Part shown: positions 1 through 64,000 of the stretch, one piece after another | Numbering within the stretch: position 1 is the stretch's first letter | Layout: every line of letters starts with the position of its first letter | Source: Amphiscolops sp. MND2022 | Taxonomy: Eukaryota | Length of the DNA stretch: 64,000 bases | Assembly: GCA_964187785.1 (NCBI GenBank) | Contig: OZ076418.1 | Location: forward strand, 14,384,001-14,448,000 | Direction of reading: 5' to 3' | The notes under the pieces: model-generated | Database searches by the model: none | Told to the model about the DNA's origin: nothing | Seen by the model: only the letters and a program-made list of their open reading frames with translations | Translations under genes and position numbers: made by a program

Positions 1-1571
1 TGCCGACAAAGATTGGATCTATGATCTCAATGAAAACCCTTATCACAACTTTCCTGCCTATCATCAATTTGAAGTCAATCTAGCTAGTTGGCGCTTAGAA
101 ACTTCTGAGATAGAATTTTTATATGACGATACAGAAAATGTTACGATAATAGATGACCATACACTACCTATTTTGCAGATGGATTTTGTAAACCAACTAC
201 TAAAACTCCTTTCACACTTGTTTGGTTCAGCAATGACTTTTGCTTAACCTTTACATCACAAGATTGTCTTGAAAGAATGACAAAAAATGAAGATCGCTAT
301 TAAATTGAAATAGATTCTTCTGTACATTCTTCACATTCAACAAAACCTGATGCGGCATCTGGCATCAGAGGTACAGCACATCCTTATGTACATGCTCCAC
401 ATACACAAAACCCAAATAACCCTAATCTTTCACGTTTCGAAGTTTTTCCAAATACTCAGACTCTCTGTGGAAACCTAATCCTCTCTATTCTACACAATAT
501 TCTGACCTTTTTGTAACATATACCAATGGTTTCAACATGCATACCGGACAACCTAATTCTCAATCTTTGATTAATGAATACATCTCTGGTAAAATTGTAC
601 TATACAACTCTAATAACAAAAATTCATATTTCCTGCATTAAATGTTTCAAATAACTTTGCTACCATTGATTACGATGCACACGTAAATACAAAAACTGAT
701 TACACTATAAACCATGTTTTTCGTTCTATGACAGTAAAAGAATTAAACACTCTTCATACAGTCTGTGAACTAGAATGAAATCAATTTCTTACAATACTTG
801 CAATGTCAGTACAAAACCCTCAACTTGCTGGATTCCTTTTAACAGGAAATCGTAGTAACTTCTCATACGTCGAAGGCTCAACTGCTTGGCTTTATGATTG
901 TCCACACTTCTTATCTCTTTTATACAAAGCTGATCGATGCTTCGATCGTATCCCTATACATTTTAAAGGTACTCTTATGTACGTAGACGCAATTACAAGA
1001 CAAACTTATGATTATGCTACTCCAATTGCTTGCGAGAATAATCCTTGAAACATTATTGAACTAGTTCTTGATTCTGAAGATCAATATTTCTATATTCTTG
1101 GACCAGAACCTATTAAACGGAAACCACCATTAACGTTTACACCTTCTCAAATTAAAACTACAACACGCCCAAATACTTTCACAGCACAAGATGCTCGAAT
1201 ATTTTCTAAAGCTGAATTTGACCACTTTTGGAGCAGAATTTTATTTTCAAAACATCTCATCTAGCAGACCTGATTACGATGCAAATTCACCTCATGAAAA
1301 TCATTACAATACATTACTTATTGGTTTACATGACAAATTCATAAATCTAACTCCTCTTTTTACACCTACATTGTTTCCAGATGCTTTTATTGCACTGTTT
1401 GGATTGCACTCATGTTACATTTTATTTCAATGTGGAATATATTTCTCTACATTTCTTTTCATACAAGCCACAATAACACTCATCATAAAAATTTATAAAA
1501 CAATTTCAAATAAATACAATCTTAAACAGAATATTACTCTCTTTAGTTCCAAAGCCCATGGTTTTTTTTAA
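1..1571 (+). pseudogene. env: Decayed chuvirus-like / gB-like class III fusion glycoprotein (env-like), 5' end outside the window
   Basis: Manual translation across stops and frameshifts gives CYFADGFCKPTTKTPFTLVW..C, QTLCGKPNPLYSTQYSDLFV, IDYDAHVNTKTDY, CELE*NQFLTILAMSVQNPQLAGFLL, VEGSTAWLYDC, DRCFDRIPIHF..YVDAITRQ..PIAC, ARIFSKAEFDHF, then a hydrophobic TM-like segment (ORF 1191-1571). Motif order and Cys spacing match my recollection of chuviral glycoproteins. Confidence 0.72.
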
Positions 1572-2469
1572 CATCCTCACAGCTCAAATGGTTAATGACC
1601 TTATTGATACTCATCATCATACACCCACATTAGCACTCCAAACTTCCAAATCCTTAGATAACTTTTCTGACAATCCTACAAATTCAATTATTAACCACAC
1701 TGGTATTACTTCCCCTCCACCTTTCTATACAAAACGTCCGAACAAACTTCATATGACACGATTAAAATTATTTCCGGAAAGACGTTACTTTCTTCAAGCC
1801 AAAATTAATCACAGAACTTCTCCACTTCCTTCCTAACCAGAACAACATCCACCATGCCTAAATATTCAACTACTAACACCACTCAGCATGACAATTTGAA
1901 TACTCCATCTGACAATTTAGTCAATAACATTCTTGTCAATGCTGACACTGACAGCCCCATCAAAACATATTCCAAAACTAATTACCCTTTTCCTCCATCG
2001 GTTTAAAATCCAGTCATTCTGCCTCCATCTTTCCCACAGAATACTTAACTACTCATTCGCTCGGAGTCCATTAAAATAATCTTCAAGATTGAGCTTTTTT
2101 CAGACCAAATTCAAACAATTAAAGTAACCGTCCATAGAACCAATACGCTTACACTCAGAATTCGTGTACTAAGACCTACTCCTCTCAAAGTTGATAAATC
2201 AGCTCGTCAGTGTCACCTTTCTCTTTCACAATATTTTCAAAATGACGCAAGCACAAATAGATCTTCAAACACAATTCGAGCAAACTTCCTCTGATCACAC
2301 TACCTCTTTTTAATGATTCTCCTGTTCTCTTCCTTGAAACTCCTGGTCAGACAAATATTAATAATACAAAAACATTGAATAAGCGGAACATACCACTCTT
2401 TCAAAAGTTCACACTCCTCCTGATAATACAAATGAAACACTTTTACCTTCGAAAAAACGCTACGAAATT

Positions 2470-2937
2470 ATGAAAGATCCTCTCTTTTTTTCTTTGCCTG
2501 TATTTCCCCCTACAATACCTCCTAAACCTTCACTTTCTACAAACCGTGACGATCATTTGATCCCACTTCTTTCACAAGACAATTTAATCTTTAAAGCACA
2601 ACACACTTCTCTTTGTATGCATCCTACTGACTATACGTACCGCCTATATGACAAAAATCAAGATTTCTTCACCTCCATTGCTTCTAAAATCATGTCTCTA
2701 TACCAATACTGTTTTGACAATGGAGTAAAAATCTGCTTTCTCCAATTTAGCATTTTACGTCCATCAATCTGTGATTTGAAAATGGATGAATCTGATCCTT
2801 TACTTCTCACTGTTATTAAACATCTTGTTCCTTCTCCACTTGACGATAAAGACAAATCATATTATACAGCTCTTTCTAAACAATCGTATTCATATAATGA
2901 ACTCATTTCATTTCTGCCAAAATCATTTCTTACATAG
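2470..2937 (+). CDS. Unknown 155-aa ORF downstream of the glycoprotein, probably an accessory ORF remnant of the same element
   Basis: ORF track; same A/C-rich strand bias as the glycoprotein region; no recognisable motif. Confidence 0.25.
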   Translation: MKDPLFFSLPVFPPTIPPKPSLSTNRDDHLIPLLSQDNLIFKAQHTSLCMHPTDYTYRLYDKNQDFFTSIASKIMSLYQYCFDNGVKICFLQFSILRPSICDLKMDESDPLLLTVIKHLVPSPLDDKDKSYYTALSKQSYSYNELISFLPKSFLT

Positions 2938-5907
2938 TACGAACAGAACAAAAAGCCGAACATAAACCACCTCCTACTAAACATACATCACCTATTCGAA
3001 ATACTCCTGGAAAACTTTCATCAGTACTCGACAATCGTACTCTTCGGGAAATAAACCATCTACTAGACCCATACAAACGAAATTCCTCTGACACTCTCAT
3101 CACCACTCTCACACACATAGTACATTGCTATGACAGAACACACAAACTCCTAGAATCACATGACCTAGATTCACAACGCATCACTTAATCATCTCAAGCA
3201 ATACAATCTACCTTAGAATCTATAACTACTCTTTTCAACTCAATTAATTATCAATAAATCTCTCTACAGTTAATACAAGTTTCTTTAATTTTCCCAATCT
3301 CTGGTACACTATGGGACATTCATGCTTTAATCAACCTTACAGGTAACATTTTTGTATTTTTCCGCTGAAAATTGCATAAGATTTTCGAAAATTTTTTAGT
3401 ATATCGAAAGACTTATGGTACATACATTATTCGCCTTCTCTTAATCTTCTTTTAGACCTTATATACATGCAATATTTTTGCCCTACCTTACATTTAAACT
3501 TCTCTAGACTCGACTCATACAAAATACAAGACATATTCACCAACACATCTACAATACAAAACATATTAGCACCCAAACATGTTACTATTTAGCACCAAAC
3601 TTCCTTGTACATATGTCGAAAGTTTGTTGTCAATTTTTCAGAACTCTTTTGTTTTAGAAACATCCATTCTTCTTTCTCCTTCCTTTTGTCTTCTTGGCCC
3701 AAACCCACAACAGTACAGCCTTTTTTCAGGATTTCTCTCAGAATGGCTCCAGAACCTAAAACGACAGCAAATTTTATTTCTTCAAATAACGCTATTAGTC
3801 TCAAAGCCGCCGTCACAATGGCTTTCAAACTTTCCTTGGAAATTAACACCGACAAAGTTACTATTGCTACCAAACGATCCTTTCCGAAAGTATAAAACAA
3901 CGTGTGCAAAATCAAATTATTATCCACCTGTTTTTATAGTACACAAGTCATTCTTACCGAACAAAAATTTTTTCTAGGATTTTTTACAGAACACGAAAGT
4001 TATCTGCTTTAAAACACGTACAACAAATCTTGTATTTCACTCCACAACTGTGAACAAAATTTTCCAATTTTTTTCTTTTTAACTTTTGGTACAAAAACTT
4101 TTCAAATGTTTGAAACCTTCAATCGTTGAGAAAAAACTTTTTGCTTCCGCTCTGCTAATCACTTTTGTTGAAAATGAACTTCAACTAGAACTTTGACATT
4201 CCAAAACTTCTTCACTCTTGGTTCTAACAGCCGTCACTGTTTGTTCACAACTCATTGACAAACTTTTCAAATAGCTCTTCAACTTGAAAAAGTTTTCAAT
4301 TCTGAATAACTCATGTTGAAGTATACATTTTTTTCAAACAAGTTGATGGCAGACGCGAAAAATTAGTACATAGTAGTAAACAAGTTGTCAATATTAACTT
4401 GAACAAAACTGTCAGTCATTCCAAACTGAAACGTTTGCACCAATTTGAATCGTCACTTACGTAAGAAGTCAAATCGTCATAGGTTGTTCTCACTCCTTAA
4501 GTATAGTACACTTTAGAACAAAACTCATGCATACAACATCTGAAACATACACTTTCGAACTCATCAATTCCAAGGTGCATTTATAAATAGTTAATTATCA
4601 AAAACTCCCGGTTGATTGTGATGCCATGAAGCATGTCCTCAAGAACTTTTATATAAATTTGAAAGTCACCAATTTCAAAAAATATAGATGTCATTTCATT
4701 CGAGGTAAATTGATTTTGACTAGATAATTAACACTCAGAGATAACTTCATTAATACCCTGAGACAATCTCATTAGTGACGGAGAAAATTAGAATCTTAAC
4801 TGAAGAACAGTTTCATCTTAGGAGAAGACTTCACTGAGATCTCAGATATATTGAAAATAGAAATAGCTAGGTAGTAGTATCTTAGAACTTAGACGATATC
4901 GCTGCTAAGAAACTTAGACTTCTTATGTACTCACTGAAAGAAATAAGAATAACAACCACACCAGTTTTTAACAGCTCATGACAATTACCAAATATCAAAA
5001 ATGTCTCTTTCACATTACTAAAAACTCCTGAAATTTTGGTGCAAACTCCTCAACGCTTTCAATTTTCCATCGAAAATTCCTCTGAAATGAATGTTTTCTA
5101 TTCAAGTAGAAACTTACACCCATTACCATTAAGCAGTGATTTTCATTTAAATGATTGCTTAACAGTGACACATCAGATTCAAACGTTTACAAAGACGCCA
5201 AATATCCGTCAAAAGTGAACCCTTATTGAATAACAGTGACGTTTATTTTGAGAAAAAAAACGTTCACTCTGGCGCCAAAAATTGCTAATCTGAAATGAAA
5301 GCCAAGAGAATCTAAATTAATCTTCAACATCGATCCAAACTCCAGGATTTCATTTAAAAAAAACTCAGGTCACTTGTGAAAAAACGTTGAAATCAAACGA
5401 ACTTGAAATGAACATCTCATCTTGTACATACTTTCTACGATCAAGTTACCTTAACTCTAATCTCAACAAAACTGAACATAACTTTTCATAAAATTTGTCG
5501 TCTAACAATTGCAAGACGAAAAACTCAAAATTGACCTTTCCGGAAAGAACTTATATCTCAAAATCCTTGAAAATTTTGTCACGATTTAAAGAAAAAACGA
5601 AGTAACAATTTGAGACAAAAAAGTGATATGTCAACAAAGACTTCCTCCAATTTTTGACAAGCACTCAATCAATCACCGCGAAACTCGGCATGTACAAACT
5701 AGAGGTGTTAACTCAACTTTTGGTTCGGCGCATCCAACCTCGTGTCTCCCCCTCATTTCCGTGCAATTTGCACCGAAGTTTATACCAGGATGAAATAACT
5801 TCGTTAGAAACACAAATCTTGGAATCAGCTTTTAAGAGTTCGTACATGCAAATGAGTTTTTCTGATAGTCGTGGTATGTAGTTTCGGTAGTAATTGACAA
5901 AGCCCAG

Positions 5908-6630
5908 TTATTTTTGAACTTGTTTCTTGGATTTCGAGAAGCGGACTGTGGCGAGGAAATTCTTGATTTTTTGGTCTTGTGACGCTATTCCGTCAGGAGT
6001 GATGGTTCTTCCAAGGAATTCAACTTGTGTTACTCCGAAGTGGCATTTTTCGATGGTCAATTTTAATCCTGCCTTTCTGATGCATTTGAAGACTGCTCTG
6101 ATTTTTTTGATAAGTTGTTCCGTTGTATGCGCGGCGATTCCAATGTCATCTACATACTGTGCGCACTGGTCTGCTTTGATGACCGAGTCGAGATATTCCC
6201 GCATGAAACTTGAAAATGCTGACATGGCTCTGCTTAATCCTTGGGCCAGGCGACGATAGGCAAACGTCCTACTAGCAAAGTTAAAAGCAAGTAATTCTAC
6301 TGACCTTTGATCTGCCATTTGAAGGCAGTGATACGCCTGGGAGCAGTCAAGTTTGCAGAAAAGGTTCTTCCCTGCTAGGTGTTGTGCCGCATCTGAGAGG
6401 GTGCTGACTGGATGGTTGTTATTGATGTTGTCGTCGGCTATGAGTGCGTTGATCTTCCGTAGGTCCACTAGAAGTCTCAGTTTGCCGTTGGGTTTCCGTT
6501 GCGCGAATATTGGGCTGGTATATTTGGGGAATGGGAGCGTCGTGATTATGCCGTATTTGTGCATGAGAGCCAGTTCCACTGTTAGATCTTCTTTGAGGTT
6601 GATGGGGACAGGTAGGCTCTGAGTGTACAC
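5908..6630 (-). pseudogene. pol: E0 reverse transcriptase fragment
   Basis: KLRLLVDLRKIN, FCKLDCSQAYH, LAQGL, QYVDDIGIA, KCHFG...EFLG. Confidence 0.95.
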
Positions 6631-6637
6631 TGGTTTG

Positions 6638-7741
6638 TCATCTTTTGGGGGTGAGGCTGACTTTGAATTGCGTATTCATTCCGATATCGAGCCTGTGGCG
6701 TGCAAATATGTCATGGAACTCGACAATTGTGGCCTCGAGGCTTTCACGGTCCTTTCCTGTAGTTATTGAATCCGTCCATTTGAACATTGAAAGGAATTTG
6801 GTTCGAGATTGTTCGTTTTCGGTAGGGTCTAGTTTTTCAAGTTCGGCTAGTTCTCGAAATTGTTTGAGGATTCGACGTTGTGTTGGCGAATGTTCTGATT
6901 CGTTTCCTGGATCTTCGGGTGTGGGGAACAAGAATTTTTCTTCCTTGTCATCGGGGCGCTCTACTTGCATTAGTACGTTGATAAACGTCACGACATCTTC
7001 ATGTTCTGTTAAGAGGTTGAGTGCGGCTATGTCGACAGGGGGTATCATTTTCGTTTCTTCTGGTTTAAGTATTTGCAGTTTGGATATTTTGGTGTCAGCA
7101 GCTATTGTGTATGGGAAATCTGTGGTGTTGGCAACTTTTATTGCTACTTTCTTTCCTCTGGCCGTAGTTATTGCCGGGGCTACCATTAGTTTTGAGGATT
7201 CGTCAAACTGGGGCAGAGGTTGGATGGTTCCGATTATTGGGTTTTCGTTGCTCGCCGGAGGGATGCGTAAATGATACGGGTGGATTGTGCTGGGATCGTG
7301 TGTTTGGCTTCCGTTTTTGCTGTGATTGGTTTGGGATTGCATTTCATCGGTGAGGGCCATTGTAATTTGGATTTTTGGGAAGTCGATTGTTCCTTGAGCA
7401 GTGTCAATTATTGCGGCATGTTTGCGTAAGAAGGCTAGTCCGATGATGGGAAATGTCGTTTGGTTCATGACTATGAACGTTTCTTCGAAGGTGTAGTCTC
7501 CGATTTTGAAGCGTAGTGTGTACGTCGCAAGTGGTTGCTCTAGTTCAGCGTTAGCAAATTGTACCTTGAAGGGTGGCGGAGTTGCCTTGTTGATTATGCA
7601 GTGGTTAGCGTTTTGCCGGTGGCGTTCGCCGTCTCTTTCGCTGATAGCGTTAATACATGCACCGGAGCCAACTAACGCGTCAATTTTGATGGCGCTGAAG
7701 TCGACTGGTAGAAAAAGCATTGTCTTTCTTTTTGAGTGCAA
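6638..7741 (-). pseudogene. pol: E0 protease and PR-RT linker, frameshifted from RT; catalytic motif degenerate
   Basis: DALVGSGACINAIS (D[S/T]G altered to GSG), PIIGLAFL, FPTPE, DIFARHRLDIG; colinear with E1 and E2 pol. Confidence 0.9.
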
Positions 7742-8357
7742 CTGCAGACATTAACGGGATGTATTCATGTTCTTTGTCATGCTGGATGAATTCTTTGATG
7801 ACGTCTAAGTGTTCGGGTAGTGTTTGGGCACAGTCTGTTGTTCATCTTCTTCAGCGTTCATGGCTGTGGCTGGCACAGTTTGTGGTGGTGATGAGGTCGA
7901 AGCGGTGTTCTCTTGCTGTTCTCTTGCTTGTCGTGACCATATTGCTTTGTCCTCGATGCACATGATATTCTCAGCATTTATTGGTGTGGACGTGATGGTG
8001 ACGGGTACTGTCGGGGACGGTGTTGTTCTTTTTAGGATTGGAGACGGCGGTGATGGTCGATTTGTAATCTCTGTGGATTGGGCTTGGGGGTTTGGAACCT
8101 GGATTTTGAAAGAGAATTTATTTGTGTCATAGATGGTTGGTTTGTCCCAAGGGTCACATCTGTAGTCTCTGTCGTATATGTAAATGCGTTCCGTTTTTGA
8201 TTCTGGCAGGGGTCTTTTGAGTGTCGCATAATTATCGGGTGATTCTGTTATCCATTGGGGTAGTGGTGTTGGATCTTCTGGATGTCTGGCGTTGTGTCTA
8301 AGTATCATGCCGACGTTCCAGCAACGTTGCCAGTCTTGAGTTGGTTCTTCATTGCAC

Positions 8358-9953
8358 TCAGTCATGAAATCTTCTTCGTATCTGTTTGGGGGGTCTTCGA
8401 TTGTGTATGCACTCGCGTCTACCGTTTCCCCAAAGCGTAGGCGCGGCAATTTCAGTTTTTTGGCTGTGGGACTGCGGCAGGCACTTGTTGTTCGCTAATT
8501 TTGTTGGTTGGGATGGTGAATTCACGTCTTTTCTTCCGGGGGTCACTGGCGGCATTGGCGCCATCCCAGCAATTTTTGGTTTTATGTGTTTTTCCGCTGT
8601 TGCCACATTTCAGTTTCGGTGCTTCTCCCTGATTTGCGTCGGTATTGCCCGATCTGGTTGCGTAGTATCTTTCTCTTCGGAGCTTTATGCATTGTGCTTT
8701 GTAGTGGCCGTATTTGCCACAGTGGAAACAATAACCCCTTTGCTGTTGTTTTTTTGTCGTCCGTAGTTACAGCGTCCACTGAGTTGAGTGGGACAAGGGT
8801 GGTTTCTTCAGGCGCGCCCAATCCGTTTAGACGCATTTCTCGTTCAAGGTGTAGAACGATGTCATTATAGGGTTTATCTTCCAAAAATGCTCTGTTGAGG
8901 ATCTGTTTGACATGATCCGGCATTTTGGCGTAGATTGCGTTATCAATGAATTTTTGTGCTTCAGCGCCAAACGCTTCTTTTGCGGTTTTTTGCAATGCGT
9001 CGAGAAATTCATGGAGTTTTTGTTTGGTGGGATCAAAATGTAGCGCGTCCCACTCGCATCTTGCTTTAGCAGAGGACTGGAAATCGCCAAAACGACGTTT
9101 GAAGGCCGTTATGACTTCTTCCAGGTTGTCTTTTTTAGTGTCATCTAGGTTGCAATACGCTTGGAGCGCGTTCCCTTGTAGAAATAGTTTATTTTTAAAG
9201 TTTCCGTTAGGTGGGAGTACATTTTGATGTTGTTTCGGAATAGGTCCTCAAAATGTTCAAATAATTCGGACTTACCATCGAAAACTGGAAGCGAAGCAGT
9301 GAGTGCTTTCCGCATCGGAAGTAGATTGGTAGATGGGAATGTCTGCGGTTCTGGCGCTAACAGAATTTTGATGTAGAGGGGCGGTCTCTAGTTTGTTCGC
9401 TAGAGGGACGTTGCTGTTTCGGCCTTTTGGCGGGTTGATTGGTGGAGTCATTGAGGACTCCTGTCACCATGTTACGACTATTGACCGGAGTTGTTTTAGT
9501 AGTAGTCGCAGTTACTATTTTGACAGGTGTTGACGTTCGGGCAGTAGAGATGTTTTCTAATTCGGAGTCTGAATCTTGGTTTTCCATCGAGGCTGTGCGT
9601 TTCTTATTCAGGGGTGCTATTAACTTGAACATTTCTTTTTGGTTTTCAGCTAGTATTTTTGATAGATCAGATAAAATCTCCTTTCTCAAAGATGCTTTTA
9701 TCACGTTCAGATCTTCAGGCTCAGTTCTAGAAGTTTTGCTACAGCTAGCAACTAAGTTTTCAGCTAGATTGTTTTCAGCTAAAGAAGTCTCAAGCTCTCC
9801 TGACGCCAACTCAGCTACAGCTTTTTTTTCTGGCTTCTCGTTGTCATTTTCGAAAGGGAAGAAATTATTGGGTTTTTTAAGAACAGTGAATTTAATAGAG
9901 AAGGATTCACGGAACTCTGTCGTTATCAATTTCAAAACAGTACAAATTATCAA
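8358..9953 (-). pseudogene. gag: E0 gag, frameshifted, starting inside the LTR
   Basis: AFGAEAQKFIDNAIYAKMP and LHLEREMRLNGL match E1/E2 gag; a CCHC knuckle (CFHCGKYGHYKAQC) is read in the alternative frame near 8700-8740. Confidence 0.88.
9457..9469 (-). other. E0 primer-binding site, tRNA-Leu type
   Basis: TGGTGACAGGAGT immediately after the LTR end; 12 of 13 nt match the E2 PBS. Confidence 0.85.
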
Positions 9954-11324
9954 CTGATTATTCAGAATTGCATCAACTATATATACCTTCTTAGCATCAT
10001 TTGTTCCTCACCTAAAAATTCCTAGGAATCACAAAAATCGGGATTGTTCATACGAAATCTTATTTGATTCAAATTATTTCAACCCTATGTCAACAAATCA
10101 GGATTTGAAATTCCTAACAGCGTCACAAGATCGTCACAATTGTTAAAAATTTTTGTTCATTCACATCTACTTCATGTTTCGCTTTTAAAGGGCTGCAAAA
10201 TAAAAGTCGACTTGAGTATTCTATCAATAAAGGTACGCTGGCGTGAACAATTAGTCAGAATCGAAACCTGAGGTTACCGAAAACCGCGGTGAAAAATATG
10301 ACTAATGAATATGGCGACGCAACTGAGACTCTGTCAACTATACCGATAATGGCTATTATGGAGGAACAAAATTCTGCTAAGATTTCCAATGAATCGGTTT
10401 CCAATTAACAACTTCAACTTGCCTCCAAAAATCGTATATACTACGACATATAACAAATGTAAAATGAGCATCACTCAATACATCAAACTCAGCAATTCTA
10501 TAATCCAACAAAACTAAAATCAAAACATAAAAACTTCTCTGGTACACCAGATTTAAACACATCATACAATTCCTTAGCAAACGTCATAGCAATAAAAACA
10601 ATACATGGAATTGTCTAAAATAGCGTTGACCTATCGTCATTATTATATGAATATAAAGGGAACCGTTTTGTAATTGATCTAGGTGAAGTTATATCATACT
10701 TGACGTTCTATCGACGCTATTTCGAGATTACAACAAAAATTAGGCTTTGGCAAAACACAATGTAAATTCAATTGGAGTTTCGACTTTAAAATCTTTCCCT
10801 TACGACGCAGTCTAATGTTGAAAATTGAAAACACACACTGGGTATCTATTCCTAACTAACGATCACGAAGCGTATTGGTGGAAATCATATCCTTCATTCC
10901 TTAAACCTTAAAGTGTGACGTAGTTTTGACGTACGTATTAAGATTAGTTATAGCAAGCTAGCTGTTTAGTAGAGTTAGAGCGGAGCAACTGCCATTCTTA
11001 AATTCATTTTTAATGACGTCACTAGAACGATTCTCACTAGCTCGAGCGCAAATATGCTGGTTTGCTGTGATGGTATTGATCCATAAATTAGAATTACCAG
11101 TATTTTGTTAGCCTGAGTGACGTTGCCATAACGCTATAAGAGCATACTTAAATTACTTGACTGTAAATCAAGTGGGTTTACTTCAAACACTGAAAACAAA
11201 TCCCCTATACTAATTTAATGTCCTTTTCATTTTAGATCGTATGTATTCCGTTGGGATCGCGGAATTAAATGATATTTTTGATGTTTTCGTTTCAGTGTGG
11301 AGAAGGAAGAAATTGATCCCTGAG

Positions 11325-13045
11325 TGTCGCCGGGCTTCCCCTGCGAGATGTCCGGAGTGCAGCATCGATGATCAGTTCAACATGCTCCTTTCTACCGTCT
11401 GAGACTCGAAGATCCGAATCAAATCATCATCAGTGGTACAGACTTCAAAAACATTTAGAGTTACTTAAACTGAGATAATTGTTTTGAATGTTTGTTCTTG
11501 TTGCTATTTTCTTAGCATTCGTTTGTGTTATAATGTTCGTTAATGTTGAATTGGACGCCTTGTTGCCTCCACTGATTTAATTAAAACAGCGGTTTAACCG
11601 TTGGCAAATCGAAAGAAAAAGAAAAAAAAACTTTGATCAAATAAATTAGTCTCTAGTGACAATGTTACTAGTTGACCCAAGCCGAGCCTTTATTTTTACT
11701 CCCACTTTACATCATAAGAGTGTACTGTAGTTTGAAATAGCTTTCAAAATAATAGAGCATTTGTAGCAAGACTATGTAGGAAGCTTTCATGATCAGCATG
11801 ATGAATTACCCATGAAACAGCATACTGTGCTCATACTTCTTTTCATTGACAGTTTATACTGCTTTATGCAGTTCTTACTAGCATAGCAGTTCTGCCGCAT
11901 ATGCGGCTTTTGCTAAAAAACAGCATGGCGACTACATCCGGGTACACGTTTATACTCCTCACCGCATTATGCGGAAATATCTCAAAACAGCATGATGTTT
12001 AATTCATAATTAACATAATGAACAACAGTGGAACAGTACCGAGGAATTATACTGCATTATGCGGTTTCCATAAAACAGTATAAATGCGGATATACTGACG
12101 GAACGTCATAATCCGCATATTGCTTCTACAGTAATTTACTGATGTAGCTGTGCTATATTTAGACCTTCTAGGGATATGACGTTATGAATTATTTTTAATC
12201 CCTGACCCTAGAAACATGACGTTATGATGATTTGTATAAAATTGATTGTCATGCTACTAAAAATACCACCCAATAGAATCATTCGAAGAGAGTCCCTAAG
12301 AAATCATTTTTCCCCACATTCATTCGAAAAAATCTCACGCAGAACACAGTCACTCAATTTCACAAACTACCCACAGTTCTCAAACTTTGCAGTTTTCTTT
12401 CTTTGTAAAGATAACTTCCACGGTTTCATTTCACCAAAATATCTTTGTAATTCAAAGATTTCTACACTCAACACTGTTTTCATCATGGAAAATAAAAGAA
12501 ATAGACGTTCAAGCAGGATAGAATCTCAGTCATCAGACAGAGAAGAGAATGCTTCAGAAACAAGATTCACTCAAGGTAATGCGACTTTAGTTGATGTTTC
12601 TGAAAATGTTAATAACATTTTTGACAGTAACTTAGGTAGTGAACTGACAGAACCTTCACAAATCAGCAATGAAATAGATGTAATATCCCAGAGATTATTT
12701 TTGAACAAAACAGTAACAAGATGACACAAATTGAACAGCAACTGAATAGTAAATTCGAAGAGATACTCAGAGAAATTAGAACAAATAAAGAAAGCAATTT
12801 GGCAAATGATGAAGAGGATGCCGAGAACACCAGGCCAGGTCCATCTAACTCGAGAAATAGAAGTCTCAGGAGTAACCACGCATCAAATACAACACTAGAC
12901 AGAGACAAAAATCAGGATGATCAGTTTTGCCTTTCTGAAATGAGTGAATTGAGACAACCGTACACACCACTCGGAATTGCTAATGAGACACTAGACGAAA
13001 CTATCATTATAAACGAAAACAGACAGGAGAATGCCGATCATCACA
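11325..13045 (+). repeat. E1 5' LTR (1721 bp)
   Basis: Near-identical to 25510-27215; TG...CA termini; TSD on the outer side and PBS on the inner side. Confidence 0.95.
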
Positions 13046-14154
13046 TGGTGACAGGACCTACCAAGAACATCCTGAGACAAAGCTCTACTAACTCTAACAC
13101 AACAAATACAATTGGACCACACGCAACAACTCTTCTCGAACATCCTGAAACATCAGACCCTGTCAGCCAAATTGCATTAGCAATTGAAAAACTGGCACGA
13201 AAAAACCCAGAACCCTCACTCTATCACCCGAAAAACACACTCACCGTTAACGGTAAATTAGAGAAAAATAAAAAGTTTGAATATTTTGAAGATCTTTTTC
13301 ACACCACACTCAAGATGCAACCTCATCTCACTGAAGAGATGAAAATAAACCATTTTCACGCCCATCTCAGAGGACTGGCGTTAAAAACCTTCAAAAACAT
13401 ACAACGCACACCTACCACAACACTTAAAGACATCTTGGTAGTCTTCCGCAGAAGGTATGACAAGCCTGAATCTAGTGCTTCAGCCAAACATAGATTCAAC
13501 AGGCTTATGTTCCAACCCGAAAACCAGAAGCTGCCTGACTTTCTTGAAGATTTACAAGAGAGTGCTGAAAAAGCATTTGGGGAAGCAGCGCCACAGATGA
13601 TCGAAAGTCTCATATACGCAAAAATGCCTCCCCATCTAAAGAAATCAATCAACCAAGCGTACCTTGAGAATGGTACCTACGACCAAATTGTACGACACTT
13701 AGAACGCGGAATGGAATTCAATGGACTCGAAGCAGATGAGCCCTTAGTCAAAACACAAATGACAGCTGTAAAACAGCAAACTAACACACAAAACAATAAA
13801 AGTTCGACACAAAACACAAAACCTAAAACCAAAACTCCCAACACAGTTCCCAACAACACTCTACAAAACAACCAATGTCGTTATTGCAAAGAAGAAGGTC
13901 ACATGGCGAAGGAATGCCCAAAACTTGCAAAACGGCAAAAACTCGATAACGATCCAGACGCACCACGATGCTCCCATTGTAACACTACAGGACATGAAGA
14001 ACCCAACTGTTACTTTGGAGCTAACATGGAAAATTGTCCACCTAAATGGACACTGACGGAAAATCAAAAAAAACTCATTGAAGAGTATAAAAAATCAAAC
14101 AAACCCATCAACCCACGAAACACGAAACCTTCAACATCGAAGGATTTAAACTAA
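12485..14154 (+). CDS. gag: E1 Gag with two CCHC knuckles; ATG inside the LTR; 2-nt insertion near 12707 frameshifts this copy
   Basis: ATG 12485 (MENKRNRR); ORF 12721-14154 has FEDLFHTTLKMQP, CRYCKEEGHMAKEC and CSHCNTTGHEEPNC. The 3' LTR copy of the N-terminus is in one frame. Confidence 0.93.
13046..13056 (+). other. E1 primer-binding site, tRNA-Leu type
   Basis: TGGTGACAGGA directly after the LTR end; absent after the 3' LTR. Confidence 0.88.
14145..14154 (+). promoter_or_regulatory. Gag-pol -1 ribosomal frameshift site T TTA AAC followed by the gag stop
   Basis: X XXY YYZ heptamer in gag frame; the -1 frame is open from 14145 into the pol ORF at 14607 (154 codons checked by hand). Confidence 0.8.
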
Positions 14155-17100
14155 TAAAGCCACGCCTTCAAACAGAAACACCACAAAAACAACACTCTAC
14201 TGATGACTGGCAGCATCAGTTCAGCCCCAAACCAACAAAAATCACAGTCTTCGATCATAAAACCAACAAAAACGACTCTCACACTACAGACACATCAACT
14301 ACAACTCCAGATATTCAAACGGAGGATCTATATGACCTACTCAAGGATGCTCCTGATAACTACATCCTACGACAAATCTTTGAACCTGCAACCGAAACAG
14401 AAACACAAAATCAACACCCTAACACCTCACAACCTCAAGAAACACAAACCGACCACATAAACACACAATCCACATCAACAACTCAAACCGACAAAGACAT
14501 CACCTCAGAATTAACCAAAACTCTCTTTTGTGCATCACCTGGAAAACAACCCCTCCTTGATAATGATGTTTTCAATCATCTAACTACAGATGAAGTCAAT
14601 AACATCATGTATTTGAACCTTTCTACAAACCTTACACTAAAAAAACGTCATATGTACTATTTCCCAATGGATTTCGAAAAACAAACCCTGGATGGACTCA
14701 TAGATACAGGTGCCTTAACAAGCGCGATTTCAGAAGCTGATCTTAATAAAATCAAACTCTTATCAAATGAAGCAATCAAAGACACTGGACCAGCACCTAA
14801 CTTCCAAATTATGGTGGCAAACGGTCAACTTGAACGCCCCATTGGAACCGTCCTCCTCGAATTCGAGGTAGCAGACTTCCAATTTCAAGAGAATTTCATA
14901 GTAATGAAGACACTACCAAACCCACTTATTGGCCTGTGCTTCCTACAAAGACACAACGCTCTTTTCGATATTCGACAAGGAATTATTACCTTCCCATACT
15001 TGTCAATGCAACTGCGTCCCGAACACACAATAAACACCCGAACAGCAACACCCTTGCTGACTGAAACCACTTATACCCTACATACTGGAGAAACTCTTGC
15101 AATCTCCAGCAAAATGCCACACTTGATAGACCACAATGCAACAGGAATTGTTACTCCGTCATCACACATGGAGGAACATGAGAGCATTTTCATTACCTCA
15201 TCATTAAGCACAATCAACAACAACGCAGTGGGTTACCAAGTGATCAATTTCTCGGATATGCCCTACACCCTTCCAGTGGACACACATATGGCAGATTTCC
15301 GAGTCCTCACACCAGAACAAATCAAACACATCAAACCAGTTGATCCATCAACCCTCACCTTCATGATGCATCAACATATAGAGAACACCGACCTTTACCT
15401 CAATCAACTGATGAAAACAAACCAATCATCTAATGAAATAGAAACGTACTGGTTCCCGACACCTGAGCAACCCGGGGATCCAAAAACATACACACCCATA
15501 AAAAAACGAATTTACGACGAACTACTGGAGCTCAAACAACTTGAACAATTGAACCCAAACGACAACGCACAATCTAGAAAGCAATTCCTTGACCATTTCG
15601 ACTGGACCGACACTACCCTAAGCCCATTCGAAAAACAACACATTGAAGACATTCTGGTGCAATACCATGATATCTTTGCCAGACATCGATTTGATATTGG
15701 CATCAATAGAGAATTTAAGGTTAAATTGACTCCGAATGATGATAGGCCTGCCTACAGTCAAAGTCTCCCTACACCAATCAACCTCAAGGACGACATAACT
15801 GTTGAACTAGCCCTACTTCATCGTTATGGTATCATCACAACTTTACCTTTCTCTAAGTACGCAAGCCCTATTTTCGCCCAGAGAAATCCAAATGGACGCC
15901 TTCGTCTCCTGGTAGATCTGCGCAAAATCAACAACCTCATCACGCAAGATTATGTAAACAACAACCACCCAATTAGCACATTGTCAGATGCTGCACAGCA
16001 CATGGCCGGAAAGAAGCTTTTTTGCAAACTCGACTGCTCACAAGCATACCATTGTTTGAAGATGGCCGACTACCAGCCAATACAAATGCTAGCTTTCAAC
16101 TTCGCAAGCCGAACCTTTGCATACAGACGTCTTGCTCAAGGTCTTAGTCGTTCATTATCCGCCTTCTCTTCCTTCATGAGAGAATATCTAGACAAAGCCA
16201 TCAAGGCTGATCAGTGTGCACAATACGTTGATGACATTGGTATAGCTGCGAACGATTCAACACAACTCTGCATCAACATCAAAACAGTCTTTGAATGCAT
16301 CAGAAATGCAGGACATAAACTTACAATGGCTAAATGCCATTTTGGTGTCAAACAAGTCGACTTTTTGGGACGAACAATAACCCCACAAGGAGTCGCACCA
16401 CAAACCGAGAAAGTCAAACAATTTCTTCAAAAACTCAAATTCCCAAAATCCAAAAAAGCCCTTCAAAAGTATATTGGATTCCTTAACTTTTACCAAAACT
16501 ACATCCCTCGTTTATCAGAAAAACTGTCGCCTTTCTTCAAACTACTCAAAGAAACATCACAATTTTGCATACCAAACACCGTTTTGGACACATTTAAAGA
16601 ACTAAACCAACAACTGGAGAAACCATGCAACCTTGCTCTCAAACAACCACTACAGAACAAACAACTCATTCTGATGACAGCGGCCGGTTTCGCCATCATG
16701 ATTGAAGATGATCCCAACCAAAAACTCCAATCTCGAAGGAAAACCTACGCCCCGATTGCGTTTGGCTCAAAAACGTTCAACCCAACACAACTCAAAATGT
16801 CCATTTACGCAAAAGAATTCTTAGCAATTTATTTCGCGTTTTCCGAATTTGGACACCTAATGTGGGGAAGTATCTTCCCTGTTATAGTTTTCACAGACAA
16901 CCGTTCAGTAACACGCTTCTTCCAAACAAAAATAATACCACCACCCCTCTGGAACGCCTGTGACTATGTACTGCAATATAACTTCGTCATAGCACACGTT
17001 GCAGGAGCTATGAACACAGCTGCCGAATTCCTTTCAAGAGCGGAAGTACACCCGACTGAAAAACTCGAAATGAACATCCGAAATGATGTTGCAACCAAAT

Positions 17101-19122
17101 CAATCGAAGTCATTATTCAGTCCACAGGAGTTGCTGAGGAAGAAACTCTCTACATCCTTCCGGACGAATCCCCCACGGAACAGCAATTGTGGGAAGAGAA
17201 AAACACAATACGCTCTATGGCAAGAACGGAAACCCACAATGATCCAGAAAGCGAAGTGTCAGAACTCCAAACTTTCCATAAACCCACAGCGGGCACAATC
17301 AATTACCGCGAAGAACACTTCAAAGACAACACCAAAAGCCGCTTGGAACAAAACAATGACCAAGTACTACACAATCTCCGATATAAACTTGAAGGTGAAC
17401 CCTACGACGAAACAGAGTTTACGCAAGATTATCGCTACAAACACTATTTACAAATTATTACCAGAATTGAAATCAAACAAGATGTCCTAACACGAAGATA
17501 CTGCAATGATACTGGGATGATATCACATTACCAGATACTTTAACCAAAACAACTACTAGATGAATTCCTTCATGCATTTCATGGACATAACGCAAATCAT
17601 CCTGGAATAACAAAGATGATCCAAGAAGCCCGGCAGAAATATTACTATCCCTGCATAGCCAAATACATTCGAACTTGGGTCACAAAATGCCAAATATGCA
17701 TACAAAACAAACGGATCAATAATGACCTCCTCAAAACCGAACTACTAAAATGTTCTGAATGGGACCTAGGTCCGGAAGATATATTGCAGATGGATATCCT
17801 TCCGAACCTTCCGCCAAGTGGAGGTTACAACAATATAATCACAGCAATAGACGTGTTTTCACGCTATCTGTTTGCATATCCAGTTACAAGAATTACTGCC
17901 CCAGCAGTAGCAAAACTCATTATGGATATCTTGTGCAAACACACATATCTACCCACAACAATCATTACAGATATGGGCACTCAATTCAACTCACAGGTTA
18001 CTAAAGAAGTTGCAGCAGTTCTAAACATAGAACTCAAACACGCAACGACAAAACATGCCCAAGCAATTGGACTATTAGAACGTACCCATGCATCGGTTAA
18101 AGCGCATCTTAAAGCAGCCACTGGAGAATTCAGAAACAACTGGCATAAGTTTCTGCCATTGGCAGTCCTGAACCATAATACAACCTACCATGCAACACTT
18201 GGTTGCGAACCTACACGGGTCTTCCATGGAAGAATACCGCACAATAAACTTGATTTCAAACTTGGGTACAATCCAAACCCTAGATTTCAACCCCAAACTG
18301 AGGTAGCAGAAGAGGTACAAAGACGGATTGCATTACTTCATGACCAAACAAAAAAAAACATTAGGCAATCTTACCTCAGATATAAAGCATACTACGACAG
18401 GAAAACAAAAGCAGCACCTCTTACAACAGGGGACTATTGCTTTATCTTGAATCCGAAAGCAGACACACATGCGACCAAAATACCCTTCAGAGATTTCCGC
18501 TGGGTTGGTCCTTATAAAGTCGAAAAAGTCCTACCAAATAACAATTACATTGTCCGTCGATTGGGCACAAACAAAACCCAATTGCTTCATCGTATACGAC
18601 TACGTATATACATTCCACAAGCACCTCTAGCTGACAATTCTGTCAGAGAGTCTGAATGGCAAAAAGAAGATACACTTATTGCTCAAGATGACCTATATGC
18701 CCACACTTGGGACACAAACTTTGGATCGAGCCCATTTGACACTGACTATGAAATTAATGATCAGCAAGAAGATATGGTAGAATACGAACCTGCTTCTCAA
18801 CCTGGAATAAACCGCCCTCCCTCCCCCCGATAATTCTCAAAACAGTGGGGGGACCCGAGCAGAACAACCTGCTGTGACCGACAAAGAACCCCAGATAATT
18901 GATAAAGCCATTACAAGAAATGAAAATCAAGAGCCCATACCAGAAATTCCAAGAAATCCAGAAACTTCCCAAGAAACCCCAACCCAAAATTCACCAAAAA
19001 CTCCCGAAAATAACCCAGAAATTGATGCACAAGAAACACAAAAAACAGTTAACACGAGAGGTGAAAAGTACAACTTACGCCCGAACCCTAACCCTAACTA
19101 CTCAGACTCATACAGATACTAA
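14145..19122 (+). pseudogene. pol: E1 Pol (protease, RT, RNase H, integrase), disrupted
   Basis: LIDTGA; YVDD; RNase H lacks the TDAS aspartate (LMT-AAGF; E2 has LMTDASFGAAGY); stop/frameshift near 17543-17616; integrase HHCC and QMDILP...ITDMGTQF...LLERTH; C-terminus RGEKYNLRPNP in ORF 18874-19122. Confidence 0.95.
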
Positions 19123-19458
19123 AACAGACAAAATCAAGAGACTCAAAGACTTTAACTAAATACAGTCTCTGTTTGTCTTTTGCTCTCACATCTTTTCTCT
19201 TCATTTTTTCTTTCCCAATCAGTTACTTCGGTAACCGTTTCGAGAATTGATTTACTGGAATCAACAATACTAACTAAACCAAATCAGGTGTAATCAACCT
19301 GAAGCAAAGCAAACAAAGTATACAAAGAACAAAGCAACAAATAAATGGTATACAAGCAACATCGCAATCTATGGAAACAGTAACAACTAGACGTCTCTCA
19401 TTTACCACCGGGAGATGGTCTCTTCTTTATAGACAGTTTCTTCGCAGACTTAGTCTGA

Positions 19459-22400
19459 TCAGGGGCAGAAACGGAACCTCGCTGACAAAGCGCGGAACAG
19501 CCAAAGTAGCAGTAGCCAATTGCAGAGTCTGATCGAAACCTCTTGATGACCCACCGGAAGGCCCAACCGGGATTGGCCCTGGAACAGCAAACTTCGAACT
19601 GGGTAGAGGAGTCTTGGGCGATTTACTAGTAGAAGAAGTGACCCGATGAGTTGGCGAAGAAGAAGTTGAACCAGAAGGTTTAGGATCAACATCCAGAGAA
19701 GTCCATGCCCTTTCTTCATTAGTAACCGTGCAGGTGAAACGGGACTCAAATTTATTCTGTAGTCGTCGTCGGTGAGATGAGCAACTGGAACTAACGTCCC
19801 AAACAGAATAATCGGGATTTTCCAGCAAACTCCTCCCTTTTCCGAGCAAAGAAAAATAGGGGCAACAGTTCTAGGATTGGAAAATAACCCTAAAACGTTG
19901 GGAATGCCGACCAGAGAAGACTGAACACTCCTAACTGCAGAAGTAAAATCACAGTTGTCAGAAGCCAAGTCAGGTAATGCAACGGTGAAAACAGGTGGAA
20001 TGCAAATAGAGCTAGAAATTCCAAGACAACACAATTTGAATACAGAGAATAAATTGGTGCGACATTGGAGCTCATAATAACCGGACATGAAGGTAACCCA
20101 GTCTGTGTCGTACTGTACTTCGCAAGACCTGAACTTCTCAACAAAAGACCGGTACTCACTCAGGATGAGTGGCTTGATGGAACTCGATATCCAGTCCCGC
20201 TGTATGAGGAAATCGCACAATTGGTCTGATTCTTCTTCGTAGTCCTCCTCTCGCCCATGTAATATCACAGCTTCGTCGAAAACAGACATTCCTCGGATAA
20301 GCTTCGACTTGCGGATGCTGTGTTCCAGGAGCAAAGTACATAGACTTTTATAAAAACACAGTGCTTGTTCGACGAAATGGGTTGGCGTCGGTAGGTCACT
20401 CTTATTGACTAAGTCGGCAAAGTCTTTATTGCGAAGAAAATCAGTGACGCTTTTGAAAGGAAGATCTGAAGACAAGTCGATAGATAAGAATCGGTCCCAG
20501 TCAGAGATGTCCCCCAAGAAGGAATCTGGCAAGATAGTCTGGAGCTGACTATACACAAATGTGGCGTAGGAGCTGTAGAGTCGGAAGCCGTCTGAGGCGA
20601 TCCCAGTGACTCCTTTGAAAGCCGATTGGTCTGAAGCAATTTTAGATTAAGAAAAGGAACCAGACATTAGAAGAATGGAAAGAATAGAAAAAGGCTAACA
20701 ATGAAGAAGCACATTCCGTACTAGAAACAACTTGGCGGGATAAGTCTTGTCTTTAAATATCGTCTCATCCAAACTTTTGGGCTGAAACATCAAAGATTGA
20801 CCATTAAAACTATGTTAGAACAACGATATCTGGAATTTCGAAAACGATAATTACCTCTTTCATGTGGTATTTGAAAGCCTTGATCCGGTCAGTGAGACGG
20901 AGATGAGCAACCACATGATGCCAATTCTGGTACAGTTTTCCAAGAAGAATAGCGCACTTGTCATAACTGTATTCGAAGCTACAGATCGCCTAAAAGAACA
21001 AATTCATGCCTGTGAGAACTAATAGCATTGGAATTGAACTTAAGACATGACGCATTATGATGTCTTCCGAGTACAGTATAGAATGCTGAACACCATACAG
21101 CATAGGATATACGGATTAACCGTGAAACCAGCATAATTCAAGAAAAACAGTAGAAAAGAATAAATCACGCTGTTTTTGGAAGAAAACAGTATAAAAGGAA
21201 TAATTACGTCGATCCGGAAAGAAACAGCATAGAAGAAAAGTTCATGCGGTTTCCGGAAAGAAACAGCATAGAAGAAAAGTTCATGCGATTTTCAAAAGAA
21301 ACAGCATAGAAGAAAAGTTCATGCGATTTTCAGAAGAAAACAGCATAGAAGAAAAGTTCATGCGGTTTTCGGAAGAAAACAGCACAAAGAAGCATCCATG
21401 CGGTCTCCGTAAAAGAGTCAGCATAGAAGACAGGTTTATGCGGTTTTGGAAGAAAACAGCATAAAAGAATACTCATGCGGTTTTCGAAAGAAAACTGCAT
21501 AAAGAAGCACCCATGCAGTTCCCGTAATGGAAGGGCATAGAAGATGTGATTATGCGGTTTTCGGAAAAGGTGGCATAAGGAAATACCCACACTGCAAACA
21601 GAATAAAAACATTTTAAAGATAAAATCTATGCAGTTTGCAGAAAACAATGACTATGCGGAGTAGCAGCATAATGAAACGAAGAAACTATGGTCAAGATCT
21701 AACAAAATATGCGGTAATATGCGGTTTTCTGAAGACGTCTTAGGAGTGTTAATTACAGCTAAAAAGGGACATAATATTGGTTAAACAATGCAAATGCTTA
21801 CTTCTCGAAGCTCCTGTAAGTTGTTGAGCCAAGCTGATCCCAAAGCTGTCCGGAGTTTCATCAAAAGAAACTGTAAAACGCTGTGTATTTCATAGCGGTC
21901 CAGGATTTTGATACATGGGCCTGCGAGCATTTTGTATAAATCTTCATAGCCGAAAGTAGCAACGATGCAAATGGGGGTGGATTGGTCCAACTCAGTAGTC
22001 CGTCCATCAAACCCGAGCAGAGAAAACACAGTTCGTGGATTACTTGTAACAGCAAGGAAAGAAGAGATGGCATCGAGGACTTTCGGAGCTGTTTGAAGAC
22101 TGTTGGGAAACTCGGAAAGGCCGAGACTATTGTACACATTCCCAGACCAGAAGGCCAAGTTGACCTGAGCAACTTTAGTCGAGGAAGTGAATTGAAGGGA
22201 ACACAAGCCTCGCTGACCAATAGATGTGGCAGAATATCGTAGTAACTCGTGAAACATGTAGACGAGTATTCCCTGTGAAACATATGAATTAAATGTATGG
22301 TAAATAGATGTCCAACTTAGTCAGATAACGAAAGATACTTACAAAAACACGTTCCTGTCTCCAGTCGTACTGCGGGAATCTAGTGGGCCCCTGATCGTCG

Positions 22401-23597
22401 ACATTCAAATTGGACAAGAGTGAAGTTAATAGGTCCAACTCTCCGCCGGATTGGAGTCCTAACAGGAGAAGCCTCATCTGGAAGCATGCAACTGATGAGG
22501 GATCAAGAATTTCTGTGTCTTTTGGCAACTCCCTCTGTCCTGGCAGCAGGTGACATTCGCCCAAAGTTGGAGTAATTGGAAACGTCTGCTCCGCTTTTTC
22601 TCGAGCTTCGTCTAGAGCAACTCCAGTTATCTCTCGCTCATTTTTGTCATAGAGTGGAAGTACGGCGTTTCTAATCTAATTCGGTGCTCTCGAACCAAGT
22701 GGGCATCGGTACGGTAGTGAGATAAAATTTCGAGTGATCCTTTCGTCTTTAGAGACAATTCTACTTGGCACACTCTACAGCGCCACTTGTGAGGATTCTC
22801 GTTCGGGTCAGCTGGACCTGTGACGAAGAATTTGAACACGGGATGTTTTTTATACATCTGAGCAGAAAGCTGCTTTCGGGGTCTTGGTCTTTTGCTAACC
22901 ACAACTTGTTCATCGGATGTTGTTTGAACCGGGTCAGAAGTTTCGATGTTGTATGAACGCCTGAGAGAGCGTCTTTCCCCGGAGATGTAATTGGAGTCCG
23001 TTCTGCGGCACTACGTCGTTGATTTGTCCGTGTGGATTCACCCCCAGAAGGGCCCGTAGTGGGTTCGGATCTTTCAACAGCGTGCGCAGACATTGATTGC
23101 TCAAGCTTTGTACTGACAAGAGTTTCAAGTCTCTGCTCCAGTGCCTCTAAGTCGGAACTTGTAACAAAATTGCCAAATTGTGTTACTGGAAGCGATTGAG
23201 CATTGGTAGCTGTTTCTCGGCTTTCTTGCTCGGTGGGGGCTGTTACTGCAAGTTGACCCAAGTAACGTGTGGTTGGGGAAGTTCGAGAAAGGGTCCCTTC
23301 CAACATAGGAGTAGTCGCCCGTGAGGAACATTCATCAAGTAGAGTTCTTCTCTCTCCTGCAGGAGCGTTTGGATTGGAACAATCGGGCTGCTCTCCAGTC
23401 ACATCAAGAATGAGATGAAGATTAGAATCGATGGAAGTGGCAAGGAAACTAACAGGTTCTTTGAGACTTGTCATGCTGTGGTCAAACGAGTGTTTGATCC
23501 CGTCTTGGTCAACAGTTACGTTAACAGTTTCACAGAAAGAACGCTCTGGTTCAGGGGTAGATTGATGAAGGGGAGCAACAGACGTCAAAACCGTCAA
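19459..23597 (-). pseudogene. E1 antisense cargo gene: five-exon BED-finger / hAT-transposase-like protein, frameshifted in exon 1 and near the 3' end
   Basis: Exons ~23597-22343, 22272-21802, 20989-20855, 20781-20700 and 20630-~19459. GT..AG introns 22273-22342, 20990-21801, 20782-20854 and 20631-20699 join frames with phases 0,0,0,1. WRCRVC...HYRTDAH finger; FKLCCL motif. Confidence 0.8.
21175..21580. repeat. ~39-bp minisatellite, about 10 degenerate copies, inside cargo intron 2
   Basis: Unit CCGGAAAGAAACAGCATAGAAGAAAAGTTCATGCGGTTT; CCGGAAAG recurs at 21214 and 21253. Confidence 0.9.
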
Positions 23598-24608
23598 TTC
23601 GTTCGAAGATGTTTGTCTCTGGTGAGAGGATTGAGAATCGGTATAGAAGGCGTGAAAGAACTAGAAACAGAAGGCGTGGCAGTTAACGAGAAGGCAAAAA
23701 AGCAAATGGATGACGTCAATAATGGCGTTTTCAGTGTATCTCAAATCTGATTGGTCGAGAGCAAGTACTCAGTTTGGCCATTTCTGAGAGGAATCCATAC
23801 CATATAAGGAAACTGACGGACTCTACGTATTAACACGCAACACACTGCTACAGTGAAAGTGCACTATGCTGTTCTGTATTGGAAACAGCATAATGGTCCA
23901 GCGCTATCGTGAACAACAATGTGTTATAGTATAGAGAAGAAAATGTAACAAGGAAGCATAATGAGATTATGCGGAATTAAAAGTGAAACTGCATAAAGTG
24001 TTTATGCGAAAAAATATCAAAGACAGCATGGTGAAGTAATAATGGAGATATGAGAAATTATGATGCATTATGATGTTTTCTGTAAGCAGTTTATAATGTG
24101 AATCACTACTAATACTGCTGATTTGAATATTACACATTTACAAGTGAAAGAATGAAATTCCACAATTTTGAGAAAGATGATTCATACAACAAAGTGTGAA
24201 ATCTTCACATGATGAATCTGAATGGACTACAACCGTAATGTATTTTGATGATGAGTAATTAAAATTCAGTTACCCTATATGGGGTAGCTACCGGCAATAT
24301 AAGAAAGAAACTCTGAAAATCAACAGTTTTTGATGATCAATTAAAGAAACTCGATGATGCTAGATTTCCATAAATTATTTGATAATTATCCAAAAACCCG
24401 GGAAAAGGGTAACGCGAAAATTTATTGGAGCAATTTTTATAAAACCCATAAACCTACAAAAATCTAGAAAACCTCACCAGTTTGGTCTCAAAGTTTCTGA
24501 AAACAGTTGATCTTCGCCTTACAACTTTCTAATCTTGTAGCAATTCTTGATTCAAAATTGTACAACAATCTGAACCGTTTATACCATTCGATTTGATAAA
24601 ACATAAAA

Positions 24609-25556
24609 ATGAACAGCACACCTGTGGGAAGAAACATTAACACGAGGGACCCAATGTTAATTGACACAGCATTGGACTTGATAAATATCTCCAGTAGCTC
24701 TGAGGAAGAATTTACGGTGGAACGTTTCTCCTTGCCCGAACTAGAAGATAGGTTCAGAGTTGCACCATCATCGATCTCGAACATGCCAACTGCTTTCATG
24801 GGGTCGGCAGCGGCCTCATTATTCGTAACCAATTTAGTTGATGCCAGGTCAACAGGATGTATAGACACAAGAGGAACGTCCATTGAAACTGAGCTGATGG
24901 ATCTACTGAACGACATACCGGATATTTCACCCACAACGTTCATCGATACCTCCGACGAAGAAATGAACCCCTTCCCAGAGGCTAATTTCGCGAATGTACA
25001 AAGGAACGCATATGGTCGCCCTACTCAGAGAGTGTGCCCTATGCCCAGACAGCAACAAGAGACACAACCTCCTAATGCCAACCTACCAACTATACCCAGC
25101 CAAACGAGCGCTTTTACAGCGTATACAGCACCACAGCAGAGAACAACTGACCCGAATCCTCGTCCTACACAGCAAGCACAGTATTTGCCGATGCCCATCC
25201 CGTTTTACCCTAATGCGTGGAACAATGTGGGATATGGGACATTGGGTCAAAATATGCAACCACCACCATCAAGCAACGTTCCCGCCCATAACGGAACCTT
25301 GTTGCAACTGAACCCTCCAGTCATGCCTGAGGTGGCGGGTTATTGCCCAGGTTGCACTAAAACTTATGACCAAATTGCAGTAGAGACATTGACGAACTAC
25401 GTTGCTTGGTCCGAGTATCCTGATGAAACAACCCGCGACAGAAACGTCAGATCAAGGGCTTTTGTGGACGGATTTGGAGCTGCGTTAATCTGCTTCAAAA
25501 ATGCTGGACTGTCGCCGGGCTTCCCCTGCGAGATGTCCGGAGTGCAGCATCGATGA
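24609..25556 (+). CDS. E1 ORF-X: 315-aa Ser/Pro/Gln-rich protein with a C-terminal CxxC domain, ending 47 nt inside the 3' LTR
   Basis: Open ORF; GYCPGCTKTYDQIAVE...RSRAFVDGFGAALICF aligns with E2 ORF 31454-31921. Confidence 0.75.
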   Translation: MNSTPVGRNINTRDPMLIDTALDLINISSSSEEEFTVERFSLPELEDRFRVAPSSISNMPTAFMGSAAASLFVTNLVDARSTGCIDTRGTSIETELMDLLNDIPDISPTTFIDTSDEEMNPFPEANFANVQRNAYGRPTQRVCPMPRQQQETQPPNANLPTIPSQTSAFTAYTAPQQRTTDPNPRPTQQAQYLPMPIPFYPNAWNNVGYGTLGQNMQPPPSSNVPAHNGTLLQLNPPVMPEVAGYCPGCTKTYDQIAVETLTNYVAWSEYPDETTRDRNVRSRAFVDGFGAALICFKNAGLSPGFPCEMSGVQHR

Positions 25557-27215
25557 TCAGTTCAACTTGCTCCTTTCTACCGTCTGAGACTCGAAGATCC
25601 GAATCAAATCGTTATCAGTGGTACAGACTTCAAAAACATTTAAAGTTACTTAAACTGAGATAATTGTTTTGAATGTTTGTTCTTGTTGCTATTTTCTTAG
25701 CATTCGTTTGTGTTATAATGTTCGTTAATGTTGAATTGGACGCCTTGTTGCCTCCACTGATTTAATTAAAACAGCGGTTTAACCGTTGGCAAATCGAAAG
25801 AAAAAGAAAAAAAACTTTGATCAAATAAATTAGTCTCTAGTGACAATGTTACTAGTTGACCCAAGCCGAGCCTTTATTTTTACTCCCACTTTACCTCATA
25901 AGAGTGTACTGTAGTTTAATATAGCTTTCAAAATAATAGAGCATTTGTAGCAAGACTATGTAGGAAGCTTTCATGATCAGCATGATGAATTACCCATGAA
26001 ACAGCATACTGTGCTCATACTTCTTTTCATTGACAGTTTATACTGCTTCATGCAGTTCTTACTAAGCCACATATGCGGCTTTCGCTAAAAAACAGCATGG
26101 CGACTACATCCGTGTACACGTTTATACTCCTCACCGCATTATGCGGAAATATCTCAAAACAGCATGATGTTTAATTCATATTTAACATAATGAACAGCAG
26201 TGGAACAGTACCGATGAATTATACTGCATTATGCGGTTTCCATAAAACAGTATAAATGCGGATATACTGACGGAACGTCACAATCCGCATATTGCTTCTA
26301 TAGTAATTTACTGATGTAGCTGTGCTATATTTAGACCTTCTAGGGATATGACGTTATGAATTATTTTTAATCCCTGACCCTAGAATCATGACGTTATGAT
26401 GATTTGTATAAAATTGATTGTTATGCTACTAAAATTACCACCCAATAGAATCATTCGAAGAGAGTCCCTAAGAAATCATTTTTCCCCACATTCTTTCGAA
26501 AAAATCTCACGCAGAACACAGTCACTCAATTTCACAAACTACCCACAGTTCTCAAACTTTGCAGTTTTCTTTCTTTGTAAAGATAACTTCCACGGTTTCA
26601 TTTCACCAAAATATCTTTGTATTTCAAAGATTTCTACACTCAACACTGTTTTCATCATGGGAAATAAAAGAAATAGACGTTCAAGGAGGATAGAATCTCA
26701 GTCATCAGACAGAGAAGAGAATGCTTCAGAAACAAGCTTCACTCAAGGTAATGCGACTTTAGTTGATGTTTCTGAAAATGTTAATAACATTTTTGACAGG
26801 AACTTAGGTAGTGAACTGACAGAACCTTCACAAATCAGCAATGAAATAGAAGTAATATCCCAGAGATTATTTGAACAAAACAGTAACAAGATGACACAAA
26901 TTGAACAGCAACTGAATAGTAAATTCGAAGAGATACTCAGAGAAATTAGAACAAATAAAGAAAGCAATTTGTCAAATGATGAAGAGGATGCCGAGAACAA
27001 TAGGCCAGGTCCATCTAACTCGAAAAATAGAAGTCTCAGGAGTAACCACGCATCAAATACAACACTAGACAGAGACAAAAATCAGGATGATCAGTTTTGC
27101 CCTTCTGAAATGAGTGAATTGAGACAACCGTACACACCATTCGGAATTGCTAATGAGACACTAGACGAAACTATCATTATAAACGAAAACAGACAGGAGA
27201 ATGCCGATCATCACA
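25510..27215 (+). repeat. E1 3' LTR (1706 bp), carrying an uninterrupted Gag N-terminus copy from ATG 26657
   Basis: Direct repeat of 11325-13045; followed by TSD CTGAG. Confidence 0.95.
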
Positions 27216-27533
27216 CTGAGTTAGGAATGTTATCATTTTGATGTTTAGATCGGTATGGGATTTTCAACAGACGAAACCGGAAGTGGTAAAATCATTGCGT
27301 ATGAAAACTTTAAACCGGAAGTTTCATTTTATCTAAGGATCATTTTTGGCTAAATTACGTTACGCGTACGTCGACAGTCTTATTTAAATCTACTACTTAG
27401 CTATTAGATTGCACCGTAAGTAAGAGTTTCCTAACAAATTACTGCGCCTGGGAGTAACCATGTCCCATTCCTTTTGATTGTCTATGGATGCCATGCTGGC
27501 AGTACATGCACCAGCCGGGAGCGGGCTGTGACA
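27216..27533 (-). repeat. Probable LTR 5' end (TGTCACAG...), possibly the outer part of the E0 5' LTR split by E1
   Basis: TGTCACAGCCCGCTCCCGGCTGG resembles TGTCACAGTCCGTTCCCGAACTGG at 49992; both have an ACCGGAA..AAAATCATT motif ~250 bp further in. Confidence 0.5.
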
Positions 27534-29603
27534 AAAACTTAATCAAACATTTGAAACAGTATAACATTTCCCGTTGACTTTACCAGTTGCTCAGTTCACT
27601 GTATAAACAGTTCGTTTTTTCGAAATGTCTTCCACTAGAATACAAAAAGCGAAAGAGTAGAGATTGTGTCAGTCTGACGTGCTATCCAAATTGGACATTA
27701 TGAACTTAGTATTAGAGAACAATATTGCTAACTATTACTGGAATCATTTTCTCACAAGATCTATGCGTAATTCACTCACTGGAGAAAATAGTCAAAAGAC
27801 ATTTGAAAAAAAACATGGATTTTGACAGAAGGGTTGAATATTCAATTTACGCAGAGAATAGAATGCGAAAGTGATTCCCCAGATTGAAGTCATCTCAAAC
27901 AGGTGTTGAACTTTCAGAGTGACTCTAGGGTTGATATGACTGGAACGAAAAGATAATCACGCGAGACAAACAAAACTTATTCTAACATCCCTGATTCACT
28001 CATCGCTAATCAGACGAGAAAATTCTCTAAAGTCGCAACAGAGTCACGACAGCTCAATAAAGTTTCCAAGATAACAAAGTCGGTCAGACTACTATGTGGC
28101 TATGCTGGTGACGTTTTTTCAATCCATATATCGTTTGATATTTTGATTCGACTTGAAAAACATATTTTTGATATTGAAAAAAAACCATTGTTGCATATCT
28201 GATCAAAACTTGAAGGACTTTTGCATCTGAGCTCTGAAAATATTCGTTGTTCAAATTGGGTCTCTTTAGCTTTTTGGCACCCCAGTGTATATCTGTATGG
28301 CTTTTTGGCACCCCATGAACTTAGGCAATCATGATGAAGAAAAAAGGATGGAAACTTCAAAAGACTTTTTTTTACAGGGTGAGGAAGTACGACAGATGTT
28401 TAAACCATAAGGGTAGTAAGGAGTTCCGGTGAAATGCGTGAACTAGAATGACCAGGATGAAAAGTTTTGACAAGATCGGAAACAGGTTTGTAATGAAAAG
28501 TTTTTCCAACATAGGTTTTTGGTCTTGACTGGTTCCTTCCAGGAATTAAAAACATCTCTGGCAATCTTGTCATCAAACTTATCGATTCTTAGTTGAATTA
28601 GCTGATTATATTGAAGTATAACTTCATGATTGAAGCAGCGGAAAGGCAAAATAAAAAAACAGTTTTCATTCATTAGTTGAGTGAGTTTCGGAAGATGTCG
28701 TCTGGAGATGAATTGCTACTCTCTTCTGTTGCTAAGCAGGGCTTGTCGAGGTCTCAAGTTTGTGAATTGTCAATGCAGTTTTACATCATTTCAAGTATTT
28801 TTGCTTCAAAACAACACACTTTGGATATAAGGCTGCATGATTCAAGTTGGGACCCTGAAATAACAGGATGATTTTCAGTGGGAAAAAAGTAACTTCATCT
28901 AGCTATTCACTTTCAGAATTAGCTTCGATAGTTACTTTGATAACCTACATTAACATTCCAAACCTGTATGCAACCTTGTTACGCAGTAACCAAATTGTTC
29001 ATTATCTAATAAGCATTGGTTCCTTGACATTTGATGAAAGTTATATCGATAGTATCACAACATATGGATTTATTAACTACTGGTTTAAACAACGAAATAT
29101 CCTAATTTTTATTCTAGTAAATTCTAGATGTTTGCACTAATTTCATTTTTTTTCAGGAAAAATATTCAAATAATGACGCAAGCTAGGCATGGTGTCTCTA
29201 CCTGTTATCGCTATTGCCTCAATTGAAATTCGAAACGTACTTTTTTTGCCAAAAAAAGAGAGGAAGCAGTCCATAACATGGTAAATGATTCGTTCCGATG
29301 GTAAAATTAAACGTTTCTGGATTCGTCTCGTAGAAAGTTAATCATCTTAGTTCGCATTTTTTGCCCAAACGTTCACATTTTTTGCCCAAACCAAAGAAGA
29401 GAAATGCCCCACTGAGCATTCATCAAAGTATATGACAATTGGAAACATCATTATCATCAATTACATATTTCAAGGTCTAAGGAAGTGAACTCGTGCCAGT
29501 GATGAAACACACTATTCTCGGATGTGATTTTCTAGTTATCAACATCTAGACGAGGGGAAACTTCATGTTCCAAAAGATACAATACATGCGAATCAAGGCA
29601 CCG

Positions 29604-29805
29604 TTAATACTCGGAATTAGGAAACGGTCTAACTCTGGAGAACTCATTTTGTTCTACATCGTAAACTTCTGTGGTGTTGTACCATTTTCCGCCATTGCAT
29701 GTCCCTATGATATGAATTTTGTCACCGAGTAGACCCACGGTGGGAGATTTACGTGGTGAAGGCAGACTACATATATACTGCCACGTGTCTGTAGATGGGT
29801 CGTAT
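29604..29805 (-). CDS. Kelch-repeat exon, likely the terminal exon of a host Kelch-like gene or a remnant
   Basis: RYDPSTDTWQYICSLPSPRKSPTVGLLGDKIHIIG...TTEVYDVEQNEF; TTTCAG acceptor just upstream of 29805; stop at 29604. Confidence 0.7.
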
Positions 29806-30569
29806 CTGAAACACACCATTAACGGATCCAATTGCCGTCTAGTTTTTTTTATGGAAGAAACAAAGTGTACCCGAGCTGTGATTTCTCGATAAACTTTACC
29901 ACACTTCGTCTTGAAACTCAACTGAGAGAAAACCTCTCTTAGATTTCAACGACCCAATTCCACGATGTTCGAAAGAATCTAGAAATGCGTGAAAAAGTTT
30001 CTCAGGGTATCTATGAACTTGGTGTTCCTAATTGCTATGATTCATGAAAGGGTTCAATTTTCTGTGTGATTCCATATGGCCGAACAAAATTAATATCTGA
30101 GTTTTTAGACAAACTACCACTCTCTATATTGAATTCTAACCAGGAGAGCGAAACCCAGATATATTTCAACGACGCAAAATTCACCAGGAAAATTTGAAAG
30201 GAACAAGGAAAGTGTGAAAAGTACAGTTCCTGACAGAATGAACCTGAGTGGGCCTATTCAAAGTGTTGTGTATCTTCATAGAGTTCGCCTATTTTCCAGG
30301 GATTACATCTTTGAAGCGAAGGTATACAATCCATAGTAGGGGGTGATAACAATTCATGATCTTTAGAAGAAGAAGAAGAAAGTTTATTTCCCCATTACCG
30401 CGGGGTGGACGCCGAATAAGCAGTTCTGCTTTTCTAAGTCGGCGCCCTTTCGGATACTATCTGCCCATAGCAAGCTATGGTACCATATTTGCAGCCAAGT
30501 GGTCAAGCAATGGTGGACTTGAAGCTGTGGTTTCAGAGTGACTTGCTCAAGGTCACAAAGGTCTGACTA

Positions 30570-30749
30570 CTCACCGTTGCTCTTTTTATTTTGCTTTTCC
30601 CAGCCAAATGCGTTATTTTTTGTCATTGACCATACCACTAAGCTAGGGATGAAAGACTTGCTCAAGGCCCAACAATGGTGAGTTGAGAGAGATTCGAACC
30701 TGATACCGCCCCAGTACAGGCCGAATGCTCTAACCACTACGCCATGCTC
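30570..30749 (-). mobile_element. tRNA-derived SINE
   Basis: A-box TGGCGTAGTGG, B-box GGTTCGAATCT, then CCTTGAGCAAG core-like motif and an A-rich tail. Confidence 0.7.
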
Positions 30750-31294
30750 TTTATTCAACTTCTTCTGGAGTAACAAACGTTGAGTCCAACACCATCTCCA
30801 TTCAACTTGCATTCATGATAACAATAGAACGGAAGAATGAGCGTTATTTCCGAATAATGCTGCTGATTTTGAATTCAGTGGAAACACAGCATTGAAACCA
30901 GCAGGCACCCTCCGAGTTCTCGTCCTAAGCCCTTAGGATGATTTCACTGGAAATTTATTATAACCAAACAACTGGCCTTTCCATAGAACTATTTTGAGAA
31001 TCTTCGCACCGAACATCCTTATGTTGTTAAATTGTGTTTTCTGGCCACCAGTCTAATTCGTCTAATTCGTCTAAACTTTCAGAGATTATTAGCAAAGCTG
31101 CAGGGTCAAATGTTAAATCAGGTCTGACCTTCTGTGATTTGGAGATAGTTAGGAGGTCTCAGGCAGTGAACATTGACATACAACTTATGATAAGGTTTGA
31201 ATATGAAACGAATCGCTGCAGCTCACCAAAACTTATCCAGAAATTTTTTAAGAAGCTACTCGAAATGCAGAAACGGATAACTGTAAACAGCACC

Positions 31295-31542
31295 TGTCGT
31301 GAACATTACGGTGGTTTTTGTCACCGTGTTCACTGTTGAGAGTAGTTTTAGCTTTCACGTTGTGCTGAACTTCGGAATAACTTTCCGGTCTCTCATCGGA
31401 TCTCTCCCATCCCCTTCTAGTCTCCTGTCTTGAGCCGGCCATAATAACGTCCTCTAATATATTGGTAGAGTTCCGGCCGCTATTTCCTGTCCTTCTGCGG
31501 TAGTAGTGATCCTTGTACCATCACAGGCGGCAGCCTGCGACA
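31295..31542 (-). repeat. E2 3' LTR (248 bp)
   Basis: Direct repeat of 43629-43876. Confidence 0.97.
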
Positions 31543-31921
31543 CTGCGGGTGTTAGGAAAAGTAAGCTTCCTGCGTTCAAGCCATTTTCATAAGCCTCTCG
31601 TCGTAGGGCGGTAATATAAGCGGGCTCACTGCTAGGTGTCGATCTTTGCATGTACCAGTTCACCTTTTCTGCTTTTATTTGATCTCTCGACTTGCCACAT
31701 ACCATACAGCCTGTGTGCAAATTTTGGCTCACATCCTGGTAAGGCTCGATATTTTGCACATGATAGGACGCATAGAAAGATCCAGAGGTTGACTGCGCAA
31801 GAGGGGTGTCAATGCTCGGTCCCCTTTCATGGTCGGGAGGAGACTGTGGGGACTCCAGAACGGGTAATACAGTTGCACAGAGCTCGACTTTTGATTTTCT
31901 TTGTTTTTTCGATGGAGCCAA
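31454..31921 (-). CDS. E2 ORF-X: 155-aa CxxC protein ending 89 nt inside the 3' LTR
   Basis: TGCMVCGKSRDQIKAE...RREAYENGLNAGSLLF; crosses the LTR boundary at ...CCCGCAG|TGTCGCAGG. Confidence 0.75.
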   Translation of the reverse strand: MAPSKKQRKSKVELCATVLPVLESPQSPPDHERGPSIDTPLAQSTSGSFYASYHVQNIEPYQDVSQNLHTGCMVCGKSRDQIKAEKVNWYMQRSTPSSEPAYITALRREAYENGLNAGSLLFLTPAVSQAAACDGTRITTTAEGQEIAAGTLPIY

Positions 31922-31939
31922 GCATATTTCCTTGTTAAA

Positions 31940-32243
31940 TTACTCGAATCCCAGTTTAAGGGTAGAGGGCGGAACAGGCCATGCACTGCTTGGTCCAGCT
32001 GTCATCTCGTCGTCTAAATCTTCCGTCGTCATCCCGCGTCTCGCTATAGGGATTGGAGCTGCTTTCACCTCTCGTTCTATTCTTTCTATGATCTCTTCTG
32101 TATCCGTGGACGGACCAGTCTGAGTCCCAGGAACTTGAGACTTCATTCTCACTGTCACTTGAGATGTAGCTAACTGAATCCACTGAACTTTCTGAGTCTT
32201 CTTCAAGATCAAAGAGCTTTTTAGTTAGGTTATACCTCTGCAT
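31940..32243 (-). CDS. Acidic Ser-rich ORF(s) upstream of ORF-X, in two overlapping frames
   Basis: LFDLEEDSESSVDS resembles the acidic N-termini of E1 ORF-X (LINISSSSEEE) and the E3 ORF (LFDVSSSSEDEEE). Confidence 0.4.
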
Positions 32244-33293
32244 TATGAGTTTCTTAGCAATTTTGCTGATTGGGAAAGTTAACTAGCTTGAGTGAGATTT
32301 CAAAGTGGAATGAACTTACCAACTCAAAAATTTTGTCGACTCGGGCCTTTTCCCGGCAATTCGTTTTTGGCGGTCGAGTTATCGGTAAATCGCCCTGATC
32401 CGACGTGAACATTCCTGAATGGAATTTTATAATTAGTCGGCATCCTTTGATAACTCAGTGTTTACCCCCTATCAGCACCATCACTCTGAGAGGTGTTAAT
32501 GACGCTTGAGTTGTAAATATTATCTTCACCCGTTTCAAGTGGGTAATTAACAGTTTGCCTGAGAGCGATTAACGGCACGCGACGCGGATTTCTTTCAAAA
32601 TGGCTTCAGCCAATCAGCTTTAAGCTTCGATAAATTGCAAAATTAAATAATAAAAATGGCGAAAATAATAAATCCAAGTAATCCAAGTGATCCAAAAATT
32701 CTAACTAAAAGGTAACTAAGACAACTGAACGAAACGGCAAAACAAAACAGGGCAAACGACCATAACCGGCCTCAAACTAAATAAGCTGTAAATAACAAAG
32801 TTCTTTGTACACTTCGCTGGCAGACTCCATGTACAGAATAAATATGTAGATAATCCATAATATTAGTCTGGTAATAATCTTCAGCCACGAACTCCAACTC
32901 TTCAATTGTTTTACATTAAAATTCCAATCCAATTCCATTTCTGATTACTCTACATTTGTTTCTTTTATTTGTATTCATCCAACTGAGATTCATCCTTGTA
33001 CGTCCAGCTCTTCTTCCGTCAGCTCTTCTCTTTGGAATATCCCGGATCTCCTTCTTCAGCCGAACTCGGCCAAGTCCCTTATCCATTACAGCCGAACAAG
33101 GACTCATTCCCTACAATCAGTCTTGCCCCAGAATGTCTTCGTCTGAAGGTTGGTTTGTTTTATTTTTGAACTGAATCTAACTTGATCAGGGTTCAATTTG
33201 TTCACAAAATGCTTCCTGTTTCCGTCAATGATTACGTGATAACGTTTCCATTCAAATTTTCAAGCACTTCCGGAAGTTTTCTAATGCGGTGAA

Positions 33294-36200
33294 ATGGATT
33301 TCTTTCAAGGAAGCTCACCGCCAAATTTCATCTCTTTTTGTTTAGCAAATCAGCCAGGAGATGATCCTCAAGCCCAAGCCAACAATTCAGCAGATATTCC
33401 CAGCGAGCGTGTCCTGACTACTACTTCTGCAGGAGTGTCCAACGTTATCCGTAGGCCGCAACCATCGCCTCCACCCTTCCCACCAACAAGACCTCCGAGG
33501 TCGCCTGGCAGTCCTGACAGTAACGTTGACGTTACTGCGTATGCGGATGAGAAAGTTCTGTTTCTTGAACAAGCCCAGGAACAGGAAGAGGGACAAGTTG
33601 CCAAGGGTTCTGAAATCAGGGAACAGGAGATTGAAGAGAGTGCCACTGAAGGTCCGTCTGCCGCTGGGATTGAACCCCAAAATTCTACATTGTTTTTCCA
33701 AACTAGCACTCCAACCAAGAACTTGCCCAGTGAGTCTGCAGGGCTGAATTTAACACAACTAGAAGTCGGTCTAACGATTGCTCCCTCCTCTCTGACGGCA
33801 TTGCCAGAGTTGTTGACAACTTGCGGAACTTCTGCCAACGTGTCAGCAGCGTCATTCCTTCAGCATGAGACTGATGAGAGTTCCTCTGTATGTGATGCCC
33901 CCAAACTGCCAACGGGAGTCACGGATGTGATATATTTGGACGACGTGACTGGGACTGAGGAAGCCGGTGACACATCCAGCCAGGCAAGTGGGCCTGCCCT
34001 ATACAATTTCCAGCCAGTAGGAAATGTGACTGAAACTGCAGGAGAATCATCAGTTGATACTTCTATCCATCGTCCCGATATCATGCGTCCGTCAACGTCA
34101 ACGTCTGCAGGGCAAGATTCCAAAGTCAGGGAGCTCTCCGGCCGCAGCCGGGCCATTTTAAAACAGTACTTTGATGAGGATGCTACCACCATCAATTTCC
34201 CTCTCGGCCATAGAACAGTGGCTTTTACTGAGCCACAAGTATATCATCTTTTGAGAGTTCTTACTGATGAGACGTTGAAAATGTCCTATACTGCCTTGGA
34301 ACAGATGGTGATTGGGGCAGTTCGCGGAGCGCCGGTCACTTCCAGTTCCCGAACTGATCATTTCCGAGTCAGGCCAAGAGCCCAAACTCCAGGACCTGGT
34401 CTGCATAGCGATTCTGAAGACAGCTCACGCTCTGAGAATTTTCCTGAATCGGGAACCGATACGTCTGCTGGATCAAGTTCAGGGCAAGAAGACAGAGGGC
34501 TGGACTCCTGCAACGATACTGATAGTTCTGGGGAGATGGCTCTCATCTCACAGGCCTTCAAGGAGCCTTTCAGACCTGCTTCAACTTCCCGCAAAACTAC
34601 ACAAGACGATCCCTCTCAAGCAGGCTTTGAATCTGCGGAGCAGTCAAGCCTTGATGCCACTCTTTCTGAGTTGCGGACTCAAACTTCTCCCGCCCCGCCT
34701 TTGGCTTCAAGTTCGGGTAAAGCGCCCAAAAGGAAGCGACGCAAGCAGACTCGAGGTGTCCCTATGAGAGAGGAGTTCTTCTCTAAGATCGGTTGGACGC
34801 GCTCATTCATTTCCGGACCAGCAGATCCCCTTCACAATCCAAATATGGTGTGGTGCCATATATGCAAAAAGAATATCTCCGTGAAAACTAAGGGGACTTT
34901 AGAAATCTTGCGACACCACAGGACTGAGAAGCACCTCCGACGGGATCAAAGATGGCGCTACGAGCACCTTAAAAGCGTCCACTCCGTGTCTGGAAAAGTG
35001 CAACAACGAGTGAGAGGCCGTAATGGGAAGATCCTTTCAGAGATAGAGTTGGCAAAGGAGATGCGCCACTTCATGCACGTCGAGCTGGTGGACATCGGAG
35101 AACGCTTCCCTTTTTATGATGATTTCATAAAAGGTACGTCAACCACACTTGTCACCCCTGAATCAAGAGCCAAGACGCAGATCCATCTCATCGGGAACTT
35201 CGTACAACAACTTGGAGATATTGGAATGCTCCGCAAATTGTGGTCCCAAATAGGCTCTTTGACCAATTACCAGATCAGCTACTGCGACTTCGATTGGGGC
35301 GAGGAAAGAATTTCGGTAAGTTCTCTTTTGAGTTTGCGTACTGCTTGAGGGAGGCTAAAGCCCTCCACACATTTCGTAATCCTCCTTTTCCTTTCCAGGC
35401 CATCTTCCAGCACATTTTCAATTGTGCAATGAATGATTTAGCGGAGCAGATTGCTACCACACAGCACTTTGCCATCGAGTTTGAGGATGAGGGCGTGAAC
35501 AGACTCAAGTCTGTCAAATTCTGGAAGGGCGACACTCTCTGTCGAATCTACGTGTGCCGGAGTGGGCTTCCTTCCTCTGATCTCACTGGGGAGCTAGGGT
35601 CTCTTTCCCGACTTCTCTCAGTAGTGTCCACCAAGGCCGATATAGTTGCTTGCTCAGGATGTCCAGTGGAGCTGATCCAGACTATCGACCATAATGCTTT
35701 CTTCCCTCGGGCTGTCCAGAGTTGCTTTCGCTTCGAGCACCTGCAGCTCCCGAAGATGATGCACAAGCCAACTTACAGTGTGTTTGGCAGAATAGACTTC
35801 TTCTCTGTTCTGAAATGCCTCACGGTTTCACTTGGAGCAGCTACTGGCGAGGACTGGGTCCTGCAATCCCCTGAGCTAGCACAAGTTAGTATATTAAGTT
35901 CAAACATAAGGCGCAAAGGGTCAGGGGGTAGGTACGGGCAAAAGACAATTTGGGTTCATTTAGGCCATTGATACCTGCAAACTGGACTTGCCGAGTTTAC
36001 CCAACCTCTGCCGGGAACTCGTAAAACATTGGAAGGCAGTCAGGCAGTACTTGACATCACACACTCCACATCAAGGAATGCAGGGCGTCCACAATCAAGT
36101 GCAGAGTTTCGAGTGGTCTCTCATCTGCGACTCTTTCTTCGTCGTCAAGTTGGAACTCTTCCAACGCATAATCAGTGATTGTGAGTATAACGCTACATGT

Positions 36201-37496
36201 CCATATCGATACTTTAAGGCATTATCTGGACGGTCCTTGATCCTTGATTCTTTGGGCTACTAGCATAGTAGGCATATTGTCATGGGTTCACGTGAACATT
36301 TTGTTCCTTTCATGATCTTGTCCGTTGTATTTCCAGATGTTTCCAGTTTCGTTGTCAATCTGCAAGGCCGACGAGATGCGTCATTTTTCCTCTGTGGAGA
36401 AGTCTGTCGTTTCGTCTCCAAGCTATGCGCCAGATGCTACTTGCCAGAAACCATCCCTCTCGAGAATTCGTGGTTCCTTCTCCTTAATTTCGACGTGAGC
36501 GAAGGAAAGTTCATCAGTGAGGAAGATTTCCTTATCCGGCACCGATTGACAAATCGGATAGCTACTGCCAGCAAACAGTGTGCTGATGTTGTTCATCTGA
36601 ACAAAAAATCCGAGAAGGCCGCCATTGATAGGACAGCTGCAGAAACAACTAGCAGTTTTATCAAAGAGGGACTGCACTTCATTCAGTACCTGATCAAGCA
36701 GGTCCTCAACCAAGCCGGCCTGAGTTCCGAGGTGATCAAGTGGTTGGCCGCCTTTGACCCTTTTGTCCTTTTCAAGAGGCCGACTGAGGTCGGACTCCGG
36801 CATTTTGAGGTGCTACACTCGACCTTTCAGCTTCGTTCTTGGGTCTCCAGTGAGAATGAGAACATCTGTCGAGATGAGTATTTGGCTTTGTTGGATCACC
36901 TGCGAGTCAATTATCCTCCAGATTTTGATTTCAAGGAAAATTCCAGTGACCTCATAGACTTCCTGATGCGGCTCGAGTTTTTTCAAACTCATGAGCTCAT
37001 TTTCCATCTCTTCAAGCTGTGCTGCTTGTGTTTGACAGGTCAAAGTCCCCAATATCCTCCAGTATCTTTTGGGAGTGTTGACACTTCTGGACACCGACGC
37101 CGTTTTGCTGACCTGGTAGTGCCCTGTCAGAGTTACCTTTCTTGCGTGCCTGATTCCATTTCGTATTGTTGCTCTGATGCCAATTTAGAAAAGTTCTCAG
37201 CTCTCAGTTCTTCCTTCGAGCGTTCCGCTTTCTCCCCTGATTACGATCCATGGACCTTTGTGGATGAGTTCGGTAGGTCCAAGATCTACAAGAGCCTTCT
37301 TGCCTCCTATAAGGCCGTCACTGCTGTTTCCCCCACTCGGGCTGTTCGTCTGGGGAAAGGAACTGCCTCTTCCGTGCCGGATGACTCTGCCGTAAAGTTT
37401 CCTTCCCGGACCCAACGGAAAAGAATGGGCAGCAGTAGTTCCACTATCTCGTCCGCCTCCAAGAAACTTGTCCATTGTTATATTTTCCTCCTCTAG
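33294..37496 (+). CDS. E2 antisense cargo gene: four exons, open ~1294-aa BED-finger / hAT-transposase-like protein
   Basis: Exons 33294-35315, 35399-35884, 35964-36180 and 36337-37496 (3885 nt = 1295 codons). Introns GTAAGT..CAG, GTTAGT..TAG and GTGAGT..CAG, phases 0,0,1; the third removes the in-frame TAG at 36261. VWCHIC...HHRTEKH finger; FKLCCL; DYDPW. Confidence 0.82.
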
Positions 37497-40400
37497 GGCT
37501 CAGGCTTTCATTTCTAGCATCGTTTTCAGATATTTCGGGCACGATAATATCATCCCCCCTATTTGGAGAATTTTGTGTATAGTTTTCATTCGTCAAGTTT
37601 CTTTCTGAAAAATTTTCATCGTCTTCCGGTCTATCGGCCGTATTCGGCAATGATTTTTCTTGGTTTTTTGGGGAAACGGCCGGATTCGGCCAGTCAGAAT
37701 CTTCATTTTCTGTGATTGCAGTAGATTCATTTCTTTCAGTGACGTCATCGCTTAAGTGGTCATTCCGGCTGTGCGCTGCATTGCCGTTGTTCGTTACTTC
37801 TCGCGTGATTATGTAATCCGCTTCATTCTCGGTTACGTCATTTGTATTCGTTTCTGCCGGATTCGGCCGTTCGCCATTCGGCGTGCTAGTCGGAATAGTC
37901 TCGCTTCCTCGTGTAACTAGCTGTTCGCCAAAGTCGGTTTCCCACGTTATGATATATAAATCATCTTGCGGAATGACGATTTCTTCATCTGGCTGTAACC
38001 GTTGTTCTCGGAAATTGTCTTCAAGCGGTTGATTGGGGACAAACTTCTTAAGGCAAATCCGATGTAAAATTTGAATTTTGTTTGTGTTGATGCGTCGTAC
38101 TATATAGTTTTCATTTGGCAAAACTTTTTGGACTACAAATGGTCCAACCCAACGGTAATCGCGGAAGGGAATTTTTGATCCTTGATTATCCGCTTTCGGC
38201 TGTAGGACAAAACAGTATTCGTTCTCCTTTAGTGGAGCGGCTTTTGCTTTGCGGTCATAATATTCTTTGTACTTGATATACGACTGCATATTGTTTTGCT
38301 TCGTTTTCTCAATCAGGATTTTTGTCCGGTTTTGGATTTCTTCAGCAAATTCGGTTGTGGGGTTGATCTGCTCGTTTGGATTATTTCTAAGCTTGTGATC
38401 CAGTATATTGAATGGAATTCTTCCGTGAAATACTCTCGTCGGTTCACAACCGATGCTGGCGTGATAACTAGTATTATGATTCAGTACTGCTAATGGCAAG
38501 TATTTGTGCCATTGTCGGCGATATTCCCCACATGCCATTTTGAGATTTGTTTTCAATGAGGCATGAGTTCGCTCCAATTTCCCAATTGTCTGCGGGTGTT
38601 TTGTCGTTGCACATTTGAGTGTGATGCCCGAAATCTGCGTAACCTCCGCAATAATTGTAGAAGTAAATGCAGTACCTTTATCAGTGATAAGAGTCGTTGG
38701 TAGATATGAGTGTTTAGTCATGATGTCAATGAGCGCTTTTGCTACATTGATCGCTGATGCGTCCGTAAGGGGATAGGCGAACAAATATCTGGAGAATACA
38801 TCAATTGCCGTTAGGACATTTTCATATCCTCCACTTGGGGGAAGGTTCGGCAATAGGTCGATTTGCATGGCGTCTTCAGGTCCAAGGTCCCATTCGGGCA
38901 AGTTGAGCAGTTCAGCTGTGATCGTTGCGTTAGGGACTCTTTTGTCTCTGGCACATTGTTCGCACCCTTCTACCCACTTTTTGACGTGTTTAGCCATGCT
39001 AGGGTAGTAATACTTCTGTCTAATTTCCTGCAACATTTTTGAAATCCCAGGATGTTTATGCGCTGTCCCGTGGAGAGACTTAAGCAGTTCCTGAAGTAAA
39101 TGTTGTGGGAGCAGAATTTGATGGTATTTAACGTTCCCTGTTTCATCAAAGTATTGCCTTGTCAGGATTTCGTCTTTTAGTACAATTCGTTCCAGATTAT
39201 TTGCATAGTGTCTGTATCGGGCATCCTGTTGCAGTATGTTTTCTGAATAATCTTCATGAAGGAGTTTTGCCTTCAATTGTTGTAATATTGCATCTTTGGA
39301 TTGCTCAATAATGATCTGGTTCGTTTTCCTCAATCGGACTTGTATGTCGGGGTGTTGCTTGACCTGGTTTGTTGACAGAGTTTGTATAGTAACAGTGGGC
39401 TCATCAGTTGCTGGGTTTTTCCTGATTGCTTTTTTTTGCCCAAAACTGTTCTTCTGTCTCGTCGTCGTCATTGGTGTAGAAGATTTGTTCTTCTTGTGAC
39501 ACCCCTGCGGATTGGACATTGATTTCGATTGGTAGTGTTTGTACGTCTTCACGAATTTTCATCACCAATTTGTCCTTCGGATCTGCTTCCAATCGGGACA
39601 AATAGTCGGCAGCTGTATTTTGTGCCCCTGGGATGTGCGCTATGACAAAATTGAACTGAATGACATAATCACACGCGTTCCACAGGGCTGGGGGTATTCT
39701 TTTTGTTTGGAAAAATCTCGTGACAGCTTTGTTGTCCGTAAGGATGATGACCGGTTTCGGCGCACCCCAGAAGATATGTCCGAATTCTTTGAATGCAAAA
39801 TAAATTGCAAGGAATTCCTTGGCATAAATTGACATCTTGATCTGTGCTGGGGTGAAGGTTTTTGATCCATATGCGACCGGTGCATACGATTTTCTGAGTG
39901 ACGTAAATTTCTGGCTTGGGTCGTCTTCGATTAGGACCGCGTATCCGGCTGCACCAAAACTTGCATCAGTCATTAGTGCTATTTGCTTGTTCGGAATGGG
40001 TTGCTGTAGGGCCAAGTCGCAACATTTGTCTAGTGCTCTGTTGATTTCTTCGAATTGTTGGACTAATTCTTTCGATACTAGGACCTTTTCGTCACTTTTG
40101 AGCATCTTGTAGAATGGAGCAAGGCGTTCGGAGAGTCTTGGGACATAATTCCTGTAGTAGTTTAGGAATCCCAAATATCGCTGTAAAGCCTTTTTCGACT
40201 TCGGGAATTTGGTCTTTTCCAGAAAGTTTTGCACATTCTGTTTCTGGGGTTTGACGCCTTGTGGGGTAATAGTCCGTCCGAGAAAATCACTTTCTTTTGC
40301 ACCGAAGTGACATTTGTGCATTGTTAAGTTAAGGCCTGCTTCCTGGATGCATTTGAACGTAGCTCTCAGGTTCGTCATGAGGTGGTCAACATCGTTGGCT

Positions 40401-42637
40401 GCGATGCCGATATCGTCCACATACTGGGCACACAGATCCGCTTTAATGACTTTGTTAAGGTATTCTCTCATGAAACTCGAGAATGCGGATAGTGACCGGC
40501 TAAGGCCTTGTGCTAAACGTCTGTAAGCGAATGTGCGACTGGCAAAATTGAAAGCCAACATTTCGATTGAACGTTGGTCTGCCATTGGTAGACAGTGGTA
40601 TGCCTGCGAACAGTCTAATTTGCAGAACAGTTTTTTGCCTGCCAAGTGTTGGGCAGCATCAACTAGTGTGCTGACGGGGTGATTATTGTTGATGTAATCA
40701 TCCGAGATGAGGTTGTTGATTTTTCTCAAGTCAACCAAGAGTCGGAGTTTCCCATTCGGCTTCTTTTGTGCGAATATTGGACTTGTGTATTTCGAAAATG
40801 GCAGTGTAGTTATTATGCCATATTTGTGTAACATGGCTAATTCGACTAGGATGTCCTCCTTCAGATTGATAGGAGCTGGGAGGCTTTGACTATAGGCTGG
40901 GGAATCGTCCTTAGGCGTTAGTTTCACCTTGAATTCCTCGTTCATGCCTATATCAAATCGGTGTCGTGCAAAGATGTCATGGAATTCCACTAACAATTCC
41001 TCAATTTTCTCCTTCTCTTCAGGAGTAAGGGTGGAATCCTTCCAGTCAAAGTTTTCTAAGAATTTCGCACGCGATTCTGCATCTGTAGTGGGGTCGAGTG
41101 TTTCCAGGTCTTGTAAGGCCTGTAACTCGCGTAGGATTCGTTTTCGTATAGGTGTGTGTTCCTCAGGGTTTCCAGGGTTTTCTGGAGTTGGGAACCAATA
41201 ATTTTCGGAGTTTTGTGGATTTCTATTGGTCTTGATGAGACTGCTGACATAATGGGCTGCTTGCTCCTGGTCATTCTGCAAAAGGTGCCAGGTTGATGCC
41301 GGGTCTATCGGTTTGACATACTTCATCTGTTCTGGCGTCATGACAGAGAAATTGGCAATATGTAGTCCCTTTTTGAGTTTATAAGGGTGGTCTGTGAAAT
41401 TGTTCACTGGTATCAATATATTGCCGTCATTCAGAGTGACCAAAGCTGGGCAAAATGTGATGTCGCCTTCCTCATGTAGAAGGTCGCTCGGTTGCAAAAT
41501 TCCAGTGACAGCATTCTCAGGGTAGAGTAGGGAATTGGTCCTAATTAGGACTTTATCATTTGGTGGAATTGTTATCTCAATAGGGTTGAGAATTGGTTCT
41601 AATACATTTGAATACTTATGGTCAGCCGTTTTGAGCTGCATTGAAAAGAACGGGGAATTCAGTATCCCTTGTCTCATGTCCAGCACTGTATGGTTTCTTT
41701 GAAGGAACCTTAGTCCAATGATCGGTCCTGTCAAATGTTCCATTACTATAAAGATTTCATGGAACTCAATGTCACCAACTTCGAATTTGAGCTCTATGGT
41801 ACTTTTAGGAGTTTCCAGTTGCCCATTAGCGACCATGATTTGGAAGTTCGGAGGCGGACCTTCTCGGATAACAGATTGTGGAGATAGAAGGCGGATTTTC
41901 CGGAGGTCCATTTCAGGGATTGCACTGGACAGTGCTCCAGTGTCTATTAATCCATCAATGGTCAATTCCCCAAAGTCCATTGGGAAATAAAGCATGCGTT
42001 TCTTGCATTTGAGGTTGATGTTGGCTGACAGGGGTATACAGTCTGGTTCACCTTCTCTGGTGATGAGTACGTTCTGGAATTGTTTTTCGTCTAGTAATGA
42101 TTGTAGCGTGATTTCACCACTGTTTTCAGGATTCTCGGTCCCCAGTGGGTTTGGGAACACTGGATGGTTTGTGCCATCATTCATTTGCCAGTTTTCAATT
42201 AGCGCTCGTGTTTTTTTGTTATGGGTAATTGGAGGGTTCTCGTGGATTGTTCTATTATAATAGTCAATATCGTCCAGGACATATTGAAATTGCAGTGAAT
42301 CTTGGTTGTAAAGCTCGGTGTCCCAATAGGGATCTCTGCCGTAGTCTGGATCGATGTATGTTGGATTGTAATCATCGATTAGGGGAATGGGCCTGAAGCG
42401 GGTGGTGAAGGTAGTGGTGTAATCAGGGTCCCAAACAGGAATTGGTTTCTGGAATAAATGGGTGTTATTGTAGGTGATGATGGTAGCTTTTTCCATCTGC
42501 TGCTGCCAGACAACAGAGGGATAGCCCATCAATTGCTGATTGTATTGGTGGAAGGTTTGCGTTGGAGGATCCGATCTGATGTATTGTCGGACAGATATTA
42601 ATTCGTTATATTGGAGTCGTGGCGAAGTTAGTTTTTT
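37444..42637 (-). CDS. pol: E2 Pol (protease, RT, RNase H, integrase) with one frameshift near 39430
   Basis: LIDTGA, YVDD, LMTDAS...LTDNKA, HHCC finger, QIDLLP...ITDKGTAF...KLERTH. ORFs 39404-42532 and 37444-39552 change frame at a T8 run. Confidence 0.95.
42628..42637 (-). promoter_or_regulatory. Gag-pol -1 frameshift site A AAA AAC followed by the gag stop
   Basis: Heptamer in gag frame; the -1 frame is open for 35 codons into the pol ORF at 42532. Confidence 0.82.
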
Positions 42638-43776
42638 GACTCATCATTAGGATATGAGGATTGGGAGCTCGATGATGTCGGTTTGGTCTGAGGTTTCTGA
42701 GCCTTTGGATTGGGCTTATTTTCAGTTGAGTCATCAGGTCTAGTGCGTTTGGGTTTAAGATGTGCACCAGCACCTTGCCAACATCGTTCTTCCGGGTGGT
42801 TCTTTTTGCCACAAGTGCCACACTCCGGGTATGTTTTCTTCTGCGTCGACTTGCCTTGTTGGGCATCTTTCTCTTTTTTCTTTTTCAGTTTTTCGCAGTC
42901 TTTGACCATGTGGCCTTTTTCCTTGCAGTAATTGCAAGTAATGTCTGACATTTGCCCAGTGGACAGAGGAGTTTTAGATTTTGTAGTCGAGGAGGTCATT
43001 GTGGCCATTGGTAGGTCATCTGATTCCTCAAGGGCATTGAGTTCCAACTCTCTCTCCAAATGAGCAACAATTTCATCATATGAGCCATTTTCTAATCTGG
43101 CCATGTTGACAGACCGCTTCAACTCAGGTGGCAGCTTTGCGTAGAGCAAGCTGTCAATCATTTTCTGTGCATGATCGCCAAACGCCTTCTCGGCTTCCTG
43201 GTTCAATTCTTCGAGAAAATCAGGCAGCTTCATCGTATTGGGATCGAAGACTAGACGATGCCATTTATATTTGGCAGTCGCCTGTGACTCGGGCTTGACG
43301 TATTTTCGTCTAAAGATGACTAATACGTCCTCTAGAGTTTGTCGGTTGCTTGAGCTGATATTTCTGAACGTCTGAAGAGCATTCTTCCTCAATAAAGAGT
43401 GGAAGTGATTGATGTTCATTTGCTCAGTCATTTCTGGCTGCATCTTGATCATAGTGTGAAATAGGTCTTCGAACAGTTCGAATTTCTCACTTTTGCCATC
43501 GAATGTCATCGTATTTGAGTTGACTGGGCGTATGGTGAGTTGTTGGGCTGTCGGTCTATTCTGCATTGTAGTTAAGACGTCTGCCAGTATCTTCGGATGC
43601 GTGGGTTCGAATCCCACTCCTGTCAGCATGTCGTGAACATTACGGTGGTTTTCGTCACCGTGTTCACTGTTGAGAGTAGTTTTAGCTTTCACGTTGTGCT
43701 GAACTTCGGAATAATTTTCCGGTCTCTCATCGGATCTCTCCCATCCCCTTCTAGTCTCCTGTCTTGAGCCGGCCAT
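42628..43776 (-). CDS. gag: E2 Gag (382 aa) with two CCHC knuckles; ATG inside the 5' LTR
   Basis: FELFEDLFHTMIKMQP, CNYCKEKGHMVKDC, CGTCGKKNHPEERC. Confidence 0.95.
   Translation of the reverse strand: MAGSRQETRRGWERSDERPENYSEVQHNVKAKTTLNSEHGDENHRNVHDMLTGVGFEPTHPKILADVLTTMQNRPTAQQLTIRPVNSNTMTFDGKSEKFELFEDLFHTMIKMQPEMTEQMNINHFHSLLRKNALQTFRNISSSNRQTLEDVLVIFRRKYVKPESQATAKYKWHRLVFDPNTMKLPDFLEELNQEAEKAFGDHAQKMIDSLLYAKLPPELKRSVNMARLENGSYDEIVAHLERELELNALEESDDLPMATMTSSTTKSKTPLSTGQMSDITCNYCKEKGHMVKDCEKLKKKKEKDAQQGKSTQKKTYPECGTCGKKNHPEERCWQGAGAHLKPKRTRPDDSTENKPNPKAQKPQTKPTSSSSQSSYPNDESKN
43584..43628 (-). other. E2 extended primer-binding site: 45-nt complement of a tRNA-Leu 3' half
   Basis: + strand reads CCAGT ATCTTCGGAT GCGTGGGTTCGAATCCCAC TCCTGTCA GCA = long variable arm, T arm, acceptor strand and CCA with one mismatch. 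Confidence 0.85.
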
Positions 43777-43876
43777 AATAACGTCCTCTAATATATTGGT
43801 AGAGTTCCGGCCGCTATTTCCTGTCCTTCTGCGGTAGTAGTGATCCTTGTACCATCACAGGCGGCAGCCTGCGACA
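43629..43876 (-). repeat. E2 5' LTR (248 bp)
   Basis: Direct repeat of 31295-31542; PBS on the inner side and TSD on the outer side. Confidence 0.97.
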
Positions 43877-43929
43877 GCACCCTACATTGACCATTTTTCC
43901 ACAACACTGGAAAAGTAGCATTTCGTCCA

Positions 43930-44130
43930 TTGGTCCCACCTGAGATTACTGAAACATTATTCAAGACATGGCATTACGACCGCATGCATGGACACGCTGG
44001 TGCTTTAAAAATATTAACTGAACTCCGTAAAAAGTTTTCCACCCCTAGCTTAGCCATAGATGTTCATTTTGTTACTAACTGCCAAACATGTCTCAAAGCA
44101 AAACCTGATAAAATATTCCACGGGTACAAA
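43930..44130 (+). pseudogene. Integrase HHCC zinc-binding fragment of an older retroelement (copy A)
   Basis: VPPEITETLFKTWH...HGHAG..K...LRKKF...DVHFVTNCQTCLKAK. Confidence 0.75.
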
Positions 44131-44515
44131 AATTATCATAGAAAGAACGGTTTTAAAAACACCACAACGTTTTCAAATAGCAAAAATTACACCGATGCCT
44201 GGCCTCAAATACTTATAAATAATTATTTAACTTTGAAAAGCATCCATTTTCCTAACTTCGATAATAAGACAGATGTCACGTCGTTTCGAAGTCAAGACTT
44301 CATTATTAGTTTGCTGACATTTGGAGATAACATCATTAGTATTTAATCTCATTGGTGTCACTTTAGAATCTCATTACTGTCACTTTGGAATAATTAGAAC
44401 TATATTTAATCCCTGTAATCATTGATAGAATTGCTGATGATATATACGCAGAAGAAAGAGAAATTGGATTCGGATCTTTTGAATAGTCTTCTTTGAAGAG
44501 AAACTAGAAAAACCT

Positions 44516-46231
44516 TGTTACGACTTGCGTTCGTGTCGTTGTTTTGGGTAGAATTAATTCTAACTGATTTTGTAGGAGTGTAGAAACTCCTCGTTCCATT
44601 CTCTGTTTCTTCTTCGAAATTTTCTCTTACGTTCTCTCATGTTTCATGTTTGAGAAGTCTTAGCGTTTCTCTTTGAGACTCTACAAGGAGATTCTTAATC
44701 TCAGAAGAAATTTCCTCTTTCAAAGAAGCTCTTAGGTTTTCTAAGAGGCTACCTTCAATTCTGGGTGATTTCGGTTTAGATGGTCCCGCCACACTCGAGT
44801 CTTGACACGAAGGACAAGAGTTTTCCAGTATAACTGGTGAAACAAAACCTTCATTTACGCTTTCAATAGCGTCTTGCAGGTTGTTTCTTCTCTTTTGGCT
44901 CCTTGTGTTAGACATTTTGATGGAGAAACATTTGGTTCGAATGAATTCAATTTATCATCTGAGTATTTTTCAACAAAGTTGAAGAGTACTGAATTGAGGA
45001 AAATGAGAAAGTTATAAAGTAACTGATTTTCACAATTGGAAAAGACTGAGTCCCTTAATCAACAAAATGCTTCATATTTATACCCTCCTAGCATCATTTG
45101 ATCACGAGTAAAATCCTTAATTCCCTCGAACATATAATCAATTCATGTTTTTTGGTAAAAAAAGACATTATGATCCCAAATTCGCGTCGACATTCCGTCA
45201 AATTTTGGGACACGGCAATTTTTACCTAGTATTAATCATCAACCATGATCATATCATTTCATCCCGGCGTCCTTTTGCTTCCTCCCAAGCAGGAAGTAGA
45301 CATTACTTCAGTCTGTCAAACCGGAAATAGTTCCCTGTTTTACTGCTTTGGTTCGTAGGAAAATTGACGCTGAGATGACACTGACGTGAAGAACTAATAC
45401 CTGATATTGAATTTCAGCTTGAAGAAAAATGTGACTACTTTTCAAACTTTGATTATTTAAGCGATGCTGGGACAATATTTTTAACGGATTTGGACTCACT
45501 CCTGGCGTTGGAAACAAAATCAAATTCGCAATCTCGAATACATAGATTACCAACAGTCTTGGCTTGACGCGACAAGTGCGACAAGTTTACAAAATAACTT
45601 CAACAGTAACAAGGCACTTCAAGTGTAACGTTATGATATTAATGCACTTCAGTGTTAATAATCATATTTATGAAATAGCCCTTAATGTCATACAAAAATG
45701 AGCTGGTACAAATTAACAAATAGCAAATCTAAATTTGACAACGCCGTTGATGTGCAAAAATATTTCATGTAAAAAAACGTAGCTGCTTATTTAGCAACAA
45801 GAATATAAACTGTGACTCTCATTTCCAGAAAATGCCAAAAAGTCTCATTTAAATCGCTTCCTATTGTAATTTCAGGTGAACAACCATTTGGTTGACGAAA
45901 AGTGGACGGAATTTGCTCAATCTTACTCCTTTTAATTGAAACTGTAATCAGAACAAACGTTTCCTTCATATTAATCTCGTTAAAATGGGTGTTCATTTTA
46001 CCATCCTGGAAAAGTTAAAGCAGCTTATTTTGATAGATTTTTGACGTTATATTAGCGTATTTTCCTTAACTTAACTGAGCGAGTTTATCTAAATAATTTA
46101 ATTTCATAATTTTGTCAATGTCATGTTGACGAGTTGTCGTGGCAGAACTGAGATTTTGACTAGTTTGACGCAATGCTGACGAGTATTTTATAAATGAGTT
46201 TCTAACTAGCTGCCGGAGTCGTGACGTCACA
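44516..46231 (-). repeat. ~1.7-kb LTR remnant related to E0, encoding a Gag-like N-terminal peptide (copy A)
   Basis: Ends ...GTCGTAACA as in E0 but without a PBS; starts TGTGACGTC; LRASLKEEISSEIKNLLVESQRE resembles E0 IKASLRKEILSDLSKILAENQKE. No matching TSD. Confidence 0.6.
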
Positions 46232-46932
46232 CTGGCGGTAAATTGTAATGATTTCTAGTGAAGCCGTTAATATAGGCGGATAATCGGAGTGGTTTCTGGT
46301 ATGCATGGACGACGAGGCAGTGACGTCAATTGGTATACCTTCAGAACTTGTCTGCGTCTCACTGACGACAAATATACCTGTATTCTTATTTCTTCTGCCG
46401 CCTTGTTTACTTGATGCAATATTGTCGTCCCCAACCACACTAATTGCCGTTCGAAGTGCTATTAAGCTGTCTTTCTTAGAAAAGGCTCAATTTCCTCTGC
46501 GTGCTATCTCAATGTATTTTCTATTTTAGTTCTGATTGATGTTCTTTTTGGAGACGAATTTGAATATGTTTTAATTTAGAACAATTTTGAGAATCTCGCA
46601 CCGAACATCCTTTTGTTGTTAAATTGTGTTTCTGGCCACCAGTCTTAATCGTCTAATTCGTCAAACTTTCAGAGATTATTAGCAAAGCTGCAGGGTCAAA
46701 TATTAAATCAGGTCTGACCTTCGGTGATTTGGAGATAGCTAGGAGGTCTCAGGCAGTGAACATTGACATACAACTTATGATAAGGTTTGAATATGAAACG
46801 AATCGCTGCAGCTCACCAAAAATGTTCCAGAATTTTCTTTAGAAGCTACTCGAAATGCAGAAACGGATAACTGTAAACAGCACCCTTCATTGACCATTTT
46901 TCCACAACACTGGAAAAGTAGCATTTCGTACA

Positions 46933-47130
46933 TTGGTCCCACCTGAGATTACTGAAACATTATTCAAGACATGGCATTACGACCGCATGCATGGACACGC
47001 TGGTGCTTTGAAAATATTAACTGAACTCCGTAAAAAGTTTTCCACCTCTAGCTTAGCTATAGAAGTACATTTTGTTACTAACTGCCAAACATGTCTCAAA
47101 GCAAAACCTGATAAAATAATCCACGGGTAC
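46933..47130 (+). pseudogene. Integrase HHCC fragment (copy B)
   Basis: Duplicate of 43930-44130. Confidence 0.75.
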
Positions 47131-47617
47131 AGAAATTATCATAGAAAGAACGGTTTTAAAAACACCACAACGTTTTCAAATACCAAAAATTACACCGATG
47201 CAGGACCGTTAGCAACGTTCACTAAATTGGATGGTTGAAAATAGCGGACAGCGATCAAGGGGAAATATCCTACAATTTCCGCTGTATGATGCCATGATAA
47301 CTGGCCTCAAATACTTACAAATAATTATTTAACTTTGAAAAGCACCCATTTTTCTAACTTCGATAATAAGACAGATGTCACGTCGTTTCGAAGTTAAGAC
47401 TTCATTAATGGTTTGCTGACATTTGGAGATAACATCATTAGTATTTAATCTTATTGGTGTCACTTTAGAATCTCATCACTGTCACTTTGGAATAATTAGA
47501 ACTATATTTAATCCCTGTAATCATTGATAGAATTGCTGATGATATATACCCAGAAGAAAGAGAAATTGGATTCGGATCTTTTGAATAGTCTTCTTTGAAG
47601 AGAAACTAGAAAAACCT

Positions 47618-49319
47618 TGTTACGACTTGCGTTCGTGTCGTTGTTTTGGGTAGAATTAATTCTAACTGATTTTGTAGGAGTGTAGAAACCCCTCGTTTCA
47701 TTCTCTGTTTCTTCTTCGACATTTTCTCTTACGTTCTCTCATATTTCATGTTTGAGAAGTCTTAGCGTTTCTCTTTGAGACTCTACAAGGAGATTCTTAA
47801 TCTCAGAAGTAATTTCCTCTTTCAAAGAAGCTCTTAGGTTTTCTAAGAGGCTACCTTCAATTCTGGGTGATTTCGGTTTAGATGGTCCCGCCACACTCGA
47901 GTCTTGACACGAAGGACAAGAGTTTTCCAGTATAACTGGTGAAACAAAACCTTCACTTACGCTTTCAATAGCGTCTTGCTGGTTGTTTCTTCTCTTTTGG
48001 CTCCTTGTGTTAGACATTTTGATGGAGAAACATTTGGTTCGAATGAATTCAATTTATCATCTGCGTATTTTTCAACAAAGTTGAAGAGTACTGAATTGAG
48101 GAAAATGAACAAGTTATGGAGTAACTGATTTTCACAATAGGAAAAGACTGAGTCCCTTAATCAACAAAATGCTTCATATTTTTTTTCCTCCTAGCATCAA
48201 TTGATCACGAGTAAAATTCCTAAATTCCCTCAAACAATTAGTCATTTCCTGTTTTTTGGTAAAAAAATCATTATGATCCCAAATTCGCGTCGACATTTCG
48301 TCAAATGTTGAGACACGGCAATTTTTACCTAGTATTAATCATCAACCATGGAATGATCAAATCATTTCATTCCGGCGTCCTTTTGCTTCCTCCCAAGCAG
48401 GAAGTAGATATTATTTCAGTCTGTCAAACCGGAAATAGTTCCCTGTTTTACTGCTTTGGTTCGTAGGAAAATTGACGCTGAGATGACGCTGACGTGAACA
48501 ACTAATACCTGATTTTGAATTTCAACTTGAAGAAAAATATGACTAATTTTCAAACGATGATTATTTGAACGATGCTAGGACAATGTTTCTATTGGATTTG
48601 GACTTACTCCTTGCGTTGGAAATAGAATCAAATTCGCAATCTCGAATACATAGATTACCAACAATCTTGGCTTGACGCGACAAGTGCGACAAGTTCACAA
48701 AATAACTTCAACAGTAACAAGGCACTTCAAGTGTAACGTAATGATATTAATGCACTTCAGTGTTAATAATCATATTTATGAAATAGCCCTCAATGTCATA
48801 CAAAAATGAGCTGGTACAAATTAACAAATAGCAAATCTAAATTCGACAACGCCGTTGATGTGCAAAAATATTTCATGTAATAAAACGTAGCTGCTAATTT
48901 AGCAACAAGAATATAATCTGTGACTCTCATTACCAGAAAATACCGAAAAGTCTCCTTTAAATCGCTTCCTATTGTAATTTCAGGTGAACAACCATTTGGT
49001 TGACGAAAAGTGGACGGAATTTGCTCAATCTTACTCCTTTTAATTGAAACTGTAATCAGAACAAACGTTTCCTTCATATTAATCTCGTTAAAATGGGTGT
49101 TCATTTTACTATCCTGGAAAAGTTAAAGCAGCTTATTTTGATAGATTTTTGACGTTATATTAGCGTATTTTCCTTAACTTAACTGAGCGAGTTTATCTAA
49201 ATCATTTAATTTCATAAACTTGTCAACGTCATGAACTGAGATTTTCACTAGTTTGACGCAATGCTGACGAGTACTTTATAAATGAGTTTCTAACTAGCTG
49301 CCGGAGTCGTGACGTTACA
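47618..49319 (-). repeat. ~1.7-kb LTR remnant (copy B)
   Basis: Duplicate of 44516-46231; termini TGTAACGTC...GTCGTAACA. Confidence 0.6.
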
Positions 49320-50001
49320 CTGGCGGTGAATTGGAATGATTTCTAGTAAGGCCGCTAATATAGGCGGATAATCGGAATGGTTTTTTGGTATGCGTGGACG
49401 AGCCAGTGACGTCAATTGGTATACCTTCACTTACTGACGTCGTCTTACTGACGACAAATATACATGTATTCTTATTTCTTCTGCCGCTTTGTTAACTTGA
49501 CGCAATATTGTTGTCCTAAACCACACTAGTTGCCATTCAAAGTGCTACTAAGCTGTCTTTCATAGTAAAGGCTAAATTTCCTCGGCGTGCTATCTCAATG
49601 TATTTTCTATTTAAGATTTTGATTGATGTTCTTTTTGGAGACGATTTTGAACATTTTCTAATATAGAACAATTTACGATTTCTTTGTTCTAAGGCAAGTT
49701 TTAATTTAGTTTTCAGGTGGCAAATGTTTCTATTTTGACGTGGCAAACTCGTCTTACCGGAAATGCGTGAAAAATCATTTTAGTTCATTTTTTTCTATTT
49801 TCATTCCCATTTGAGATTTGCGCACTACAGACGTGTATTTTGCATTCTTTAGTCACAGTTTTTTTTGGTGTTAAGTTTAGAGTTTGAGTTAATATCCAAA
49901 ATACCTTTTCGTGAGTTTCGCTGTACAGCTGTGCCCACGCCTATATCCGACTCTCATGCATCCGCAATCCAGTTCGGGAACGGACTGTGACAGGGCAACT
50001 G

Positions 50002-50736
50002 TCATGGGACGTACAGCTTTCCCGGGTTGATGGAAATGGAACGGCAGGTACTGGGGGTGCTCATTATTGTTGCTCTTTCCACTGAAATTGTTTTCTTTGC
50101 ATCCAAGTCATTCAGCGGGCTCATTGTCTGATGAACTGTTCTCCTTAATGGTCCAGGAGGCGTGACGAAATATGAGCTGGCATCTTCGCGAGCAACTTCT
50201 TCCAGATAATCCGCAATGACAACGCTTGTCATTGACTTGGGACTGGGGGCACAGTGTCCTTCTACAACGAACACTCCCGAGTTCGATCTGCTGTCGTCTT
50301 CATCTGGGCTCTCAGGGCTTTCTTTCATTGTGCTGTCAATAGATTTTGTCGATTTGATTGCAAGTTCCCCTGTTTCCAGTGATTCAAGTGTGGAGTTCAA
50401 ACGCATTCTTTTACAGTCTGCTTCTAGGGAATCTGCGGAAATATCGAAATAATCCTCCTCGTCTGCGACGGCTTCAGTGGGGGACAAAAAAGAGGTGTTC
50501 AGCACTACTCTGTTATTGGATATTGACTCTCTGGGAAGGGGAGTCGACTCTCTTTCTTGCATTTCTTCTTCGTCTTCGCTTGATGACGAGACGTCGAATA
50601 ATTCGTAAATGTCTAGGAGTTTGCTCATTTTCTGTTGGGAAACTCTTTTCTGCAGCTGCTGTAGGTATTTGATTGTTCCACAATGAGTTTTAGGATTATT
50701 TAGGATCAAGAAGAATATTGGGATAAATCCCTCCAT
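50002..50736 (-). CDS. E3 3' sense ORF (acidic, Ser-rich), positional analogue of ORF-X
   Basis: 244-aa ORF, LFDVSSSSEDEEE; stops 10 nt before the putative LTR start; no CxxC visible. Confidence 0.5.
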   Translation of the reverse strand: MEGFIPIFFLILNNPKTHCGTIKYLQQLQKRVSQQKMSKLLDIYELFDVSSSSEDEEEMQERESTPLPRESISNNRVVLNTSFLSPTEAVADEEDYFDISADSLEADCKRMRLNSTLESLETGELAIKSTKSIDSTMKESPESPDEDDSRSNSGVFVVEGHCAPSPKSMTSVVIADYLEEVAREDASSYFVTPPGPLRRTVHQTMSPLNDLDAKKTISVERATIMSTPSTCRSISINPGKLYVP

Positions 50737-53700
50737 TCCGATTGGTTGAACAATCGTTTTATTCCTTTTTTAATCCCAGGTGTTAGCGTTTTGCCAACGT
50801 CGCGTTTTCATTGGCTGCAAATTGAATAATTTGCCTGACCAATTTTGTCAACGTTATGTTGACGACAATTTCGCTAGCCTTCAACCAGCTTTGACTTCGT
50901 CACCGTTATGATTACGTCATTGTAAAATATAGGATTAGTTTTTACCCCTGATAACCTTTTTGTCGCCGAAACTTTCATTTTTGTCACCGTTATGAACGTC
51001 AATTTTCGGAAATGTTGTTTTCATCCTCGTGTTTTGCTTTCAGATTTCTTGCTGTTTCGACAATCGATTCTGATCCGAGTCGTCCTCGTGTGGGTCCCTG
51101 TGTTCAAAGCGGACACGAGACACAATACTTGTTTTCGGAGGGGGATATCCGCGAAAGCGATGCTGACCCCTTGTTTTCACAGCCTGCCGTTGGTAAGTTC
51201 ATCATTCCCCAATCCATTAGGCTTTTGTGAATAATGGTACTTTCAGATAAGCCTTTTCTGTTTAGCATTTTCACAGCTTAGATTTTCTGACGCGTCGATT
51301 TGGGAATGCTGTTTCAGCTTCTGTGCCAACGGTGTCTTCTCCTGCGTGCATTGCTCCTGCACTTGCTTCTCGGGTTTCCCTTCCAGCCGATTTGACTGAG
51401 GTTTCTGTCGAGCCTCTTGGAGAAGTAGTTGGGGTTTCTCGTGGAGGCCCTGATGGCTCCGTCAAGCCTGTCAAGGCTAGCTCTGCTGTCTGCCCTTCCG
51501 ATGATCTAGATGTGACTCTGAGGGCACTTGCACGGCAGCTTGGTTCTTCTTCTACTGCTGTTCCTCACGGAGGTGAGGGTTATCCCCCTCCTAGTTTTGC
51601 TGAGCGGGAAGGCGGTGAGCAGCATGGGACTTCTGATGGGACTGGTGGAGAGTTCCAGAAATCATCTCCACAATTCAGTGCTTTCCTGCCCGGTTTCGAG
51701 CGAACTTTTGGTGCTCAGGGATCTTCTCCAGTACCCAAGCGTGGTAAGTGTATTGTTTGGTTGTGATGTTATTCCTGGTTCTTTATGTTAGGAGTGTAGC
51801 GTTGGTAGTTGGTTGGTTTCTTGTGATGTATTTCTAATTGATGTTTTTTAAATTAGCTCGACTGGTGGCTTCTGGTGGCGAAACGTCTGTGAGCAATGAG
51901 GTGTGACAGCAGCTTCGTTCTGGCACTTCTCGAGGCACTGGCAGGGTCGTGCAATTCAGCGTGTGTAGCAGTGGTGAAGAGGGGTTGATGATTCAGTTTT
52001 GCCCCGTAGTTCAGCGCCCAAAGTAGGACGAGAAGTAACTATCGTCACTGATACGGAGGTTCATGCTGTGGATCCTTTTGTTGCCAGTAAGTTCAGTTTT
52101 TTGTTGGGTGGTGTAGGAATGTTTGTTGCAAGGGTTTTGTTATACTTGATTGAGAGGGAGGGATACGGGTGGTTATTGTAGAGGGTTTCCCGGACCAAGT
52201 TTGGGTTATACTTGTTGTTACAGAGTTTGAGAAGTTAATTAGACGAATGGAAATGGCACTGGATGATGCTTCTCGTAGTCGAAAACGAGTGTATGGCCCA
52301 CGACATCGACTGCGGCGTGATATGGTTGCTGGGCATCCCATTTTCGAGCTTTTCATCAGTGGGTCCAGTACCGGGTCAGATAAGCTTTCACTGCATGATC
52401 TGCCAGCGGGACGTGTCCATGGAGTCGCGGGGGCAGCCGAGTTTTCCTGACATTTATTTTGCAAGCGGCACTGGCCGCTCGTTGTGGCTTATCGAGTTCG
52501 AAACAGCATGCCTGTGTTCAATAGGCTGATGGATCCAATGGTGCTAAGTGAGAGTCAACTGGCAGAATATCGAGACTGGTCTTCTAAGGGCAAGGGTGAG
52601 GGATTTAGTTTTCCTGAGGATCTACTGCCAGCATGTACGCATGTCAAATCGAGTGTGCCACTGATCATGACGACGCCAAACAGGGAAATTTTGACTGCAA
52701 CAGATCTGTTGCAGTGTGGTGTGGATTCTTCACATCGATTAAATTACGTGGGTTTTCAAGAAATGAGGAAAGTGGAGTGAAACATTTTTCTGGATTCTTG
52801 CAATAATACCCGCATAACCTGCGAAGAACCGCTGAAACGAAAATTTCACGGTTTTCCTAAATTCTTGAAATTGTGTGGATTCTTTATTTTAGCAATTAAT
52901 AGTTTGCGGGGATTCTTCACTAATTAGGGCAATAAAACTTTTGTGGATTCTTGGAATTGTGTTGGTTTTTCATTTTAGCAATTATTAGTTTGGTGGATTC
53001 TTCACTATATAGGTTACTGAAGTTTTGTGGATTCTTCGCTTCGTGTGAATTTACAGTACTAAATTTTGTGGATTCTACGTTTCGTTCGGATTCACCATTA
53101 TACCAAAACAAGAGTATGAGCCCCAACTTCAGTTGTGGAGAAAGCATTTATCGGTGGAAAGAAAGTTCAAAAGTTCTCCTGTTTAAATATAAATATCTCA
53201 TATAACAAGAAGTTAAATTTGTTGGGAAGTTGGTTTCCAAGTTAGGTTTTAATTCTCAAATTACGTTCCCGGGGGAACCCGGGAAGGTTCTAAACGTCTC
53301 CTGTTTTCTTAAATAATTTTCTCACATGAAGAAACCTCATATCAAGAGTAATGAAACAGTAAATTTTGATACAACTCCAGGAGCGCTAAAATAAAATGTA
53401 TCAAACACCCCCCATGTTTGCCGTTTTTAACATGTAAAAATTTATCCCCAAACACCCCCCATTTTTGCCAGTTTCAAAAAACTTTACATCACGTGTAAGG
53501 AGAAGTTAACTTTAGAACGACTCCAGGAGCGTTCAAATAGAATGTATCAAATACCTCATCCATCCCCCTGTTTGCCAAATATGAAAAAAATTCATTTCAA
53601 TTTTAGGGAAACTGTTAATTTTGAAACGACTCCAGGACCGTACAAATTTAATGTATCAACCACCTCACCCAAAGTTTATATCAATTGTATAGAAAAAGTT

Positions 53701-54055
53701 AATTTTCTAACGACTCCAGGAGCGTTCAAAATGTTTCAATTATCGCACTGCACCCTGTTTGACAAATTCAAAAAAATTGTCATAACAATTATAATGAAAC
53801 AGTTGAACTGGTTGTAAAATTAACAATTGTTGAAAGACAACATTCGTTCCTCAAATTTTTTTCACCTACATGTAATGCTTGTTCAGTTACCATGAGGAAA
53901 TACATGTATTTAGCATGACACGCAAGTTTATGTTAGTCATTATGAATCAAATGGCGGCCTCGGCAATCGAAGTACATGTATTGAAGTTATTATTTCACCA
54001 GTGTAGCCACAAAACAGTTGCTTTACTTCGAACACTTGAATCCTGTTAATTGAGT

Positions 54056-54108
54056 TGATAACTCCAGTTGATAACTCCAGTTGATAACGCCAGTTGATAA
54101 CTCCAGTA
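54056..54108. repeat. 13-bp tandem repeat (GTTGATAACTCCA) x4
   Basis: Direct reading; one copy has a G/T variant. Confidence 0.9.
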
Positions 54109-54420
54109 CCGAAGCCTGATCAAATTCATCGAGCCTGAGCATTCATCAAATAAAGTAAGTTTTTATTTAAGTTTTTGTCATTGGAAATTTTATCAATCAA
54201 CAAAATTAAGAACTGTTACGAGTTTTTCATCCAAATTAGTACAAATAATGAAGATATAGAGTTTTGTTTTATATATTGAAAATCAAAATTTTTAAATGAA
54301 GTTGGTTACCAATGTTAAGCAATTTTTATAGAAGGTATACAGTGTATGGCATTTATTGAGAGGAGAGTAACATCACGAAGAGCCTTATACATGAATATAC
54401 ATTTAGTGTTGAAAATCGTA

Positions 54421-54810
54421 TATAAATTCAGCTGTCTTAACGCTCCTGGAGTCGTTATAGTTTTTAATGTTAGGCAAAAAATTAGCTGTCTTGGCGCTCC
54501 TGGAGTCGATAAAGTCTCTAAAATTATATATAAATTCAGCTGTTTTAACGCTCCAGGAGCGTTAAGACCGCTAATTTTGTATATATCATTCAAAACTTTA
54601 ACGACTCTCGGACCTGGGCCAGGAGCGTTATAACAGCTAACTTTATATATAATATTCAAAACTTTAACGCTTCCAGGAGCGTTAAGACAGCTAAATTTAT
54701 ATATGATTTTATAGACTTTAACGACTCCAGGAGCCTTAAGACAGCTAAAGTTATATGAAACAATCAAAATTTCAACGATTCCAGAAGCGTTAAGACAGCT
54801 AATTTTTTGA
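54421..54810. repeat. ~60-bp degenerate array whose orientation inverts at 54555
   Basis: Two units CAGCTGTCTTAACGCTCCTGGAGTCG, a central hairpin TTAACGCTCC-A-GGAGCGTTAA, then four units AACGACTCCAGGAGCGTTAAGACAGCTAA. Confidence 0.85.
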
Positions 54811-54989
54811 GACCATATTACACAAACTACCAAAGTCAGATGACTTAAAGCGTGGTCGCATAGAAATACTGCCAATGTCAATGATAAAATATTGATCGTT
54901 TTATATTTGATGAGTTTTTTATTTCGAAACTATAACGACTCCAGGAGTGTTAAGAAAGATATTTATTCGAAATTAATCAAACACTTTTT

Positions 54990-55571
54990 TAAAATCCAGG
55001 AAATGCCGCTCAAGAAGTGCCCCAAATTCTCCTACCAGACATAGAAAATCTTTAATTTCAACCGCTTGTTGGAAAATGCACAGGTGTTGAGACCGAACAG
55101 GTCGAAGCCAAAGGAAGTGGTCACTTTTCTTGAGACAATTATCTGCTGCAATGTCTAGTGTCAACTAAGGATGCCCTCAAAAGGCATCAACGGACTGAAA
55201 GCTGCGCTAAGAGGGCAATGGAGCTGGCAGAAGGTCTTTCCTCGCCTCTGAGGAAATACAGTTGAGTATAGAAAACTTATGCTACGCAAAAACATGCTCG
55301 GTACAGTAAATAACTGCTCACATCAAACTTGTCTTTTTATCGTTTGATAATTGTCCTGGCGAAGTAGAAACGTACCGCCTATTATGAAAATTTTCTTAGA
55401 AGGCGATGCGATGCTATAGTACATATCTTTTAATGTTTCAGATACTGTAACGGGGACGTTGAAAAGCAAACGTGTGACACGTGTGGTCAGGAGTTTTCTT
55501 CCCGCAGCAACTTGCTGAGGCACCTTGATCGAGCTGCCCATCCTATGGCGAGATGGCAAGCAGAATGCTGA
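54990..55571 (+). pseudogene. C2H2 zinc-finger gene remnant inside the TIR element
   Basis: Not in the ORF track: 55473-55541 CDTCGQEFSSRSNLLRHLDRAAH after a TTTCAG acceptor (55441); a finger-like ...STKDALKRHQRTESC near 55150-55210. Confidence 0.6.
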
Positions 55572-58500
55572 AGGCCTGGTGATTCCACATGTCCCCAAGG
55601 AAGCAGCGACACAGTTTTTGCCCTTAGCAGAGCACATGCTTCGTTACAGGGCTAAACCTGATGTCCCCATTGCAGCAAAGTCTGCAAAACTTAATAAGTT
55701 GAAATCAGAAACTTTAATTCATGGATAACATACTTTTTTGAAATTTTGAATATGTATACAAACCTTGTTCGTTTCCGTATAAAAGTTTTCTGACCTTATA
55801 TTGGCGTACGTCATGGAGAAACAAGGGAAACACTGGAATAAAGTTTTATTAAAAGTCAAAAGTGGATTCAAAAAATTGAAAAGTACACATGCAGGACGCT
55901 TGAAGGGAAAGATATTTTGTCTTCGATTTTCAGAGTTTGAGCTTTTTCAAATAGAATTAGAATTCTATTCATGAATGTATACATAAATATTGGAACCAAG
56001 AATCCACAAAAAATTACAATCATATTGAGCTTCAAAATCATGAACGATTGCCTTCAAAGTAATTTTGCAATGGTTTGTCATCCAGCGCTAGATTCTTCAC
56101 AACATGTTTAAATATTGTTTTCTCAATTCTACTTTGCTTATGCAACCAATTTGAAATTGTTTCAGCGGCGACATTTGACCAGAGAAGAACATCTGGCAGA
56201 GCAGCGCGCGGGGCCATAAGCAGCCAAAAAAGATCTGTTCCCGGTGAATGTCATCGACATCACTCTTGGCCATGAGGTGATTAAATTCATTGTAATATTT
56301 TGTATATCATACTTTTATCCGTTTTTAAATGTTTTTGTCACTGTTGGTATGAATGAATTACTATGTAGCAATAATTATACCTCGGAAACAATTAGGATAG
56401 ACTCGGTACTTAAATTTAGATATTTTCACCACCCAATGCCGTGAAAAAGCCGCAGTAGACTCATTTGCGGAATCGAAGTTGGCAGCCGGGGTTGAAAACG
56501 GGTTCGTGACGCAGAGCACTTGGAATTACCTGCTGCTTTCGAACGACCAGTGTGTGACCCCCTGGCACATAGATTTTGCCAGTACCTGCTTCTTTTATGT
56601 GGTTCTCCTTGGGGAAAAATTGTCAGGCTCGTCGAGCCAACGAGGAACAATTTGAGGATCTTCGAGCAGTATAGCGAGAAAGACCCAAGAAGCTTGTAAG
56701 ATAATATTTCTTGTAAAAAAAACATTTGCCCCCCACAGAAACATGATTTCTGAGAAAAACAGCCAAATGAAACGTCGAGCCATTTTTCATCAAACACCGT
56801 CTTTGTAATAATGTGTGTCATTTAGATCAACAATCGTCGGGGACCTGGATGAGTTGGAGGGCGGAAGTTGTCACAGGATCCTTGCAAGGGCAGTTGACGC
56901 CGTCATTTTACCGTCGAAATGGATTCACTGTGTCCTCGTCCATGGCAACTCCGTGGCACTAGGTGCCAATTTCCTTTGCTGTGGACGCAGTGATTTAATT
57001 GTCGCTGCCCATTTTGACGAGGACGAGGATACACGGTAAATATCGTACCAAATACAAACACATATTCAAACGTTTTAACCTGTAACGACTCCGGGAGCAT
57101 TTTTGCGAATAAGCTGAGAAATGGTATATAACAGCTTCTCCATATTTCTGCGTAACATGAAACGACTCTCGGAGCATTTTAAGGGATCAATATTCCGATT
57201 TGCATTTTTACAAATGTGTCGCTTCTGATCACGTACTATAACTTAACGTTAATCCAACCTCTAATTACTTAATAACCATATAATACAAAAAACTCCAATT
57301 AGCTGTGTTAACTGTTGATATCCTGACGAGCCCTTTGAAGCTGATGATCTGTCTCAGGCAGTTGATGACCTGACTCTGCTCACGCGGGAGATCATGGATT
57401 CACCCCGGCCAATCCCCAGCTACCAGAGAGCCAACCGTTGTTAACTAAATCGTTTAGCTAAAAACAATGTAACGTGCATTAAATTTTCGTTCCAATCTAT
57501 ACACTCGCTCGTGGAGTCGTTACAGCTAACTTCAGTCGTCCGAACGACCACACTCTTGTGTTTGCTTTCGCTTCCGGAGTCGTTAAATTGGATTTCAGTC
57601 ATTCGAAGGTCCCCTCGTTAATCATTAAACCCTCTGTTTAAAAGTCTTCTTTTGAAAATAGTATTCTTTCCTAAATCCGCTTCAACTATTGCCTGTGTTA
57701 CTGTTTCAGATTTGGACCTCAAACAAAGCAGTTCGTGTCCTCCTCTCTAACCGTGCAGCCCTGGAAGCAATCTGATTTTAGCAGATTCAGGGACATTGCT
57801 GCAATTGCTCCGTCAGCACTCGAATTTAACTGTGCAAACTGAAATTACTTCGATTAGAGATTTCTATTTACTAGAGAGATTAGAAAATATAAAAAGATTC
57901 GAGAATAAAATTTTGTAACACTTTTTTTATTCTGGAGTCGCAGCCTGTAGCATTATCGTTGTGAAAAATCCGTAAAAGGTACAACTAAATTCAAGGAAAA
58001 CTACCCTTAAATTAAACATACACATGTTTTATCCAATGCGCAGCTACGAGAGAGGTAACCGTTGTTAACTAAAGCTTTTAGCTAAAAACCATGTAATGTT
58101 CATCAAAATTTTGTTCAAACCTGTACACTCGCCCCCGGAGTCGTTACAGCTGACTTTAGTCGTCCATTTCGTTTTTGCACTACCAATATTATTGTCTGAA
58201 TTCTTCCGTCAAAATAGCGGCACTTTAAAGTTCACTTTGTCCTCATTACTAGAAAACACATTTTGGTAGTCGCAAAAGCCAATTTTCCTCAATTCTTGAA
58301 AATACCAAAGTTCCCTGTTTGGCGTCGTATTGATGATCATGGTCAATTGTCTGGTTGAACTGTTGCGCTCCGGAGGGAGTTACACGCTGTTACGGAGATT
58401 GTGGGGAAGTTTCCGAGCCACTTTGGGTCGTGACAGTCCCCTTTACAGTTTGAATTGGAGTCAAGCTGAGTCGTTAGTTAGTTGTAGTTTCCTTAGTGTC

Positions 58501-60999
58501 TTCTCCTCTTTTCTCTTCCGTTTTCTCTCCCTTTTTGTTGATTAGTGGCCTTACGTTATGTGTATTGGGCTGTATTATGTTCAGTTTAATTTGTGTTTTA
58601 GTCGTTGATTTGTCGTGCACTATTTCCGCGGGCCTTACGTTTGCTGATTGCCCGCATCTCAGCTTTCCGGTAGAACAGCGTATTCTTTGTGGAGGATGAC
58701 AAGTCGCAGAAGTGTTTCGTACAGACGTGGGATGACCATAGCTTGATGAACGTTTGTGTCTGGGTGGAGCCTCTGGGGCAGATAATTCCAAAAGCAGAGT
58801 TGTCTGGGCTGTCATTGATCGTCGACAGTACGTCGCCATGCCAGTTGCCTCTCTCTTATCATGGGGGCAGTCCCACTCTTGTGCGCGTTTTCAGCGAGAA
58901 TCGGTCGACGACCGAAATTTCGTTGTGTTCCGAGAGTTCAACGTGGACGTGTTCCTGCATTGCTTTCGGGTCGCCTATCAGGAGACGTTTGGAGGTCTGG
59001 AGGTGACAACAATGGTCAACTTCTTGATCCTTCGTCTGCGGAGTGCTTTACAGGAATCCTGGCTGGAAGATGCGACTGCACTGTGTCGATGTGTCACTGC
59101 TGGACGGGTTTCCTTCGATGGTCTTTGTGAGGTCGTGAGGGATTTGATCTCTGTGTGGCGTTCCGTGCGAAAGTTCATCAAAGACAGTGCTCCACGACAT
59201 CTCAAGCCTGAGACTGGCAGGGTAATTTGTTTTGTTTATTTTCACTTTTGATTTTTGTCAGATTGTGGGTGAGGCTTTATGTGGTCTTGTCCTTTTTCAT
59301 TGTTCTTCGACTGTTTTTGGGTGCCGTCGTGTTTTGATTTTTTTCTGTAGTAATTTAGGGTATTAGGTCTTGTAATACTCACGATCGTCATTGATTGTTA
59401 TAGATGCGAGGTACAGACTGGACTGTATATTCTGATTGTATCGGTGAACTGCGCTTGGGCTTCTGCTGCACATCCTTGAGCTATATCACTGTTCGTTCAA
59501 GAAGCAGTTGTCCAGTCGATCAGATTACAGTTTCCACTTTTATTTGGAAGTGTGTCAATTTGTGTACTGTTTGTTGTCTCGCACCCGAAAAACTGTTTCT
59601 CTTCCTGAGCTGAACAATTGGGAGGAAAATATAGACGAGCAGAGGGTTGATGAGTCTGAGAACGTTGCTGCTTCCGACTTCTTGCACAATCATTCCTTTG
59701 GTACTGTTTTGCCAAGCCGTGAAGATAGTGATGGCCGAGCCTTCCGGGAACTGTGCATGAAATTTATGGATCGTCTAGTTGATGCGCTTCTTGCACAGCA
59801 ATCTGTGACTGAAGAGTTTTCGTGTGGGCTTTATGCCTTCTGCCCTGAATTGCTGTTTTGCTGTTGGAGGGCGACGACTATTGTATGCTGGAGCTCTTCC
59901 GAAAATTGCTCCATGTGTTGGAATCAAGCAGTTGTGTCACAGCGTTGGAATTTGGAATTGAGAACCGCTGTCGAAGAGTATTCGACTTTTGTTGTGGATG
60001 CCTGAAAACGTCACATGAGGTGTGGATGTACCGCGGCAGATATCTCTGATGTTAGGCAGTACTTGTTGTCTGATTATAGTTTCTTGTCGCGGAAGGCTCT
60101 ATGTCGCGTCTTTAAATTGTGCTGTTTGGTCGTCTTGAAGCCCCGTAGCGATTTCCCTGTCGTGGATATTGTGTCTGTTGATTGTGGAGTGCCAGAGTGG
60201 GTGGTGGCCACATGTGTGTGTGTTGTGCTGATTTAGTAGTGTTTCGTGTGCTGATTTTAAATTGAGTACATTCTTTATCAAGTTCACCATGAATGAAGTT
60301 CGGGATTCAATTGATGCTGCTCAGTCGTTCATGTCGCAAGTGGACTTCGATCCATGGGCTGAGATCTGTAGTGGTGGTCAAGCAGCTTTTGTGGAGCCCT
60401 ATACAGATTTATTCAACGCGCGATTGAATCGTAAAAAGGGTGGTGTTTCCCAGCAGGTTAGCACCTTCGATTAATCCAGTCGACGTGTGCGACTTGATGG
60501 GGACGATGGTATTTCTGCGGCTGTTCTTTCGGATAGTGATGCATCAGCGGTATCTGCACCTCCTGTGTCTAGTTCAAGTGTTTCGAGTTCCTTCAGGCAG
60601 AGTAAGACGCCAATTCATAGCAGTTTGGCTTCCTTGCTGGGGCGAAAGAAATATGCATCAAAGAGTGGTGGTCGAATCGGGGAAAACCCAAAAAGGAGTT
60701 CAAAAGGCCTAGGCCTGCTACCAAGAGTGGAGGTTCAAGCTCAAAAAAGAATTGAAGGCCGCTTTTGAACTGTTTTCAAAATTTGTTGTAGTGTAGATTT
60801 TATTTTTATCTGTTTCCGTGTTAACACAATTGGTTGTAGTTTGTTGTTGAGGAAGATAGGCGGTAGAAATCGGAGAGAAAAAAGAAAAATCAGTAAGTTT
60901 TGGGGCCGTAGTATGCCTCTTAATTGAAAATCTTCACATCGGTTCGGTCTGAACTCTTGATACCATCTTTTCCATTTTTAGTGAGTCGTAGTCATGGCG

Positions 61000-63201
61000 T
61001 CAAGTCGTCTGAAGTCAGGATTAGCATTAGGTTTAGGATTAGGTCTCAAGTTGTACTTTGCTATTTTTCTCGGGTTATATCCGACAGTTGTAGGCGGTGA
61101 TCTTGGAGGATTAGGTGGGCTTTCATTTGGTGAGGGGGGCGTCGTATGTAAGGATTATCCCCTGCGTCTGTAGTAAGATTCGAAAAATCCGGGGACGGCA
61201 GTGCTGCGTCATTCGTGTCTTCTGACTGGTTGTCCGGTACTTGTTGCGTCGTCGTTGCGGCATGATTATTAGTCACACTATTTGTTGCTTGTTATTTGTA
61301 ACTTCCGACGTTTCGTGTTCGTCGATATGCTTTCCGAAATTCATTTCCCACGATACCGCGTACCACTCATTGTGCGACACCTTGACATCTGGGTCAGGAA
61401 GATATTCGTTTGCTCGTACTGTTATGTCAGGCATACGTTGTTCTGGCACATAAGGTCGTATGCGTATTCTGTGTAGTGTTTGTGATTTTCTCGTCCCATT
61501 TTTTCGTATTGTGTAGTTATTATTTGAGAGCACTTTTGCTACTATGTACGGTCCTGTCCAGATACCATGTTGAAATGCAAATTTTGTCGATTTATTGTCG
61601 GCTTTAGGATTAAGAATGTAGCAGTAATCAATTATTTTGAGTGGGGCTGCAGCCGCTTTGCGGTCGTAGTATTTTTTGTATTTGAGATACGACAGCATAA
61701 TGTTGTCCTTTGCTGTCGCTCGCACTTCGTCAATTTGTTTTTGTAGCTGCTCTGCTACTTCTGAGTTGGGTGTAGTTTTCCACTTTGGCTTGATGCCTAG
61801 TTTTAGGTCAAAGACATTGTAGGGTATGCGTCCGTGGAATACCGTGGATGGTTCGCAGCCTAGAGTTTCATGATACGTTGTGTTATAGTTCATGACTGCA
61901 ATTTGGACATATTTGTGCCACATTGAGCGTCTTTCACCCGTCGATATTTAAGTGCGGTTTTGATTGGAGCATGTGTTTTTTTTCCAAAATTCCAATCGTT
62001 TGTGCATGTTTCGTAGAGGCGTGGCTGATTTGGATTTCGAGTATTTGCGTTATTTCTGCAACGACTTCGGATCTGAATTGTGAGCCTTTGTCTGATAAAA
62101 TCAGAGTTGGTAGGTATGTGTGTTTCGTCATGTCGTCGACAATACATCGTCCTATTGTCTTTGCTGTGGCATTCTGCGTTGGATACGCGAATAAGTGGCG
62201 TGAAAATACATCGATTATTGTTACGATGTTTTGGTATCCTGCGGAATTCGATAGGTTTGGTAGTATGTCTATTTCTAGGATATCTTCTGGTCCCAAGACA
62301 TATTCCGTATTGTTGATCATTTTTGGTCTGATCTGATTTTTGTTGATTCGTTTGTACTTGATGCAGTCTCCGCATTGCATTACCCATTGTTTTATTCTTT
62401 TTGCTAATTCTGGGTAATAATATTTTGATCTGCATTCTTGGATCATTTTTGTGATCCCTGGATATTTTCCCATTTGCCCATGGATAGCTTTCAGAAGTTC
62501 TGTGATCAGGTGTTCGGGGATTAATATTTGGTGGTGTGTGACTTGTCCACATTCCCCATAGTGTTTGCGCAAAAGTGTGCCGTCTTTGACTATTAGTCTA
62601 TTGTCGTGGACTAAAAGACGTTTGGCTCTCGGAGCAGGTTGTATGAGTTGTTTGTCATATTCTTCACATAACAGTTTCTTTTTGATTGCTCTGAAGACTA
62701 TGTCTGTGTCTTGTTCCACTCTCATACGTGCGTCTTCTTCTATTGCCCCAAAGGTGTATGATGCTATGTTTATCGGAGTTGGGGTGGTTTCTTGTATGGC
62801 CAGTTTTATTTTTGTCGTCACTTCAACGCGCGCAGTTTGTTTAGCTTGTTCTTTCTGCAAAAGGATTTCCTCCTCAGTTTCGATTGTTTCATCTGGAATG
62901 AAGAAAAATTGTTCTTCATCTGCGACGTCTGTAGATTGCAGGTTTACTTGGATTGGACGAATTGTGATGTCATCTCTAATCTTTAGTTCGACTCTTTCTT
63001 TGGGGTTGAGGTCAATCCTTGATAGAAAATCAGCCGCTGTGTTTTGCGTTCCTGCTTCGTGCATGATGTGAAAATTGTGTTGTACGTAACCACATGCATT
63101 CCATAGTGTGGGGGAATCGCTTTTGTTTAGAAAAACCTCGATACTGATCTGTTGTCGGTCATTACAAGAGTTGGTAGAGTTGTTTCCCACAAGATATGTG
63201 T
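61000..63201 (-). pseudogene. pol: E3 RNase H / integrase, frameshifted
   Basis: NTAADFLSR, HGQMGKYPG...CGDC, EIDILPNL...ILSDKGSQF, GCEPSTVFHGRIPYN. Confidence 0.92.
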
Positions 63202-63212
63202 GGACGAAACCA

Positions 63213-63812
63213 GAGTTGGTGGGACATAGACCCCACTTTTTACTAGGCCTTGGTGGGACGGGCACAAGGTGGGACATAATAAGTGGGACACCATTTCACA
63301 CATAGTGCAAAATGCCTAAAATTGAATAAGAAACCATTTGAGAAAATGTTCCACCAAGTGCCTTACACTCCACACCTACACATTTTTACAGCGCCGACAA
63401 GCGGCCAAAAGTTGTCATCGATGAAATCCGCGTTTTTGATTGGTTAAACGGATTGTGTGTATGTCCCACCAACAATGCGTGAAATGGCCCCATGCGCCTC
63501 GGCCTCTGATTCGTTGGCGAGAATGCTGTGTGTATGTCCCACCAACGCGGGTTGTAAACATCGGCTTCTGATTGGTCGACGACATGTCGAGTGTATGTCC
63601 CACCAAGTGATGGGTTTTTGAAAAAGAACGAACGCCGACCTCGGATTGTCAAGTCGTTTCTGTCGGTGTAAGTCGCAGCAAGTATGATAATTTTCTTTTG
63701 GTCATTGACCTCTTTAAACGTTCATGTTGCTTCTTCCTAACACCACATTACTATGATTCATTCATGATGTGACCGACAGGGTATGCACCAACAATGCTTG
63801 TCCCACCAACTC
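63213..63812. mobile_element. 600-bp MITE-like element
   Basis: 14-bp TIR GAGTTGGTGGGACA / TGTCCCACCAACTC; internal repeats of GTATGTCCCACCAA; no coding capacity. Confidence 0.65.
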
Positions 63813-64000
63813 CAAGTTTCGAACAGTTTTTGAAAATCAATTCTATCCTTTTCAGAAAGGCTGCAGAATGAAGATATCATAACTGCATTAGCGAAATTTC
63901 TCGCATTTACAAAGTAATTTATTCACCTATTCACAAAACCACCCCCCCAAGCAAAAGAGTAAAATGAAACAAAATAAATACTCAACAACGATTTCAAGGT

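Follow-up and report, generated by a model that had tools for sequence, protein, structure and literature searches.

Antisense accessory genes of LTR retrotransposons have been described in plants, where Retand elements carry ORFs on the strand opposite to pol in the stretch from pol to the 3′ LTR, tandem arrays being a standard feature there; in the accessible parts of the two reports these ORFs are found to carry TRP28 (PF04195), a domain reportedly restricted to flowering plants (PMC11963269, PMC7264820), and their origin and role are called unknown (PMC7264820). Other accessory domains of LTR elements are listed in the available text of PMC13547354, in which VANDAL elements are Mutator DNA transposons and their VANC protein is described as resembling MAIN. 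From the portion of PMC5735166 at hand, binding and demethylation are established for VANC. Dead transposases acting as regulators are exemplified by TnpA of Spm, the AtMu1 transposase and FAR1/MUSTANG (bioRxiv 10.64898/2026.08.24.746577), a source in whose accessible part the words ‘retrotransposon’ and ‘LTR’ do not occur.

The gene considered here, designated the cargo, was found in LTR retrotransposons of a window (the whole stretch of DNA analysed) of 64,000 nucleotides from Amphiscolops sp. MND2022, and that it is a conserved, selected, multi-exon antisense gene can be taken as practically certain. Its position is that of the ORFs of the plant Retand/Tat elements (Grande, RIRE2, Retand), which in the accessible descriptions lie antisense at the same place in most copies, are accompanied there by arrays and have a predicted DNA-binding or nuclear role; unlike those ORFs, for which the same texts describe no introns, the cargo has 3–5 conserved introns and a hAT-like architecture, is exchanged as a cassette and is accompanied by a divergent second gene, and Pfam scans of it yielded no match to TRP28 (PF04195). 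With VANC it shares the condition of an intron-containing accessory gene encoded by a transposable element and, as at the VANC21 targets (accessible part of PMC5735166), a motif has been amassed by tandem repeats in intron, intergenic and terminal DNA of one clade of the family (clade 1 of the four distinguished below); the role of this motif is putative, by analogy with VANC, and the pattern was not seen in clade 2. Like TnpA, AtMu1 and FAR1/MUSTANG, the cargo would have lost the DDE residues and may have kept DNA binding (putative, by the same analogy) for regulation of the cognate element. Those proteins, as far as the available text goes, work for the host or for their own DNA transposon, whereas the cargo would represent a class I element domesticating a class II enzyme. 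An antisense nuclear regulator at the 3′ end of an LTR element, as proposed for the cargo, is HTLV-1 HBZ, as cited in the accessible part of PMC11963269. The two proteins are, however, unrelated, the cargo is longer than 1,000 aa and multi-exon, and there is no env in the family of the elements designated E1 and E2. HBZ is also spliced. Retroelements normally strip introns. Here a multi-intron gene is kept by antisense placement, and in its hundreds of copies one can count how often introns are retained or exactly lost and how often modules are exchanged. For this antisense extra ORF there is also a candidate for the origin, namely a dead hAT transposase, and in one clade a candidate for the target motif. 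The literature searched contained no account of such a combination of features.

E1 and E2 have direct LTRs with TG..CA ends, short target duplications and gag followed by protease, RT, RNase H and integrase, and from the LTRs and this domain order they are assigned to the Ty3/gypsy type. The elements of the window and their parts, other than the exons and introns of the cargo of E1 and E2, are the following, the motif copies being of the ACAGCAT type discussed below.

5911..6675, reverse strand: RT of E0, a truncated element
11325-27215, forward strand: E1, an LTR retrotransposon with TG..CA ends and a 5-bp target duplication
11320-11324 and 27216-27220: the 5-bp target duplication of E1
11325..13045, forward strand: 5′ LTR of E1, TG..CA, followed by a primer-binding-site-like TGG start
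12673..14154, forward strand: gag of E1, with a CCHC knuckle
14091..19122, forward strand: pol of E1 (protease, RT, RNase H, integrase), split over three ORFs
23656..24608: spacer between cargo and ORF4 of E1, with 5 motif copies
24609..25556, forward strand: ORF4 of E1, the second accessory gene, 315 aa, with a CxxC domain, ending within the 3′ LTR
25510..27215, forward strand: 3′ LTR of E1, with 7 motif copies
31295..43876, reverse strand: E2, with gag and PR-RT-RH-IN, TG..CA ends and a 5-bp target duplication
31454..32243, reverse strand: ORF4 homologue of E2, in two frames
58324..60426, forward strand: cargo of E3, the third paralogue in the window, decayed, found with an HMM of fetched copies

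The two LTRs of E1 are 97.2% identical, its pol is interrupted by a stop at 17541-17543, and gag gave a sub-threshold match to DUF1759. The LTRs of E2 (31295-31542 and 43629-43876) were both cut to approximately 250 bp by a common internal deletion of approximately 1.7 kb, and because the deletion is the same in both, transposition probably copied the element in its shortened form. The earlier note had described the LTRs of E1 and E2 as very different; those of E2 are shortened, although the full-length LTRs of the two clades do not align either. Its description of pol as very divergent was overstated, with 79% identity in the RT and 61% in the integrase. The E3 integrase is 53% identical to those of E1 and E2, and the finger of the E3 cargo (52280-52666) is separated from the rest of the gene by an insertion. 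The latter contains an array of ~54-bp units (CCAGGAGCGTT core, 53359-54967 and 57072-57111) that run both ways and so form long inverted repeats. E2 is nested in one unit of a ~3.1 kb repeat (30984-31294, 43874-49674), which goes on at 46577-49674 with 93–97% identity, and beside the truncated E0, in window positions 1-5900, the GC skew is strongly negative (to −0.46) over approximately 4 kb. An env-bearing (errantivirus-like) reading of these elements was discarded, as the cargo is antisense and no env-like transmembrane segment was found, the maximum 19-residue hydropathy being 1.1–1.3 in the E2 cargo exons and E1 ORF4.

It had been claimed in the earlier note that E1 and E2 carry a homologous antisense gene at the same place, and the gene was indeed found after pol on the opposite strand in both, ending within approximately 150 bp of the end of pol. 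Its parts are as follows.

22343..23644, reverse strand: E1 long exon, with a low-complexity N-terminal part, a basic patch and a C2H2 (BED-like) finger near 22660-22850
22273-22342, reverse strand: E1 intron 1, 70 nt, phase 0, GT..AG, DWRQERVF|GILVYMF, found in all four clades
21802..22272, reverse strand: E1 exon of 157 codons (162 in most copies)
20990-21801, reverse strand: E1 intron 2, 812 nt, phase 0, GT..AG, LQELRE|AICSFE
20855..20989, reverse strand: E1 exon of 45 codons
20782-20854, reverse strand: E1 intron 3, 73 nt, phase 0, missing from E2 through exact loss
20700..20781, reverse strand: E1 exon of 27 codons plus 1 nt, of equal length in four clades
20631-20699, reverse strand: E1 intron 4, 69 nt, phase 1, split codon Tyr, common to four clades
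19400..20630, reverse strand: E1 last exon, helical, with a weak likeness to the hAT C-terminal region
33294-35315, 35399-35884, 35964-36180 and 36337-37496, forward strand: E2 exons, with open frames
35316-35398 (83 nt, phase 0) and 35885-35963 (79 nt, phase 0), forward strand: E2 introns
36181-36336, forward strand: E2 last intron, 156 nt, phase 1, Tyr

The three junction pairs previously proposed all exist as written, with GT..AG borders and equal phases, and the two small E1 exons are real, since they add up to 217 nt, exactly the length of the E2 exon at 35964-36180. The conserved part of the gene thus has four introns in E1 and three in E2, the additional E1 intron at 20782-20854 having been implied, though not spelled out, in the earlier note. 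The last codons of the E2 gene deviate due to a deletion near 37475. In E1 a deletion of approximately 630 bp at 23644/23655 took out the start exon, which is present in nine relatives and in this clade has 13–20 codons followed by a phase-1 intron of approximately 300 nt; there are also four frameshifts (between ~22980 and 22850, near 22660, near 19850 and near 19463), and exon 2 is 5 codons short. Owing to the loss of the start exon and the frameshifts, this copy is dead and no longer under selection.

The family was sampled with a 27-base finger pattern, which gave 704 matches in the 1.07-Gb assembly as compared with 3 for the reversed control. Eighty loci of ten kilobases were fetched (40 ranked protein matches and 40 varied picks from the first 100 pattern matches). 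Of these 80 together with E1 and E2, 59 were accepted as having no more than five breaks and junctions in the standard phases; 55 of the 59 also had a near-complete pol, and the loci that failed were fragments, heavily decayed or without a match. Twenty loci from the clade of E3 and eight from the family of E0 were added, and the gene was antisense to pol in 26 of these 28, including six of the eight from the E0 family. An LTR pair was recovered at 18 of 20 extended clade-1 and clade-2 loci, with one locus lacking it and one being a tandem duplication. Several elements in tandem, or duplicated cargo segments, were observed in the extended loci L037, L052, L080, L100 and L216.

When the spliced proteins were aligned with their introns marked, as the earlier note had suggested, all four junctions fell at offset 0. 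This was the outcome of a profile alignment of 33 E1-like with 26 E2-like copies (23% identity, E 9e-49), and intron marks lay within one column in an alignment of 40 sequences from four clades. In exon-by-exon alignments every exon had its own counterpart as best match (exons 1, 2 and 5, E 5e-19, 1e-8 and 4e-11), with exon 3 being weak (6e-4) and exon 4 not significant, and when E2 peptides were aligned blindly, with splicing allowed, to the DNA of E1, intron 1 alone was recovered. Introns 1, 3 and 4 are common to the four clades and intron 2 is present in clades 1 and 2 only, so that the latter have exons of 162, 45 and 27 codons, against 207 (162 + 45) and 27 codons for clades 3 and 4. In the clade-3 cargos L223, L226 and L230 (bases 1865-2800) there appear to be further small N-terminal exons, which are not found in clades 1 and 2. 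The splice sites themselves are conserved: where exon ends were set by peptide match in 20 lineages, GT came next in 76 of 76 cases and AG preceded in 66 of 76, with few matches at neighbouring codons. As these lineages are heavily diverged at silent sites, the selection for splicing that had been proposed is upheld.

Introns were also lost exactly, at least four times. Intron 3 is exactly absent from 15 of 26 clade-2 copies, which form two groups, each resembling different intron-bearing relatives in its flanking codons, and intron 4 from seven of 26 clade-3 and clade-4 loci, with one group in each clade. Direct repeats at the junctions are longest in clade-2 intron 3 (4–5 nt in four of five lineages), and none was found at intron 4. 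Exact loss without a repeat would be best explained by a copy of spliced RNA, an indirect sign that the gene is spliced, and mechanisms of intron loss become testable in a family where one class of intron is lost where repeats exist and another where there are none.

RT, integrase, pol and cargo resolve the same four clades with the same split (1,2 | 3,4), and because of this shared topology a single ancient gain of the cargo, as the earlier note had proposed, is very probable. Cargo identity is 18–20% between clades and 42% between clades 3 and 4, with dN/dS values of 0.07 (24 pairs) and 0.09 (4 pairs); 355 of 406 and 248 of 325 cargo pairs are saturated at silent sites, and the silent distance of pol reaches at most 1.6. 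The comparison of RT and cargo trees, which had been set as a test of vertical inheritance with gag-pol, has a divided outcome: the trees are congruent between clades and incongruent within them, where the proposed vertical inheritance therefore fails, 22 of 37 supported cargo splits clashing with the pol tree and AU tests in both clades rejecting each gene's tree on the data of the other (p ≤ 0.002). The pair L054/L040, with a pol dS of 0.003, is 96–100% identical in LTRs, gag-pol and ORF4, and its cargo is 65–82% identical or unalignable. The same profile of a swapped cassette is found in L037/L055, L044/L106 and L071/L072, eight pairs in clades 3–4 combine a conserved backbone with a diverged cargo, and L064/L065 present the converse case of similar cargo on different pol. 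Assembly chimeras are unlikely, since recombinants were found at several loci. Exchange of the cargo as a cassette between related elements is observed, and we hold it with high confidence; across the four clades none was seen. As pol itself is partly mosaic (RT versus integrase conflict), recombination is general in the family, and what distinguishes the cargo is the age of its alleles, of which approximately 20 deeply diverged ones were found among the 55 copies.

The best-conserved part of the protein is the C2H2 finger, in which CxxC is invariant in 40 sequences and the His pair conserved in 90–100%, with sub-cut-off zf-BED matches in seven of 34 sequences. The exon at 21802..22272 is predicted to form a helix, a three-stranded sheet and a helix, with a weak match to the Hermes catalytic domain (PDB 2bw3), and the last exon scored 0.91–0.92 in Atlas to PF05699/FAM200 clusters. 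These three weak signals (finger, catalytic, C-terminal) are each hAT-like and in the correct N-to-C order, and the cargo shares with hAT transposases (Hermes) and domesticated FAM200/GTF2IRD2-like proteins, through weak matches, the succession of finger, RNase H-like start, helical part and dimerisation-like region. It differs from hAT transposases by a long disordered N-terminus and the absence of a conserved DDE triad in the 40-sequence, four-clade alignment, the single acidic residue among 19 invariant columns lying in the finger. Furthermore, a GFD motif is kept in clade 1 only, no ERxFS-type motif follows the conserved KL when compared by eye with hAT proteins, PF05699 was not matched by Pfam in 25 members, and no long inverted repeat is present near the cargo among the window repeats listed. 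On balance, descent from a hAT transposase that lost its catalytic residues is rather likely. The genome itself has many hAT elements, with at least 150 PF05699 matches; in two of the elements the open frames are long and DDE-like motifs are present (L166-L185).

ORF4 faces away from the cargo, and the spacer between them may act as a two-way promoter. It is kept in clades 1 and 2 and follows the LTR rather than the cargo; an ORF at this position in clades 3 and 4 has a similar hydrophobic-acidic motif, which near the start of ORF4 we take to be SIM-like (‘SUMO-interacting’). Across the loci compared (the window, L062, L066, L070, L071, L074, L091 and L107, with the extended loci L217, L221, L236 and L241) it encodes 258–320 aa, without a Pfam match, and extends 44–103 nt into the 3′ LTR. 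Because of this overlap the 3′ LTR is not preceded by a polypurine tract, none being seen by eye upstream of the E1 3′ LTR or in any clade, and the bases there lie inside ORF4. The ACAGCAT-type motif is clustered in LTR, cargo intron 2 and spacer in ten of ten clade-1 elements, and no shared motif emerged from nine clade-2 elements. In E1 intron 2 a 38–40-bp tandem array (21141-21563) with inverted GCAT..ATGC arms contributes to 17 motif copies against a shuffle maximum of 4, the counts in LTR and spacer being only near their shuffle maxima.

The reading we favour, tentatively and at somewhat less than an even chance, is that the cargo is a spliced antisense gene of a four-gene Ty3/gypsy-type family and likely a hAT-derived nuclear DNA-binding regulator that sustains the transcription of its own element. 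In the ancestor of the family, a hAT transposase gene with introns would have inserted in reverse orientation behind pol and ahead of the 3′ LTR, and its introns would have survived reverse transcription because the genomic RNA, being antisense to them, is expected to stay unspliced there. A promoter between cargo and ORF4 would yield a separate spliced mRNA, and the protein would bind short repeated motifs in the LTR and non-coding DNA of its own element, with the disordered N-terminus possibly recruiting or blocking chromatin factors. Finger, exon lengths and splice sites are held by purifying selection, and outside the finger no acidic residue is invariant. Old cargo alleles recombine onto new LTR/gag-pol backbones, with breakpoints at both gene ends; the route would be gene conversion or a switch of template between RNAs packaged together, and exact intron loss could follow from recombination with a spliced-message copy or from slippage at a short direct junction repeat. 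If this were true, VANC/TnpA-style counter-silencing would extend from plant DNA transposons to LTR retrotransposons. A joint reading in which a domesticated transposase, taken in with its introns, is a sequence-specific anti-silencing factor whose dozens of ancient alleles are swapped under frequency-dependent selection, ORF4 is its SUMO-binding partner and the losses record antisense RNA copied back is, taken whole, rather unlikely.

Self-restraint, by which the protein would repress its own element or block elements with other alleles, so that rare alleles are favoured and old ones persist, is unlikely. It would account for alleles that cross backbones freely, which may be a frequency-dependent pattern, and has a precedent in Ty1, which reportedly encodes its own restriction, but the alleles have diverged under purifying selection without surplus amino-acid change, the finger is the best-conserved part, and the family is both abundant, by the 704 finger matches, and recently active, by LTR pairs that are 97–100% identical. 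A still less probable alternative, an integration helper, would make the cargo a dead scaffold that tethers the cDNA-integrase complex, aids nuclear import or substitutes for the polypurine tract; the basic patch and finger, the missing purine-rich tract and the ancestral role of hAT transposases, which bind ends and dimerise, would fit, as would the nuclear role proposed for plant antisense ORFs in the accessible text of PMC7264820. However, the motif arrays are located far inside the element, in intron 2, and not at its ends, and co-evolution with pol would be expected of an integrase partner, whereas the cargo swaps freely against pol. Equally improbable is the capture of a host zinc-finger gene or another non-hAT protein, with the same anatomy and history: sequence comparisons with the hAT proteins of this genome were negative, Pfam gave nothing at cut-off and PDB sequence searches were blank, yet the ordered hAT signals speak against it, and no donor gene outside LTR elements was found among the fetched loci, a sample chosen by similarity.

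Strictly joint descent of the cargo and gag-pol after a single capture agrees with the four-clade congruence and with 29 clade-1 pairs of near-identical cargo (median pol dS 0.08) and is nevertheless very improbable in view of the conflict within clades, pol and cargo silent distances in clade 2 being uncorrelated (rho −0.03, 325 pairs). That the cargo is a passive nested transposon remnant is hardly credible: many copies are broken, E1 included, and two fetched elements are without the gene, but dN/dS is below 0.1, splice sites and exon lengths are kept at approximately 20% protein identity, and the nearest relatives of one cargo-less element seem full-length, as judged from spacing. These two clade-4 elements, L236 and L242, lack the cargo through different deletions, and L236 has retained ORF4 and has LTRs that are 99.5% identical.

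The intron-2 array is also more similar across lineages (median 82% over approximately 350 nt) than the exons are, reaching 83–96% in L037/L055. It appears homogenised between cargo lineages that are otherwise saturated (introns of L037-L061), and its units are capable of forming hairpins on either strand.

Follow-up and report, generated by a model that had tools for sequence, protein, structure and literature searches.

Does an open reading frame that leaves the internal region of a retrotransposon and ends inside its own 3' LTR belong to a gene and, if so, what would the protein do for the element? The question is raised by a 64,000-nt stretch of DNA (the window) from the 1.07 Gb genome of Amphiscolops sp. 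MND2022. An earlier note on the window reported an open 315-aa sense frame, ORF-X, that crosses the internal/LTR boundary of an element named E1 and stops 47 nt into the LTR. The coordinates bear this out: the 3' LTR of E1 begins at 25510, just past ...AAAAATGCTGGAC, the crossing takes place within a Leu-Ser codon pair, and 47 nt of ORF-X, including the stop, lie within the LTR.

Element E1 and its place in the window

E1 is a complete Ty3/gypsy LTR retrotransposon, with paired TG...CA LTRs (33 mismatches over 1706 aligned bases), a flanking 5-bp target duplication, a PBS that we take to be of the tRNA-Leu type, a CCHC gag and a PR-RT-RH-INT pol, both recognised by Pfam (Table 1). These are the features that it has in common with Ty3/gypsy elements (Metaviridae). 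The E1 lineage differs from them by two added genes placed head-to-head past pol, the last of which enters the LTR, by a gag frame that begins in the LTR and by the lack of a polypurine tract. ORF-X is one of these two accessory genes; the other is a spliced antisense gene located between pol and ORF-X. The layout is thus that of an unusual, four-gene gypsy element without polypurine tract. The two-knuckle gag presumably recalls the Mag clade. The gag frame (12721-13056; 4110-5801 in element L147) starts within the LTR and continues through the LTR end and the PBS, the last A of the LTR and the TG of the PBS together making an ATG in this frame. The left end of the window carries further broken retroelement fragments (2470-2937 on the + strand and 5908-8365 on the - strand), and a short kelch-repeat-like frame seen by eye at 29604-29945 (- strand) is possibly a host gene exon.

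Table 1. Features of E1 and of the related elements E2 and E3 in the window (Str., strand; aa, position in ORF-X)
Feature	Position	Str.	Remarks
E1 5' LTR, TG...CA	11325..13045	+	start of the gag frame encoded in its 3' part
gag	12721..14154	+	zf-CCHC, E=1.9e-5; weak DUF1759 match; E1 copy frameshifted upstream
PBS	13046..13056	+	directly adjoins the 5' LTR
pol, PR-RT-RH-INT	14154..19122	+	E1 copy with one in-frame stop and a late frameshift
E1 antisense accessory gene	19459..23660	-	three exons in relatives; basic NLS-like stretch; BED-like C2H2 finger (motif only); E1 copy broken
39-bp tandem array, antisense intron 2	21165..21506	.	AAACAGCA and TATGCGG motifs, also in LTR and intergenic region
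Conserved non-coding motifs upstream of the ORF-X ATG	24397..24509	+	210-100 nt ahead of the ATG; candidate internal promoter
ORF-X, 315 aa	24609..25556	+	open; purifying selection
Phospho-SIM-like motif, aa 24-34	24678..24710	+	hydrophobic core, then Ser and acidic run
Conserved domain, aa ~232-308	25302..25532	+	CxxC (C246, C249), two helices, third Cys (C307) encoded within the LTR
E1 3' LTR	25510..27215	+	without polypurine tract ahead
E2 ORF-X homologue	31454..32243	-	window copy frameshifted; ends 89 nt inside the E2 3' LTR (31295-31542)
E2 antisense accessory gene	33294..37496	+	
E3-type positional counterpart of ORF-X	50002..50628	-	SIM-like start, Cys-rich LTR tail, without CxxC domain; frameshifted near its end here

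Relatives of ORF-X, selection and the LTR boundary

A second element of the window, E2, carries a frame whose C-terminus was proposed in the earlier note to align with that of ORF-X. The two align without gaps, with 17 identities over 63 positions (BLASTP E=3e-5). Their Smith-Waterman score of 64 is equalled by 2 of 5000 shuffles in one control and by none of 5000 in another, and it is the best obtained against 314 other frames of the window, the next being 39. Furthermore, when 1977 frames are searched with a profile built from E1-like proteins only, devoid of any E2-like sequence, the E2 frame comes out at E=5.6e-8 (next match, 0.76), and hhalign relates the E1 and E2 ORF-X families with a probability of 88 (E=3.3e-6). 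The same geometry had also been claimed for both frames; this stands for the end of the E2 frame, which lies inside the LTR, but the E2 copy of the window is itself frameshifted. Among the best-matching copies, the frame is open over its whole length in 23 of 30 for E2, 19 of 30 for E1 and 16 of 20 for F56, a more distant family. The openness of ORF-X next to a broken E1 pol, put forward as a sign of function, is true on both counts but carries little weight: gag-pol has only about 3-4 lesions across ~6.4 kb, and simple arithmetic therefore leaves a 0.95-kb frame open by chance about half the time.

The 248-bp LTRs of E2 (31295-31542 and 43629-43876) both lack about 1.7 kb that relatives have. 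Only one of 48 relatives shares the deletion junction, and the missing stretch begins at a GT just past the ORF-X stop. If the short LTRs arose by splicing, this GT would fit as the donor, yet the AG acceptor is found in one of seven relatives. E2 sits within one of two tandem repeats of ~3.1 kb, seen on its two sides over 30984-31294 and 43874-49674, that adjoin the E3-type ORF and are probably the tandem LTRs of a third element.

The E3-type counterpart of ORF-X occupies the same position and has the same codon phase at the LTR boundary. The ORF-X domain profile finds no CxxC domain in E3-type ORFs, and their N-termini alone align, weakly, with the E1 family (probability 45, E=2e-4). All these frames are widespread in the host genome, with at least 150 matches each for E1-, E2- and E3-type queries and 118 for F56. 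ORF-X had been described as a conserved CxxC frame, and a profile search with this domain indeed matched 310 representatives of clusters defined at 50% identity, 150 of which underlie the conservation figures given below. No named relative was found among 30 clusters checked, nor any relative in JGI metagenome or IMG/VR contigs searched with two short patterns. Two distant representatives have no match in the host genome under strict thresholds (142 and 150 candidates scored), which hints that they come from other hosts.

Selection was estimated on distinct copies whose frame is open throughout, which numbered 37 (52 loci), 29 (34 loci) and 43 (52 loci); some of these loci had been chosen because they were open. 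The tree-wide omega of the three families is 0.21, 0.13 and 0.15, respectively, and that of the E3-type counterpart is 0.17 (14 copies); the comparison of dN/dS between copies advocated in the earlier note thus reveals purifying selection. Pairwise values, drawn from non-independent pairs with a codon bootstrap, are 0.16 (0.13-0.19), 0.16 (0.13-0.20) and 0.10 (0.08-0.13). The more the copies diverge, the lower is omega: it is 0.31-0.47 for near-identical copies and declines to 0.07-0.11, a trend that selection during transposition, followed by decay of the copies, would produce. Omega reaches 0.04-0.07 in the conserved domain and 0.02-0.12 in the disordered part at dS 0.5-1.5. Over five elements, whose dS is saturated, it amounts to 0.034 for the integrase, 0.040 for antisense exon 3 and 0.065 for ORF-X.

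Could the frame nevertheless reflect constraint on something else, be it an overlapping frame or signals in the RNA or DNA? Nucleotide-level constraint at the LTR junction is real. However, four other reading frames over ORF-X have an omega of 1.17-2.54, against 0.10-0.16 in frame; the mirror antisense frame, at 0.18-0.25, contains 7-14 stops per copy; and the domain is conserved gap-free at ~20% identity. The absence of a protein gene is therefore hardly credible, and ORF-X is almost certainly a real gene. Its description as an undescribed third gene of the family holds in so far as the gene is selected and no description of it was found in the open-access literature covered or in Pfam, PDB or BFVD; it has to be amended in that there are two accessory genes and the CxxC domain is missing from a third clade.

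Of 20 elements, 18 allowed the LTR boundary to be located. Each of these 18 has the boundary at one and the same Leu/Val-Ser codon phase, carries 44-104 nt of the ORF inside the LTR and lacks a polypurine tract, the longest purine run in the 60 nt that precede the 3' LTR being 5-7 nt. The codons on either side of the boundary (positions 25495-25525) are frozen at the nucleotide level in these 18 elements, which points to a cis signal inside ORF-X. LTR pairs are up to 99.9% identical, and several elements without polypurine tract exceed 99.5%. A non-canonical plus-strand primer is implied in these elements. The ORF-X protein itself might assist plus-strand priming or integration where the tract is missing, and the short purine runs (at most 7 nt in 18/18 elements), the frozen codons and the fall of dS in the domain and tail would all suit such a cofactor. 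Nevertheless, a cis signal alone accounts for the nucleotide constraint, nothing ties the protein to reverse transcription and its N-terminal motif suggests host nuclear partners, so that this role appears improbable.

The ORF-X protein, its expression and its antisense neighbour

According to AlphaFold models, ORF-X is mostly disordered apart from a CxxC...C helical hairpin of ~75 aa. The full-length model has low confidence outside aa 91-101 and 241-298, and that of aa 228-314 consists of a CxxC knuckle and two helices (mean pLDDT 76.5). Both cysteines of the CxxC are conserved in 93% of the 150 representatives, and the third Cys in 92% of 106. No Pfam family was found for ORF-X (best E 0.013 among 16 domain sequences), sequence searches of PDB reach E 0.42 at best, Foldseek with the domain returns nothing at E<=0.001 in PDB or BFVD, and the best VIA-align hits (Z 5.9) are generic helical hairpins. 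This does not prove a new fold, since so small a helical hairpin leaves such searches little power.

A sense ORF located between pol and the 3' LTR is usually read as env-like or as a spreading protein, and ORF-X has the corresponding strand and position (PMC5408684, PMC7264820). Its acidic N-terminus and mostly disordered model argue against such a function, as does the lack of any transmembrane segment (best 19-aa Kyte-Doolittle value of 1.27, and at most 1.61 in 20 long representatives). An env-like protein is thus very unlikely.

The small domain is reminiscent of export factors. The start of helix 2 is basic (mean of 3.2 K/R per 11 residues), and an invariant Cys together with a conserved Arg gives a pattern that resembles CERV and Rev-like factors, a resemblance that is no sign of homology; Rev entries appear in Foldseek only at E 3.3-7.8. 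As reported for CERV of the Caenorhabditis elegans element Cer1, an invariant Cys and an Arg are required for gRNA export (PMC10309623). ORF-X might likewise use its Cys knuckle and basic helix to bind the genomic RNA of the element, thereby aiding nuclear export or stability. On the other hand, the E3 type lacks the CxxC domain and keeps the SIM-like start, and CERV, as described, has a G-like domain and is translated from a spliced mRNA that begins with exons in the gag frame, whereas ORF-X has its own ATG. A Rev/CERV-like factor is therefore unlikely, without being far-fetched.

The only feature common to all four ORF-X families lies at the other end of the protein. Among 123 copies, 119 have a SIM-like motif within their N-terminal 45 aa, and the motif is kept in the E3 type although the CxxC domain is missing there. 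Of 20 long representatives, 12 contain a stricter form (0.16 would be expected), which is absent from all of 87 windows of gag and antisense proteins; three of the eight misses look N-terminally truncated, and the patterns were picked after the alignments had been viewed. Within its disordered region, the arm shows the phospho-SIM pattern of a V/I/L core and then Ser and acidic residues, and this sequence pattern predicts SUMO binding; the motif also fits the definition given for CK2-regulated SUMO-interacting motifs (PMC12751080). The host genome has a SUMO gene, whose product shares 83% and 80% identity with named proteins from two acoels, which points to an acoel host. No basic NLS is obvious in the E1 protein (20 K+R, 33 D+E).

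Several data bear on how ORF-X could be expressed. The earlier note had guessed at an internal promoter upstream of the gene; short motifs that recur between diverged families 100-220 nt upstream of the ATG support it and make this region a candidate promoter. One of them, chosen by eye, is found in 16 of 18 E1, F56 and E2 elements (0.8 expected) and in neither of two E3 elements; we take it to be E2F-site-like. The E3-type elements L131 and L132 carry, where the E1 and E2 types have this motif, two CCAAT boxes ~65 nt apart. Both kinds of site would fit expression in dividing cells. In 17 of 19 elements, position -3 relative to the ATG is an A, and no splice acceptor is found at a fixed place within 450 nt upstream of ORF-X. 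In addition, ATGCGG is repeated in the LTR, the antisense intron and the spacer of 7/7 E1/F56-type elements, as compared to 0-1 times per 2 kb of pol; these repeats are missing from the 4/4 E2/E3-type elements examined.

The antisense gene goes along with ORF-X: among 20 stretches picked by ORF-X, it is found in all 20, and an integrase lies within 10 kb in 18. It has no Pfam or PDB match. A hAT ancestry finds no support in PDB or Pfam (zf-BED at E=0.2 in one case of 11), and Pfam does not detect TRP28 among 24 antisense protein sequences. Pairwise identities of ORF-X track those of the antisense gene (Spearman 0.89) more closely than those of the integrase (0.69; 91 pairs), a co-variation for which plain linkage may also account. 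In elements L116, L117, L120, L122 and L124, the codon-tree length is 3.0 for the integrase and about 17 for ORF-X and the antisense exon. These lengths suggest that the subfamilies exchange pol, or that it becomes homogenised among them, as their accessory cassettes diverge.

A proposed role for the accessory genes

The following model can be drawn for ORF-X, a selected protein-coding gene with a fixed place, flanked by the antisense gene and the 3' LTR. The spacer that separates the two head-to-head genes would harbour an internal promoter, from which a short subgenomic mRNA ending in the LTR would be made. In the protein, the disordered acidic arm with its phospho-SIM is predicted to dock on SUMOylated host chromatin or silencing factors, and the Cys3 helical hairpin to bind metal, to oligomerise, or to contact nucleic acid or the antisense BED-like protein. 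The short motifs that recur in LTR, spacer and intron would provide the targeting, in which case the two genes would together form a family-specific cassette for activation or anti-silencing. ORF-X would thus be a nuclear SUMO-engaging regulator that keeps its parent element transcribed, possibly guided to its targets by the antisense BED-like protein; we give this reading a probability of about 0.4. It is favoured by the selection that extends to the disordered part, the SIM-like start, the host SUMO gene and the lack of a hydrophobic segment, as well as by the A at -3, the conserved upstream motifs, the ATGCGG repeats and the co-variation of the two genes. It is weakened by the lack of an obvious basic NLS in the E1 protein, by the absence of ATGCGG from the E2 and E3 types, and by the fact that CERV, which among animal gypsy elements offers the nearest precedent for a mechanism, works on RNA export.

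Motifs as short as SIMs are frequent, and they attract repressors no less often than they counteract them; the direction in which ORF-X acts is therefore a guess. The same anatomy could serve self-restraint, the SUMO-binding arm recruiting host repressors to the element's own LTR, or ORF-X titrating the antisense protein, and thereby limiting copy number. SUMO-SIM contacts often build repressive complexes, which speaks for this possibility, but an omega of ~0.1 in high-copy, recently active families is easier to understand for a gene that aids the spread of its own copy. Self-restraint thus seems unlikely, and slightly more so than the export of genomic RNA.

The role of a SUMO-engaging regulator can be set against known systems. 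Added ORFs between pol and the 3' LTR have been described in plants (PMC11963269, PMC7264820), in rotifers (PMC5408684) and in Cer1 (PMC10309623). Plant Retand/Tat elements share with the E1 lineage a long region between pol and the 3' LTR, an antisense ORF suspected of a DNA-binding regulatory role and tandem arrays (PMC11963269, PMC7264820); the E1 lineage differs by its animal host, the lack of a Pfam match to TRP28, the introns of the antisense gene and the added sense gene that overlaps the LTR. The ORF3s of bdelloid LTR elements are likewise in sense orientation and not env, but are reported either as enzymes that can be recognised as such (GDSL, DEDDy) or as TM/coiled-coil proteins, which differ from family to family and are typically spliced (PMC5408684). 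CERV is, like ORF-X, a non-env accessory protein of an animal gypsy element, with an invariant Cys and Arg and flexible linkers (PMC10309623). Compared by its published description, it differs by its size (517 aa), its spliced and partly gag-frame coding sequence and its G-like domain (PMC10309623), ORF-X being a single-exon gene of 250-370 aa with a SIM-like motif. VANC of the Arabidopsis VANDAL elements also combines an accessory gene with short motifs repeated in the non-coding parts of the element (PMC6719617), an arrangement whose counterpart here is found in 7/7 E1/F56-type and 0/4 E2/E3-type elements. Unlike ORF-X, VANC belongs to plant DNA transposons; no homology between them was found, and anti-silencing by ORF-X is a prediction. 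The transposon-encoded anti-silencers named in the part of a review that we cite are from plants (PMC6719617).

In complex retroviruses, the last ORF also extends across the internal/LTR boundary, as for HIV nef, the bel genes of foamy viruses and MMTV sag, and nef carries a true polypurine tract inside its frame. These 3' accessory genes differ from ORF-X in that no sequence or fold match between them was found in PDB or BFVD. A bolder proposal, which we regard as rather doubtful though worth stating, is that an animal Ty3/gypsy lineage independently evolved a cassette of this complex-retrovirus kind. The antisense BED-finger protein would read the motifs repeated in the LTR, the SUMO-binding protein with its new Cys3 domain would disarm host silencing at the LTR, and ORF-X would have overgrown the polypurine tract, leading to priming without one.

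No description of ORF-X or of its layout turned up in the open-access literature covered, to which supplements, repeat databases and subscription papers could add unnamed annotation. In the part cited here, an acoel genome paper reports only the LTR fraction, which is about half the genome of this relative (PMC9911081). ORF-X thus apparently represents a new, undescribed family of accessory genes, which is under selection and has an unmatched domain. Accessory ORFs of LTR retrotransposons were already known, few of them with a function. This family comprises hundreds of copies, is strongly selected and fixed in its geometry, and offers a candidate promoter as well as a short motif that lends itself to tests. 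It makes it possible to test by what means animal retrotransposons resist silencing that depends on SUMO, and how plus-strand priming proceeds in active elements without a polypurine tract. If the complex-retrovirus-like cassette were real, it could help to explain why LTR elements dominate acoel genomes and would provide the first sequence-targeted anti-silencer from an animal retrotransposon.

Follow-up and report, generated by a model that had tools for sequence, protein, structure and literature searches.

The window, a 64,000-nt stretch of the Amphiscolops sp. MND2022 genome, contains a minus-strand Ty3/gypsy LTR retrotransposon (Metaviridae) whose features are collected in Table 1. Its LTR pair has the TG...CA ends and the 5-bp target-site duplication expected of this type of element. 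Pfam matches above cut-off were obtained for RVT_1, RT_RNaseH, Integrase_H2C2 and rve, with protease and zf-CCHC below cut-off, and the closest PDB matches to its reverse transcriptase (RT) are the Ty3 and foamy-virus enzymes (E ~1e-28). The copy is damaged at several points. Approximately 1.7 kb have been lost from both LTRs, with a deletion junction that a genome search located only in the two LTRs of this element, and ~295 nt of pol are missing near 37477, at the integrase end. No polypurine tract was found before the 3' LTR (31543-31560) in this copy or in the sibling that was checked; its lack is a family trait. Because the lost part of the LTR held all four TATA-like words of the family LTR, the integrase is truncated and pol is split, the window copy appears unlikely to be transcribed or to have left daughters, and it was likely dead on arrival.

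Table 1. Features of the retrotransposon and of its tRNA-derived stretch (window coordinates)
Feature	Position	Strand	Remarks
Antisense copy of the 3' part of tRNA-Leu(CAG), 44 nt	43585..43628	-	tRNA positions ~41-76; adjoins 5' LTR
Normal 12-nt family primer binding site (PBS)	43617..43628	-	exact 12-nt match in 26/29 siblings
tRNA-only 28 nt standing in for 154 nt of gag	43589..43616	-	net loss 126 nt = 42 codons
Microhomology, 4 nt, overlap of tRNA copy and gag	43585..43588	-	sibling position +167 from PBS start
Supposed D-arm remnant (gag sequence)	43568..43579	+	within sibling gag anchor (<=3 mismatches, 29/29)
5' LTR, 248 bp	43629..43876	-	first ~92 + last ~159 nt of the 1939-bp family LTR, joined at 43785-43787
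3' LTR, identical internal deletion	31295..31542	-	2 differences/248 bp vs 5' LTR
Target-site duplication, 5 bp	43877..43881	+	other copy 31290-31294
gag frame, 408 codons stop to stop, CCHC knuckle	42628..43854	-	42 codons shorter at PBS than siblings
pol: protease, RT, RNase H, integrase (Ty3/gypsy order)	37444..42640	-	split over two frames

Directly after the 5' LTR, the siblings of this element carry a PBS of 12 nt to tRNA-Leu, including its CCA. In the window copy, positions 43585-43625 of the plus strand are identical (41/41) to the 41 nt at the 3' end of host tRNA-Leu(CAG) genes (loci L003, L005 and L013) and are followed by GCA at the site of the mature CCA, which gives 44 nt in total (43585-43628). 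ARAGORN detected four tRNA-Leu (three CAG, one AAG) among 17 scanned host loci and no tRNA gene in the window. The initial annotation had described a 45-nt tRNA-Leu 3' half; the stretch is indeed a real tRNA copy, matched over far more than 18 nt by a host leucine tRNA, and its length is 44 nt, position 43584 being a mismatch. The identity covers the acceptor strand, the T arm and the long variable arm, as had been proposed, and the variable-arm stem folds as 5 bp around UUCG. The supposed D-arm remnant further on is ordinary gag, located inside a 25-nt anchor of 29/29 siblings that have no long tRNA stretch. A 22-mer from the tRNA stretch matched the window once with up to three mismatches, versus no match in 100 shuffles, and Rfam returned only a T-arm match to tmRNA (E 0.0065, below gathering) and one chance match for the window. 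The two other elements in the window have the short PBSs noted earlier, of 11 nt (13046, plus strand) and 13 nt (9469, minus strand).

Siblings were sought with a DNA query composed of LTR, PBS and 5' gag, and 40 of 3,685 candidates were scored. All 39 other scored copies are without the tRNA-only stretch, their match starting at query position 289-290, and many of them also match part of the LTR end. The 29 fetched siblings (98-99% identity in gag) have a PBS of 12 nt in 26 cases and 10 nt in one, with one change at or beside the PBS in two; none exceeds 12 nt (0/29). At the site of the 28 tRNA nucleotides of the window copy, these siblings contain gag sequence of 154 nt, shortened by 10 nt in one of them, and the junction between tRNA and gag occurs a single time in the 1.07-Gb genome with up to two mismatches allowed. 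The long match is confined to the window copy, and the earlier proposal that a read-through had become fixed in the family is contradicted by the siblings, by the 39 scored copies and by the unique junction. On the same counts, the stretch is neither a family-wide extended PBS nor an element-encoded tRNA. The extended pairing boxes of Ty1, as well as the C. elegans element Cer7, also have complementarity to the primer tRNA beyond the core PBS, which is family-wide in those systems, whereas it is found in one broken copy here. The lentivirus primer over-extension sequence, as described in PMC13191261, likewise pairs with the primer beyond the core PBS and is again a family-wide feature, in contrast to the window copy.

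The genome contains at least 4,926 short-PBS sites, and among the first 100 of these, one reaches 18 nt and none is longer. Matches of at least 17 nt to a tRNA plus CCA were found at 142 genomic places, from which 128 distinct places were fetched, six scattered places and the larger part of one tandem array being left out. The fetched places comprise 98 that end at 17-19 nt (15, 60 and 23, respectively), 25 long ones and five tRNA genes with encoded CCA. Thirty of the 98 short stops have a different LTR end type and look like native 18-nt PBS families; several of the other 68 map as short-PBS families that had mis-jumped into gag or pol or had returned to the LTR. When duplicates (L120 and the second arm of L163) were merged, the five tRNA genes removed, and the window copy and two further finds added, 26 independent over-reads of at least 25 nt were obtained, each with different downstream sequence. 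Read-through of the primer beyond 18 nt, as the initial annotation had inferred, is supported by the 44-nt copy and by 25 other independent events with the same anatomy. In the window copy this anatomy consists of a tRNA copy that starts at the LTR end, 28 nt that replace 154 nt, and a 4-nt overlap at the point of rejoining, this 4-mer being the earliest occurrence downstream of the PBS. The resumption point could be mapped in 8/26 events, with microhomology of 2-7 nt in five and filler of 2-13 nt in three, and a short-PBS relative was found among the fetched loci for 12/26.

The lengths of the 26 events are 25, 27, 40, 42 (three events), 43 (four), 44 (three), 45, 47 (seven), 48 (two), 54, 57 and 101 nt. 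Ends at 47-48 nt account for 9/26 (p=8e-8 vs a uniform distribution over 25-85) and only three events are longer than 48 nt. A length of 47 nt, seen in 7/26, corresponds to an end at tRNA position 38, one base before G37. A further 12/26 have lengths of 40-45 nt, a range without an expected blocking modification, and microhomology use or trimming may lie behind these ends. The ends near 47 nt might also be produced by run-off at a tRNA 3' half cut in the anticodon loop instead of a stop at m1G37, a reading that would alter the cause of this second stop only and that we regard as unlikely. The seven ends exactly at position 38, which belong to the anticodon-loop region, and the mere three events that extend further would fit such a cut. 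However, anticodon-loop cleavage usually falls at positions 33-36, where 0/26 events end, and the unspliced precursor copied at L199 (see below) was read straight through this region. Moreover, HIV-1 products are described as stopping one base before the modified purine 37 on an intact tRNA (PMC13191261), and arrest of AMV RT by m1G37 is described in PMC8062790.

Errors as well as stops of RT at m1A and m1G are described in PMC8062790. Among 23 unbiased events, the base opposite A58 is wrong in ten (8 A and 2 G, in cDNA sense), versus 12 of 637 comparison positions, namely the later positions of the same over-reads (Fisher p=1.5e-10). The window copy, L211 and L213 were left out of this test, as the search had selected for non-A58 or they had no TGG start. 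A58 is present at 739 genomic places and another base at only 12, one of them a tRNA gene and 11 adjoining LTR ends; therefore, variants of the tRNA genes do not explain the A58 errors. Both modifications are predicted for the host tRNA-Leu, as the genome carries TRM61-family (PF08704) and TRM5/TYW2-family (PF02475) genes above cut-off, where PF02475 also covers TYW2. Loss of the A58 methyltransferase was considered as a cause and rejected, since a TRM61-family gene is present. The hypomodified primer of the initial annotation is not needed for the class, given the A58 errors in 10/23 events, the TRM61-family gene and the stop at 18 nt of most copies of at least 17 nt, while the window copy itself, with the correct base (T, 43610) opposite A58, could have been made from a primer with or without the modification.

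Other marks indicate that RNA was the template for the class. The over-read class has CCA although tRNA genes L003, L005, L007, L012 and L013 do not encode it, and at L008 the over-read runs across the intron site of the CAA tRNA as in the spliced molecule. At L199:1501-1601, the LTR end is followed by 101 nt of an unspliced, CCA-bearing pre-tRNA-Leu(CAA) with 0 mismatches, after which the element resumes near the integrase end. Because no other of the 142 CCA-bearing places shows this intron, the CCA of L199 was likely added to an unspliced precursor, which suggests priming by a tRNA precursor. The AAG isoacceptor fits five events.

The tRNA-Leu genes occur in tandem arrays, an intron-containing CAA type on C8 (~35.59-35.67 Mb) and a CAG/AAG type on C11 (~6.11-6.13 Mb; L015-L030, L180, L181). 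The C11 array has ~220-bp spacing and encodes CCA in 5/52 copies, and the C8 array likely supplies most of the 739 A58 places.

Several further arrangements were observed among the fetched loci. At L163 (~4919-5000), head-to-head LTR ends are joined by fold-back of a 47-nt tRNA copy, with an A58 error common to both arms. The tRNA copy at L093:1501-1550 omits ~12 nt at A58 and continues to position 38, resembling an RT jump at a modified base. In one family (L125, L127, L137, L188 and L208), the sequence returns to the LTR end after a tRNA copy of 17-19 nt, a jump that duplicates the PBS by 33-39 nt, in frame. Another family (L111 and G000:C1:20408643-20408704) has post-PBS sequence similar to the T arm of a second tRNA read in antisense, and this stretch is possibly an extended pairing site.

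The tRNA stretch of the window copy lies in frame inside the predicted gag frame, as the initial annotation had stated. The first Met of this frame is at 43776, inside the LTR, and the M of 'MLTGV' lies within the frame, 49 codons downstream; since the frame opens within the LTR, every family member has its PBS inside coding sequence. The antisense of tRNA-Leu is stop-free in the gag frame on its own, and the open frame therefore needs no selection. Of five mapped landings in gag, three are in frame (the window copy, L159 and L200) and two, with distant references, are out of frame (L009 and L144), which is compatible with chance; nothing points to selection. Selection for the frame was thus rejected as unsupported, the open gag frame of the window copy is likely due to chance, and the claim that the tRNA sequence had turned into coding sequence lacks support. 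The complete form of this claim, in which the product of reading through a hypomodified primer went to fixation in the family and today codes for functional residues of Gag, is extremely improbable. It could draw on the open frame, on the correct base opposite A58 in the window copy and on L199, where an immature tRNA was copied nearly to its end. However, 0/29 siblings carry the stretch and the junction is unique, the copy that does carry it is damaged (42 Gag codons and ~1.7 kb of each LTR are gone, and pol is split), and both the stop-free tRNA antisense and the landings compatible with chance deprive the frame of its weight.

Taken alone, the window copy has no mark of splicing, CCA or A58 error and does not end at 47 nt. 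Its GCA is the 3' flank in 46/52 tRNA-Leu gene copies of the C11 array; it could have arisen by a point mutation, from an incompletely trimmed precursor or through DNA repair templated by a gene. The last of these would imply that, for the window copy only, a DNA break at the PBS after insertion was repaired from a tRNA-Leu gene template, thereby importing the GCA flank. This explanation is very unlikely, although the 44 nt match the C11-array genes and their first three flank bases in full (44/44), the copy has no A58 error, and the G-to-C change at this PBS position is rare: GCA-type PBSs make up 8 of 100 variant sites examined (104 found), the rarest of three types, versus at least 4,926 normal sites. 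Contrarily, the match ends exactly at the LTR end, as it does in the CCA-bearing events, the 25 other events have a like anatomy and several of them show the RNA-only features of splicing, CCA and A58 errors, and the deletion common to both LTRs points to faulty reverse transcription. A partly trimmed precursor primer or one point mutation would explain GCA equally well. An excess of GCA-type PBSs was also considered as a sign of precursor priming and was rejected, as the 8 of 100 variants represent no such excess.

We therefore favor with considerable confidence the reading in which the 44-nt stretch is a copy of host tRNA-Leu made by plus-strand over-read past the usual stop, followed by a transfer to gag through 4 nt of shared sequence. 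In this scheme, the first plus-strand strong-stop DNA would copy the primer tRNA, usually to m1A58 (18 nt), and synthesis would sometimes continue to m1G37 (47 nt). The tRNA tail of such a product, at least 6 nt of which would be unmatched to a 12-nt PBS, would normally be discarded, as for Ty3. Rarely, the tail could prime on short homology further down the minus strand, and the product, once integrated, would combine a deletion with inserted tRNA sequence; the window copy would be one example. The 1.7-kb deletion common to both LTRs probably arose by faulty minus-strand transfer in the same or the immediately preceding round.

Comparable products have been obtained in retroviral systems. With spleen necrosis virus vectors, Pulsinelli and Temin (1991) reportedly recovered 'deletion with insertion' mutants at the PBS, in which faulty termination or transfer of plus-strand strong-stop DNA is said to have left large deletions with non-viral inserts. 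Those mutants likewise combine faulty termination or transfer with a deletion and an insert, but they came from single-round vector experiments. During HIV-1 plus-strand synthesis, a main stop at m1A58, a lesser stop at the modified position 37 and copying of unmodified tRNA to its 5' end have been described, and the long plus-strand strong-stop products are reported to be unable to serve as templates (PMC13191261; PMC8599865). The HIV-1 products P1-P5 described there fall into the same three classes as the genomic events (18 nt, position 37 and full tRNA). However, they were generated in vitro or in cell culture (PMC13191261; PMC8599865), whereas the events in this genome involve rescue by mis-jump and germ-line integration in a Ty3/gypsy host, with A58 errors kept.

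For Ty3, the first plus-strand product is described as copying the tRNA and as a dead end (PMC5371799), and the PBS is therefore described as strictly inherited from the element, in Ty3 as in Ty1 (PMC5371799; PMC7472051). The family examined here resembles these elements in its short, unchanged PBS (12 nt in 26/29 siblings) and in its Ty3/gypsy domain order, but the tRNA-copying product of Ty3 is given as 12 nt (PMC5371799; PMC7472051), whereas here it ranges from 18 to 101 nt and is sometimes integrated.

The chemistry of over-reading is already known, and the window copy is an ordinary broken copy of an informative class of replication fossils. Most of what is known about plus-strand stops on primer tRNA comes from retroviruses studied in vitro or in cultured cells, and the tRNA-copying product of Ty1 and Ty3 is regarded as a dead end. 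In this genome, at least 26 such products have entered the germ line by integration, and as a set they still show the wrong base opposite A58 and the stop before G37. A report of genomic retrotransposon copies that keep A58 errors or G37 stops was not found in a search at title and abstract level, in which subscription and older literature were thinly covered. We hypothesize that large LTR-rich genomes are, with good probability, a fossil record of tRNA chemistry, in which rescued products of short-PBS Ty3/gypsy elements keep m1A58 misincorporations, m1G37 stops, the use of isoacceptors (CAG, AAG and CAA) and priming by unspliced CCA-bearing precursors, and in which elements can also gain a longer PBS or a long tRNA copy through the mis-jump. 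Should this hold more widely, genome assemblies could reveal which tRNA positions are modified and which primer is chosen in animals without tRNA data, and the mis-jump would explain how long tRNA copies come to lie beside LTRs. When genomes are annotated, a lone long PBS is best checked against sibling copies before being called an adaptation.

The surroundings of the tRNA stretch offered some additional observations. An older tandem duplication of ~3 kb (window 43874-49615) houses the element in its first unit. The element contains three long frames antisense to gag-pol on the plus strand (33285-35348, 35162-35971 and 36264-37496; 687, 269 and 409 codons), with equal lengths in one sibling and partly so in another, and no Pfam match was obtained for these three frames. 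The ~410-aa product resembles hAT-dimerisation/FAM200 clusters by language-model features (0.91-0.93, with a weak recognition score), and a BED-like Cys/His motif was seen by eye in the 687-aa product; the frames are possibly transposase-derived cargo. A comparable antisense frame (19459-20646) is present in the element at 11.3-27.2 kb.
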